64,000 bases of DNA, taken from contig RHPI01000810.1 of the NCBI GenBank assembly GCA_009103225.1, positions 977,080-1,041,079 of the forward strand, in the 5' to 3' direction. The notes under the pieces were generated by a model. The model was not told where the DNA came from, did not search any database, and was given only the letters and a program-made list of their open reading frames with translations. The stretch is from Chlorokybus atmophyticus. Lineage: Eukaryota; Plantae; Mesostigma and Chlorokybus algae. Shown piece by piece: positions 1-64,000 of this stretch; the stretch's first letter is position 1, and each line of letters begins with the position of its first letter. A program made the position numbers and the translations under genes.

Positions 1-603
1 AGCAACCTCAAGGGTACGAAGAGGGAGACACAGGCAAGGCATGCTTGGTACATAAGGCTTTGTATGGGCTTAGACAGGCACCATGTGTCTGGCACATTCG
101 ACTTAGCAAAGAGCTAGAAAAGATGGGCGTACAGCAGTCTGCAGCAGACTCTGGGCTCTTCATTAGTGAAGACGGACAAGTCTGGCTCCTCGTGTATGTT
201 GATGACATTATCCCGGCATCTGCGGATATTGCTGCAATAACCCGAATTAAGGTGACACTGCAATCTGCGTTCGAGATTCGCGACCTTGGAGATGCACACT
301 TGTTCCTCGACATAGTCATCACCAGGATCAAAGATGCACCATCAAGATCACACAGAAGCAGATGGTGCTGTACTTACTCAAGAAGTTCAAGGTACAGGAT
401 GCAAAGGGCAAGGCAACACCACTAAGTGTGGGAGTACAGTTACTTAAGGCACGGGACACTGCTTTGTACTTGACAAGACTGTCTACCCCTACGGTGAGCT
501 AGTAGGAAGTCTCATCTACTTGTCCATTGCTACAAGATCTGACATCGCGCAAGCCGTGGGAGTCTTGGCGAGGTACATGTCAGCACCCATTATCAAGCAC
601 TGG
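1..603 (+). pseudogene. pol: Ty1/copia reverse transcriptase fragment (family B), frameshifted
   Basis: Copia RT motifs [39 protein letters not shown]; reading frame broken near 350-430; continues at 3023 after an insertion. Confidence 0.9.
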
Positions 604-3022
604 ACTCACACACGAGTTATATGCGACACACAGCTCATGCCGGGGGGTTGTTAAATGTTATAGCTTGTTGAAAGTACATGTATAGGCGGCGCCTACATGT
701 AGTCGGTACGATCAGCTTAACCTTCATAGTTACGGGAGTTACGAGAGTTACGAGAGTTACGGGAGTTACGGCAGTTATGGTCAACCATGGTCAACTTTGA
801 CTTTGACCATTGACTTTGACCATTGACTAGTGTTGACTATTGTTGACTTTGACCAGAGTTGACTAGAGTTGACTAGTACTTAGTAGCATAGTATATAAGA
901 CACTGTATACTGCTTAATACAGTGGGTCGCACATTGTCTCTATAGTTGGCGTGCTTGCTGCACTTGTCCTTAGTGTGTGCACACTTGTATGTAGGAGGCA
1001 AATACACACACACTAGGCGCATCACTAGTTCTCAACACTCGAGAGTTGTGGGACACTTTTGTTGACGCCCTACGTGATGATTTTATCAATGAGCAACGGA
1101 AGGTACGTACACAATCTTGGGAATATATATATTTGTAATTTACATGATACTGCGTGCTTATGTCCATTATACATGTGCGCTATGTATCAGAGAGGAGAAC
1201 TTGCCATGCGCAATAATGGACGATGTGTTACATGCGGCACGTGATTTGCAAAAGCTCTGACGTGGTATTGACCGCAGAGCTTCACTCGACAAGTTTGATC
1301 TCGGCCATCTTATACCTGATGGATTTGATGACGAATGATCCGGTTGCACAAGGGTCGCTATGGGTCGATAGAGCGGGCATCGCGCTGGCCCCCCGTAGAT
1401 GCGGCCTGAGACTGCATAGGCGCGGTCTTGTAACTGGTATGCCCCGCACCGGATGCATAAGATCCAGAGTAGCGGGGGGTTTACTGGCCCCGCCCCTTGT
1501 TGGCAGTGTAGGCCACCTTCGCCTTGGGCTTGGGCTGCGCCGCAGCTGCCTCCTTGATTGCCTTCTTAAGGCGCTTTGCCTCTGCATCAACTGTAGTTAG
1601 AGGGTCTCTCGTGAGCTCCTCCACCATTTTCCAACTATGCTTGTTGGCCACTTCCACATGGTGGAACTGCGTGCACACCTCGCCCAATGCTGGTGCACAG
1701 AGCACATGTGAGCAACACTGGTTGCGGCCAATCATGCAGAGGCTCAGAGCCATTGGTTTTAATGCCAGGCGCACCCGCATTGACATCACCATCTCCCACA
1801 TGCAAATGTAATGGCAAACCTGTTGTGCTTTTTTCCTTGCTATGAATAGTCATAGTGTGAATACAAAGGTGGACATGCAAGGGTGTTAAGTGCGGGCCCT
1901 CCCCCCCCTACCGGACTCGGGGGGAGGAGGGATGCGGAACAATGTATGTATATAGATGCCTCTACGTAAATGATAAGCCCGCACCTTCATAAGGCCGATG
2001 ATGCACGCATGTGCATGTTCGCATGAGTAAAGTCCGCACCCTCATGCGTGTCCTATATGTGTGCTCGTGCAAAAGGCCATGCTCAACAAAGAGTGAGCCC
2101 ACCTTTCATGTTGTCTTTGCGGCCTTTGGCAAAGTGGGGATCCTCGAAGAGGTGAGAGGGCACACGGTCGAAGGAGGCCGCCGCCGAGGCAATGTAAGCC
2201 GCCACGTCGACGTGTTGCCGAGCCCGCTTTTTCATGTTCTCCTTCCAAGGGATCGCGGGATCGTCAAAGCGAGTGGCCAATGCCTCCGCACGAGAATGCG
2301 GTGTAGTGGAGTCGCCTTTGTCGCGGCGAAGGATGCTTACAAGTAGCGGGTGGTTGGGCTCAATGACGGGCTCATTATGAGGGATGACGGGCGCCTTCCC
2401 ACGCCTAAGACGCATGTTTTCCGCCTCCAACTCCTCCAACCTCCTCGCCATGGCCTCCGTGGGTGTTATGAACGGGGTGGAAGCGTTGGAGAGCGGGCTT
2501 GCCTCCCTCTTTTTACGCTTGTAAGTGACGACGGGCGGGTCCTCATCATCCTCGTCCTCATCATCATCACCATCACCCTCCTTGTTCACCTCCTCTTCTC
2601 CCACCTCCACGGGGGGGCGCACCCCGTCTCTCCTCACTCGCCGCTCTTCTTTCCTCCTCTTCACTCAAGGTGTGGCAACGCGGACTTGTAGCCCGCGCCA
2701 ACCTATTGGCGGCCAGCCTAGCCGCCTTGGCCGTGGCTTCCACGTCCTCTCCATCGCCATGGGCACTTCTTGACCGTGTGGTGGTCATAGAGGTCGACCG
2801 CCTATTCTTCCTCCTAACCACCCACGCCACCCTCGCCAAGGATGGCGCCGCCGCGCTAGGGTTTCAAGCGACTAGGTAAGGAGCTTGTGACTCACAACTC
2901 ACATCTGGTGAGTGCTTGTGCCCCCAAGTGCCCAAGGCACTAGGGGCACAAGAGTCTTATAACTCATTAACGAGTTCTTGAGTTCATGGGCGCGCATTTC
3001 ATGCGCTTCATGAACTCATATG
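604..3022 (-). mobile_element. TSD-less insertion splitting the copia RT; carries a decayed gag-like ORF (possibly DIRS/tyrosine-recombinase-type retroelement remnant)
   Basis: Removing 604-3022 rejoins CAC TGG|AAG GCG GCT AAA (HW|KAAKGV). Minus-strand ORF pieces at 2573-2839, 2083-2664 and 1481-1801; hairpin-rich right end. Class assignment is inference. Confidence 0.45.
649..1037 (+). repeat. Solo LTR, family A (389 bp)
   Basis: TGTTAAATG...TTCTCAACA; no PBS follows; flanks GGGGT/CTCGA do not match (no TSD). Confidence 0.95.
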
Positions 3023-3565
3023 AAGGCGGCTAAAGGAGTTTTTTGCTACCTTGGCAGCATTGTGAATAAGGGTATCATCTTTGGAAAGACGAAAGACATC
3101 ACATTACATGGCAACTGTGGTGCAGTCTATGCTGGAAACCTCGACACGAGAAAGTCTACCACAAGTTACACTTTTGTAATGGGAGGAGGCGTCGTTAGCT
3201 GGAACAGTCGACTACAACCAACTGTTGCTGCGTCCAGTACTGAGGCCAAGTACATGGCGGCTTCATCTGCGGCGAGGAAGGACTGTGGCTTCGCAAGTTT
3301 GATCACCGACCTTAGGCATGCAGCGAGCTGTGTCACCATTTTATGTGACAACCAAGGAGCACTCAAGCTGAGCATGCACCTCATCACATTTGCCAGGTCG
3401 AAGCATATTGACATTATGCACCCTTTGGTAAGCGAGAAAGTTGCACGTGGGGAAGTGGAGTTCAAGTACTGCAGCACTCAGGACATGCTCGCTGATTGCA
3501 TGACAAAACCACTACCACCAACCAAGTTTCATACATGCTGCATCGAGCTAGGAGTTGAAGGTTAA
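3023..3565 (+). pseudogene. pol: Ty1/copia RT C-terminus/RNase H (family B)
   Basis: KSTTSY..GGGVVSWNSRLQPTVAASSTEAKY, CDNQGA, RSKHIDI, MLADCMTKPL; followed by GCGTGGGAG and an LTR. Confidence 0.92.
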
Positions 3566-3581
3566 GTTGCTTGCGTGGGAG

Positions 3582-3897
3582 TGTTAAAGGTCTCTATGTA
3601 GGTGGCGCCGTAATTAAACTTCTACGATCAACTTATCTTCGGGAGTTATGGTCAACGATCGTTGTGGGAATTACGGGAGTTATAGTCAACCTTAGTCAAT
3701 GTTGACTTTGACCATTGACTTTGACTTTAACTAGTGTTGACTTTGACTAGAGTTGACTAGTGTTGACTAGTGTTGACTAGCACTCACTAGTGTGCTATAT
3801 AAGACACTGTCTGTTGTGTAATACAGTAAGATCCACTCTGCTCTATTGTCAGCGCCACACTTGTGCTTGTCGTTGTTGCTACTGTGCAATCTTAATA
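3582..3897 (+). repeat. 3' LTR of copia family B (316 bp)
   Basis: Starts TGTTAAAG right after the PPT-position motif; ends CTTAATA (CA mutated to TA); TATATAAGACACTGT shared with family A; near-identical copy at 12815-13130. Confidence 0.8.
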
Positions 3898-4087
3898 GTG
3901 CACTACAAAGCATCTACCAAAACTTACTTGTGAAGCGGGGATCATAATAGCTCACAATGCTTCGTGGTAGTCCGTGCGAACGAAAGACATGCTTCATAAC
4001 AAGCTTGCTGCCTCTGGTCCCGTGCCAAATCCAAAACACGGTGCTGAATGTACCACTTTGCTAATTTTGTTAGCAAATACGAGTATA
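3898..4087 (-). pseudogene. pol: Ty3/gypsy integrase core fragment
   Basis: Minus strand HVFRSHGLPRSIVSYYDPRFTSKFW; interrupted at 4088 by a family A element. Confidence 0.85.
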
Positions 4088-4485
4088 TGTTAAATGTTAT
4101 AGCTTGTTGAAAGTACATGTATAGGCGGCGCCTACATGTAGTCGGTACAATCAGCTTAACCTTCATAGTTACGGGAGTTACGAGAGTTACGAGAGTTACG
4201 GGAGTTACGAGAGTTACGAGAGTTATGGTCAACCATGGTCAACTTTGACTTTGACCGTTGACTTTGACCATTGACTAATGTTGACTAGTGTTGACTTTGA
4301 CCAGAGTTGACTAGAGTTGCCTAGTGCTTAGTAGCATAGTATATAAGACACTGTATACTGCTTAATACAGTGGGTCGCACATTGTCTCTATAGTTGGCGT
4401 GCTTGTTGCACTTGTCCTTAGTGTGTGCACACTTGTATGTAAGAGGCAAATACACACACACTAGGCGCATCACTAGTTCTCAACA

Positions 4486-4499
4486 GGTTATGGGCCCAC
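4486..4499 (+). promoter_or_regulatory. Primer-binding site for a 5' half of initiator tRNA-Met
   Basis: GGTTATGGGCCCAC abuts the LTR and is complementary to the tRNAiMet anticodon arm (GTGGGCCCATAACC); the same PBS follows every 5' LTR of the family. Confidence 0.9.
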
Positions 4500-4607
4500 A
4501 CTCGCTTGTGTGATCGCTTGTGCTAGTGAGAGAAAGTGTTGAGCATAGGCGCCTACTAGTAGAGTGTTCTTGGGGAGAGGGTGAGTTGTACTATTGTGTA
4601 GCAAGTA

Positions 4608-5393
4608 ATGGCTAACACTGATAGGATGCCCATCGAGTCCCTTGATCTGCACAACTACGCTTCATGGTCGCTGAAGATGAAGTTGGTGCTGATCCGCAAG
4701 AAGCTTTGGAGTTTTGTCGACCCCACCTCCTCCACATCATTGCGGCCAAGAACAGGTGACACTGGTACCTGGACAGAGAACTCACAATCAGCTTTTGCGC
4801 TGATAGGCTTGCACGTCAAAGACTTCCATCTCCCTCTTATTGCGGATTGCAAGACTGGACGTGAGGCGTGGGAGGTCTTCGACACCCTCTTCAAGGCCAA
4901 TAGCAACTCGCGCAAGTTGCAGCTGAGACGCAAGCTGACACTTCTGAAGATGGAGCACAAAGAGCCAATCCAGAAGTACATCTCGCGTGCAAGGGAGCTT
5001 TGGCAAGACCTTGCAGCAGTGGGCCACGATGTGAAGGAAGAGGAGGTGATGTGGGCAGTCTTAGCTGGCTTAGGAAAGAGCTTTGCTACGCTAGTGACTG
5101 TGTTGGAGTCCTCAGATGTGGTTTTGAAGTTTGCTGATGTAGTGCCTAAGCTGCTAGCTGTGGAAGGCAAGTTGGATGTTCAGGAGATAGAGAATGGTGG
5201 AGAACCTATCGCACTTTCTGCCTCATCTTCTCAACACACACGAAACAGGAGCAAAGCAGGTGGTGGGAAGCCATCACGTGACAAAGAGTGTCACTACTGC
5301 AAGATGAAGGGCCACTTCATTCGCGAGTGCCAGAAGAGGATCCACGATGAGGCAACCAAGGGAGAGCACGCCACGATGGCGATTGCTTTCTAG
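4608..5393 (+). CDS. gag: Copia Gag, 261 aa, intact (UBN2-type core plus CCHC zinc knuckle)
   Basis: NYASWSLKMKLVL, KLQLRRKL, CHYCKMKGHFIREC knuckle; open frame from ATG to TAG. Confidence 0.93.
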   Translation: MANTDRMPIESLDLHNYASWSLKMKLVLIRKKLWSFVDPTSSTSLRPRTGDTGTWTENSQSAFALIGLHVKDFHLPLIADCKTGREAWEVFDTLFKANSNSRKLQLRRKLTLLKMEHKEPIQKYISRARELWQDLAAVGHDVKEEEVMWAVLAGLGKSFATLVTVLESSDVVLKFADVVPKLLAVEGKLDVQEIENGGEPIALSASSSQHTRNRSKAGGGKPSRDKECHYCKMKGHFIRECQKRIHDEATKGEHATMAIAF

Positions 5394-6411
5394 CATTGGT
5401 GAGGACCTCAAGGAGTTGCAGTGGATGGTGTTCGTCCGTCCTCTCCCACTGCAAGGGCGCGTGAAGGACATGCGTAGACGGAGGTCGCAGACACAAAGGT
5501 CTGTGAGAGTTACTGCTAGCCTATGAGTAGTTACTGGTGTTGAGCTGCATACACTAGAGGTTGCATTGCTGTGAGGTTGTTTTTTGGTAGCACACAGGTG
5601 TGCGGTACTAGTTAGAACACTTCACTTGATTGGCATGCAAGGACTGAGTTGTATAGCTAGCTAACAGGAGATGGGAGGGGTGCTTCCTTGGTAGAAGGGT
5701 CTGATCAACCCTTGCACGGACTACACTCTGGTACAGCATTGCTAAGGTAGAGAACTCATTGTAGTTTATAGCATAGTTTGCCATCGAGGGAGTCCTCGAA
5801 ACCATCTGAGCAAGGTCAGGCGTGGCGTGGTGGAACCTGATGCGACAACTATGAGGAGGAAACAAGGAGTAATGGAACCTTGTAGTTCTGCTGGCAGCAC
5901 AAGGAGAAAGATAGTGTCATGGAGACAAGCATCGAGTCCGTGGGAGCAACAGATCCGTGGGAGTGTTCAATGGAGTAAGTTAATGTGGGTAAGCTTGCGA
6001 GAAGATCTTGGAGTTCAAGGTCAAGCTGCTCGCGTGGGAGTGTTAAATGTTATAGCTTGTTGAAAGTACATGTATAGGCGGCGCCTACATGTAGTCGGTA
6101 CGATCAGCTTAACCTTCATTGTTACGGGAGTTACGGGAGTTACGAGAGTTATGGACAACCATGGTCAACTTTGACTTTGACCATTGACTTTGACCATTGA
6201 CTAATGTTGACTAGTGTTGACTTTGACCAGAGTTGACTAGAGTTGACTAGTGCTTAGTAGCATAGTATATAAGACACTGTATACTGCTTAATACAGTGGG
6301 TCGCACATTGTCTCTATAGTTGGCGTGCTTGCTGCACTTGTCCTTAGTGTGTGCACACTTGTATGTACGAGGCAAATACACACACACTAGGCGCATCACT
6401 AGTTCTCAACA

Positions 6412-7189
6412 GTATAGCGTGGTACCCTTTTGTTGTTTTCGTTAACCCCGTCATATAGTCCATAGTAACTTGCTCCCTCTTGGACAATGGCACGGGAAGA
6501 GGTGGCAGCAACCCACCTGGCTTTTGGTTGCTTGCTTTCACCCTTTAACATGCGTCGCATGACGCCACATAATTGCGTACAATACAATGCATCTCTTACA
6601 AGTCAAGGCGTTGCTTCAAGCTTGCTAACGTCCTCTCCACTCCTTGGTGGACAGCAACGGGTACGTCATGAGCTTCCTTTGAAAGTTGAACGCGTATATG
6701 TGCAACATTGGGGATGTACAAGCGGCCATGATGCCAAGTAGGCTGTCTTGCTTTGTCTAATATCCACTTGTGTCGGTTGCTATGCTCTCTATGTCCCGCA
6801 ACACTCTCCTACCTTCTGTGTCTACGCAATGCACTTGTCGGATCAGCTCAGCCAACTCCGGTTGCACTTAATCGAGTGCTTTGATCGCACTCAATTGGCT
6901 TAGTGCGTCGGCCACACTATTAGATGTACCAAGCTTATACTTGATATTAACATATAAAAGTTGAAACGACCACCGCGTTGGTATTCGGCTAAGATGTGGT
7001 TATTTGTAAGTACCTCAATGGGGAATGGTCTTTCTCCAGCACGAACCTTTCCCCTCAAGAAAGCATCGCCATTGTCACAGCGCCATTACTTGCGCCAATA
7101 AGTCCTTCTCGTGCACAGGGTAGTTCAGCTCTGCTCTAATCCATTTTTGACTAATGCGCGCTACAAGTTGAAGACCCATGCCTTGGTCT
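6412..7189 (-). pseudogene. pol: Ty3/gypsy RNase H / integrase H2C2 fragment
   Basis: Minus strand ELNYPVHEKDLLA..W..FLEG, EAHDVP..HQGVERT, YVASCDAC, KASNQKPGGLLPPLPVP. Confidence 0.88.
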
Positions 7190-7691
7190 TGTTAAATGTT
7201 ATAGCTTGTTGAAAGTACATGTATAGGCGGCGCCTACATGTAGTCGGTACGATCAGCTTAACCTTCATAGTTACGGGAGTTACGAGAGTCACGAGAGTTA
7301 CGGCAGTTATGGTCAACCATGGTCAACTTTGACTTTGACCATTGACTTTGACCATTGACTAGTGTTGACTAGTGTTGACTTTGACCAGAGTTGACTAGAG
7401 TTGCCTAGTGCTTAGTAGCATAGTATATAAGACACTGTATACTGCTTAATACAGTGGGTCGCACATTGTCTCTATAGTTGGCGTGCTTGTTGCACTTGTC
7501 CTTAGTGTGTGCACACTTGTATGTAAGAGGCAAATACACACACACTAGGCGCATCACTAGTTCTCAACAGGTTATGGGCCCACACTCGCTTGTGTGATTG
7601 CTTGTGCTAGTGAGAGAAAGTGTTGAGCATAGGTGCCTACTAGTCGAGTATTCTTGGGGAGAGGGTGAGTTGTACTATTGTGTAGCAAGTA

Positions 7692-8480
7692 ATGGCTGAT
7701 ACAGATAGGATGCCCATCGAGTCCCTTGATCTGCACAACTACGCTTCATGGTCGCTGAAGATGAAGTTGGTGCTGATCCGCAAGAAGCTTTGGAGTTTTG
7801 TCGACCCCACCTCCTCCACATCATTGCGGCCAAGAACAGGTGACACTGGTACCTGGACAGAGAACTCACAATCAGCTTTTGCGCTGATAGGCTTGCACGT
7901 CAAAGACTTCCATCTCCCTCTTATTGCGGATTGCAAGACTGGACGTGAGGCGTGGGAGGTCTTCGACACCCTCTTCAAGGCCAATAGCAATGCGCGCAAG
8001 TTGCAGCTGAGACGCAAGCTGACACTTTTGAAGATGGAGCACAACGAGCCAATCCAGAAGTACATCTCGCGTGCAAGGGAGCTTTGGCAAGACCTTGCAG
8101 CAGTGGGCCACGACGTGAAGGAAGAGGAGGTGATGTGGGCAGTCTTGGCTGGCTTAGGAAAGAGCTTTGCTACGTTAGTGACTGTGTTAGAGTCCTCAGA
8201 TGTGGTTTTAAAGTTTGCTGATGTAGTGCCTAAGCTGCTAGCTGTGGAAGGCAAGTTTGATGTTCATGAGAATGGTGGAGAACCTATTGCACTTTCTGCC
8301 TCATCTTCTCAACACACACAAAGCAAGAGCAAAGCAGGTGGTGGGAAGCCATCACGTGACAAAGAGTGTCACTACTGCAAGATGAAAGGCCACTTTATTC
8401 GCGAGTGCCAGAAGAGGATCCACGATGAGGCAACCAAGGAGGAGCACGCCACGATGGCGATTGCTTTCCAGCATTGGTGA
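7692..8480 (+). CDS. gag: Copia Gag, 262 aa, intact (stop changed TAG>CAG, 3 extra residues)
   Basis: Near-identical to the 4608 gag. Confidence 0.9.
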   Translation: MADTDRMPIESLDLHNYASWSLKMKLVLIRKKLWSFVDPTSSTSLRPRTGDTGTWTENSQSAFALIGLHVKDFHLPLIADCKTGREAWEVFDTLFKANSNARKLQLRRKLTLLKMEHNEPIQKYISRARELWQDLAAVGHDVKEEEVMWAVLAGLGKSFATLVTVLESSDVVLKFADVVPKLLAVEGKFDVHENGGEPIALSASSSQHTQSKSKAGGGKPSRDKECHYCKMKGHFIRECQKRIHDEATKEEHATMAIAFQHW

Positions 8481-9034
8481 GGACCTCAAGGAGTTGTAGT
8501 GGATGGTGTTCGTCCGTCCTCTCCCATTGCAAGGGCGCGTGAAGGACATGCGCAGACGGAGGTCGCAGACACAAAGGTCTGTGAGAGTTGCTGCTAGCCT
8601 ATGAGTAGTTGCTGGTGTTGAGCTGCATACACTAGAGGTTGCATTGCTGTGGAGTTGTTTTTTGGTAGCACACAGGTGTGCGGTACTGGATAGAACACTT
8701 CAATTAATTGGCATGCAAGGACTGAGTTGTGTAGCTAGCTAACAGGAGATGGGAGGGGTGCTTTCCTTGGTAGAAGGGTCTGATCAACCCTTGCACGGCC
8801 TACACTCTGGTACAGCATTGCTAAGGTAGAGAACTCATTGTAGTTTATAGCATAGTTTGCCATCGAGGGAGTCCTCGAAACCATCTGAGCAAGGTCAGGC
8901 GTGGCGTGGTGGAACCTGATGCGACAACTATGAGGAGGAAACAAGGAGTAATGGAACCTTGTAGTTCTGCTGGCAGCACGAGGAGAAAGATGGTGTCATG
9001 GAGACAAGCATCGAGTCCGTGGGAGCAACAGATC

Positions 9035-11381
9035 TGTTAAATGTTATAGCTTGTTGAAAGTACATGTATAGGCGGCGCCTACATGTAGTCGGTACGATCA
9101 GCTTAACCTTCATAGTTACGGGAGTTACGAGAGTTAGGAGAGTTACGGGAGTTACGGGAGTTACGAGAGTTATGGTCAACCATGGTCAACTTTGACTTTG
9201 ACCGTTGACTTTGACCATTGACTAATGTTGACTAGTGTTGACTTTGACCAGAGTTGACTAGAGTTGACTAGTGCTTAGTAGCATAGTATATAAGACACTG
9301 TATACTGCTTAATACAGTGGGTCGCACATTGTCTCTATAGTTGGCGTGCTTGTTGCACTTGTCCTTAGTGTGTGCACACTTGTATGTAAGAGGCAAATAC
9401 ACACACACTAGGCGCATCACTAGTTCTCAACAGGTTATGGGCCCACACTCGCTTGTGTGATCGCTTGTGCTAGTGAGAGAAAGTGTTGAGCATAGGCGCC
9501 TACTAGTAGAGTGTTTTTGGGGAGAGGGTGAGTTGTACTATTCTGTAGCAAGTAATGGCTGACACTGATAGGATGCCCATCGAGTCCCTTGATCTGCACA
9601 ACTACGCTTCATGGTCGCTGGAGATGAAGTTGGTGCTGATCCGCAAGAAGCTTTGGAGTTTTGTCGACCCCACCTCCTCCACATCATTGCGGCCAAGAAC
9701 AGGTGACACTGGTACCTGGACAGAGAACTCACAATCAGCTTTTGCGCTGATAGGCTTGCACGTCAAAGACTTCCATCTCCCTCTTATTGCGGATTGCAAG
9801 ACTGGACGTGAGGCGTGGGAGGTCTTCGACACCCTCTTCAAGGCCAATAGCAATGCGCGCAAGTTGCAGCTGAGACGCAAGCTGACACTTTTTAAGATGG
9901 AGCACAACGAGCCAATCCAGAAGTACATCTCGCGTGCAAGGGAGCTTTGGCAAGACCTTGCAGCAGTGGGCCACGACGTGAAGGAAGAGGAGGTGATGTG
10001 GGCAGTCTTAGCTGGCTTAGGAAAGAGCTTTGCAACGCTAGTGACTGTGTTGGAGTCCTCAGATGTGGTTTTGAAGTTTGCTGATGTAGTGCCTAAGCTG
10101 CTAGCTGTGGAAGGCAAGTTGGATGTTCATGAGATAGAGAATGGTGGAGAACCTATCGCACTTTTTGCCTCATCTTCTCAACACACACGAAACAGGAGCA
10201 AAGCAGGTGGTGGGAAGCCATCACGTGACAAAGAGTGTCACTACTGCAAGATGAAGGGCCACTTCATTCGCGAGTGCCAAAAGAGGATCCACGATGAGGC
10301 AACCAAGGAGGAGCACGCCACGATGGCGATTGCTTTCTAGCATTGGTGAGGACCTCAAGGAGTTGCAGTGGATGGTGTTCGTCCGTCCTCTCCCACTGCA
10401 AGGGCGCGTGAAGGACATGCGCAGACGGAGGTCGTAGACACAAAGGTCTGTGAGAGTTACTGCTAGCCTATGAGTAGTTACTGGTGTTGAGCTGCATACA
10501 CTAGAGGTTGCATTGCTGTGGAGTTGCTTTTTGGTAGCACACAGGTGTGCGGTACTGGATAGAACACTTCAATTGATTGGCATGCAAGGACTGAGTTGTA
10601 TAGCTAGCTAACAGGAGATGGGAGGGGTGCTTTCCTTGGTAGAAGGGTCTGATCAACCCTTGCACGGCCTACACTCTGGTACAGCATTGCTAAGGTAGAG
10701 AACTCAGTGTAGTTTATAGCATAGTTTGCCATTTAGGGAGTCTTCGAAACCACTTGAGCAAGGTCAGGCGTGGCGTGGTGGAACCTAATGCGACAACTAT
10801 GAGGAGGAAACAAGGAGTATTGAAATCTTGTAATGCTGGTGGCAGCATGAGGAGAAAGATGGTGTCATGGAGACAAGCATCGAGTCCGTGGGAGCAACAG
10901 ATCCGTTGGAGTGTTCAATGGAGTAAGTTAATGTGGGTAAGCTTGCGAGAAGATCTTGGAGTTCAAGGTCAAGCTGCTCGCGTGGGAGTGTTAAATGTTA
11001 TAGCTTGTTGAAAGTACATGTATAGGCGGCGCCTACATGTAGTCGGTACGATCAGCTTAACCTTCATAGTTACGGGAGTTACGAGAGTTACGAGAGTTAC
11101 GGGAGTTACGGCAGTTACGGCAGTTATGGTCAACCATGGTCAACTTTGACTTTGACCGTTGACTTTGACCATTGACTAATGTTGACTAGTGTTGACTTCG
11201 ACCAGAGTTGACTAGAGTTGACTAGTGCTTAGTAGCATAGTATATAAGACACTGTATACTGCTTAATACAGTGGGTCGCACATCGTCTCTATAGTTGGCG
11301 TGCTTGTTGCACTTGTCCTTAGTGTGTGCACACTTGTATGTAATAATACACACACACTAGGCGCATCACTAGTTCTCAACA
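9035..11381 (+). mobile_element. Family A element (inner, nested)
   Basis: LTRs 9035-9432 and 10989-11381; TSD AGATC at 9030-9034 and 11382-11386. Confidence 0.95.
9555..10340 (+). CDS. gag: Copia Gag, 261 aa, intact
   Basis: Near-identical to the 4608 gag; zinc knuckle retained. Confidence 0.92.
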   Translation: MADTDRMPIESLDLHNYASWSLEMKLVLIRKKLWSFVDPTSSTSLRPRTGDTGTWTENSQSAFALIGLHVKDFHLPLIADCKTGREAWEVFDTLFKANSNARKLQLRRKLTLFKMEHNEPIQKYISRARELWQDLAAVGHDVKEEEVMWAVLAGLGKSFATLVTVLESSDVVLKFADVVPKLLAVEGKLDVHEIENGGEPIALFASSSQHTRNRSKAGGGKPSRDKECHYCKMKGHFIRECQKRIHDEATKEEHATMAIAF

Positions 11382-11851
11382 AGATCCGTGGGAGTGTTCA
11401 ATGGAGTAAGTCAATGTGGGTAAGCTTGCGAGAAGATCTTGGAGTTCAAGGTCAAGCTGCTCGCGTGGGAGTGTTAAATGTTATAGCTTGTTGAAAGTAC
11501 ATGTATAGGCGGCGCCTACATGTAGTCGGTACGATCAGCTTAACCTTCATAGTTACGGGAGTTACGAGAGTCACGAGAGTTACGGCAGTTATGGTCAACC
11601 ATGGTCAACTTTGACTTTGACCATTGACTTTGACCATTGACTAGTGTTGACTAGTGTTGACTTTGACCAGAGTTGACTAGAGTTGACTAGTGCTTAGTAG
11701 CATAGTATATAAGACACTGTATACTGCTTAATACAGTGGGTCGCACATTGTCTCTATAGTTGGCGTGCTTGTTGCACTTGTCCTTAGTGTGTGCACACTT
11801 GTATGTAAGAGGCAAATACACACACACTAGGCGCATCACTAGTTCTCAACA

Positions 11852-12480
11852 GGTCTTGCTGTATCATAGCTCCCACAGTTGTGTCGGATGCGTCACAAGT
11901 TACATTGAAGGGTTTATCCATATCGGGGTGAGCCCAGACGGGTGCCTCTAATAACGCCTTCTTCAATGCAGCAAATGCATGCTCTTCCCTTAAAGACCAG
12001 CTCCAAAACTTCCCTTTCTTGTGTAGGGTGGTCAAGGAGGCTGCACCGCACGAAAATCCCATAAAAACCTGCGATAATCCCCGCAAGGCCCAAGCACGAC
12101 ATTATCTCCTTGACGTTGGTTGGGGCAGACCATTCGCACACCACTTGCACTTTGTTGGGTCCGGCATAATCCCTTCGTGTAATACAATGTGGCTTAAGTA
12201 CTCCACCTTGCATAGCAGTAACGTGCACTTATATAGCAAAGCACAACTTGTGCTCGCGTAAATATTGCAACACGCGAAGACTCACATGCTCGTCCCTCGT
12301 CTTCGTGTACGTTAACATGTTGTCGAGGTACACGGGGACTCCCTTACCCAGCAAGTCAACAAAAACGCTGATCATCAATGTCTAAAATGTCGCTAGTGCG
12401 TGCGTAAGCCCAAACAAAATCACTAACCACTCATAATGTCCACAGCGCACATTTAACGCTGCGCTTTGCGTGGGCCGCTT
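11852..12480 (-). pseudogene. pol: Ty3/gypsy reverse transcriptase fragment
   Basis: Minus strand GHYEWLVILFGLTHALATF, VYLDNML (YLDD-like), FNVTCDASDTTVGAMIQQD. Confidence 0.88.
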
Positions 12481-12814
12481 CAAGCAATTAAATGTTAACT
12501 ATTATGTTGAACCGCACACGTAACACTTGCACACGCTGCTACTTGCTTCACCACGTCCACCGTGCTTCGCCACGCCGTTACACGTGTGTATGGCACCCAC
12601 CTCGATTGGTGATGGTTAAATAAGCTCCACCTTCCTTTGCACGCTGTGAATTTTTTGCCCCTTGTGTCCATGCATGTTGAAAGCTTCTCCCCTAGACTGA
12701 TTACCACGCTCTTGCTTGCTCCCACGCCTGCAGTCAGCATTTGTTGCAAAAGACTTGAAGTACAACGCGATGAGACACTCCGCGATGCGTATAGTTGAAT
12801 TGCTTGCATGGGAG

Positions 12815-13130
12815 TGTTAAAGGTCTCTATGTAGGTGGCGCCTTAACTAAACTTCTACGATCAACTTATTTTCGAAAGTTATGGTCAACGGTCGTTGTGG
12901 GAATTACGGCAGTTATGGTCAACCTTGGTCAACGTTGACTTTGACCATTGACTTTGACTTTAACTAGTGTTAACTTTGACTAGAGTTGACTAGTGTTGAC
13001 TAGTGTTGACTAGCACTCATAAGTGTGCTATATAAGACACTGTCTGTTGTGTAATACAGTAAGATCCACTCTGCTCTATTGTCAGCGCCACACTTGTGCT
13101 TGTCGTTGTTGCTATTGTGCAATCTTAATA
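12815..13130 (+). repeat. Family B LTR, second copy
   Basis: Near-identical to 3582-3897, with the same CTTAATA end and the same junction into gypsy integrase. Confidence 0.85.
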
Positions 13131-13462
13131 GTGCACTACAAAGCGTCTACCAAAACTTACTTGTGAAGCGGGGATCATGATAGCTCACAATGCTTCATGG
13201 TAGTCCGTGCGAACGAAAGACATGCTTCATAACAAGCTTGCTGCCTCTGGTGCCGTGCCAAATCCACAACACGGTGCTGAATGTACCATTTTGCTAATTT
13301 TGTTAGTGAATACGAGTATTGCGTGGTACCCTTTTGTTGTTTTCGTTAACCCCGTCATAAAGTCCATAGTAACTTGCTCCCTCTTGGACAATGGCACGGG
13401 AAGAGGTGGCTGCAACCCACCTGGCTTTTGGTTGCTTGCTTTCACCCTTTGACATGCGTCGC
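13131..13462 (-). pseudogene. pol: Ty3/gypsy integrase fragment (uninterrupted duplicate of 3898-4087 plus 6417-6558)
   Basis: QVTMDFMTGLTKTTKGYHAILVFTNKISKMVH. Confidence 0.88.
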
Positions 13463-13830
13463 ACGACTAGGACATTGATGCTTGAAGCGACCACACTCGC
13501 CACAACGCCAACACTCCTTGCCGTTACCATAAGAGCCTTTCTGCACCAAAAGCTGTAGCTGCTCCTAATCCTTCTTCCCACCCTCTCTTTTGCAAGCGCT
13601 GCTCTCTTTGAAGAAGCCGTGATAATACGCCATCAAGTGTTAACTCCTCCGTGGCAGACTCCATGATAGTCACCACCACCTTGTACTCCTTTGGCAACCC
13701 GTACAACACAACCCACACCACTTTTTGCTCCTTTAGCTCGTGCCCAACACTCAACAAGTCCTTCTACAGCGCCTTTGCTCGCGCCACGAACTTGGTGATG
13801 GGCACCATGCGCCGAGCTGTTGCCAATAAT
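13463..13830 (-). pseudogene. gag: Copia gag fragment of a more distant family
   Basis: KDLLSVGHELKEQKVVWVVLYGLPKEY aligns by eye with family A QDLAAVGHDVKEEEVMWAVLAGLGKSF; decayed knuckle CWRCGECGRFKHQC. Confidence 0.75.
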
Positions 13831-13839
13831 GCTCATATG

Positions 13840-14760
13840 TTTTACTTGCTGGTGTCGACACTAATGAGGCGGAGGCACAAACTCTTGGCCATGCTCTTGG
13901 ACAGCACGTGCATCGCGTCCATAACAGGATCACGCACAGGGTCAAACCCGTACAATTTGTCAAAGCATGCTATAAGAATTGATCCCCCACTGTCGAGTAA
14001 CGCCTGCCGCCTCTCCTTTTTCCGTAGGTGGCAGTCCAATAGCATCTAGCTTGTGCAACTCCGCACTACGCCTGGCCAATTCAGCCGTGCGTGTTATGCC
14101 CCCCCCCCCCCCCCCCCCCCCCCCNCCTACGTGCCATGCTGCCCCCCCCGCTCGTCGAGTGGTGATGGAGCCTTTTATTATCATCGTATATGTAGAATGA
14201 GGACATCTCAGCTTTCTTTACATAGACAAAGGTGTTGTCGGGTTGCTGGATGCAACGGTTGCGGATTGTCTTTGGGACCTTCACACCCTTGAGCAGAAGG
14301 CGTTGGCAGGGAATGCGTGCCTGCATACCATTGAAGCGCCCGACGTGACACTGCATCGGGTGATCTCCCGTCCACAGCATCAGCATGGCATGAAGACACA
14401 ACTTGCCCGCTTCGCCCTTTGAAATGGGCCTTATATAGTCAATGGCGACGCCTTTTTCAAACAGATCTTGCAGCTCATAGATCAGAGGCTTACGCAAGGG
14501 GTCCATGTTATTTTAGCCCGTAGGCACATTGTCTGCTTGAATAAACATGACTGGCATTAGCGAGTCGTTGCGGCACGCTGTTGCTGTGCCTGCATGCGAG
14601 CCGGCTGAAATGTCCTGGTACGCAATGCATAAAGTGGTCATCATTGAAATTAATTGTCAATGCAACACAGGAACTGTAGGCGCAAGTTTTGGTAATGGGT
14701 TGTTAATACAGCATGCACACGACATGCACTATTGTCATCTTGAGTACCGCTATTCAGTAC
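13840..14760 (-). pseudogene. CACTA/EnSpm-like transposase remnant
   Basis: MDPLRKPLIYELQDLFEKGV (Tnp2-like PL.DEL..L..GV), LWTGDHP...C, FDPVRDPVMDAMHVL; several frameshifts; poly-C/N at ~14100-14126. Confidence 0.6.
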
Positions 14761-15779
14761 TGTTGAGAACTAGTGATGCGCGTAGTGTGTGTGTATTTGC
14801 CTCTTACATACAAGTGTGCACACACTAAGGACAAGTGCAGCAAGCACGCCAATTATAGAGACAATGTGCGACCCACTGTATTAAGCAGTATACAGTGTCT
14901 TATATATATACTATGCTACTAAGTACTAGTCAACTCTAGTCAACTCTGGTCAAAGTCAACACTAGTCAACACTAGTCAATGGTCAAAGTCAACATTGACC
15001 ATGGTTGACCATAACTGCCGTAACTCCCGTAACTCTCGTAACTCCCATAACTATAAAGGTTAAGCTGATCGTACCAACTACATGTAGGCGCCGCCTATAC
15101 ATGCACTTTCAACAAGCTATAACATTTAACACTCCCACGCGAGCAGCTTGACCATGAACTCCAAGTTCTTCTCGCAAGCTTACCCACATTAACTTACTTC
15201 ATTGAACACTTCCACGGATTTGATGCTCCCACGGACTTGATGATTGTCTCCATGACACCATCCTTCTCCTCGTGCTGCCAGCAAAACTACAAGGTTCCAA
15301 TACTCTTTGTTTCCTCCTCATAGTTGTCGCATCAGGTTCCACCACGCCACGCCTGACCTTGCTCAAGTGGTTTTGAAGACTCCCTAAATGGCAAACTATG
15401 CTATAAACTACACTGAGTTCTCTACCTTAGCAATGCTGTACCAGAGTGTAGGCCGTGCAAGGGTTGATCAGACCCTTCTACCAAGGAAGCACCCCTCCCA
15501 TCTCCTGTTAGCTAGCTATACAACCCAGTCCTTGCATGCCAATTAAGTGAAGTGTTCTAACTAGTACCGTACACCTGTGTGCTACCAAAAAACAACTCCA
15601 CAGCAATGCAACCTCTAGTGTATGCAGCTCAACACCAGCAACTACTCATAGGCTAGCAGTAACTCTTACAGACCTTTGTGTCTGCGATCTCCGTCTATGC
15701 ATGTCCTTCACGCGCCCTTGCAGTGGGAGAGGACGGACGAACACCATCCACTGCAACTCCTTGAGGTCCTCACCAATGC

Positions 15780-16558
15780 TAGAAAGCAATTGCCATCGTG
15801 GCGTGCTCCTCCTTGGTTGCCTCATTGTGGATCCTCTTCGGGCACTCGCGAATGAAGTGGCCCTTCATCTTGCAGTAGTGACACTATTTGTCACGTGATG
15901 GCTTCCCACCACCTGCGTTGCTACGTGTGTGTTGAGAAGATGAGGCAGAAAGTGCAATTGGTTCTCCACCATTCTCTATCTCCTGAACATCCAACTTGCC
16001 TTTCACAGCTAGCAGCTTAGGCACTACATCAGCAAACTTCAAAACCACATCTGAGGACTCCAACACAGTCACTAGCGTAGCAAAGCTCTTTCCTAAGCCA
16101 GCTAAGACTGCCCACATCACCTCCTCTTCCTTCACGTCGTGGCCCACTGCTGCAAGGTCTTGCCAAAGCTCCCTTGCACGCGAGATGTACTTCTGAATTG
16201 GCTCTTTGTGCTCCATCTTCAAAAGTGTCAGCTTGCGTCTCAGCTGCAACTTGCGCGAGTTGCTGTTGGTCTCGAAGAGGGTGTCGAAGACCTCCCACGC
16301 CTCACGTCCAGTCTTGCAATCCGCAATAAGAGGGAGATGGAAGTCTTTGACGTGCAAGCCTATCAGCGCAAAAGCTGATTGTGAGTTCTCTGTCCTGGTA
16401 CCAGTGTCACCTGTTCTTGGCCGCAATGATGTGGAGGAGGTGGGATCGACAAAACTTTAGAGCTTCTTGCGGATCAGCACCAACTTCATCTTCAGCGACC
16501 ATGAAGCGTAGTTGTGCAGATCAAGGGACTCGATGGGCATCCTATTTGTGTCAGCCAT
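15780..16558 (-). pseudogene. gag: Family A gag with two premature stops
   Basis: TAA replacing W near 16457; TAG after RDK at 15884. Confidence 0.88.
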
Positions 16559-17803
16559 TGCTTGCTACACAATAGTACAACTCACCCTCTCCCCAAGAAC
16601 ACTCTACTAGTAGGTGCCTATGCTCAACACTTTCTCTCACTAGCACAAGCGATCACACAAGCGAGTGTGGGCCCATAACCTGTTGAGAACTAGTGATGCG
16701 CCTAGTGTGTGTATATTTGCCTCTTACATACAAGTGTGCACACATTAAGGACAAGTGCAGCAAGCACGCCAACTATAGAGACAATGTGCGACCCACTGTA
16801 TTAAGCAGTATACAGTGTCTTATATATATACTATGCTACTAAGTACTAGTCAACTCTAGTCAACTCTGGTCAAAGTCAACACTAGTCAACACTAGTCAAT
16901 GGTCAAAGTCAACATTGACCATGGTTGACCATAACTGCCGTAACTCCCGTAACTCTCGTAACTCCCATAACTATAAAGGTTAAGCTGATCGTACCAACTA
17001 CATGTAGGCGCCGCCTATACATGCACTTTCAACAAGCTATAACATTTAACACTCCCACGCGAGCAGCTTGACCATGAACTCCAAGTTCTTCTCGCAAGCT
17101 TACCCACATTAACTTACTTCATTGAACACTTCCACGGATTTGATGCTCCCACGGACTTGATGATTGTCTCCATGACACCATCCTTCTCCTCGTGCTGCCA
17201 GCAAAACTACAAGGTTCCAATACTCTTTGTTTCCTCCTCATAGTTGTCGCATCAGGTTCCACCACGCCACGCCTGACCTTGCTCAAGTGGTTTTGAAGAC
17301 TCCCTAAATGGCAAACTATGCTATAAACTACACTGAGTTCTCTACCTTAGCAATGCTGTACCAGAGTGTAGGCCGTGCAAGGGTTGATCAGACCCTTCTA
17401 CCAAGGAAGCACCCCTCCCATCTCCTGTTAGCTAGCTATACAACCCAGTCCTTGCATGCCAATTAAGTGAAGTGTTCTAACTAGTACCGTACACCTGTGT
17501 GCTACCAAAAAACAACTCCACAGCAATGCAACCTCTAGTGTATGCAGCTCAACACCAGCAACTACTCATAGGCTAGCAGTAACTCTTACAGACCTTTGTG
17601 TCTGCGATCTCCGTCTATGCATGTCCTTCACGCGCCCTTGCAGTGGGAGAGGACGGACGAACACCATCCACTGCAACTCCTTGAGGTCCTCACCAATGCT
17701 AGAAAGCAATTGCCATCGTGGCGTGCTCCTCCTTGGTTGCCTCATTGTGGATCCTCTTCGGGCACTCGCGAATGAAGTGGCCCTTCATCTTGCAGTAGTG
17801 ACA

Positions 17804-18478
17804 CTATTTGTCACGTGATGGCTTCCCACCACCTGCGTTGCTACGTGTGTGTTGAGAAGATGAGGCAGAAAGTGCAATTGGTTCTCCACCATTCTCTATC
17901 TCCTGAACATCCAACTTGCCTTTCACAGCTAGCAGCTTAGGCACTACATCAGCAAACTTCAAAACCACATCTGAGGACTCCAACACAGTCACTAGCGTAG
18001 CAAAGCTCTTTCCTAAGCCAGCTAAGACTGCCCACATCACCTCCTCTTCCTTCACATCGTGGCCCACTGCTGCAAGGTCTTGCCAAAGCTCCCTTGCACG
18101 CGAGATGTACTTTTGGATTGGCTCTTTGTGCTCCATCTTCACAAGTGTCAGCTTGCGTCTCAGCTGCAACTTGCGCGAGTTGCTGTTGGCCTTAAAGAGG
18201 GTGTCGAAGACCTCCCACGCCTCACGTCCAGTCTTGCAATCCGCAATAAGAGGGAGATGGAAGTCTTTGACGTGCAAGCCTATCAGCGCAAAAGCTGATT
18301 GTGAGTTCTCTGTCCAGGTACCAGTGTCACCTGTTCTTGGCCGCAATGATGTGGAGGAGGTGGGGTCGACAAAACTCCAGAGCTTCTTGCGGATCAGCAC
18401 CAACTTCATCTTCAGCGACCATGAAGCGTAGTTGTGCAGATCAAGGGACTCGATGGGCATCCTATCTGTGTCAGCCAT
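17804..18478 (-). pseudogene. gag: Family A gag truncated just before the zinc knuckle (224 aa)
   Basis: GAG>TAG after RDK; the same stop is present in the neighbouring unit. Confidence 0.88.
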
Positions 18479-18989
18479 TGCTTGCTACACAATAGTACAA
18501 CTCACCCTCTCCCCAAGAACACTCTACTAGTAGGTGCCTATGCTCAACACTTTCTCTCACTAGCACAAGCGATCACACAAGCGAGTGTGGGCCCATAACC
18601 TGTTGAGAACTAGTGATGCGCCTAGTGTGTGTATATTTGCCTCTTACATACAAGTGTGCACACATTAAGGACAAGTGCAGCAAGCACGCCAACTATAGAG
18701 ACAATGTGCGACCCACTGTATTAAGCAGTATACAGTGTCTTACATACTATGCTACTAAGCACTGGTCAACTCTGGTCAACTCTGGTCAAAGTCAACACTA
18801 GTCAACACTGGTCAATGGTCAAAGTCAGCGGTCAAAGTCAAAGTTGACCATGGTTGACCATGACTGCCGTAACTGCCGTAACTCTCCTAACTCTTGTAAC
18901 TCCCGTAACTATAAAGGTTAAGCTGATCGTACCAATTACATGTAGGCGCCACCTATACATGTACTTTCAACAAGCTATAACATTTAACA

Positions 18990-20172
18990 GCAGGCAAGTA
19001 TGGATTGGTTTACAACCACTGTTCTACCCATGATATACAGGTAGTAGCGGGACCATAGTTGCAACTGGCCTTGGATTTTCTTCACGACTGCTGCAGGGAG
19101 ACCTATAGCGGCACCCGTAGCATAACATAGCAGCATCCCTATGTGCTAGCCAAGAGACCCCAGCGCAGAGGAGGGGGGGAGCGGCGTGCAAGACTCAACA
19201 TGATGCCTACCGACTTGCGATATTCAAGAAGAGAGTCCGAAGCAATAGTCCGCCATGATGTTTGTAAAATTCAATAACTGCACCAATCATTGCAATGAGG
19301 ATGGCCATGTCATCAAAAAAGGCATACTATCAACGCTCCCCCACATCTTTCATGTCGCATGCAGCACCCTCCTATATATCATCATCGGAGGGGAGAAGGC
19401 GGAGACCCATAAGAAAGGAAAAGGGACGTAGCATCTAGCCCAACGCTTCTGATGCAAGATTGAAGACAGAGTATGGCACCACTCAAGCGGAGGGGGGAGT
19501 GAGATTCTTCGCGATGCCCCCTTTGACCTGCCCGAGCAATGTGGAGCTGCAGCTATAGTGTAGCGTCTGCAGAACAGGAGGCATTAACGGGCGCAGTGGA
19601 GACATCCTTCATGAAATGTACCACCCAAACATCCAATGCGAAGGGGTTCTGTTGAGAGCTGAAAAGCGCGGAAACTTCATTCCATCAGACCCACGAGGCC
19701 ACCACCATTCCGCCCATCATGGTGCACGCAGCTGACACCCGTGCTCCAGTGCATCTTCACGCTACAACAGCAGCGCGACCCCGGCAGAGCGAACGGCTGA
19801 GGGTGGGAAGGATGCATGCGCGTCACACCCAACCACAAGCACGAGCTCGCATATCGCAGCAGCAAGGAGTGGAAAAGCACCGTGGGCTGCTTGCCAAGAG
19901 ATGCATTCCAAGCACACGAGGACGGAGGGTGTAACGGGAGCAATAATAATCAGGGTATTATTGCTACCTACATAACACATTCTGTATGAATAAGTATATA
20001 ATATATGCTTATTTATACCTCTTTTCTACGATTCCTCGCTGAAAGGCTTGTCATAGGCGGTGTGGGTGTTGGGTAGAGGATTGAAGGGGCATCACCGGCG
20101 ACGGTGGTGCTGTTACAGAGGGGACCGAGAAGGTGAGGGTGCAGATTGGTGCTGCCCAGCTGGTTCCCCGCC
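18990..20172 (-). pseudogene. L1-type LINE RT remnant, duplicate of 35908-37108
   Basis: KKIQGQLQLWSRYYL..GRTVVVNQSILAC; FFDDMAIL; ends at N-gap 20173-20195. Confidence 0.7.
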
Positions 20173-23100
20173 NNNNNNNNNNNNNNNNNNNNNNNGACCC
20201 GCTCGTATAAACCAATATAAATCAATGCAGAGGTGCAGAGGTGCAAGCCCATACCTGCAGACCTTTGAAGCTGTTCTTCCATGCTTCTTTGCATGTCATA
20301 TAACAAGCGCGTTGTCCCCAGCACACGAGTATGACAACATCTCGTTTATAGCAGCTTGCGTAAGGCCACAACCGTCGGTATTGCCAATAAAGTCCAGTAG
20401 CTTGTGCGTATATTGCTTAAGCAAAGCATCCTCACTGTTGTGCTGGCGGAGTTTTTTCACTATTTCTTGTCGACACCCAGTATCAACATTTGCACTCGAT
20501 GCCGCTCCCCACACAACATGATGAACCAGGCACTGGTGGCGCATGTGTCGAGCAATGAACGACAAAGGGTGCAATAGTAGAAAAGCATGGTGATAACCAT
20601 GCCACTCACATGCAGCAAGACATGGCAGGACAATGCGTAATGACAACAAACCTACATAATGTGCTTGCATAGGTCACATGAAAATCTAAATTTATCAAAC
20701 AACACTTGCGTGTTATTAGCCGCAGCCTGAGCAATACTGCGCTGTTCCTGTCCACTAGCACTTGCGTCCGCTTCCGTGTGGCCTTCAGCTTGCAAATAAC
20801 TGTCCTCCGACATGTATACATGCAGTGTATGCAACCTGGTCGCCTAGAAGGCCAGCATGCGAGCGGCCTCTTTCTTTAGCTCGAGACACCTGGTGGCCTT
20901 GCGAGCAAGCACAAACATTGGTTGTGCCACTGCAGCAACGCGTAGGCGTCACCGTTTTAGGCAACACCGCCGCCAACTTGCCGCCAAAGCAACTGCCCTT
21001 GGCCGCGTGCAAACGCCACTAGTTCTTGTGTTTCAAGCTGTTGATGTATTGATATAAGGTGTTAACTCAATAACATTGGCATGACGCCTAATGCACACAA
21101 TGTGGCCCATTTGGTCGGTGCACCGTAATGCCCCCGCGATGCATTGCGGTACTGTCACAGTGCGGTTGCGCCCAAAGTCCATTGTTCACTTTTACATTGA
21201 CTTTAAAACTCCAACGATTGGCAGCTGAGCTCATGGCAGTTGGAACTGATGTAGTTGTGGCGGCGGCGTCAACGGTCTATTGGTGGCGCAAGTATGAGCA
21301 GAGGTCGTTATGGCATCTGTGGCTGCCTTTGGCGTGGAGGCAATAGTTGAGAATGTCTATGCAAAAGCTATATGGATAGGCGTGCATTTCTCGGCTCGAA
21401 CAACCCCTTATTGAAATTAATGGGTGGCAAGGGGACACATCTAATGCATACTTGAAGACATTGAGAAGTTGCGGCAACCGGCTCCAATTATGGTGCTAAC
21501 ACATGACTCTTAAGATTCGTGCTTACCGCTCAAGTCTTAACTGCTACTAAACTCCACCTCATGCAGCTTTCCCACCGTTGTTTAATGCTTCAGGGTCAAG
21601 GGCGACTCGGGTACAAGAAGCATGATCGGTAATCATTTTAGTCTTGACAGTTGAAGCTCTTCCGTTGCACACGCTAGTATGCTATGCCCCGTTTGCGCAT
21701 AAAGAGGTTCTTTACAAACTAATTGACGGCACCTATGTTGCTCTTGCTGCCACCAATTTACCCTTCTTCTCTACTTCTTGCAATTGTTGCACCTACGTGC
21801 CATGCTGCAAGTTGTGTGCTGCACAATTTTACATACACATTCTTGGTCACGGTCTACATCTCCGCAAGTGTTTTGATCATTATTATTAATCCTTTATATT
21901 AATCAATAGGCGTGCGATTTTGCGCAAGTGCCGTACAGTATCGGTTATCATCCAGGTCTACGACGGGAACCAAGTTGACACCTGCATAGCCAAACACTTC
22001 CCTCAAGGCGTACGTGACAAGATCTTTGAGGCGGACCATCAGACCATAGTGAAGAAGGATGCCTGCGTCCTAGAGGTCTTCAAGTAGCACGAACCTCAAA
22101 ATTGGTAACATGACACTCCAGTGGGAGCAATGTGAGTAGTCACTCGTTTGCTGTCCTTTAAACACTGCCAGTCCTTGCAAGCAACCTTTGTTAAATGTGG
22201 TCTTTGCAATGTGACGGTATGACATATAGTGCAAATGTCTGTTGCCTTTAATTTTTGCAACATTCACACTGTCCTCGTGGTAGGCTTCATCAAGCTGCAG
22301 TGTATTGCGACGGTCAACAATAGTCATAAACGCGGCAATTGAATATGTAAGACTTTGAAGGAGGCGCGACGCCAATGCTCGAGCAATAAGGCAGGCATTG
22401 TGCTCCGCCTCGGGCTCAAACAAAAGCTAGTCTAACCACATCCATTGCCTTCCCGCGAGAGGCTCTTATAGAAGCTGAGGTCGTCCTGTTGGGCATCGGG
22501 GCTTCAAACGGCATCGACCCCAGAAAAAAGACATCACCAATGCCGAGCAGGCCAGATGCATAACTTGCTATGCTACACGCTTTGTCACTCCACCACTGGA
22601 CACTGCAGCTGTGTGCACCACATGCTTTTGCTGTCTTTATAAACATTTGGTTGCGCAGCCCTGAAGGCTCCAATGCTCAGGCCCTCTTTTTGGATGTAAC
22701 GATTGGCACTGCTATAGTCAGGGCAGTCCGCCTTGGGAGCGTTTTCCGCTGCTACGAGATACAGCTTAAGTACATGACCAAGCTTGTAAGTTGCCCCAAA
22801 AAAAAAATAGGCACGCATTGTTGCTACCGACAAGAATGGGTGGTATGGCGAGTCAGCACATCGGCTTAGCAAATGCGCAAATGCTGTTGACAGGTTGCAA
22901 CGCTCATACCCACAACAATTTTGCACAATTGTTCTTACAGGCTGATTGTGCACGTGGGTAAAGTCCCAATGTGGCAGCATTTGTAAGCGCGTGCAAGGTA
23001 GTATATCCATGCAACGGCTGCGGCAACTTCGCATTCAATGACCTCTACAGGGTAAAACTTCGCGTGCAGCCAGTGTAAGATAACCTGCATGGGTGGCCTG

Positions 23101-23177
23101 AGGCTCCACCACCATAGTTGCCGATATTTAATAAAGAGGTATGCCTCACTGTGTGCATATTAGCTAACCACTGCAGC

Positions 23178-24652
23178 TGTTAAAGGTTATAGGTTGTGGA
23201 AGGTATGTACCTTCCACAACATGTATATAGGCGGCGCCTACATGCAGTTGGTACGATTAGCTTAACCTTAATATTTATTAGATTTACACGAGTTACAGCA
23301 GTCACGGTCATTATGGTTAACCGTGGTCAACTTTTACTTGCAGCTGTTGACTTTGACCATTGACTTTAACTAGAGTTGCCTAAAGTTGACCAGTGCTTAG
23401 TAGCATAGTATATAAGATACTGTATACTGCTTAATACAATGGGTCGCACATTGTCTCTGTAGTTGGCGTGCTGTTTGCACTTGTCTTTAGTGTGTGCACA
23501 CTGATATGCGAGAGGCGCATCACTCATTCTCAATAGGTTATGGGCCCACACTTGCTTGTGCTAGTGAGAGAAAGTGTTGAGCACGGGAGCCTACTGGTAG
23601 AGTATTGTTGGGGAGAGGGTGAGTTGTATTATTGTGTAGCGAGCAATGGCTGACACAGATAGGATCCCCTTAAAGTCCCTCGATCTGCACAGCTGTATTT
23701 CATGGTCGATAAGGATGAAATTGGTGCTGATCCGCAAGAAGCTTTGGATATTTGTGGACCCCACCTCCTTCACATCATTACGGCCTAAAACATGTGACAT
23801 TAATACCTGGACACAGAACTCCCGATTAGCTTTTGCACTAACATGCTTGAAAGTTAAAGGCTTCCATCTCCCTCTTATTATAAATTGCAAGACTGGACGT
23901 GAGGCGTGGGAGGTATTCAACACCCTTTTTAGGGCCAACAGCAATGCGCGCAAGTTGCAACTGAGGCACAAGCTCACATTCTTGAAGACTGAGCACAAAG
24001 AGCCAGTCCCGAAGTAGATCACGCTTGCAAGGGAGCTTTTGCAAGACCTTGCAGCAGTGGGCTACGATATGGAGGAAGAGAAGGTGATGTGGGCAGTCTT
24101 AGCTGGCGTAGGCAAGAGCTTTACTACACTAGTGACTTTGTTGGAGTCCTCAGATGTGGTGTTGAAGTTTGCTACTGTAATACCAAAGTTGCTTGCTGTG
24201 GAAGGCAAGTTAAGTGTTGAAGAGATGGAGCATGGTGGCGAACCTATCGCAGTTGCTGCCTCATCTTCTCAACACACACGAAACAGGAGCAAAGCAGGTG
24301 GTGGGAAGCCATCACGTGACAAAGAGTGTCACTACTGTAAGATGAAGGGCCACTTCATTCGCGAGTGCCAAAAGAGGATCCACGATGAGGCAACCAAGGA
24401 GGAGCACGCCACGATGGCGATTGCTTTCTAGCATTGGTGAGGACCTGAAGGAGTTGCAGTGGATGGTGTTCGTCTGTCCTCTCCAACTGCAAGGGCGTGT
24501 GAAGGACATGCGCAGACGGAGGTCGCAGACACAAAGGTCTGTGAGAGTTACTGCTAGCCTATGAGTAGTTGCTGGTGTTGAGCTGCATACACTAGAGGTT
24601 GCATTGCTGTGGAGTTGTTTTTTGGTAGCACACAGGTGTGCGGTACTGGATA
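23178..24652 (+). mobile_element. Older, diverged family A-like element (5' LTR, PBS, broken gag), 3'-truncated
   Basis: LTR 23178-23535 (TGTTAAAGG...CTCAATA), PBS at 23536, gag 23646-24431 with internal stop/frameshift near 24015-24040. Confidence 0.85.
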
Positions 24653-25565
24653 GGTTTTGCCAAAGCTCCCTTGCACGCGAGATGTACTTCTGTATTGGCT
24701 CGTTGTGCTCCATCTTCAGAAGTGTCAGCTTGCGTCTCAGCTGCAACTTGCGCGAGTTGCTATTGGCCTTGAAGAGGGTGTCGAAGACCTCCCACGCCTC
24801 ACGTCCAGTCTTGCAATCCGCAATAAGAGGGAGATGGAAGTCTTTGACGTGCAAGCCTATCAGCGCAAAAGCTGATTGTGAGTTCTCTGTCCAGGTACCA
24901 GTGTCACCTGTTCTTGGCCGCAATGATGTGGAGGAGGTGGGGTCGACAAAACTCCAAAGCTTCTTGCGGATCAGCACCAACTTCATCTTCAGCGACCATG
25001 AAGCGTAGTTGTGCAGATCAAGGGACTCGATGGGCATCCTATCTGTGTCAGCCATTACTTGCTACACAATAGTACAACTCACCCTCTCCCCAAGAACACT
25101 CTTCTAGTAGGCACCTATGCTCAACACTTTCTCTCACTAGCACAAGCAATCACACAAGCGAGTGTGGGCCCATAACCTGTTGAGAACTAGTGATGCGCCT
25201 AGTGTGTGTGTATTTGCCTCTTACATACAAGTGTGCACACATTAAGGACAAGTGCAACAAGCACGCCAACTATAGAGACAATGTGCGACCCACTGTATTA
25301 AGCAGTATACAGTGTCTTATATACTATGCTACTAAGCACTAGTCAACTCTAGTCAACTCTGGTCAAAGTCAACACTAGTCAACACTAGTCAATGGTCAAA
25401 GTCAACGGTCAAAGTCAAAGTTGACCATGGTTGACCATAACTGCCGTAACTCCCGTAACTCCCGTAACTCTCGTAACTCTCGTAACTATAAAGGTTAAGC
25501 TGATCGTACCGACTACATGTAGGCGCCGCTATACATGTACTTTCAACAAGCTATAACATTCAACA
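24652..25565 (-). mobile_element. Family A fragment: 5' LTR (25178-25565), PBS and 5' half of gag
   Basis: Inverted relative to the 23178 element and joined at ~24652; the LTR end abuts the interior of another LTR. Confidence 0.88.
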
Positions 25566-27646
25566 GTCAAAGTTGACCATGGTTGACCATAACTGCCGTA
25601 ACTCTCGTAACTATCGTAACCCCGGTAACCATAAAGGTTAAGCTGATCGTACCAACTACATGTAGGCGCCGCCTATACATGTACTTTCAACAAGCTATAA
25701 CATTTAACACTCCCACGCGAGCAGCTTGACCTTGAACTCCAAGTTCTTCTCGCAAGCTTACCCACATTAACTTACTCCATTGAACACTCCCACGGATCTG
25801 TTGCTCCCACGGACTTTATGCTTGTCTCCATGACACCATCTTTCTCCTCATGCTGCCACCAGGATTACAAGGTTCCAATACTCCTGGTTTCCTCCTCATA
25901 GTTGTCGCATCAGGTTCCACCACGCCACGCCTGACCTTGCTCAGGTGGTTTCGAGGACTCCCTCAATGGCAAACTATGCTATAAACTACACTGAGTTCTC
26001 TACCTTAGCAATGCTGAACCAGAGTGTAGGCCGTGCAAGGGTTGATCAGACCCTTCTACCAAGGAAAGCACCCCTCTCATCTCCTGTTAGCTAGCTATAC
26101 AACTCAGTCCTTGCATGCCAATCAATTGAAGTGTTCTATCCAGTACCGCACACCTGTGTGCTACCAAAAAACAACTCCACAGCAATGCAACCTCTAGTGT
26201 ATGCAGCTCAACACCAGCAACTACTCATAGGCTAGCAGTAACTCTCACAGACCTTTGTGTCTGCGACCTCCGTCTACGCATGTCCTTCACGCGCCCTTGC
26301 AATGGGAGAGGACGGACGAACACCATCCACTGCAACTCCTTGAGGTCCTCACCAATGCTAGAAAGCAATCGCCAGCGTGGCGTGCTCATCCTTGGTTGCC
26401 TCATCGTGGATCCTCTTCTGGCACTCGCGAATGAAGTGGCCCTTCATCTTGCAGTAGTGACACTCTTTGTCACGTGATGGCTTCCCACCACCTGCTTTGC
26501 TCCTGCTTCGTGTGTGTTGAGAAGATGAGGCAGAAAGTGCGATAGGTTCTCCACCATTCTCTATCTCCTGAACATCCAACTTGCCTTCCACAGCTAGCAG
26601 CTTAGGCACTACATCAGCAAACTTCAAAACCACATCTGAGGACTCCAACACAGTCACTAGCGTAGCAAAGCTCTTTCCTAAGCCAGCTAAGACTGCCCAC
26701 ATCACCTCCTCTTCCTTCACATCGTGGCCCACTGCTGCAAGGTTTTGCCAAAGCTACCTTGCACGTGAGATGTACTTCTGTATTGGCTCGTTGTGCTCCA
26801 TCTTCAGAAGTGTCAGCTTGCGTCTCAGCTGCAACTTGCGCGAGTTGCTGTTGGCCTTGAAGAGGGTGTCGAAGACCTCCCACGCCTCACGTCCAGTCTT
26901 GCAATCCGCAATGAGAGGGAGATGGAAGTCTTTGACGTGCAAGCCTATCAGCGCAAAAGCTGATTGTGAGTTCTCTGTCCAGGTACTAGTGTCACCTGTT
27001 CTTGGCCGCAATGATGTGGAGGAGGTGGGGTCGACAAAACTCCAGAGCTTCTTGCGGATCAGCACCAACTTCATCTTCAGCGACCATGAAGCGTAATTGT
27101 GCAGATCAAGGGACTCGATGGGCATCCTATCTGTGTCAGCCATTGCTTGCTACACAATAGTACAACTCACCCTTTCCCCAAGAACACTCTACTAGTAGGC
27201 GCCTATGCTCAACACTTTCTCTCACTAGCACAAGCAATCACACAAGCGAGTGTGGGCCCATAACCTGTTGAGAACTAGTGATGCGCCTAGTGTGTGTATA
27301 TTTGCCTCTTACATACAAGTGTGCACACATTAAGGACAAGTGCAGCAAGCACGCCAACTATAGAGACAATGTGCGACCCACTGTATTAAGCAGTATACAG
27401 TGTCTTACATACTATGCTACTAAGCACTGGTCAACTCTGGTCAACTCTGGTCAAAGTCAACACTAGTTAACACTGGTCAATGGTCAAAGTCAGCGGTCAA
27501 AGTCAAAGTTGACCATGGTTGACCATAACTGCCGTAACTCCCGTAACTCTCGTAACCCCCGGTAACCATAAAGGTTAAGGTGATCGTACCAACTACATGT
27601 AGGCGCCGCCTATACATGTACTTTCAACAAGCTATAACATTTAACA
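25566..27646 (-). mobile_element. Family A element with partial 3' LTR (25566-25709), stop-broken gag 26358-27143 and 5' LTR 27266-27646
   Basis: PPT-position motif after 25709, PBS before 27266; GAG>TAG near 26755. Confidence 0.9.
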
Positions 27647-28203
27647 TTTATATATATACGGCACGTTATCGGCAGCCACGGATCTATTTAAGGCAATGGG
27701 ATCCAGCACCCATTAAGAATCCCAATACTCATCGGCAAAGTAGGGAGCTATACAGGTTTGCCACCAAGAAGACCTGGATCATGCTGCCGCAAGATGAAGC
27801 ATGTTGTTTGTAAACGACATAACCAAGGCTCTCGAGTTGCAGTGGCGCAAGAAAAGTCTCACAAAAGTCAGAAAGCAAAACTACTTGCATTAGGTAGGGA
27901 TTACCATCGTGTGCAGTATGGTGTGATAGGCAGTCTTTGTCATGCATAGCTTTTGCTTTAGGCTTTGGTCATAGTGTGCCACACAGCACACTGCAGCTTG
28001 TATGGTAGCTACGTATAGGCAAGTAATGTCATTAACAGCAATCTTGGTTGGGCATTGCCACCTTATGTAGTGCCCTGTTTGGTAAACATGCATGCGTATG
28101 TCATTCGAGCAAACCACATGGTGTGTATACGTGCCATTGTGAATTACTTCATGATTATAATGGGACAAGTGTGCATTGTTGCCACGATGGCCCCTACTAT
28201 GCA

Positions 28204-28520
28204 ACCAGGCTTGGTGTGCATCTATGCCACTTTGGTGGTACACAATGACCATAACTGGTGTTGATGCATTCCAGCATGGCATGCTTAGTTGTAACCATGG
28301 TTGGTGTGGATGCGGGACAATATGTCATGCCTGCTTATAACCATGGTTGGTGTGGATGTGGGACAGTATGGCGTGCACGGTTATGACCATGGCTGATGTA
28401 TATACAAGATAGCACGGCGTGCATGGTCATGAACTTGGTTGGTGTCAATGTAGGACAGTATGGCGTGCATGGTTATGACCATGGCTGGTGTCCTTGCAGG
28501 ATAGTGTGGTGGTAATCGTC
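28204..28520. repeat. Degenerate 46-bp minisatellite, about 7 units
   Basis: ACCATGG(C/T)TGGTGT-like unit starts at 28248, 28294, 28340, 28386, 28432 and 28478. Confidence 0.8.
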
Positions 28521-29899
28521 GTGGCCATGTATGGCAGTATAATTTACCGCCACGCCTGGCGTGTATATATCATTTATTTACCACCAATGTGGTCGCAAAC
28601 TGGCGACCAAGTTAACTACGCGCACCATGTATGGATGCGGAACTGGCTCAACCATACAATGTATGGCTCTTATTAGGGGAACCATATAGTTCGTGCTGCA
28701 TCTTCCATGCGTAAGCTCCACATATGTCAATGCAGCTTCACATGTTGTGAACACATACATATGTAAAAGCAACCATGTGATTTCCTTTCAACATTATGTC
28801 ATATAGCTACACATTTCCATTGAAGCACTATGCCGTGCTAAGTATCAAATGCCGTGTGGCACATGGCCATATGCATGCCGGTTGAGCGTTGTGCAGTGCT
28901 GCACATGAATAGACATGTGTGGTACATGGCCATGCCATTTTTGCGCTGAGCTATGCTACGTACTATGTGTAAGATGAGCACACGTTCCCTACGGATGGCG
29001 TCCCTTGAAGAGAATGTAGGACCGAATGGCAAAGCATCCATGTGGAGCGAAAATAGCTAGGGAAGCGCCCAACTCAATGTTGGTGAGCAAGAAGGGCGTT
29101 GGCAAGCTCAAAGCAGTGACAACTATTGTTGTGGACGTTGGGGATATCAATAGCGGAGGCACTGTTGTGCACGCCATAGCTGAGTGCTCATGGTAATTTT
29201 CCATTTGTTGAGTGTGGGGTGCCTGGTGTTACTATAAAAAGGGCCTTCCCCCGCCCTATGTTGGGTGGGTATTTAAGAGAGGGGTAAGAGCTGCCATGGG
29301 GAGGTGTACATCAAAGAAGCTTTCAAGAGCTGCTACAAGCTGCACCATGCAGCTCTCATCCACGTAGAGTTCAAGGGAGCACATTCTTCATCCTCCCTTT
29401 TGCCTATGCATGTTTCCCTCTCCACACGAAGGGAGCATTGTGCATGTGAATGTTTGCAAATTGGGCATGAGTGTCTACATTATGTGCAGACTTGTGCACA
29501 TAGTTCATATGACGTGCACCTATGCATGATTCATATACATGTATGTGTGATGTGCATTACCCATATGATTATGCATGCGTCAAGTAGTCGAATCGGCTGG
29601 GCCTTAATAGGCACAACTTGTTTTGATTGAATGTTCCTGGCGCACTTCTATCCGGCTTGTAGCCAATGGCTGGAATCAAGCCACAATAGTTGTTGTTTAA
29701 TGAGTGAAGAGGGCGGTGGTCGCAACCATGCCTTGTGGACCACTATTAACGCCGCCATCGCCATTGTTATGGCTACTTTTTGGGCAACCCGTAAGCAAAA
29801 ATGTATTTATAGACAGAGGATAGTGTCAAAGAGTACAAGTTGCAAGAATAAAACCGAACTACTAGAGAAGGGTAGAAAATTAATATGCTACTAAGCTAG

Positions 29900-31725
29900 G
29901 GAAGTTAGCCACAGAGCAGCTACAAGCCTGTGCTCAAGAGAGATGTGTCCCAACCACACAACCGCGGGAGGCGACGAGGAGAAGTCAACCGAGCATAGAA
30001 TAGAGTTGTGACCTCAGCATTCAGCAAAGGAGGCAACCGCCATCTCCCTCTTACCCTCCGCGGAAGGCGTAAAGCACGCCTCCCCCACCAATCTTCACAA
30101 GCACGAGAACGAAGCAACGAGCGCAACCTATTGAAGAGAGCATCAAGCGAAGCAAACTTGTGGCCGTAACAAATAGCGTAGCGATGGCACTACAGTGCCC
30201 AAAGACAGATGGGGCGGAGAATACGCCATAAAGAAGAGAATTGAGGAGGGGCCGGGGGAACGCTCTTCAAAAATAGCAGGGAGGGGTAGGAGAGGTCCAC
30301 CATGGCGCTGAACTTAAGAACAACAAACCGACCCACTCCCATATTAACTTTGCAGTCGGGCAGGTAGCAAACACGTGCAAGATCGACTCAACTGGCTCCT
30401 CCCCGCACGCAAGGCAGGCAGGGTCCACTCCCATGTGCATGAGACGGTCACTAGTGTACAAGGCCCGATGCGCTATTAGCTACAAGAGAGAAACCTATGT
30501 ACTCGGAGCGCGAATAGAGTGCAGGAGACCCCAACCCTGCTCCACTAAATGGGCGGAGCCAGCGCTGTGAGGCCGGCGCTTGCTCTATAAAAGCCAGTAT
30601 TTGAGCTTGGATGAATAGTACTACATCAAAAAGGTCGAGAGCGAGGCGGAGTCATGCCCCTACCATGAAGCCGAGGAGGAGTCGCGATAAATATTTGTAA
30701 GAGGAGCCCCTCCCACTACCGATCAGCCCCCAAAGCGGGCGGCTTTGGGGAGGTCAAGTCAGGCGGGGGAATAAGGGCGAGGCGAGGAGCGGCAAACGAG
30801 CGGGAAAAGGAAAAACACAAATGCGGCAAAGCCGCAGGTGTGAGAGCGAACGAGCAGGTTTTGAACATGTCAGTCGATGGGTATCGCTGTCTTCCACAGC
30901 AAACAAAACACGCGTGCATTCCGTAGAAGAGAAGCGCTCCACATGTGCTAAGGACATTGCATCTGACTGCGACAGCAGCCCCCACCACTCACCTGGGAGT
31001 GGATTTTGGGCTTGCACGAAGAACATCCTGCCAAGTCGCAGGGGTGCAGCTCCACAAGAAGGCCAGGCAATTAGCTGCCCGCCCGGGCACTCAGCGGGAC
31101 ACCTTGCTTGCTGAGCAAAGGCGCCGCTTGAGGTCATCCCACAGATCCACAACTTGGTGAAAGCTAGCTGCGGCTCATGAAAGGTAGCGAGAATGAGTAG
31201 AGCCGGCGCCAACAACTGCTCCATCCCATGTGTGGATGAGCGGGTTGCAAAAGAGATGCTGTCGAAGGACAGCATTATACGAGGGAGCTAATTGTGTTAA
31301 AGGACGCATCAGCAGCCATAACAAGATAATGTACTTCAAGTGCTTGGGCACAAGCTTGTGCACTGGAAGGCTATTTAAAAAAGTGTGTAGCGCCAGCAGG
31401 TAGTCATCTGACGATGGGGTAACTAGGTTGCGGGAACAAGCACGAAGATTGTGGAAAGCCAGGACTTTTCACGGAGCCCAACCTGGCTCGACTACACGAA
31501 TAGCCCACTTGGCCAACAGGGCCCGAACTTGGAGGGCGGGATCAAGAATGCCTAGCCCACCCGCATCTTTGGGAAGGCACGTAGTCTCTCAGCTAACCCG
31601 GCCTTGCTTGGCCGGAGATGCCCCATTAGTTGAAGAGCTAAAAAGAAGCGAGGTGCAAGCACGCTGCAGAGCATCAAGAGCACGCTGAGAGGGAAGCGCA
31701 ATCGCCGCAATCTACCAGAGGCAGG
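29900..31725 (-). mobile_element. L1-type LINE, 3' part of ORF2 (post-RT region and zinc finger), decayed
   Basis: VS*ETTCLPKDAGGLGILDP; CLACGEEPVESILHVFATCPTAKLIWEW (zf-RVT-like); 3' boundary approximate. Confidence 0.8.
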
Positions 31726-31764
31726 TGTTGAGAACTAGTGATGCGCCTAGTGTGTGTGTATTTG

Positions 31765-34093
31765 TGTTAGATGTTATAGCTTGTTGAAAGCACATGTATA
31801 GGCGGCGCCTACATGTAGTTGGTACGATCAGCTTAACCTTCATAGTTACGGGAGTTACGAGAGTTACGAGAGTTACGGGAGTTACGGCAGTTATGGTCAA
31901 CCATGGTCAACTTTGACTTTGACCATTGACTTTGACCATTGACTAGTGTTGACTAGTGTTGACTTTGACCAGAGTTGACTAGAGTTGACTAGTACTTAGT
32001 AGCATAGTATATAAGACACTGTATACTGCTTAATACAGTGGGTCGCACATTGTCTCTATAGTTGGCGTGCTTGCTGCACTTGTCCTTAGTGTGTGCACAC
32101 TTGTATGTAGGAGGCAAATACTTACACACTAGGCGCATCACTAGTTCTCAACAGGTTATGGGCCCACACTCGCTTGTGTGATCGCTTGTGCTAGTGAGAA
32201 AAAGTGTTGAGCATAGGCGCCTACTAGTAGAGTGTTCTTGGGGAGAGGGTGAGTTGTACTATTGTGTAGCAAGCAATGGCTGACACAAATAGGATGCCCA
32301 TCGAGTCCCTTGATCTGCACAACTACGCTTCATGGTCGCTGAAGATGAAGTTGGTGCTGATCCGCAAGAAGCTTTGGAGTTTTGTCGACCCCACCTCCTC
32401 CACATCATTGCGGCCAAGAACAGGTGACACTGGTACCTGGACAGAGAACTCACAATCAGCTTTTGCGCTGATAGGCTTGCACGTCAAAGACTTCCATCTC
32501 CCTCTTATTGCGGATTGCAAGACTGGACGTGAGGCGTGGGAGGTCTTCGACACCCTCTTCAAGGCCAATAGCAACTCGCGCAAGTTGCAGCTGAGACGCA
32601 AGCTGACACTTCTGAAGATGGAGCACAACGAGCCAATACAGAAGTACATCTCGCGTGCAAGGGAGCTTTGGCAAAACCTTGCAGCAGTGGGCCACGACGT
32701 GAAGGAAGAGGAGGTGATGTGGGCAGTCTTAGCTGGCTTAGGAAAGAGCTTTGCTACGCTAGTGACTGTGTTGGAGTCCTCAGATGTGGTTTTGAAGTTT
32801 GCTGATGTAGTGCCTAAGCTGCTAGCTGTGGAAGGCAAGTTGGATGTTCAGGAGATAGAGAATGGTGGAGAACCTATCGCACTTTCTGCCTCATCTTCTC
32901 AACACACACGAAGCAGGAGCAAAGCAGGTGGTGGGAAGCCATCACGTGACAAAGAGTGTCACTACTGCAAGATGAAGGGCCACTTCATTCGCGAGTGCCA
33001 GAAGAGGATCCACGATGAGGCAACCAAGGATGAGCACGCCACGCTGGCGATTGCTTTCTAGCATTGGTGAGGACCTCAAGGAGTTGCAGTGGATGGTGTT
33101 CGTCCGTCCTCTCCCATTGCAAGGGCGCGTGAAGGACATGCGTAGACGGAGGTCACAAACACAAAGGTCTGTGAGAGTTACTGCTAGCCTATGAGTAGTT
33201 GCTGGTGTTGAGCTGCATACACTAGAGGTTGCATTGCTGTGGAGTTGTTTTTGGTAGCACACAGGTGTGCGGTACTGGATAGAACACTTCAATTGATTAG
33301 CATGCAAGGACTGAGTTGTATAGCAAGCTAACAGGAGATGGGAGGGGTGCTTTCCTTGGTAAAAGGGTCTGATCAACCCTTGCACGGCCTACACTCTGGT
33401 ATAGCATTGCTAAGGTAGAGAACTCAATGTAGTTTATAGCATAGTTTGCCATTGAGGGAGTCTCTGAAACCACCTGAGCAAGGTCAGGCGTGGCGTGGTG
33501 GAACCTGATGCGACAACTATGAGGAGGAAACAAGGAGTATTGGAACCTTGTAGTTGTGCTGGCAGCACGAGGAGAAGGATGGTGTCATGGAGACAAGCTT
33601 CAAGTCCGTGGGAGCAACACATCTGTGTGAGTGTTCAATGGAGTAAGTTAATGTGGGTAAGCTTGCAAGAAGAACTTGGAGTTCAAGGTCAAGCTGCGTG
33701 GGAGTGTTAGATGTTATAGCTTGTTGAAAGCACATGTATAGGCGGCGCCTACATGTAGTTGGTACGATCAGCTTAACCTTCATAGTTACGGGAGTTACGA
33801 GAGTTACGAGAGTTACGGGAGTTACGGCAGTTATGGTCAACTATGGTCAACTTTGACTTTGACCATTGACTTTGACCATTGACTAGTGTTGACTAGTGTT
33901 GACTTTGACCAGAGTTGACTAGAGTTGACTGGTACTTAGTGGCATAGTATATAAGACACTGTATACTGCTTAATACAGTGGGTCGCACATTGTCTCTATA
34001 GTTGGCGTGCTTGCTGCACTTGTCCTTAGTGTGTGCACACTTGTATGTAGGAGGCAAATACTTACACACTAGGCGCATCACTAGTTCTCAACA
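31765..34093 (+). mobile_element. Family A element (inner) inserted in the LTR of another family A copy
   Basis: LTRs 31765-32153 and 33705-34093 (389 bp, private TGTTAGATG start, 3 mismatches seen); TSD ATTTG at 31760-31764 and 34094-34098. Confidence 0.96.
32276..33061 (+). CDS. gag: Copia Gag, 261 aa, intact
   Basis: Open frame, zinc knuckle present. Confidence 0.92.
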   Translation: MADTNRMPIESLDLHNYASWSLKMKLVLIRKKLWSFVDPTSSTSLRPRTGDTGTWTENSQSAFALIGLHVKDFHLPLIADCKTGREAWEVFDTLFKANSNSRKLQLRRKLTLLKMEHNEPIQKYISRARELWQNLAAVGHDVKEEEVMWAVLAGLGKSFATLVTVLESSDVVLKFADVVPKLLAVEGKLDVQEIENGGEPIALSASSSQHTRSRSKAGGGKPSRDKECHYCKMKGHFIRECQKRIHDEATKDEHATLAIAF

Positions 34094-35907
34094 ATTTGCC
34101 TCTTACATACAAGTGTGCACACACCAAGGACAAGTGCACCAAGCACGCCAACTATAGAGACAATGTGCGACCCACTGTGTTAAGCAGTATACAGTGTCTT
34201 ATATACTATGCTACTAAGCGCTAGTCAACTCTGGTCAAAGTCAACACTAGTCAACACTGGTCAATGGTCAAAGTCAACGGTCAAAGTAAAAGTTGACCAT
34301 GGTTGACCATAACTGCCGTAACTGCCGTAACTCTCCTAACTCTCGTAACTCTCGTAACTATAAAGATTAAGCTAATCGTACCAACTACATGTAGGCGCCA
34401 CCTAGACATGTACTTTCGACAAGCTATAACATTTAACACTCCCACGCGAGCATCTTGACCTTGAACTCCAAGTTCTTCTCGCAAGCTTACCCACCTTACC
34501 TTACTCCATTGAACACTCCCACGAATATGTTGCTCCCACGGACTTGATGCTTGTCTCCATGACACCATCCTTCTCCTCATGCTGCCAAAGGTTCCAATAC
34601 TCCTTGAACTCCTCACAAATGCTAGAAAGCAACTGCCACCGTGGCATGCTCCTCCTTGGTTGCCTCATCGTGGATCCTCTTCTGGCACTTGCGAATGAAG
34701 TGGCCCTTCATCTTTCAGTAGTGACACTCTTTGTCACGTGATGGCTTCCCACCACCTGCTTTGCTCCTGCTTCGTGTGTGTTGAGAAAATAAGGCAGCAA
34801 GTGCGATAGGTTCTCCACTATATCTTTCGAACATCCAACTTGCCTTCCACAGCTAGCAGGCTTAGGCACTACATCAGCAAAACCACATCTGAGAACTACA
34901 ACACAGTCACTAGCGTAGCAAAGCTCTTTCCTAAACCAGCTAAGACTGCCCACATTACCTCCTCTTCCTTCACATCGTGGCCCACTGCTACAAGGTCTTG
35001 CCAAAGCTCCCTTGCACGCGAGATGTACTTCTGGATTGGCTCTTTGTGCTCCATCTTCAGAAGTGTCAGCTTGCGTCTCAGCTGCAGCTTGCGCGAGTTG
35101 CTATTGGCCTTGAAGAGGGTGTCGAAGACCTCCCACGCCTCACGTCTAGTCTTGCAATCCGCAATAAGAGGGAGATGGAAGTCTTTAACGTGCAAGCCTA
35201 TCAGCGCAAAAGCTGATTGTGAGTTCTCGATCCAGGTTTCAACGTCACCTGTTCTTGGCCGCAATTATGTGGAAGAGGTGGGGTCGACAAAACTCCAGGA
35301 CTTCTTGCGGATCAGCACCAACTTCATCTTCAGCGACCATGAAGCGTAGTTGTGCAGATCAAGGGACTCGATGGGCATCCTATCTGTGTCAGCCGTTACT
35401 TGTTACACAATAGTACAACTCACCCTCTTCCCAAGAACACTATACTAGTAGGTGCCTATGCTCAACACTTTCTCTCACTAGCACAAGCAATCACACAAGC
35501 GAGTGTGGGCCCATAACCTGTTGAGAACTAGTGATGCGCCTAGTGTGTGTATATTTGCCTCTTACATACAAGTGTGCACACATTAAGGACAAGTGCAGCA
35601 AGCACGCCAACTATAGAGACAATGTGCGACCCACTGTATTAAGCAGTATACAGTGTCTTACATACTATGCTACTAAGCACTGGTCAACTCTGGTCAACTC
35701 TGGTCAAAGTCAACACTAGTTAACACTGGTCAATGGTCAAAGTCAGTGGTCAAAGTCAAAGTTGACCATGGTTGACCATGACTGCCGTAACTGCCGTAAC
35801 TCTCCTAACTCTTGTAACTCCCGTAACTATAAAGGTTAAGCTGATCGTACCAATTACATGTAGGCGCCACCTATACATGTACTTTCAACAAGCTATAACA
35901 TTTAACA

Positions 35908-38900
35908 GCAGGCAAGTATGGATTGGTTTACAACCACTGTTCTACCCATGATACACAGGTAGTAGCGGGACCATAGTTGCAACTGGCCTTGGATTTTCTT
36001 CACGACTGCTGCAGGGAGACCTATAGCGGCACCCGTAGCATAACATAGCAGCATCCCTATGTGCTAGCGCAGAGGCCCCAGCGCAGAGGAGGGGGGGAGC
36101 GGTGTGCAAGACTCAACATGATGCCTACCGACTTGCGATATTCAAGAAGAGAGTCCGAAGCAATAGTCCGCCATGATGCTTGTAAAATTCAATAACTGCA
36201 CCAATCATCGCAATGAGGATGGCCATGTCATCAAAAAAGGCATATCATCAACGCTCCCCCACATCTTTCATGTCGCATGCAGCACCCTCCTATATATCAT
36301 CATCGGAGGGGAGAAGGCGGAGACCCATAAGAAAGGAAAAGGGACGTAGCATCTAGCCCAACGCTTCTGATGCAAGATTGAAGACAGAGTATGGCACCAC
36401 TCAAGCGGAGGGGGGAGTGAGATTCTTCGTGATGCCCCCTTTGACCTGCCCGAGCAATGTGGAGCTGCAGCTATAGTGTAGCGTCTGCAGAACTTGAGGC
36501 ATTAACGGGCGCAGTGGAGACATCCTTCATAAAATGTACCACCCAAACATCCAATGCGAAGGGGTTCTGTTGAGAGCTGAAAAGCGAGGAAACTTCATTC
36601 CATCAGACCCACGAGGCCACCACCATTCCGCCCATCATGGTGCGCGGCTGACACCCGTGCTCCAGTGCATCTTCACGCTACAACAGCAGCGCGACCCCGG
36701 CAGAGCGAACGGCTGAGGGTGGGAAGGATGCATGCGCGTCACACCCAACCACAAGCACGAGCTCGCATATCGCAGCAGCAAGGAGTGGAAAAGCACCGTG
36801 GGCTGCTTGCCAAGAGATGCATTCCGAGCACACGAGGACGGAGGGTGTAACGGGAGCAATAATAATCAGGGTATTATTGCTACCTACATAACACATTCTG
36901 TATGAATAAGTATATAATATATGCTTATTTATACCTCTTTTCTACGGTTCCTCGCTGAAAGGCTTGTCATAGGCGGTGTGGGTGTTGGGTAGAGGATTGA
37001 AGGGGCATCACCGGCGACGGTGGTGCTGTTACAGAGGGGACCGAGAAGGTGAGGGTGCAGAGTGGTGCTGCCCAGCTGGTTCCCCGCCAATTCACCTGCT
37101 GCCGAGCGGCCCCCCCCCCCCCCCCCCCCCCCCCNCCGGAGCTGGCAGATGATCATCAGAAGTCATTGACCTCCACTCCTCAATTGCTCAAAGAAAGCGC
37201 AGGAAGAACACCATGGTTGCACCGGTGACGAGGAGAAACCTCCACTCCCAGAGCGCCAGCCAGCAATGGTCCTCTCGTGCTGGCGTTAATATCCAGCGCG
37301 TCGACGAAAAGAAGAAAATGACGTATGCAACGTCCTTCTTCGTGCCCACTTGCACCCCAGTGTTGATGAGGGCATAGTCAATCTCCATTTCCTCATCTGC
37401 CGCCTTCAGAGACACCTCCACATGCCGCAGAGAGGCAAGGAGGTTGGTGTTAAGATGGACGTTGACAAGCATACACATGCACAAGTGCACACCACAACAT
37501 CAGCGTTAGGAGACCACACAAGACCATCTGTTGCCATTATGTCCATGGGTTTTATACCCGCCAGCTATATATGCTTTTACTCTAGAAGGTACTGCATCTA
37601 GCACTCAACCATAAATTAAGCTCCAAGTTGCTGCACGTAGCTAACTTTGAGAGCTTTTTCACAAGCTATAACACACGCCAAATAATCAAGTAACCATTGA
37701 GATACAACCATTCTTCTACAGCGCCAAAGTCTCCAGACTCGCCGACGCACCTGGAACCTCTCCACTTGAGTCGCCTCAACCTTCTGGCGGCTATTCCTAT
37801 GCAGAGGGCAAGTTGACCGGCTGACATAGATGGAAAAATATCCTCAACAGTTGGTGCGCAGCCACTCCCGAGGTGTGCGCATGTGCGAAGGGGGAAGAAG
37901 TTGGGTGCACATCAGCCCCAAACGCTGGCCAACCGAGGTAAGAAGGATATTGGAGGGGGGCTCCGCATTTAGCGTGCCAAAGCCTATGACTGGCACCACT
38001 AGTAGTCGGCTAGAGTATGCCAGGTCGGTAGTCACCCCAGCACTGCGAAGGCAGTCGAGCAAGGGCGGGGGAAAGAATGGACGGTGTCCTCCGCTGCCAG
38101 TGACGGAGGAGGAGAAGTTGTTCATCCACCTCCGAAAAGGCCTCCAGGTCTTCAAGGGTGGAGAAGACCTGCTGTTCATGCTCATCTTATCCGCGCAGCT
38201 GCGTACCGTTGGCGCAGTTGGAGGAGATGGGGTTGCTGCAGGCGTGTGCACGGGGTGGTCCGGCGCAAGAGCAGTAGTAGCACATGTTGGCTGAAGCCAG
38301 GAGCAAATGGAGGGTTGCCTACTAGCTGAGCCGTGCGTGGGAAGCGGGAGTCGCCTCCACCTGTATCTCCTCGGCACGATCATCTCCCAACCATCTTCCA
38401 TATCAGCAACGGACGGGAGACGTGCCGCCGGGAGGAGGGGGGGGGGNTTTTTGAGAAGAGGGCAACATTAATGTGTCTTCATCTTGCTGCAGAGAATCCT
38501 CCTGCGCCTCGATGCGAGTGACAGCAACCTGGCTCAGCAGATGAGAGGAGAGGGGGCCCATCTCAACAACCTCTGCATCTGCATTGCAATCAGCTGCCGG
38601 AGAGGGAGGGAGAGGAGAGTTTGCTGAAGGGGAGGCAGTTGCATGCGACTGAGAGTGGGTAGCATATTGATGCGACATAGACTCGGCTGGTCATCACCTG
38701 CCGAGGTGAGCACGCTTGTGTGCATGGGGCAGTTGGCACAAGTGTGACCTGGCTGTTGGCACCCAATGCAGGTCAGGGGAGATGAGGACGATAAAACATC
38801 CACCGTGTGCACCCTCAGCTGCCCTTCGTGCATTGTCTTAAATGCAATCTTTTTTGGAAGGACTGCATCCGGCTTGGGGTCGAAATGGAAACGGGATGAG

Positions 38901-39700
38901 CAGCTCGAAGGGAAGTTGGCCACCGACGAGAGGGAAGAGGAGGATCCGAGGTGACCATATGCCAAAATTGCAGGCTTTTTAGAATGGGAGAAGTTCCGGG
39001 TGTGCACCGAGAAAGGAAATCCAAAATCTGGGTGCTTCGAGCTCCGACCAGCGGATGACACGAACATGCAAGTTGTTGCAGCGGGGGAGCTTGCCACGCA
39101 TTGTACGAGTAATACATGGCATGTAACGCTCGTACACGCTGTCCGCACCTGCTACCGAAGAGAATACACACTAAAACTCTCCGGAGGGGAGGGAACATAT
39201 GAAGTATGGAAGACTACCCCCAGCCCCTTCCGAGCAAACATCGCGCAACCATGCCACACGGACACTAGCTGCATTCCCTAAGCCTAACGACTACTAGAAC
39301 ACGAAGACAAGTGCGAAGGACGCGAGCCTGGACTGCCATGTGTCATATGCATCAAGAGAAACATTAACCTCCATGACACATGCATCCGCGAGAAGGGGAG
39401 AGCAAGGAGGTACAACAGACGATGCAGCCACCAAGTGGGAAAGTAACTTAGCTGCGTTGGGTGAGCCCCCCTTCAAGAGGCCAGACGCTGGGCGTGCAGT
39501 GCCCCGCAGGGCGGAGGGGAAAGCCTGCGATCTCTAGGCGCTTTGATTGTCCTCGAAAATGCGCAGAATCCGGGGTGGGCGGAGCAGCGGAGGTGAGAGG
39601 GGGAAAGGCTGACCCGCCGGGGCCGTCTAACCCCTCCATCTCGTGTGGTCCGCCGACATGGCCATCCTGTGTCCGAATCGGACGCTGATTAATTGGCCAA
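35908..39700 (-). mobile_element. L1-type LINE, 5' part: ORF1 (CCHC knuckle), APE endonuclease and RT remnants
   Basis: CIGCQQPGHTCANC (~38720-38770); EIDYALIN...EDHCWL (APE C-terminus-like, ~37250-37400); VFNLASEALG.MLR and FFDDMAIL (~36230-36400); 5' boundary approximate. Confidence 0.7.
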
Positions 39701-40503
39701 AAATAGAAAAACATCAGAAAGATGGGGCTGGGCGGGCAGGGGAGCAGGATTAGAGCGGATCATCCTCCCCGCTCCGTGCCCCACCTACCCCCCGCAATCC
39801 ACATCTTCCCCCGCCACGTCCTAATGAGCAAGTCCGCCGCCGCTCCATTGCTACGGCTATTGGCTGCCGATAGCCAACTGTTCAAGATGCAAAAATTGTG
39901 GCGGCTACCTTGTGCGGTCAAAGGCATCTTTGAACGTAAACAACAATAACAGTAATTCAAACTTGATATGTCATTTTCATCATACATAATGAGTCTAATA
40001 ATTTACGCAATATTGGTTTTATTACGATAGCAACATGCACTAAACGCATTGCGTACTATGCAACAACAGAAGATACGTTGGCATCGCGCTATTGCTAACA
40101 GGCAGGTCGCAGTGTGATCATGATTCGGCCTGAAACCACCAACCCCAATTGCACCAATTAAAGTCAAAAATTCAATCGTCGCCCACCCGAATAACTGATA
40201 GGTAGTGCTAAGTGCGATTGGACACAACAAAGATGACATTATCACACCAGGTATCGTACAACGCAGTATGCAAACAAATCGCCCAAACTCCGACATGTCA
40301 TGAGCAGATAGACCTTAATACACGGATGCTGGATGCTAAAAAGCTTGCTTGGTTAGCGTAGTACGTTATCTTTAAGCTCCGCTGCAGGTTAGTACGACAT
40401 CATTCTACATGTGCACCAATGGCTTTTAACCGCAACTTGTTGTTGAACACGCAGTGCGGGCGTTGATGAAGACATTAAATCTCAAGCAATGCTTAAATGT
40501 TTA

Positions 40504-40593
40504 TGCTGGGGGTGGTGGGTGCTGAGCACCCACCACCCCCAGCACAAACATTTAATGAAGGCAGGGAGTGGTGGGTGCTGAGCACCCACCACT
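40504..40593. repeat. Two GC-rich palindromes sharing the core GTGGTGGGTGCT-G-AGCACCCACCAC
   Basis: Perfect 20-bp arms at 40504-40544; 13-bp arms at 40567-40593. Confidence 0.9.
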
Positions 40594-42449
40594 TTCTTAG
40601 CCTCTACTATTGCCAGCGTCAATGCAAAGGGAGTGTTATTTTCACATACCATCATAGTTACAGGTTGTATAATACAACCTGTGTTATGGTGTGTTCAAAG
40701 TTGGCACCGCAAATCTTTTGTGTGCATGCATGCATGTAAATTGATGTAAAATCAAGAAACTTGCACATACGCATGTCCACATCAAGTCCGTAATATAAGC
40801 CAAAACTGTGACAGTGCAAGTGTGCACACGTATACATGCTCGCTAACATACTTGTTATGTGCGTAATGAATTTACAAAGTCAAGTTTTTCTCATGCACCG
40901 TGGTAACACATACGTTCAATGTGGGTTGTAACTTACAACCCACACTAATTTGTGAGACTTATTTCTCAATCCAACTGTTTGTTATTGTGATCTTTTGAGT
41001 TAAGGAAATGCGTTGGCGATTGGGTTGTCGCAAGCCGCAATACCACACTGAATTTTCAACCCAAGCTACTTTACAACAAACTTTAATGTCGCAGTATGTG
41101 TGTCACCACGATGAATCTATTTGGAACATAAAAGGTAACCGTGCCATGCTATAGCACATGCGTACGTGTACATGCTCACTAACATACTTGTTATGATGTG
41201 CGTAAAGTGCGTACATGCGAGCAACATCTCAAACTTGATTATGTGGGCGCAAGTACGTATATCACGCATATGTGTTTGCTATTACGTTTTTATGCTATTG
41301 CAAAGTACGTAGCCTACCATTGGCAATGGCAACATGCTCAATTTATAATGTGTTAATCTATAACTACCCACTGAATCATGCTGTGCTGCGGTTTATAAAA
41401 AAACATTATTAGTATTATTAGTATAAGGGTTCTACATTAATAAATTGTCATAATAAATTTTCTCGTGTAGGCTTTAAGATTTCACTTGCAATTATACATG
41501 GCACGATTATTAATAAATACCAAACAGTTTGCAATTGATCGCGTAAAAAGTCCGATTACCGGTACTGTCTATATGTTTAATGCGAGTATTATAGATAATA
41601 CATTATATATCCTATTGGAAAAGATTTTGGTGCTTAAATGATGTGATTAATGACTTGCGCTTATGTATTGTGTGTGTGACACACTTTATCGAAGTTCCGC
41701 CGCACGTGGCGGCCAGTGTGGTAAGGTGGTTAAGCTTGGGGCATGGTTGCATACAATGAAGTTAGTTACAAATCGGCGATAGCAAATTGTGGAATGCATT
41801 GTCACATGACAAACTGAATCCGTATCATACGTAATTAAAAATGTATGAACATGCTCGTGTTTATGTCATGTCGCATGCGTATTATGTATCATGCAATTAT
41901 GTGCGCAACGATGCATCGTTGTGCGTCATGTTAATGGTGGGGGACAATGATTTATAGTTGCATTTGTGATTGCCCATTAAGCCACCGGCGGTTAAAATCC
42001 ATATGAACCTCATACCAATAATGCATACGCTGGCTTTGTCTTGCATAAATCACATCGTGTACATGAACATGTGCTGGAAAGGACATACAAAACAAGCAGA
42101 TCATATGTCTCACCTACTGCCCCACCCCATGGAGAATGCGTTCATGCACGCGTGCCTTCGCGGTTGTAATACTCAACACCGCTAGCCATATACTTGCTCA
42201 ATGACTTCAAGCCGTACGAGTTCAATTAATTAAATTAAGCGCCCATGACCTCTATCACTCATATGATAGCCCCTTGCGCCCATGGAGCTTTAAACACCAT
42301 AGCCACCTTTAGGTCGAGGGCACATTTTGACTCAATGAGTCACAAAAAAATGTTGAATTGCTTCAAATGTTAGCACGACAGCACCACTCTTGGCATGCGT
42401 GGCGGGTGTGATTATCTGGTTAACAACAAGCAAAATTAAAATACAGCCG

Positions 42450-42716
42450 CCAGCTCTTAGTTGGGTGGTTCCAGCAATGCTGGATGCTCCGGGGCCAACC
42501 GATGACGGTTGTACAAATCCCAAAAGATGGTGAGGGTCTCTTCGGTGATGCGAAGGGTGCGGAAGTCGTGGCCCAGCTCCTAACGCGGGCTCCTGGTTGG
42601 GTGGTTCCAGCAATGCTGGACGCTCCGGGGCCAACCGACGACGGTTGTACAGATCCCGGAACATGGTGAGGGTTTCGTCGGTGATGCAAAGGGTGCGGAA
42701 GTCGTGGCCAGCTCCT
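42450..42716. repeat. Two-copy direct tandem repeat, 136-bp period
   Basis: GTTGGGTGGTTCCAGCAATGCTGGA at 42460 and 42596; CGGAAGTCGTGGCC at 42560 and 42696. Confidence 0.9.
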
Positions 42717-42726
42717 CACAATTGAG

Positions 42727-42789
42727 AACCGCATCCTCCCCATTTTTGAGCACTCAAACATAAGTGCTCAAAAAGGGGAGCATGCGGTT
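42727..42789. repeat. Foldback hairpin, ~28-bp stem, 8-nt loop
   Basis: AACCGCATCCTCCCCATTTTTGAGCACT / AGTGCTCAAAAAGGGGAGCATGCGGTT, one mismatch and one bulge. Confidence 0.85.
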
Positions 42790-43593
42790 TTGTTAATGAG
42801 AAGGCCACGGCTGTGACGGCCAGGCTTGTCAAGTTACAGGCTTGTTGTTTTGCCCCCTATATGTTGTACAGCTCTCATATCAAAGAGGGGTAAGCTTCAA
42901 GCTTTAACAGCTCACCGCTTTTTTGAATGAGGGTTCTAGGTAAGGAGTAAGGTACTAAGGACTAAGGTAAGAAAACTATACACCGCTTTTGGTGTTTGTC
43001 GGGGGCATCTTCAAAGTACACTTTCCGAATCTTCATTCCGTTACCACCGCACTCATTGCGACAGGGACAGGTGTCGTACGAGGAGGGACTGTCGCGCGCG
43101 CGATCGGTCACGTCATCGCGCGACAGGCGGGCGACGCGCGGCGACCTGCGTGTCATGCCTATCCACTCCCTCGCCCACCCCCCCTAACGGCTCTCGCGCG
43201 CAATCTCTGCCTCTCCGGAGATTCAGCCGACCAGTCCTGTTCGCAGCCGGGACTGTGCGCGCGAAACCGCCTGCTGTCTCCCGGGTCCCGAGCGGGGAAC
43301 CTGCTAGGTCCCGGCATCGGCAGTCGTTGTTTTGGCGGGTCGCGTCCGTCGGCGTATGCGTACGGACGTCGCCCGGCCGCGGGGTGTAGGGCGCCGGGCG
43401 CAGCGTGCGAGTGAGCATGTGTGTCGACCCACGTGCTGATGATGACTGATGGCTTGCTTGCTTGCGGGGCAGGTCAATCGTTGTGCTCTGCCCGGCTCTG
43501 CTCTGCTCTGAGCAGTGTGGTGCAAGTCAAGGGGGCAAGGGCGGCGGCGACGGTGGCCTTGGCGGCGCAAGTGTAGGCGCAAGAGCAACTGGG

Positions 43594-45603
43594 ATGGCTG
43601 CCGAGGAGACTCGGGGAGGAGATGCGCCGCTCACAGCGGCAGAGGCTGCTGCGCCTTCGCTGTCCCCTCCGCCTGCGCCTGCTCCCCCTCCTCCACCGCC
43701 GCCGCCGCTTGCGTCGGCGGCAGCAGCAGCAGCTGCATATGGAGGTTCGGGAAATAGAAGCGTGTATGTCGGTAACTTGCCGGCAGACTGCAGCGAGGAG
43801 GTTTTGACTGAGCTCGCTGCCAAGGCGGGCCCTGTCCTGCGAGTCAACATCGTCCGGAGCAAGGACGAGTCTGGAGGCTGCAAGGTGTTTGGCTTCGTGG
43901 AGTACTCGAGTCATGACGACGCCAAGGCCGCGCTGGAGTTGCTTCCTCACGACAAAATGTGAGTGCAACTAGTTCCTCCCACCCTCTTTGTGATTGGCAT
44001 TGGGAGCCTGCATCCATCCATCCATCCATCCATCCATCCATCCATCTATGTACTCACCGCGACACTGCTTCTCTCTCCACAGCATGGACCACACTGTGAC
44101 CATTGGTTGGGCGAGAGGCTCCAAGTACCAACACCACCACTACCACCATCATCATCATCCCCACCACCTGCACGGCTACCCCCACCACCCTCACCAGTAC
44201 CCTCAGAGGCAGCACCCTCCTCCACCCCACCACCACGGCAACGGCGGCGTCAACGGCGCTCCCGGCTCGCACGCCTCGTCGGACGCAGGAGGGGACAGCG
44301 CCGCCACGGCACACTCAGAGGACAGCAACAGCAATACCAGCAACACGCAGCTGTTCATCGGAGACCTTGCTGCCGACGTCGACCAGGAGATGCTGCACGC
44401 CGCGTTCATGGGATTCGGGGAATGCATGTGAGAAGAGTTTATCTGCTGCCTGCTGTAGCAGCTGTTGTATGCTTGTTGTCAACGTAGTTGGTCATGTTGT
44501 TTTGGATGTTGTGTGATGTGCGTGTCAACTGTGTGATTGCTGCAGGGATTACAGGGTCATCATGGACAGGACGACCCATGTCTCAAAGAAGTACGGCTTT
44601 GTCCGGTTTAAGAACCACGAAGATGCCCAGCGTGCACTGGAGAGTATGCACGGTAAGCTGATGACAATGCCTCCAAGCCCACACATGCCTCCATTCCGCA
44701 CAGCACTGTTGGTGTCATCACAATCACACACGCACGCGCTTACGTGCATTAACGCATGTGCGCACGATTGCAGGACAATGGCTAGGTTCTCGGCAGATCC
44801 GTTGCAGCTGGGCCAACCCGCCGAAGAGCGACGGCGGTGGCGCCAACGCGGTCCCCGTGGACAACTCCACCAACACGACGGTGTACGTGGGGCCGGACCT
44901 GGCGTTGGACGTGACGGCGGAGCTGGTGCGCGCTCTCTTCACCCAGTTTGGCGACGTGGAGGACGTGCGGCTGCAGGACAAGCAAGGAAAGCGTTTCGGG
45001 TTCGTGCGTTTCATCACCCACGACGCCGCGCAGGCCGCCATCTCCGCGATGCACGGCTACACGCTCTCTGGCCGCGTCCTCAAGTGCGACTGGGGGAAAG
45101 ACCCCAACCAGCAAGCCGCCGCACGTCACAACCTGCTCGCGCACATCAACCACAAGTACCGCCACCACCACGCGGCGGTGCACTTTGCTGCGGGAGCCGG
45201 CGCGCACAACCTCAGCCTGGCGGCCACTTACCCGATGCACGCGTACCCCGCGTACACGCCGTGGCACGCCGCCGCCGCCGCCGCAGCAGCTATGCATCAT
45301 CCCGGCGCGCACAGCTTCCCGCACACAGCAGCCACCCAACCCGCGCTCTACCCCGCAGCTGCCGCGTACGACATGTCCCCCGCCGCCGCGGGGATCATGC
45401 ACGACGCCGCCGCTGCCGCCCCCGTGTACGCATACGCGCCATACCACCACCACCACCAGCACGCAATGTTCTCGCCAGCACTCGGTACGTGGGACATGCG
45501 CTTTGTTGTGTGTCAGGGTGTTCAACAGGTTGCACGTGTTGACACACGTATGTGCTTGTGCGCAGGTGCTGAGCACTATGGCGTGGAGCTCTGGCAGGCG
45601 TAA
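43594..45603 (+). CDS. UBP1/TIA-1-like three-RRM RNA-binding protein
   Basis: Exons 43594-43958, 44083-44427, 44546-44652, 44774-45484, 45566-45603; all GT-AG and in phase; SVYVGNL, VFGFVEY, LFIGDL, KYGFVRF, GQWLGSRQIRCSWA, TTVYVG, RFGFVRF. Confidence 0.88.
44011..44045. repeat. (CATC)n microsatellite in intron 1
   Basis: About 8 units. Confidence 0.95.
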
Positions 45604-46277
45604 GCGCGAGTGGAAATTTCAGCCACCCTCAGTTGAGCACAATGCTTGCGTGTGTGTCATGAGAAGAGAGTGACACCCAAAGCAGCAGCAGTTGAGAGTA
45701 GGGGTAGCTGGCCAGTTGTAGCAGGGCTAGGGGCTAGGCTACCACTGCATCAGGGGTAGCTGACAGCGTAGTTGTTGGCGCATCATGTGCACCCGCACAG
45801 TCACACTGGCTGTGCGCGTGCAGCCGCGCATCATGTGTAGGGCTCGTGTCGCTTTGTGCGCGTATGTGTTTGTGTGTGTCGTTGTTGTGTAGTTTGATGT
45901 GGCGTGTAGCGTGAAACAAGGACAATTGCAGAGACAATGATTTGATTTATTGAAGGGATTTGCCCACGTGTTGCTGCTTTGTCCTTGGTTGTTCGCGTTG
46001 TATGCTTGCACTGCAAGTTTGCCCCCAGCGTCATAGTACACTTGCACTCTCTTTGCCTGTCTCTTGACCTAATGCATGCGCACCATAGTAGTATCCAACC
46101 TCTGATATGTCGAATTGTTCAGCAACGTCAAGTATTGTCGCCTGATCAGTGAGTCGCATTCTCGCACCAAATGACATTGTGTCTGTAGTACTCGCAACAT
46201 GACAAGACCGAGACGCTGTCTACCACATCTACCGCTACCACTGGCTTCACCACAACGTAAAGTCCTAATAATGTCTG

Positions 46278-47577
46278 TTATCTTCTGTTTGTTGGCAGTG
46301 CGACGTGTAACATGCCTGGCTGCGGCTCGTGGTACGGTACGCGTCGTGCGTCAAGCAGCTGCTTGACCGCGGCGGGCAGACGCGCGGGGACACGACCGTG
46401 GTGTCCCGTGCCCACAACCACGTACAGCGCTCCCGTTGACGCCGTGTCGAGGCGCGCGCGTAGTGCGGCGAGTGCCTCGGGTACGTGGAGTCCGTGCAGG
46501 TCGAGCACGAGCCTGGCGTCGTTGGCGCGTCCGTCGTTGCGGTGTCTCAGAATGTGGGCGCTGGCGGCCTCATGCGCTCGCTTCATCTGCTCGTTGTGCC
46601 AGCGGCCCTTGGCGCCAAGCTCGCGAGCCAGAGCGCGCTGACCCGACAGGTACGCCTGCGTCGCCTGCTGGAAACACGCGTTGCGCACGCGGGCGTGGTC
46701 GCGCGCCTCTGCACGATGACGCGCGTACAACGACGCTGCGTGGCGCACAACACCAATGTCAACACCATGAACACCATCAACCAATACACCCGCAGTGCTC
46801 ACCTACGGCATCGCCGGTGTCGAGCCACCGCACGGCGTCCGCCGGTAGAGACGTCGTGCGCGGGGGCGGCGCGTGTCTGTGCATCATCGATGACGACGAA
46901 GACGTTCGGCTCAACTGCTGCTGCTGCTGCTGCTGTTGCGATCCCTGCCTCACCACGGACGCGAAGTCGACGCCGGGACTGCTGGACAGCGTCGGCTCCA
47001 CCACGGCGCCGCCAGACAGCGCGGGGAAGTCGGCGGGAGTCAGCTCCACGGGACGCGAGTTGTCCTCCTGAAGGGGCAATCAACGTTCTGATGTTCAGTG
47101 AATGTCACAATCACGTCAGCTGCTGAGATGAAGATGAACAGTACTCATACCTCTAGTTGTAGTATGCCGTCAATGGCGTGTTCTAGGTCGCATCCGCTGG
47201 CGAGCAGGACGGCGCGCAGGCTGGCCGGATCGTACGACGGGAATTGCTCCGACAAGAACACCACCGCCGACTCCACGTCCACCACCACCCCGCCGCCATG
47301 CCCGTACTCCTCCTGCGCGTCGTAGTCATCGTCGTTGTCGTTGTGGAGTTGCGGCTGCGGTGAGAAGAGCGAGTCCGGCAGCGCAAAGTCCAGGTCGTGC
47401 TGCTGCGCCACGCGGATCACGGGGGCCACGGGCTTGGCGGCGGCGGATCCGAAGGTCGGCACAAACTCTTTGGCTCGCGGGTTCAGGCCAAGTTGCCCCG
47501 CCGCTGATGATAGCGCTGATGATGGTGCAGTATGTGGAGCTGGTGCTGATGCGGGTGGACTCGCGCCATCTCTCTGC
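46278..47577 (-). CDS. CID7: CID7-like PABP-interacting protein: PAM2 + CUE-like + DUF1771 + Smr; start exon unresolved (upstream of 47577)
   Basis: Exons 47577-47151, 47067-46803, 46735-46278 in phase; LNPRAKEFVP (PAM2), FLSEQFPSYD (CUE-like), WLDTGDAVASLY..RNACFQQATQAYL, LDLHGLHVPEA..VVGTGHH (Smr). Confidence 0.88.
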
Positions 47578-49332
47578 CTGCGCGCACACGTCGTCGTTGT
47601 GTAAACATGGGCAACGACAACCACAGACTCAAGCAAGTAAGCGGTCAGCGCTGCACGTACCAGATGGGTGGGGAGCGGGATGAGGCGTGTTCATGCGACC
47701 CTGTGCGTGATCGGGTGTCAACGCCGATGCAACACAATGCAACATCCAATGTGCCAACAACACCGTTGCCACAACAATGAGAGCACATGCAATCAAGCAT
47801 GAGACGGGGAGTGCTTCCTTCACTTGGCATGACGCAAACAGTGCAGCTGTGAACGATAGACTCTCGTTAACAAGCACATGCCTGCGGGCGGCTGTCGCAC
47901 GTCTGTGGTGGGGCGCGCACGCTCTCGCCCCTCGTGCAGAAGCTGCTGGACGGCCGCATCCAGCTCAGCCGGCCCAGCCTGCAGAAGCACGACACGCATT
48001 GTTCGCACGTATTCACATTGATGGAACATTAAGGCAAGAAGTTGTATAAAAGCACCAGGGTCCATCTCTTACCCCCGGTAGGAACGCGCGCACGGTGTCG
48101 GCGAGAGCGCGCTCGGGAACAACACCTGAGATGGCCTGCGCGGCAACCCTGGGCAGAAGGTGGGGGAGTGATCAGACTGTGAGGCTGGTTTGCTTTATTT
48201 ACCATGCAAAGCACAGCCATGACTCAGTTGACGATGATAGTTGAGGTGCGTGTATGCATGCAACGAATAAAGACGAGGAGCATACTCGTTGAGGTAGTCT
48301 ATGAGTGCGTTGTCTAGTGGCTGGCTGTGGCGTGTCAGCAGCGCCGCCGCAGTCGAAGACCCCATCCAACAAACTCAACCCACTCCTCCCGTGCCTCCTC
48401 CCGCATAACCCTGGTTTATTGCCGACCCACAGACCCTTCAAGCCACCCTGCGACCGATCCAGTAATGGATGTTGTGCATTGCATTGCATTGCAAACCCCA
48501 AAGCCTCACAACGACCTGTTGTGATTTGTCCTAGCTGCATCTAATGTGTCACTGACTCGAGCACATTGCGGCCATCTGCAAACCAAGGCCAAGGCTTGTG
48601 CGATGAGAGGGCCCTCTCTCCCAGCAGCAGCGCAACAACAGAAACAAGCACACGGGATGGACAGGCAGTTCGACTCGGTATGTGAGTGTGACTGACTGTC
48701 ACAGCGAAAGGCGAGGTGACGGTAAAGAGAGGGGCACATTAATACTGTCCATTATCAATCTCTGGTGTTAGCACTGGATGACCTGAATGGATGGATCGAC
48801 CAGGTCGAGTAGTCGTGTCTGTGCGTGCGTGCGTGCGTGCGTGCCCAACCGTGAAAGCGTGGGGCATGAGAGGGGCGGCGGGGAGGCCGGGCAAGCAAAG
48901 ACTACCAGCTTCAAGATCGGGAGACGGCAGACATAAAACACTCTTACAGGCAGGCGTGACAATGATGCATGAGACTGGATTAGACACGCATTGCATTGAC
49001 TTGTAGTCCACAGCCCCAGTGGCCGATGCGGGAAGGGGGGGGCGGCGGCCACAGCCTTACCGCAAGCAACGCGATACCTTGCCTTCTGAGATCCAGGCGA
49101 CACCCCAGAAGCGAGCCGCCGTGCCGGCGCCGCAGCACCGCCGCCGTTGCCGCCACCGCCCGCCACGTGGCGTCGTTGGTGTCTGCCGTGGATATACCCG
49201 CGACTTTCTTCTTTTCCTTTCCTCTTTTCTGAATGCTTCAGCCGACCGTCGACTGACCTTGGCCTTTCCGTGTGTTCGTGTTGTCTGCGCACGCACGTGG
49301 CGTCCAGTTCCTGCTTGTCATCCTCGGTGCCG

Positions 49333-52300
49333 ATGGGGGACGCGGGAGCGGGAGCGTGGCGGCGGATGGAAGAGGCCATGGAGGCCGCAGAGGGACTCAG
49401 CAGACACCTGGCAGCAAGGAAGGAGGCCAACGCGGAGCTCGCCGCCATGTGCGTTCGGGGGATGTGATGTTTGGGGGAGAGATAGCCACTTGAACAGGCG
49501 GATTCATCGATCCCGAATGCACCCACTTTTGCACACATGCTCGCACGCATCCAAGTTCTCTGACTCACTTGCCGTTTTCGCAGCCATCCGCAATTGAACC
49601 GCAGTTGCTTTACACTTGATCACGCACTCACTTAGCTTGGCTTGTTTGCTCGTACACACTCGCTCACACGCTCACCCTCTTGTCGTCACACACGCACACG
49701 CACGCAACTGATCATGAGACCGCTCTCTTTTGCTCTCGTCCACGTCCACGTCCTCGCGCTCGCATTCACAACAACACACTCGCTCACCCACTCACACTCA
49801 CTCCACACGCACGCAATCGCACCCGCACCTACTCACAGTCCACACCCCTCTTCCAGCCGCCTCCGCCTCTCCCATCTCGACCGCAAGCTCTCCCTCTCCT
49901 CCACTCGTCCCTCCTCCTCTCCTCACCCAACATCCTCCTCCTCCTCTTCCCCCCTCCTGCGCTCCCTCTCCCTCCACGCGGACCGCTGCCGACGCGCAGC
50001 ACGACGAGCGGAGAAAGCGGCGATGGACTTGGCAGCGGCAGACGCGGCGGCGAGGGCGGGGATGCAAGCGGCCAAAAACGAGGCGAGACGAGCAGCGGCC
50101 GAGGTGTGCGTGCGTGTTGTGATGCGAGCGCACTGTGTGACACTCTGTGTTGCGGTTCTGATGGTGTGCTGATGGCGTACAGGCCCATCGGCAACGCTTG
50201 CAGCAGCAAAACGAGCGCTCCCATCACGACCGCCATCAACAGCATCTTTACCAACAACATTACCACCCCCATCATCAGCCTCAACCATCACCCAAAGTTG
50301 TTTTCAGCGATGCAGAAAAGCCAACAACTTCTTTCTCTCCTTCTTCCCCCAAACAAACTCCTTTCGCGACTGCCTCTTCCCCCCCCCTCGCCAAGTCTCC
50401 CGGCATCAGCATCAGTCCCGCGCGTAGCCCTCCTCCTCCTTCTTCCCGAAGCCGGCAGGCGTCGAGCCCGCCCGCCACCGGCGCATCCGCACTGCTCTCT
50501 GCACACTCCTTCAGCGACGTTACCGTTCGTCCACGTTCTCCTCCTGCCATCACTGATAACCACCACCAACAACACTCTCCCGTGTCGACGGTGTCCTCTA
50601 GACGCGGGAGTGAGCCCAGGCTGGCAGAAGCGTCGGTCTCGCCCAGGGGCAAAGCGCCACTGGACGAATTTGATCATGTTGGTGTTGCGAGTGATATGAA
50701 TCAGTATCATGCTGCTGCAGCGGAGGTGGGACAAATAACAAGAGAGCCAGAACATAATCCAACCACGCATCAGCCCGCACGCCAGGTAATACATGTACAC
50801 TTGTTGTCCTGCTTTGTTTTGCATGTGCTGCTCCCCCAACCCGCAAAAACAACTCAGCCAACACTTGCACGCAGAGTCTTCGCGCGATGTCAACCTCGCC
50901 ACCGTCGTCTCCCCCCCTCGCAAGCCCCGAGCGGCGTCTGCGTTCGCGCACGCACTCAGTTGCACCAACCGCATCCACCCCGTCACCTGCTCCCACATCA
51001 AGAGCACAAAGTCCACGCCACGATGATGTCGCAGAGTACTTGCAGGGCGGCAGCCTTCTCCCGCCGGCGCGGAGACTGCGCGTGCTTGCGTCGCTGCTGG
51101 CGCACTGCAGAGAGCACGCGTACGACGACGGGCTGCGATACGACGTCCAACACAACAACACCGACGACGATGCCTTCACGCAAGTGGCACGCGCGGCCGA
51201 GTCAGGTGCGTTTGCTGTGTGTTTGGGGTAGTCAATGCACAAGTGTATGTATCCTCATGTGTGCGCGCGCGCGCGTGTGTGTGTGTGTGTAGGCGTGCTG
51301 CAGGGCCTGGCGGCATCGAGGTCCGCGGCGGCGGCGTGCGAGATGGTTCGTCGTTACCCCGAGCGCGGGCTTCTCCCGCCAAGCTTCGTGCAGAGATGCC
51401 TGCTCACAGACGACGACCACGACCCGGACAGGTACACGTATATGAGCATGCAGAATTCATCCAGAATATAACTTGTTATTGACATAGTGTGTTTGTTTGA
51501 CAACACAAACAGGATTGGGGAGTTTCAAGACAGCCACGCAGCGGAGTTCTGGCGGGAGCTTGTCCAGCACATCGTGTTCCTTGTCAAATCACAGGTGTTG
51601 GGTGCGTCTCAAGCGGCGGGGACGTTTGCGGCGTTGCTGGTGCCGACGCGTGGAGGGGCCAGGGAGAGGGCGCTCGCGAGACACGTCGAGCGCTACCTTG
51701 CGCGCGTCATCGCCCATCACACCCACCCACTCACCCGCGCCGGCGACAGCAGCGATAACCACAGCGGCAGCCACCAGCAACCAACAATCACTGCAAGCGA
51801 TGGCAACCATACTGCGGCAGCCGCTATCGTGGAACAACAACAAGACAAGCAGCAGCCGCAGCGACCGCGCGCGGGGCGGAGAGGGTCCATTGTAAACATA
51901 CTGCCATTTGAGCCTGTACAGGTGAGCGTGACTGGGCAACTCTGGCTAACCGCTGACGTGTGCTCGTGTGCCTGCAACTGACTGGCATGTGCGCGTGTGT
52001 TGGCAGCCGTCGTCCTTCACTATCAAGGCCACAAGTCCAATACACGAAGCTGAACCCGTTATTATCAAGCCCACAAGTCCAGCCAAGAAGCAAACGCTCT
52101 CACCTCGTTCGCCACAACCCGAGGACGGTTTGCGTGCACACACTCACATAGCAGCTACTACAACTCCTCTCCTCTCCGACAGCAGCGATGACGAACACGA
52201 CAACAAACCCGGTTCAAGAGGTCAACCCGCAGTCCTGAACCGGTCTCGGACCTGGGCCGGGAAAGGGAACAAGTCCACCGCTGCGGGTAGGGGGAGTGGC

Positions 52301-52456
52301 AACAACAGGCCATTCTCAAGCGCGAGGCTGCAGCGCGGAGGGATTTCCATACTCAACAGCACCAGCACCGGCAGCACTAGCGGTGGGATTAGCAGGGTCT
52401 CCAGCATTATCAGTCGCGCTCTCGATGGATCGGATGACGATGATTCTGATGCATAA
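49333..52456 (+). CDS. Coiled-coil, Ser/Pro-rich protein with a degenerate RhoGAP-like domain
   Basis: Exons 49333-49448, 49857-50103, 50183-50785, 50875-51205, 51293-51431, 51513-51921, 52007-52456; all six junctions GT-AG and in phase; the domain call is by eye. Confidence 0.72.
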
Positions 52457-52999
52457 GATGCTGAACTGCGCTGGAGTTTGCTGAATGTTTGTTGGCACCG
52501 CGCTGTACGCTGCACCACAGACGCTTGCGTGCATTGCCAGCAAATACATCATGTGCACATGTGGCATGACGAGACAGATGGCCTGAAGGCGTGTTTCGGA
52601 TGAAAGACAACACAGCCGTTATCTCTGAACAAAGCTGTCATCAGCGCTCAAAAGGGCTTTGTTGCTGATGATGTGCAAATTTACTGGACGAGCAAACCAA
52701 TGCCAACATGTGCATGTAGCAGCAACCAAGCAATCTTTCTAAAGCGGAGTTGCCTGCTGGTCGTAATTAGCTGTTGCTTCAGTAAAACATGATGCTGGAA
52801 AGTGAATCATCGCACGCAGGCAAAAACACAGCACAGCTTGTGACACTCTACGCTACTTCCAATTGTGCAGCAAATACACAGCAGCTAGCAAATCATGGTG
52901 TATAAATAGGATGGTATGAAGGGTACCTAATGGTGCACCCCTCAGCTGAACAGCTAAACTACACCAATTGACAATGCTCGCCAAAAGTGATGACCACTC

Positions 53000-54801
53000 T
53001 CACGCAGCCAGTTGGCAGCCGCTGTCGAAAGCGGATGTCATAGCGGAGATGGCTGCGACCATCTTTCGGCGCGGTCCGACCGCCAACACGCCCATATCCT
53101 TGAGCCTCTGCATCGTCAGAACCGGCAGATGTTCGAAATCAACTTGGTGCAGCTCCAGGACGGCCGCATACTTTGCAAGGCCGAGCAGGTTCAGCCACGA
53201 ACGCAAATCCATGTCCACAGAACGCGGGAATTGCCCTGAAACGCAGATTCTATGAGCATCGAGCACGCATGGGCAAACTTTGCAAGGCAGACTCTGCGAA
53301 AAGCAGTACTGCTTGCGTGGTGATGGAACATGTCATGCCAATAGCGGCCAACTCAACAGAGTCAGACCAACGACGCACCACGAAAGGGAGGTGGATTCTC
53401 CTGTTCATCATTGGCGGGTGGCGAGTTGCATGGCTTGGCAAGGTCTGCCAAAGTAAGAGCGATCTCGTGTCGTTCCTCGTCGTCTTCTTCGGGCATGTTC
53501 TGAGTGTTTTTGCTGGGGCTAGCTTCGGCATCTTCGTCTTCATCTGCATCTGCGTCATGCGTCTTGTCGCTATGGGGGGGCTGCAGCGACCGTCTCGTCT
53601 GCGACTTCAGTCGATTACGCTGCAGCTTGAGGTTGCGCTGCAGTCGCCACAGTCGCATGCGCTCACGCTCTTTCTGCCGCTTCAGCGCCAGCCGCGCCTC
53701 CCTCTGCTCTTCCGTCTCAAGCTCACGCGCAGACAGCTTGCGTACCCGCTTCTTGCCATCGCCGCTGCTGTGCTTGGCCGCAGCGTCATCGGCTGCAGGC
53801 TTCTCGTCACTGTGCAGTTCTGAGATGTGCCGCTTTCTCGACCTGGTTGCAAAGTTGTGGGCAGGAACAGCAGCAGCCGCTTTTGGACTGGCCTGGATGT
53901 CGTCTGCTATGCGCTGGCGCGATGGGGGTTGCTTTTGCCGTCGAGGTGCCTTGGAAGCGGGGGCATGAGCGTGGCGTGCATGCCTGCCGATGCCGCCCCT
54001 CACGGCATTGAGCGCGGACACAAACCGGCTGCTGATGGGTCGTCGAGGTCGCCCTGCTTCCGGCTCGGTGTCCACCGGCGTAGATGCGTCGTCCTCAGCC
54101 TTGACGGTAGCGATAGATTGAGATTCATTTCCGCGACGTTCAGCATCAGCGTTGGCCTTGCCGCTGCTGCTCTCACCACCACCTGCATCTGCCAATGGCA
54201 ATGCAGCTGCGGGAATCTGCTCCTGACTCGCATGCTTGTCCACCCGCGTGCCGCTCTCCGCCTTTGATGACGACACCGCACCAGTGCGTTCCACGGAAGT
54301 GTGTGATGCAGATTCTGACAACTCCCTGTGCTTCGCCTCTGCGGAGCGCCTCGGCCTCGGCTGCACGTCAACCCGGACTTCCGGCAAAGGTGGTGTTGAT
54401 GCTGATGGCGGCTGCTGCTGTGGGCTGGCAATGGCAACGGCGGTGGTTGGGAGCGGCTGCATGCCTTGCGCGAGCGGGTTTTTGCGAGCGGGCTTATCCC
54501 ATGGCATGGGCTCACCGGGTCTCGGGTGCGGCGCCCAGATCTCGTCATCAAGGTTAATGTCCTTCTGCTCGCCGTCATCATACGTGATTCGGTACGTCTG
54601 CGTCTTGCGTGTGAAGTAGGTCAGCGTGCCGGCATACCACGACTGGAACTGCGGCCAGTAAACCCAAATGCGCGCTCCCGTGCCGAGCCGCCCGCGCCTC
54701 TGCTGTTGTGCCCCTTCCCCTCCAGTGGCAGCGCGCGCCTCCCCATTGGTAGCTGCTGGTGGCGTGCCTTCCGCGGGCGTGGCTGGTGTGGTGTTGGCCA
54801 T
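53000..54801 (-). CDS. Tudor-like + basic coiled-coil + C-terminal SAM domain protein (may extend 5' to ~55900)
   Basis: Exon 54801-53379 (RIWVYWPQFQSWYAG..YRITYDDGE..INL..EIW), intron 53378-53236 (GTGCGT..TTCAG, phase 1), exon 53235-53000 (LRSWLNLLGLAKYAAVL..VDFEHL..L.MQRLKDMGV.AVGPRRKM). Confidence 0.72.
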
Positions 54802-57800
54802 GGCTAGCCCGCTTGGACGATGGATAGGCCAGATCCTGCTGGCTGCGAAGACACAACTCAGTGGGAAATGTGCAGACGAGGATTGGCATGCTTGTGCGGC
54901 ACATAATTCATGCCGGCAATGCTCCTTGGTTAACAAGTGGTTGCTTGCCAGTGAGTAAGCAGCCATCATGTTTGAAGTAGGGCAGCACATGCAGCGAAAT
55001 GCCACACGGCGCAAACCAGTGCAGTCTTACAGCTGGCATGCAGCGAGACAGTACAGCAGCCCGTTGCCTACCTGGAGCTGCGGTTTGATGAACAGCTGCT
55101 TGTTGTGCAAACAGTGTCTGGATGCTTGCTCGCACAGCAGCAAAGCCCTCCGCTGCCGATTGCCGCCGCCTTGCTGCGGAGGCAGCCGTAGCTGCGGCTG
55201 CAGGAAAGCGCAAACCGTTTGAGGCGGTGGTGGTTGCCGGCAGCGGCAGCTTACGCGGCTGTGCCAAGCAAGAACAGGCAAGCAGAGGAAAGCAAATGGA
55301 TCATCAAGCCGCAATGACTAGGCAGAGCAAAGTTCAGTTGACATGGCAAGCAAGCAGGTAGGCGACCGAGCATACATGTTTACAGGCACCGACCTGGTCA
55401 GCGTTGATTCCAGGTGGACAGACGAGAAGTCGCCGAGGAGAGAGCTGGGGCGAGCGGCGGTGCGGCAGCAAGCTGCTGAGAAAGGCTGCTGCTGTCCTCT
55501 TCCGCCGCCGCCGCCGGCTGCTGGGCCGGCGTCGGAGAGAATCGCTGCTGCTGCTGCTGCTGCTGCCGTCTGGTCTGGGCGGGCTGGCAACTTTGGACTG
55601 AGCTTTAGCGCAGCGAACCGAAGCCAAGCCAAGCGGAGTACGCTGTCGCCACTGCTGTCGCGCTGCTGGCTGCCCGGCGGCGGCGGCAGCGGGGTGAAGC
55701 AGGGACAGGGTGTAGCCGGCAGCCTTGGCGGCAACCCACGCGTACAGCCCTGCAGCTTGCTGCAATGACACGCTGCCAGGCCAGGCCGGCCCACTCACCG
55801 AGCAGAGCCCCGCTTTCCCTCGTTGAGGCCTGGCACTGCAATGCGTGCAAGTCGTGCTGCAAGACACAGCACACGCGCAGACGCAGTGGAAGACAGCCTC
55901 CGCCTTGTAGGGTCTCGCCAACTAACCGCACACACTGCGCTGCGCTGCTGCTCTGTCGGCCGAGCACCCTACACACAGCGGATGCTGAAACCACCGTGAG
56001 CACACGGCAGGCCCGCCGTTGAGCAAGCTCGCAGTGCAAGCGTCCTGTCCTGCTTGTGTGTCGCCTCGGCGAAAAGTTTTGCCGAGGCGACACACATGCC
56101 GCCTGCTTGCCTCAAGTATGCTGCTGCAGCCTCAAACAGAGTCCAAGTTCAACCTACCGCATGCCACTGCCCCACATACAAGATGCTGTGTTGCATGCCG
56201 TCCTCCTGCCACGACAGTTAGGCAGTCACTAGCAGAGTGAGCACTCCCAACAACCAAAGCACGCACACTCACCTTGCACAACAACTGAAGCCACAGCTTG
56301 CACAGCTCCGTGCAAGCTGTGGCTGATAACCATCACAGCCTACGTGCAGCCATTGCACGGGGTGTAGGAGACGGCTGGATGATGCAGCGTTGAGTATCGC
56401 CTTGTCATTCCTCCTGCGTGTCCTGCAACAACCAAGGTCGTGCGTGATCGGTTGCATTGGTCCTGGAACTGCGAGCAGCTGGTTCTTTCGGGCAGTTACA
56501 AACACTTCGTATGTGCGCTCACAACGCGTCTTGACTGGCAGCTGCTCCTGGCAATGGTCGTGCGCACTTGGCTTTGAACAATCATGCCTCGGTCCAGTAG
56601 TGTGCACCACAGCAGGGCACCAATAGTGCAAGTTTCATGTATGCTTGCGCAGGCATCATGTCGGGTCAGCCGCAAAAGCCAGAAGACAGAACATTTGGGT
56701 GTGTTCATCACAACTGCATCGGATAACATGCGTGACAACATTCCGATGCGAACACATGCGATGATGTAGTGTGCAGACTGCATGCATGTTTGCTACATTC
56801 TCATGCATGCCACTATCCTTGCATACTATATTTTACAAGTCACCTGCACAAACTGAAGTGCCCATACGCACTGATGTCGCACAACCGTTGTGAGTAGCCA
56901 AACTTGCTAGCTAACAATGCCTCCACCAATTTTGTGTGATGCAACTAATAATGCCTTTGCCACTCAACTTCCAAGGCTGCATCCCCCCCCCCCCCCCCTT
57001 CCTTTTCCGTTCAGATTTGCTGCAAAGCTGCACGAAGTGCTTGGTGAATCACGGCATGCAAGAGGTGCGCAGCACATGCATCGGAATGTCTACACCGTAT
57101 CTACACTATGAAGAGTTAAGCCCGTCGGCTTAAAAGACGCATGATTGTGCACAAGTTTGTAGGTTGATGAAAAAATTATATGTTATGGCATTACTTACTG
57201 CATAGCAATTGATGATCATATGATAGTTAATTGATCACATAGTAATTAATTATTATATACTAAGATGCAATGACAATTGCGCAATAATTATCGTTGTTGT
57301 TAACGCAACGTGGCGAATATGTATAAAACCTCTAACGTGCAGCATGGATAGCATTTTTTTGATGAGCATAAAAGGGAGTATGCCCCCTCAAAAGTAGAAA
57401 AAATCATATCATACATACGCTAATGTAATATACTTATGCGAATATTGGATCACGCGAAGCCTTACCGTAAGTCTGTTGGGGCATGTTAGGTTTAGCTGCA
57501 TATAAAGGAAAGTGTCTTGAGGACGTGGCGTCGCCAGCTAGCCAGCCCTTGGGATAATAATCGCACATGTTGCAATTACAACTAAAACGTTGCTATCGCC
57601 GAGGTTGGTAGTATATTACATGTACACCATGCTAGAACATAATCTGCTGTTATATATAACCATGCCGCTAACATGTATATGTTGTTTATCTTATCGCGCG
57701 TGACAAGTTCAATACTACCAGTAGCTCGCTCGCGTCAGATGTTGAGAACATCTGACAAGCGACCCTACTTACATCATGCGGCAAGTTTTATCATGCATGC

Positions 57801-57871
57801 GCGCGCAATTTACGTGACATGGTTATAAAAGGCGCAGAAACAATGCCCTTATCTGAACAAATGAGCCATTG

Positions 57872-57910
57872 CGCACCGCGCGTCACCCACAACTGGTGAC
57901 GCGCGGTGCG
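57872..57910. repeat. Perfect GC-rich hairpin, 16-bp stem, 7-nt loop
   Basis: CGCACCGCGCGTCACC-CACAACT-GGTGACGCGCGGTGCG. Confidence 0.9.
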
Positions 57911-58763
57911 AACCAGCCCCCCTGGTTTAGTGGCAGGGGCATTACCTGGCCGTCTGCAAATGAGTCGCAAGTTGCAACTCGCAATGCTTGCCTGTGCATG
58001 CGTCACATCATGCAGGCATTGTGCGAAACCTGTGTTGGAAAAAGCTTGATGTGTGGTGGCTTCTCATATGGTGACCATTCGATACGTATCAATCATGAAA
58101 GGTTTATACGGCGCCATGAATCTCTCAAATCAAGTGTTGATAATGTTGTACTATTTGGTATCACACTAAACATACTTGAAAGCTTTTTAAATTGTTGATC
58201 AATACTCCACGCCTACTTGTAACGAAGAACCTCGTGAGAACCGACATGACATGACGTGATTTTATAATAATTGCGCCTTTGATTGTATGTAGTATCGAAG
58301 AAACATTTCTTTTTTTTTTTTAATTTATTATAGAACAAAGACTTATAGTAACAACGGTTGCAAACCTGTTGCGCAAGTAACAGATGTATGCAATCCATTG
58401 ATCATGCACAGCCGATTGGCTTTGCAAAATTACCAACATAGTGACAATTTGATTTGAACGTATAATGAATGGTCTGTAGCAAGACGACATCATATTTGTT
58501 TATGCTTTACGCTTCACAATGCGATCAGCTTGACGGGCGTATTACTACATGCACCACATGCACATGTATGTTGAACATATCATAGCGCAGCAACGATTAC
58601 ACAATTATATTTGAAGCTTGAGTAGTCTGCAATGATCTTATGATATAAATGCGTTTGGACATATGCGCATGTTGATATGAATTACTTTGCAACATTATTA
58701 TACCATGCTTGATGCGATACGTGAAATTCACATTATCATGTTCAACCGCGTAGAAGCCCTAAA

Positions 58764-58981
58764 TTACAAGCCCCCTACATATAAGCCCCTCAACTGTTGA
58801 CAAACCCCCACATGCGGCATTTGGGGCCATATTGCCCAGCAGTTTCACCTATCGTACACACGCTAATATAAGCATAATCCGTTCGATTACAAACCCCCCT
58901 GCTCAAATACAAGCCCCCTTTACTACAACCCCCCTTTATAGTAAAGGGTGAGGGGCTTATGTAGCATGGGGGGGCTTGTAA
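58764..58981. mobile_element. MITE-like remnant with imperfect ~30-bp inverted ends and internal (A)AGCCCC/AACCCC repeats
   Basis: TTACAAGCCCCC..ATAAGCCCCTCA versus TGAGGGGCTTAT..GGGGGCTTGTAA; no TSD identified. Confidence 0.55.
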
Positions 58982-60301
58982 GCGGGTAGATATGTTTGGT
59001 ATTCACAACGTATAATCTGTTATAAACACGACATTGACGGAATGAGATATGATGTATCACACGATTCAAGGGTGGGCATGCTGATCTGTCACAATGATAA
59101 CATTGTTTTCTGATCAAAGCTTTGCGCACACGTCATTCTCATTACGCGCACGTACACATAGATGAATGAGTTGATGTGATTACGAACAAGTGTGAACATT
59201 TTATAATCTTACAAATGTCAAGTTTACAAGTTTTATTGAGGCGTGTCATAATCACAATATGCGTGCCTCATAATCCAAGGCTTATTTAATCGTGTGTAGC
59301 TCCAAAGAACTTCCTAATGCGTGACAGTCACGCATAAAAAGGCCATTTTCAATAGGTGCACAGCTAAGGTGGTGCATTGCATGCCCTTGTTAAACGTGCC
59401 GCATAGGGCCTGATTCATGCTTCTCGCTTCTCAGGTCTGTACACCCCGGCCCACCGTGCGTCCGTACCCACTGTATCAGCCGGAGTATCTATGTATCTGT
59501 CGCGCGAATAGTGGCGCGCTATCACGATTGAAGCGCGGCCGGTTCAGACAGAATCGGTCCCAAGGGACGACACGTGTTAGTGCAACCGTGGTCGTGGAGT
59601 TGAGTGATTGAGCCGAATCTCGCCGTTGGTGGCACTCACTGGCACTGTGCCCATCGGAAAAAGGGTGAAGAACCGTGTGAACAGGAACGGGACTGGAGTC
59701 ACAAGTTGGTAAGTTAGCGGCGCCGTTGAGCAAGCAGAGGCGCGGGCGGCGAAAACTTTTCCAAAACAAGGGGGCGAGGAGGCGCGCGACGATGACGACA
59801 ACCACAGTGATGATGAGGCCGCGTACCAGCAGTGCAGGTGGTACACTCTGCTCTGTACACTGTGTACTGCCGCAGGGTACAACAGGTGACAAGTGCTACA
59901 CGAACGGCTAGGAGAAGCAAACGAAAAGAAGCGTGCGTGTAAGATGTAAACGTGGCTGAATCCTATGCGTCGGTGTACCCCCGCGTGGCAGGGTCTGCGT
60001 AAGCGGAAGGGTCGCGCGCGCGCGCTCGCGATCGGTGCGAGGCTGGAGGACAGAGGTGGGGTTGCGGGCAAGACGGGCGGAGTGGCTGACGCCTGCCCTT
60101 ACGGCGGTGGGGGCGGCGGTGTCGGCGGAGGGGGGAGCTGGGCTAGGGTTTGGGACTTTCGGCCCACGGCAGACGGGAACTCTGTATTCTCCGGTAGACG
60201 TGGTGGCCTCGTGCCGGGGCGCCGGCGGCGTCAGGGGCGGGGTCCCTGGGCGGGGCCCCCCCGCCGACCGGGGCGGCTGGGGGTGGGGTGAGGACAGGGG
60301 G

Positions 60302-62811
60302 ATGGCCGGCGCCGTTGGCGACGCGCTCAGCGGAGGAGGGGCTGCTGGAGGGGGCGGAGGAGCAGGAGGTATTGCTGTAGGAGGAGGAGGAGGAGGGGTA
60401 GGGTTGCCCGGGGATTCCTCGTCGGGAGCGGGGGTGGCTGCTGGGGTCGGCGGGGGCGTCGGGGCGTCTGCCAACACTGGTAGCAGCATGATAGGTAACA
60501 ACGTGATTCGCACGCTGTTTGTATCTGGGCTGCCGGCGGACGTGAAGGAGAGAGAAGTACACAACCTCTTTCGCTTCTTTCCGGGGTTTCTGGGCGCCCA
60601 GCTCACGCCCGCGCCCAAGGGCCACCCTTTGCCAGTCGCTTTTGCCACCTTCGCCCACCCGGCACACGCCCTCGCTGCTAAACAGGCCCTTCATGTGAGT
60701 TGCACAGGCAACACGCCGCGCCCAACACTAGGCGACGCATAAGAAACTTTCTTTGCTTTTTGGTCCCTTTCGGCTGCCCTCTTACATGCATGTGCTCTCC
60801 ACCCCACCGCTGTTGCTTCACATTTTGGGACGTGCTTGCTAAGTGCGCTGCAAGAAGAGTCAAGTTCAGTGCTGGTCACATGTGTTTTGTCTGTGATTTG
60901 TCCTCACTTAGTTGTCTCCTTAGGGTCTGCGCTTTGACCTGGAGTCTGCGATGCAACTGCGCATAGAGTTGGCGCGCGCCAACTCCAAGCCCAAGCGTCC
61001 CCGCATGCCCTCCCGACCACCTGGTATACACTAAATTGAGATGCTGAAATGCTCCACATGTTTTTTGTCAAGCAGTTGGTAGTCTTGCAAGATGTTCACT
61101 ATGAAATACGCGGTTGCTAGAACAATTATCTACATCTTCGGCATAGCATAACCAAGGTGTAGACAATTGATGTCGAGTTGGTTGTCAATGCTCAGACTGT
61201 TGCAATGGCTTCATTCTCCGTTGCAGATTGGTTGCACACGCCATGGTATGCACACTTGTGAGAGCATGCTCTGCATGTCCGTGCAGCAGTAGGTTTGAGT
61301 TTGTTCTGATGCTGCATGGCGCTGGCAGGGGAGGAGCCGTATGATGGTGGGGGTGTTGTTCTGGGCATGGATGCATTGACATCAGCACTGGCCGCGACGT
61401 CGTTCATGGGGGGTGCTGGTGGGGAGATCGGCCGCAGCGGTGCGACCTCACCTCCATCATCCGCCACCGCAAGTTACACTACCCAGCAGCAGCCCCCTCC
61501 TTCACCCGCACGCACCCCAGGACCTGCACTCAGCGCGCCGCCCTCCCCCGCACCCTCCCCCGCAATCCCCACCTACTCGCACGACCTGCACGCGCTCTGG
61601 AACTCGCCAAGGTGAGAGTTGCCTATGGTGGTGCGTCACTCATGCACAGAAACAAGCTCGTGGGTTTCTGTCCTTTATTCACCAGCATTTTCATTTTGCA
61701 GCAGCGTTGATTCAAGCACATGTTCTTGTCAAGCTGGTGGTCATTGCACAGTCAGCCAGGCATTGCTGCATGATTTTTCCTGATTGGTACCTGCAACTCC
61801 TATTAAAGTCAGCATTGTTGACGATGATGCCCTCATCCTATGCCATGAGGTGTGCAAGGAGATTTTGCACAACACGCCTCAATTTGCTTTTTGATCCAGC
61901 ATATACACATCTTTGCAATCGCCTGTGTAGAGTTCAGAACAATTATCACTGTGACAGAGGTAGTGTCACGTTGGTTATGTCATACTGTCTTGTTGCATGT
62001 AGTGGCATCACACCATTTGGTAGTATGGCATTGCTGAGAGGATACGTATTAGCGTCAGTGCTTGCAATCAGCGAGTAATGCCTACTGTCCCTCAACCAGT
62101 TGGTTGACAAATTGTTGCTGGCTGTGCTGCAGCATTCTTGGCGGACGGTTCCCCTCGCAAGCCACGGACGGCAGCAGCGCGCTGTCGCCCCCGTCATATG
62201 CGGCTCCTAGTGGATCGATGCCGCAGTTGCTGTCCACCTCATCGCCACCTCCACTGCCGCTCCCCCCGACACCAACATCGTCCCAGCAGCGCCTGTCCCC
62301 GCATCCCTCTACCGGCAGTGCCAACCCGCCCTGCAGCACTCTTTTCGTGGCCAACCTTGGCGCCACCGCCACGGAGGCTGAGCTGCGTGACCTCTTTTCA
62401 AGGTAAGGCACGACATGGTATCTTAACGGGCAGTGGTCCATCTGCAGGCATTGTTTGTAGTTCTGGTGCGTGTGTTTTGATCGGGTGGGATGTTACTGTT
62501 AGGGTTGCGGGCTTTGTCAAGCTGCGGGTGCAGAACAAGGGTGGGGCACCCGTGGCGTTTATTGAATACATGGTGAGTGAAACACAAAGGGTGCTTGTGC
62601 TTGCAACGCACTGCAGGCTTGTTGCGCTTGCAGTATCTGGTGCCATGTAGTAATGGCTGCCCCGTGTGCATGACAGGATGTTCGATACTCAGCAGCAGCT
62701 CTCAACCAGCTGCAAGGTGTGGTCCTGCGCTCCTCAGAACGCGGCGGTATTCGCATCGAGTATGCCAAGTCCCGCATGGGGCAGCCGTCTCGCGGTCTTG
62801 ATGTCAGCTAA
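60302..62811 (+). CDS. RBPMS/MEC-8/Scw1-family two-RRM RNA-binding protein
   Basis: Exons 60302-60694, 60924-61023, 61329-61611, 62133-62402, 62503-62572, 62677-62811 in phase; RTLFVSGLPADVKEREVHNLFR..GLRFDLE..LRIELAR; NPPCSTLFVANLG..VAFIEY..GIRIEYAKSRMG. Confidence 0.9.
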
Positions 62812-63957
62812 GCTGCTGCTCTTTGTCATCAGTCTCACTGACGCTGCTCCCATTGGCAGCCAGACATTTACCTTATCACATCGCGTCCCTTCTTTACCTC
62901 GCTCTCACTTGCGCACATGTCACCAATTCGGTACATATTCCCTCAGCCTTCCCCATCAGCACGTTGCAGACAACTCAACATGGGCAACAGTTACGCCAAT
63001 AAGCCAGCTGTTATATGACCCTTGCGTTGGTCACCTGTAGGGCTGCGAACATTGCCACTAGGGCGTTTGGTTGTAGCGCGCTTGTGCATGCACCAGCTGC
63101 GGATTGCAGCTTGTTGCTGTGGCAGGCATTTACCTTTTGTGTAGGCTTACTCATTAGTCCATTCAGTGTCACTGTAAAAATTTGTATATATCAAGTAGTT
63201 GTGCATGTGCTTTCACATGTCGCACGCACCACAAGTCAATATCGTACTCATGTAGAAGCCATGGCACACATTCATTTGCTTGCTAGTGCCTGCAAGGTGC
63301 GCACCTTTTAGGCACTAGCAAGCAGCCAAAACCCCTATATTTAGACATGTGTTAGTAGTCAGCTGCTGTTTCCTTTCAGTATGTCCCTGCGAGCAAAGAG
63401 AGACAAGGGGGGTGGCGAGCGCCAGTGTGAAACATAGGCAATGTAGTATACATTTGCGTTGCCAATGTGAAACACTATTTGCCTGCTGAGAAGGTGTGTA
63501 ACACAGCATCACTTGCACGCATGAAATAGTCTGTTAAACTTTGTACACTAGCTTAACCCACTTGTCAAATGGTGTCTGATGTAACTATCATACACTTTAC
63601 ATGGTATCATCCAAAATATATGTTATATGCATCATCTCAGTATGTCCTATGCAATCTTGATAGAGCAGCTTTTGTAAAGTTGGTCTCAATGTCATTTCAT
63701 ATGAATGTCATTTGCAATTTGCATTTTTATGCTAAATGTACACGTTTTGTGCCATCGTACATGTAATAAAACAATGGTTCAGTATGCGAGTAAAAACAAC
63801 TGATAATGGTATTATGTTAATACAAGTGCATATTGCGCGCACATTAACACGTCACATGTTGTTGTGCGCACAACATTCCATGCACATAGTTTAAAAGGTT
63901 GCAAGTTATGCAACCTTTATAACCTTTGCTGTTAAACGTTCATTAAAGTACATTTGC

Positions 63958-63960
<3 letters not shown>

Positions 63961-64000
<40 letters not shown>
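63961..64000. repeat. (AT)n microsatellite running to the window end
   Basis: 20 units. Confidence 0.97.

What the first reader, a model, noticed from the sequence alone, without database searches (positions are those of the whole stretch)
4088..6411. Recently amplified Gag-only copia retroelement that keeps an intact Gag and has lost Pol
Seen: about 10 copies in 36 kb of LTR-PBS-gag(261 aa)-~650 bp non-coding-LTR, ~2.3 kb long. Four gags are fully open, including the CCHC knuckle; paired LTRs differ by only ~0.3-2%; five insertions have perfect 5-bp TSDs. Established: TR-GAG-type non-autonomous elements are known from land plants. Inference: this family supplies its own capsid, perhaps to package its RNA preferentially or to compete with its helper, and borrows PR/IN/RT/RH. 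The combination with half-tRNA priming and self-nesting is unusual, and this is the best candidate for an undescribed system in the window.
Basis: partly seen in the sequence, partly recalled or inferred. Interest (0 to 1): 0.78.

Follow-up and report, generated by a model that had tools for sequence, protein, structure and literature searches.

The report
Capsid-only copia retrotransposon, known type
This is a young, locally amplified jumping gene of the streptophyte alga Chlorokybus that keeps only its capsid (Gag) gene, under purifying selection; such "TR-GAG" elements are already described in flowering plants and brown algae.

Summary
Window 4088-6411 is a 2,324-bp element: LTR, PBS, 261-aa gag, about 640 bp non-coding, PPT, LTR, with a perfect GTATA target-site duplication. 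A paralogous empty site lies at 13315-13319. About ten further copies fill 56% of the first 36 kb. Five have perfect 5-bp duplications, three are nested in copies of the same family, and four keep gag open.

The gag has evolved as a coding sequence. Variable sites by codon position are 17:7:34, omega is about 0.4 (p about 1e-3), and its only indels are two in-frame 6-bp deletions. The protein is a full-length homologue of the Drosophila copia capsid protein.

No Pol remnant is detectable. A defective autonomous copia in the window shares the PPT, the LTR start, the LTR core and the last 37 bp of pol, so it marks the likely parent or helper lineage.

This is a TR-GAG element, a class described in angiosperms and Ectocarpus and shown to transpose in Arabidopsis. 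Half-tRNA-Met priming is normal for algal and bryophyte copia lineages. One apparent copy comes from a block duplication that ends at an assembly gap.

Verdict: a new member of a known kind, in Chlorokybus. Interest is modest.

The parts
4083..4087 (+). Target-site duplication GTATA, 5' copy. The 3' copy is at 6412-6416.
   Evidence: Sequence read and flanks. The paralogous empty site 13315-13319 carries one copy of it.
4088..4485 (+). 5' LTR, 398 bp, TGTTA...CAACA. U3 carries 9-bp (AGTTACGAG) and TTGACT-type tandem repeats and a TATATAAG box.
4486..4499 (+). Primer-binding site GGTTATGGGCCCAC, complementary to the anticodon stem-loop of initiator tRNA-Met (half-tRNA priming).
   Evidence: Thirteen bases equal the antisense tRNAi-Met probe printed in PMC5648532 and PMC1797187. 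The PBS is kept in all copies that have a 5' LTR.
4608..5393 (+). gag ORF, 261 aa: DUF4219, then copia-type capsid (UBN2), then a CCHC zinc knuckle at residues 228-241.
   Evidence: Pfam PF14223 at 1.5e-31. A profile of the Gag hits PDB 8vvw 'Copia VLP protein' at 3.4e-38 over its full length. The AlphaFold model has pLDDT 79 and its best fold match is the copia capsid.
5394..6031 (+). Internal non-coding region with stops in all frames. Only its last 37 bp (with the PPT stretch, 6004-6040) match the end of pol of the autonomous relative.
6032..6040 (+). Polypurine tract region GCGTGGGAG, directly upstream of the 3' LTR.
   Evidence: The same motif precedes the family-B LTR at 3573-3581.
6041..6411 (+). 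3' LTR, 371 bp. It differs from the 5' LTR by nine substitutions and a 27-bp loss, equal to three 9-bp repeat units.
7190..11851 (+). Outer copy with TSD GGTCT, gag ORF 7692-8480 (262 aa) and LTR pair 0.26% diverged. It is interrupted in its non-coding region by the nested copy 9035-11381.
9035..11381 (+). Nested copy with TSD AGATC and gag ORF 9555-10340 (261 aa).
14761..18989 (-). Tandem LTR-internal-LTR-internal-LTR array sharing LTR 16681-17051. Its flanks are discordant (CCTGC and GTACT). The gags carry one and two stop codons.
23178..24647 (+). Diverged, chimeric copy: LTR, same PBS, and a gag with one stop. It is truncated at internal position 1122.
24652..27646 (-). Copy 25560-27646, whose gag has one stop. 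Its 3' LTR is interrupted at position 167 by a further copy, 24652-25565, which is itself truncated.
31726..35907 (-). Oldest copy with paired LTRs: TSD CCTGC, LTR pair 5.3% diverged, gag frameshifted and an internal deletion. Its 3' LTR holds the nested young copy 31765-34093 (+), which has TSD ATTTG and gag ORF 32276-33061.
649..1037 (+). Solo LTR of the family, without a TSD, lying inside the pol of the family-B copia remnant.
3..3930 (+). Defective autonomous copia relative (family B): RT 3-615 with frameshifts, RNase H 3014-3565, PPT 3573-3581, and an LTR starting at 3582 whose 3' end is undefined. It is the candidate parent or helper lineage.
   Evidence: tblastn with copia polyproteins P0071 and P0151. 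The shared PPT/LTR start and about 80% identical LTR core come. The last 37 bp of pol are 84% identical to the end of the non-coding region.
12794..13467 (+). Paralogous copy of the insertion target, without the element. The empty site is at 13315-13319.
   Evidence: 3561-4086 matches 12794-13319 at 95.2% and 6411-6563 matches 13315-13467 at 96.7%, overlapping by 5 bp.

Best explanation
A family of non-autonomous Ty1/copia LTR retrotransposons of the TR-GAG type in the streptophyte alga Chlorokybus.

Shown:
- Each 2.3-kb unit has everything needed in cis: LTRs with TG...CA ends, a TATA-containing U3, a PBS for the 5' half of initiator tRNA-Met, and a PPT.
- Each unit has one gene, a full-length copia capsid/nucleocapsid protein.
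- It has no protease, integrase, RT or RNase H.
- At least five copies integrated by the retroviral route (5-bp TSDs, an empty site, nesting).
- gag has been under purifying selection since the copies last shared an ancestor that already had this Gag-only layout.

Inferred:
- The family arose from an autonomous copia like the family-B remnant beside it, by loss of everything between the Gag/protease junction and the last ~40 bp of pol.
- Its RNA is reverse-transcribed and integrated by the Pol of that or a related family supplied in trans.
- Its own Gag helps its propagation, most likely because Gag binds the RNA it is translated from, or adds to the particle-forming pool. Copies with a broken gag therefore leave fewer descendants.
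- After insertion, the dense cluster was further reshaped by ectopic recombination: the tandem array, the chimeric copies and the solo LTR.
For: - Structure, TSDs and empty site.
- Gag identity: Pfam PF14223 at 1.5e-31; PDB copia VLP protein 8vvw at 3.4e-38; fold match to the copia capsid.
- ORF end: the nearest relatives carry the protease domain from residue ~254-275, exactly where this ORF ends.
- No Pol: tblastn, tblastx, blastx and a Gag HMM all find nothing significant in the non-coding region.
- Selection, pairwise: dN/dS 0.10-0.62 among seven young copies.
- Selection, site counts: 27 non-synonymous against 29 synonymous changes, where 71% non-synonymous is expected; omega 0.38, p=3e-4. 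With CpG transitions removed, omega is 0.39, p=1e-3.
- Selection, other signs: codon positions 17:7:34, p=6.5e-5; gag indels are only two independent in-frame 6-bp deletions, against 1-, 1- and 4-bp indels in the non-coding part. Variable-site density is 0.072 in gag against 0.103 in the non-coding part.
- Diverged copy: dN/dS 0.43-0.52 at dS about 0.3.
- Helper lineage: family B shares the PPT, the LTR start, the LTR core and the pol end.
- Host: the window ORF 53365-55014(-) is 100% identical to eukprot jgi/Chlat1 Chrsp103S00003.
- Precedent: TR-GAG class and its mobility (PMC4350172, PMC8704663, PMC12477816).
Against: - No intact helper is in the window. The family-B copy is frameshifted and interrupted.
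- No expression or protein data could be consulted.
- The omega estimate rests on seven related copies from a single 36-kb cluster where gene conversion is evident. The sites are therefore not fully independent events.
- Part of the constraint could have been imported by recombination with the gag of an autonomous element.
- The origin of about 600 bp of the non-coding region is unexplained.
- The genome-wide copy number and distribution are unknown.
Confidence: 0.8

Rival explanations
1. The open gag frames are only a by-product of youth. The copies are recent deletion derivatives with no need for their own Gag, and the low dN/dS reflects selection that acted on gag inside autonomous elements. 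It would reach these copies through repeated recombination or template switching with a helper.
For: - LTR pairs are only 0.26-2.4% diverged.
- Recombination and gene conversion among copies is evident: the two tandem units have identical non-coding parts but 10 differences in gag, and two copies are chimeric.
Against: - All young copies share the same non-coding region and the same deletion structure, so the constraint was measured within a Gag-only lineage.
- Differences between copies (3-5% in the non-coding part) exceed the LTR-pair differences. Even singleton changes show omega about 0.33.
- Two independent in-frame deletions were tolerated, but no frameshifts occur in six of the seven young copies.
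- No autonomous gag close enough to act as a donor is in the window.
Confidence: 0.12
2. The cluster is mainly the product of DNA-level duplication (segmental or tandem duplication, or assembly error) rather than retrotransposition.
For: - Block 17676-20172 equals 34599-37088 at 96.4%, including the same 5' flank, and it ends at a 23-N gap.
- The array 14761-18989 is LTR-I-LTR-I-LTR with discordant flanks.
- The solo LTR has no TSD.
Against: - Five different perfect TSDs occur in five different sequence contexts.
- There is one empty paralogous site.
- There are three nested insertions at different positions within the element.
Confidence: 0.04
3. The Gag acts chiefly as an inhibitor or competitor of the helper family, in the manner of Ty1 p22 or Drt2 (dominant-negative capsid). 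It would be kept because it tempers helper activity, to the benefit of the element or the host.
For: - The fold search recovers Gag-derived restriction factors as structural relatives of the C-terminal capsid domain (7nli, 7nlh, 9rxy).
- gag is under purifying selection.
Against: - The protein is a full-length Gag with N-terminal domain, capsid and zinc knuckle, not a truncated C-terminal domain.
- It sits in a mobile, multi-copy element that itself needs the helper.
- No data on helper activity are available.
Confidence: 0.04

Closest known systems
[quoted passage not shown] 2015, PMC4350172). Examples: Coffea TR-GAG1/2, and Arabidopsis AT5TE33540 of ATCOPIA63 (PMC8704663).
   Same: - LTRs, PBS, PPT and a 5-bp TSD.
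- Shorter than 4 kb.
- A single ORF encoding a copia-type (UBN2, PF14223) Gag with a zinc knuckle.
- No RT, INT or RH.
- A related autonomous family in the same genome.
   Different: - The host is an early-diverging streptophyte alga (Chlorokybus), not an angiosperm.
- Gag is shorter: 261 aa against 433-562 aa.
- The PBS is for half tRNA-Met, whereas Coffea TR-GAG1 uses tRNA-Leu.
- Here there is sequence evidence for purifying selection on gag. I found no mention of such a test in the TR-GAG papers searched.
Gag-only Copia families of the brown alga Ectocarpus: Copia-N1_Ec32 and Copia-11_Ec32 (PMC12477816), and four TR-GAG families (PMC4350172).
   Same: Algal, non-autonomous Copia elements with a single ORF homologous to gag.
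   Different: The host lineage is unrelated (stramenopile).
Drosophila copia and its 270-aa VLP protein, made from the spliced 2-kb RNA (PDB 8vvw, 8s41).
   Same: - Full-length homology and the same fold of the Gag product.
- The same half-tRNAi-Met priming (PMC5371799, PMC10886601).
- A Gag-only message exists.
   Different: In copia the Gag-only product comes from a subgenomic RNA of an autonomous element. Here the Gag-only layout is fixed in the DNA of a separate, non-autonomous family.
TRIM, LARD and BARE-2 non-autonomous LTR retrotransposons.
   Same: Trans-mobilised derivatives that keep LTR, PBS and PPT.
   Different: TRIM and LARD have no ORF. BARE-2 is the converse case: its gag is defective and its pol is kept.

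Membership tests
Ty1/copia (Pseudoviridae) LTR retrotransposon | Direct LTRs ending TG...CA, flanked by a 5-bp target-site duplication | tested here: met
   There are five perfect TSDs, and an empty site.
Ty1/copia (Pseudoviridae) LTR retrotransposon | Copia-type Gag (UBN2 / Retrotran_gag_2) with a CCHC knuckle | tested here: met
   PF14223 at 1.5e-31. PDB copia VLP protein at 3.4e-38. C228, C231, H236 and C241 are invariant or nearly invariant in the alignment.
Ty1/copia (Pseudoviridae) LTR retrotransposon | Pol encoding PR-INT-RT-RH (autonomy) | tested here: not met
   No Pol similarity lies between gag and the PPT. The element is therefore a non-autonomous derivative.
TR-GAG (Chaparro et al. 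2015) | LTR-retrotransposon hallmarks (LTR, PBS, PPT, 5-bp TSD) and length under 4 kb | tested here: met
   2,324 bp.
TR-GAG (Chaparro et al. 2015) | A single ORF that encodes GAG, with no RT motif anywhere in the element | tested here: met
TR-GAG (Chaparro et al. 2015) | Transcription and mobility in trans | not testable with these tools
   Past mobility is shown by TSDs and nesting. Present expression and the identity of the helper need RNA-seq and the whole genome.
Half-tRNA-Met-primed copia lineages (Osser / Bryco / part of Gymco-II; PMC6317226) | PBS complementary to the anticodon-stem/loop half of initiator tRNA-Met | tested here: met
   GGTTATGGGCCCA at 4486-4498 equals 13 nt of the antisense tRNAi-Met sequences printed in PMC5648532 and PMC1797187. 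No Chlorokybus tRNA gene lies in the window.
Half-tRNA-Met-primed copia lineages (Osser / Bryco / part of Gymco-II; PMC6317226) | Placement of RT/INT in that clade | not tested
   The element has no RT. The family-B RT fragment was not placed in a tree, because no reference set was available.
TRIM / LARD | No protein-coding capacity (TRIM under 1 kb; LARD over 4 kb) | tested here: not met
   There is an intact 261-aa gag and the length is 2.3 kb.
Domesticated Gag / Gag-derived restriction factor (Ty1 p22, Drt2, Fv1-like) | Host-fixed or truncated Gag gene no longer part of a mobile unit | tested here: not met
   It is a multi-copy element with LTRs and distinct TSDs, and its Gag is full length.

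The most novel reading that the evidence does not exclude
The Gag-only layout may be an ancient or repeatedly evolved strategy across the green lineage, in which the element's own capsid gives it preferential packaging over its helper. In addition, the extreme local self-nesting (56% of 36 kb, and three of about eight insertions landing in copies of itself) may reflect regionally targeted, possibly centromere-like, integration borrowed from the helper's integrase. Related half-tRNA-Met copia lineages behave this way at moss centromeres.
Probability: 0.15. Interest if true: 0.55.

Novelty: new member of a known kind. Interest (0 to 1): 0.3.

Why it matters
- It extends TR-GAG elements to one of the algal lineages most distant from land plants among streptophytes.
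- It supplies something the class has largely lacked: sequence-level evidence that the retained gag is kept by selection within the Gag-only lineage, not merely left undecayed.
- That makes the question [quoted passage not shown] testable in a small algal genome.
- It does not reveal a new kind of system.

Tried and rejected
1. Pol or gag remnants in the ~640-bp non-coding region.
- Tried: sensitive blastn and tblastx against the window, tblastn with copia polyproteins, blastx against all 158 fetched proteins, and a Gag HMM against six-frame translations of five copies.
- Result: only the last 37 bp match pol. Weak blastx hits to Gag residues ~95-135 (E 0.05-9) were not confirmed by the profile (E above 2), so I rejected them.

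2. Rfam scan of the whole window: no family found. ARAGORN found no tRNA.

3. LTR-age paradox. The inner nested copy is 1.8% diverged and the outer 0.26%. Four of the seven differences lie in the 9-bp tandem-repeat tract, which leaves 3 against 1. That is not significant, so I dropped it as evidence for conversion.

4. Brown-algal origin, and a link to the Ectocarpus centromeric retrotransposons. I considered this after reading PMC11541908 and the 2025 bioRxiv preprint. I rejected it once a host gene matched Chlorokybus.

6. The word-index protein search with Gag gave only seven hits at 41% identity or less. The exhaustive search gave thousands of copia Gags, none above 47% identity. The family itself is therefore not in those protein libraries.

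All rate estimates use natural copies only.
Full report
**What is there**

The stated interval is exact. From, the parts are:
- 5' LTR 4088-4485, starting TGTTA and ending CAACA.
- PBS GGTTATGGGCCCAC, 4486-4499.
- A 261-aa ORF, 4608-5393.
- About 640 bp with stops in every frame.
- GCGTGGGAG (PPT), 6032-6040.
- 3' LTR 6041-6411.
- GTATA on both sides, at 4083-4087 and 6412-6416.

A blastn map with this copy as reference, together with the flanks of every LTR, gives these further units:
- A solo LTR at 649-1037.
- An outer copy 7190-11851 (TSD GGTCT), interrupted in its non-coding part by an inner copy 9035-11381 (TSD AGATC).
- A minus-strand LTR-I-LTR-I-LTR array at 14761-18989.
- A diverged copy at about 23178-24647.
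- A truncated copy 24652-25565 (-), inserted in the 3' LTR of copy 25560-27646 (-).
- A copy 31765-34093 (TSD ATTTG), nested in the 3' LTR of copy 31726-35907 (-) (TSD CCTGC).

The family makes up 56% of window 1-35907. Four gags are open: 4608, 7692 (262 aa), 9555 and 32276. The others carry one or two stops or frameshifts. Substitution divergence of paired LTRs is 0.26, 0.77, 1.78, 2.43 and 5.3%. Length differences come from copy-number changes of a 9-bp repeat in U3.

**Transposition or duplication**

Both processes acted, but transposition dominates.
- Five different perfect TSDs lie in five different contexts.
- The target of the reference copy exists a second time in the window without the element. 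3561-4086 matches 12794-13319 and 6411-6563 matches 13315-13467, and the two matches overlap by exactly the 5-bp TSD.

There is also DNA-level rearrangement.
- Block 17676-20172 equals 34599-37088 at 96.4%, including 1.2 kb of identical 5' flank. The upstream unit of the tandem array is therefore the same insertion as the 35907 copy.
- That block ends at a 23-N gap (20173-20195), so an assembly artefact cannot be excluded.
- Within the block, flank and LTR differ by about 1.4% but the gag part differs by 3.5-8%.
- The two tandem units have identical non-coding parts (0/610) yet 10 differences in gag.
- The 'old' copy is about 15% diverged up to roughly codon 205 and about 3% after that.

Ectopic recombination or conversion has therefore reshaped the cluster. 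The apparent paradox of an inner copy 'older' than its host copy shrinks to 3 against 1 substitutions once the repeat tract is set aside.

**What the ORF encodes**

- Pfam gives Retrotran_gag_2 at 1.5e-31, plus DUF4219 and a zinc knuckle.
- A profile of the four open copies plus 41 relatives hits the solved Drosophila 'Copia VLP protein' 8vvw at 3.4e-38 over its full length.
- An AlphaFold model (pLDDT 79) has the copia capsid structures 8vvw and 8s41 as its only significant fold matches.
- The exhaustive protein search finds 6,683 relatives, none above 47% identity.
- In the nearest relatives, the protease domain starts at residue ~254-275. That is exactly where this ORF stops. The element therefore ends its coding capacity at the Gag/protease junction.

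**No Pol, and a candidate parent**

tblastn with full copia polyproteins finds only gag in every copy. Sensitive DNA, translated and profile searches of the non-coding part find nothing, with one exception: its last 37 bp are 84% identical to the end of the pol ORF of a neighbouring copia remnant.

That remnant (family B) consists of:
- RT at 3-615, with frameshifts.
- RNase H at 3014-3565.
- The same GCGTGGGAG|TGTTAAA junction of PPT and LTR.
- An LTR core about 80% identical, with the same repeat architecture and TATA box.

It is defective, so it marks the parental or helper lineage without being a working helper.

**Selection on gag**

- Among seven young copies, pairwise dN/dS is 0.10-0.62.
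- Counting variable sites gives 27 non-synonymous and 29 synonymous changes. With the transition bias of the non-coding part, 71% should be non-synonymous. This gives omega 0.38, p=3e-4.
- Removing CpG transitions gives omega 0.39, p=1e-3.
- Changes fall 17:7:34 on codon positions 1:2:3 (p=6.5e-5). The only gag indels in these seven copies are two independent in-frame 6-bp deletions. The non-coding part has 1-, 1- and 4-bp indels.
- Singletons also show omega about 0.33. Together with inter-copy divergence exceeding LTR-pair divergence, this says that most differences arose before insertion, in source copies elsewhere.
- The diverged copy gives dN/dS 0.43-0.52 at dS about 0.3.
- Because all young copies share the same non-coding region, this constraint operated in a lineage that was already Gag-only.

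Caveats: the sample is small, comes from a single locus, and shows evident conversion.

**Host**

The ORF at 53365-55014(-) is 100% identical to eukprot 'jgi/Chlat1/584/Chrsp103S00003'. From my own knowledge, Chlat1 is the JGI portal name of Chlorokybus atmophyticus, an early-diverging streptophyte alga. The sequence is not human, animal or crop.

**Comparison with what is known**

- The element meets every structural criterion of TR-GAG elements (PMC4350172). These are described in angiosperms, and four families are described in Ectocarpus.
- Gag-only Copia families were confirmed in the curated Ectocarpus library (PMC12477816).
- A TR-GAG was caught transposing in Arabidopsis ddm1 (PMC8704663).
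- The PBS equals 13 nt of the antisense initiator tRNA-Met sequence printed in two papers.
- Half-tRNA-Met priming is established for Drosophila copia and Ty5 (PMC5371799, PMC10886601). It is the typical PBS of the Osser, Bryco and part of the Gymco-II lineages (PMC6317226).
- I found no paper on such elements in Chlorokybus.

**Verdict**

The mechanistic reading, a Gag-encoding parasite of an autonomous copia, is the best explanation, and it is strengthened by the selection tests. It is nevertheless a new member of a known class, not an undescribed system.

Still inferred: the identity and integrity of the helper, the expression of the Gag, and why Gag is retained.

No genome-wide census was possible with the tools at hand.

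Noticed in passing
window 17676-20172 and 34599-37088; N run 20173-20195: A 2.5-kb block (the 5' half of an element plus 1.2 kb of flank) occurs twice at 96.4% identity, and one copy ends exactly at a 23-N assembly gap. Flank and LTR are about 1.4% diverged, but the gag part is 3.5-8% diverged, which suggests later conversion of one copy. It is either a real segmental duplication or an assembly artefact.
   Followed up: partly
window 14761-18989 (-): An LTR-internal-LTR-internal-LTR array with a shared middle LTR and discordant flanks (CCTGC and GTACT). The two non-coding parts are identical, while the gags differ at 10 sites. It is probably the product of unequal recombination between two insertions.
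   Followed up: partly
window 23178-24647 (+) and 24652-25565 (-): The diverged copy switches from about 15% to about 3% divergence near codon 205. It then abuts an oppositely oriented truncated young copy head-to-head, with internal position 1122 joined to position 524. This is a rearrangement or inversion junction of unknown origin.
   Followed up: partly
window 3-3930: Family-B copia remnant. Its pol is split between residues ~1145 and ~1139 of the reference polyprotein by a 2.4-kb insert (616-3013). The insert starts with a TSD-less solo LTR of the Gag-only family, followed by about 2 kb of unidentified sequence. That sequence contains an acidic 193-aa ORF (2083-2664, -) with no Pfam match.
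   Followed up: partly
window 11787-12086 (-), 13227-13445 (-), and the target of the 4088 insertion: Ty3/gypsy fragments on the minus strand. RT_RNaseH_2 scores 6e-14 at 11787-12086. An integrase-like ORF, judged by eye only, lies at 13227-13445, and its paralogue is the insertion target of the reference copy.
   Followed up: partly
window 4655-5170 (-) and the same place in five other copies: An antisense 171-aa stop-free frame (TTG start) inside gag is kept in six copies. It is serine/threonine-rich and is most likely a by-product of gag codon usage rather than a gene.
   Followed up: no
LTR position 233 (window 4320 / 6246 and 7404 / 11686 approx.): In two independent elements (4088 and 7190), the 5' LTR has C and the 3' LTR has A at the same site. 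This could be a parallel change or conversion between neighbouring LTRs. It is a single site only.
   Followed up: no
window 42000-64000: A gene-bearing, GC-richer (55-62%) part of the window. It holds the Chlorokybus gene Chrsp103S00003 (SAM and Tudor domains, 53365-55014, -) and two RRM-containing ORFs (44562-45539 and 60035-60739). The retrotransposon island therefore borders ordinary genes.
   Followed up: partly
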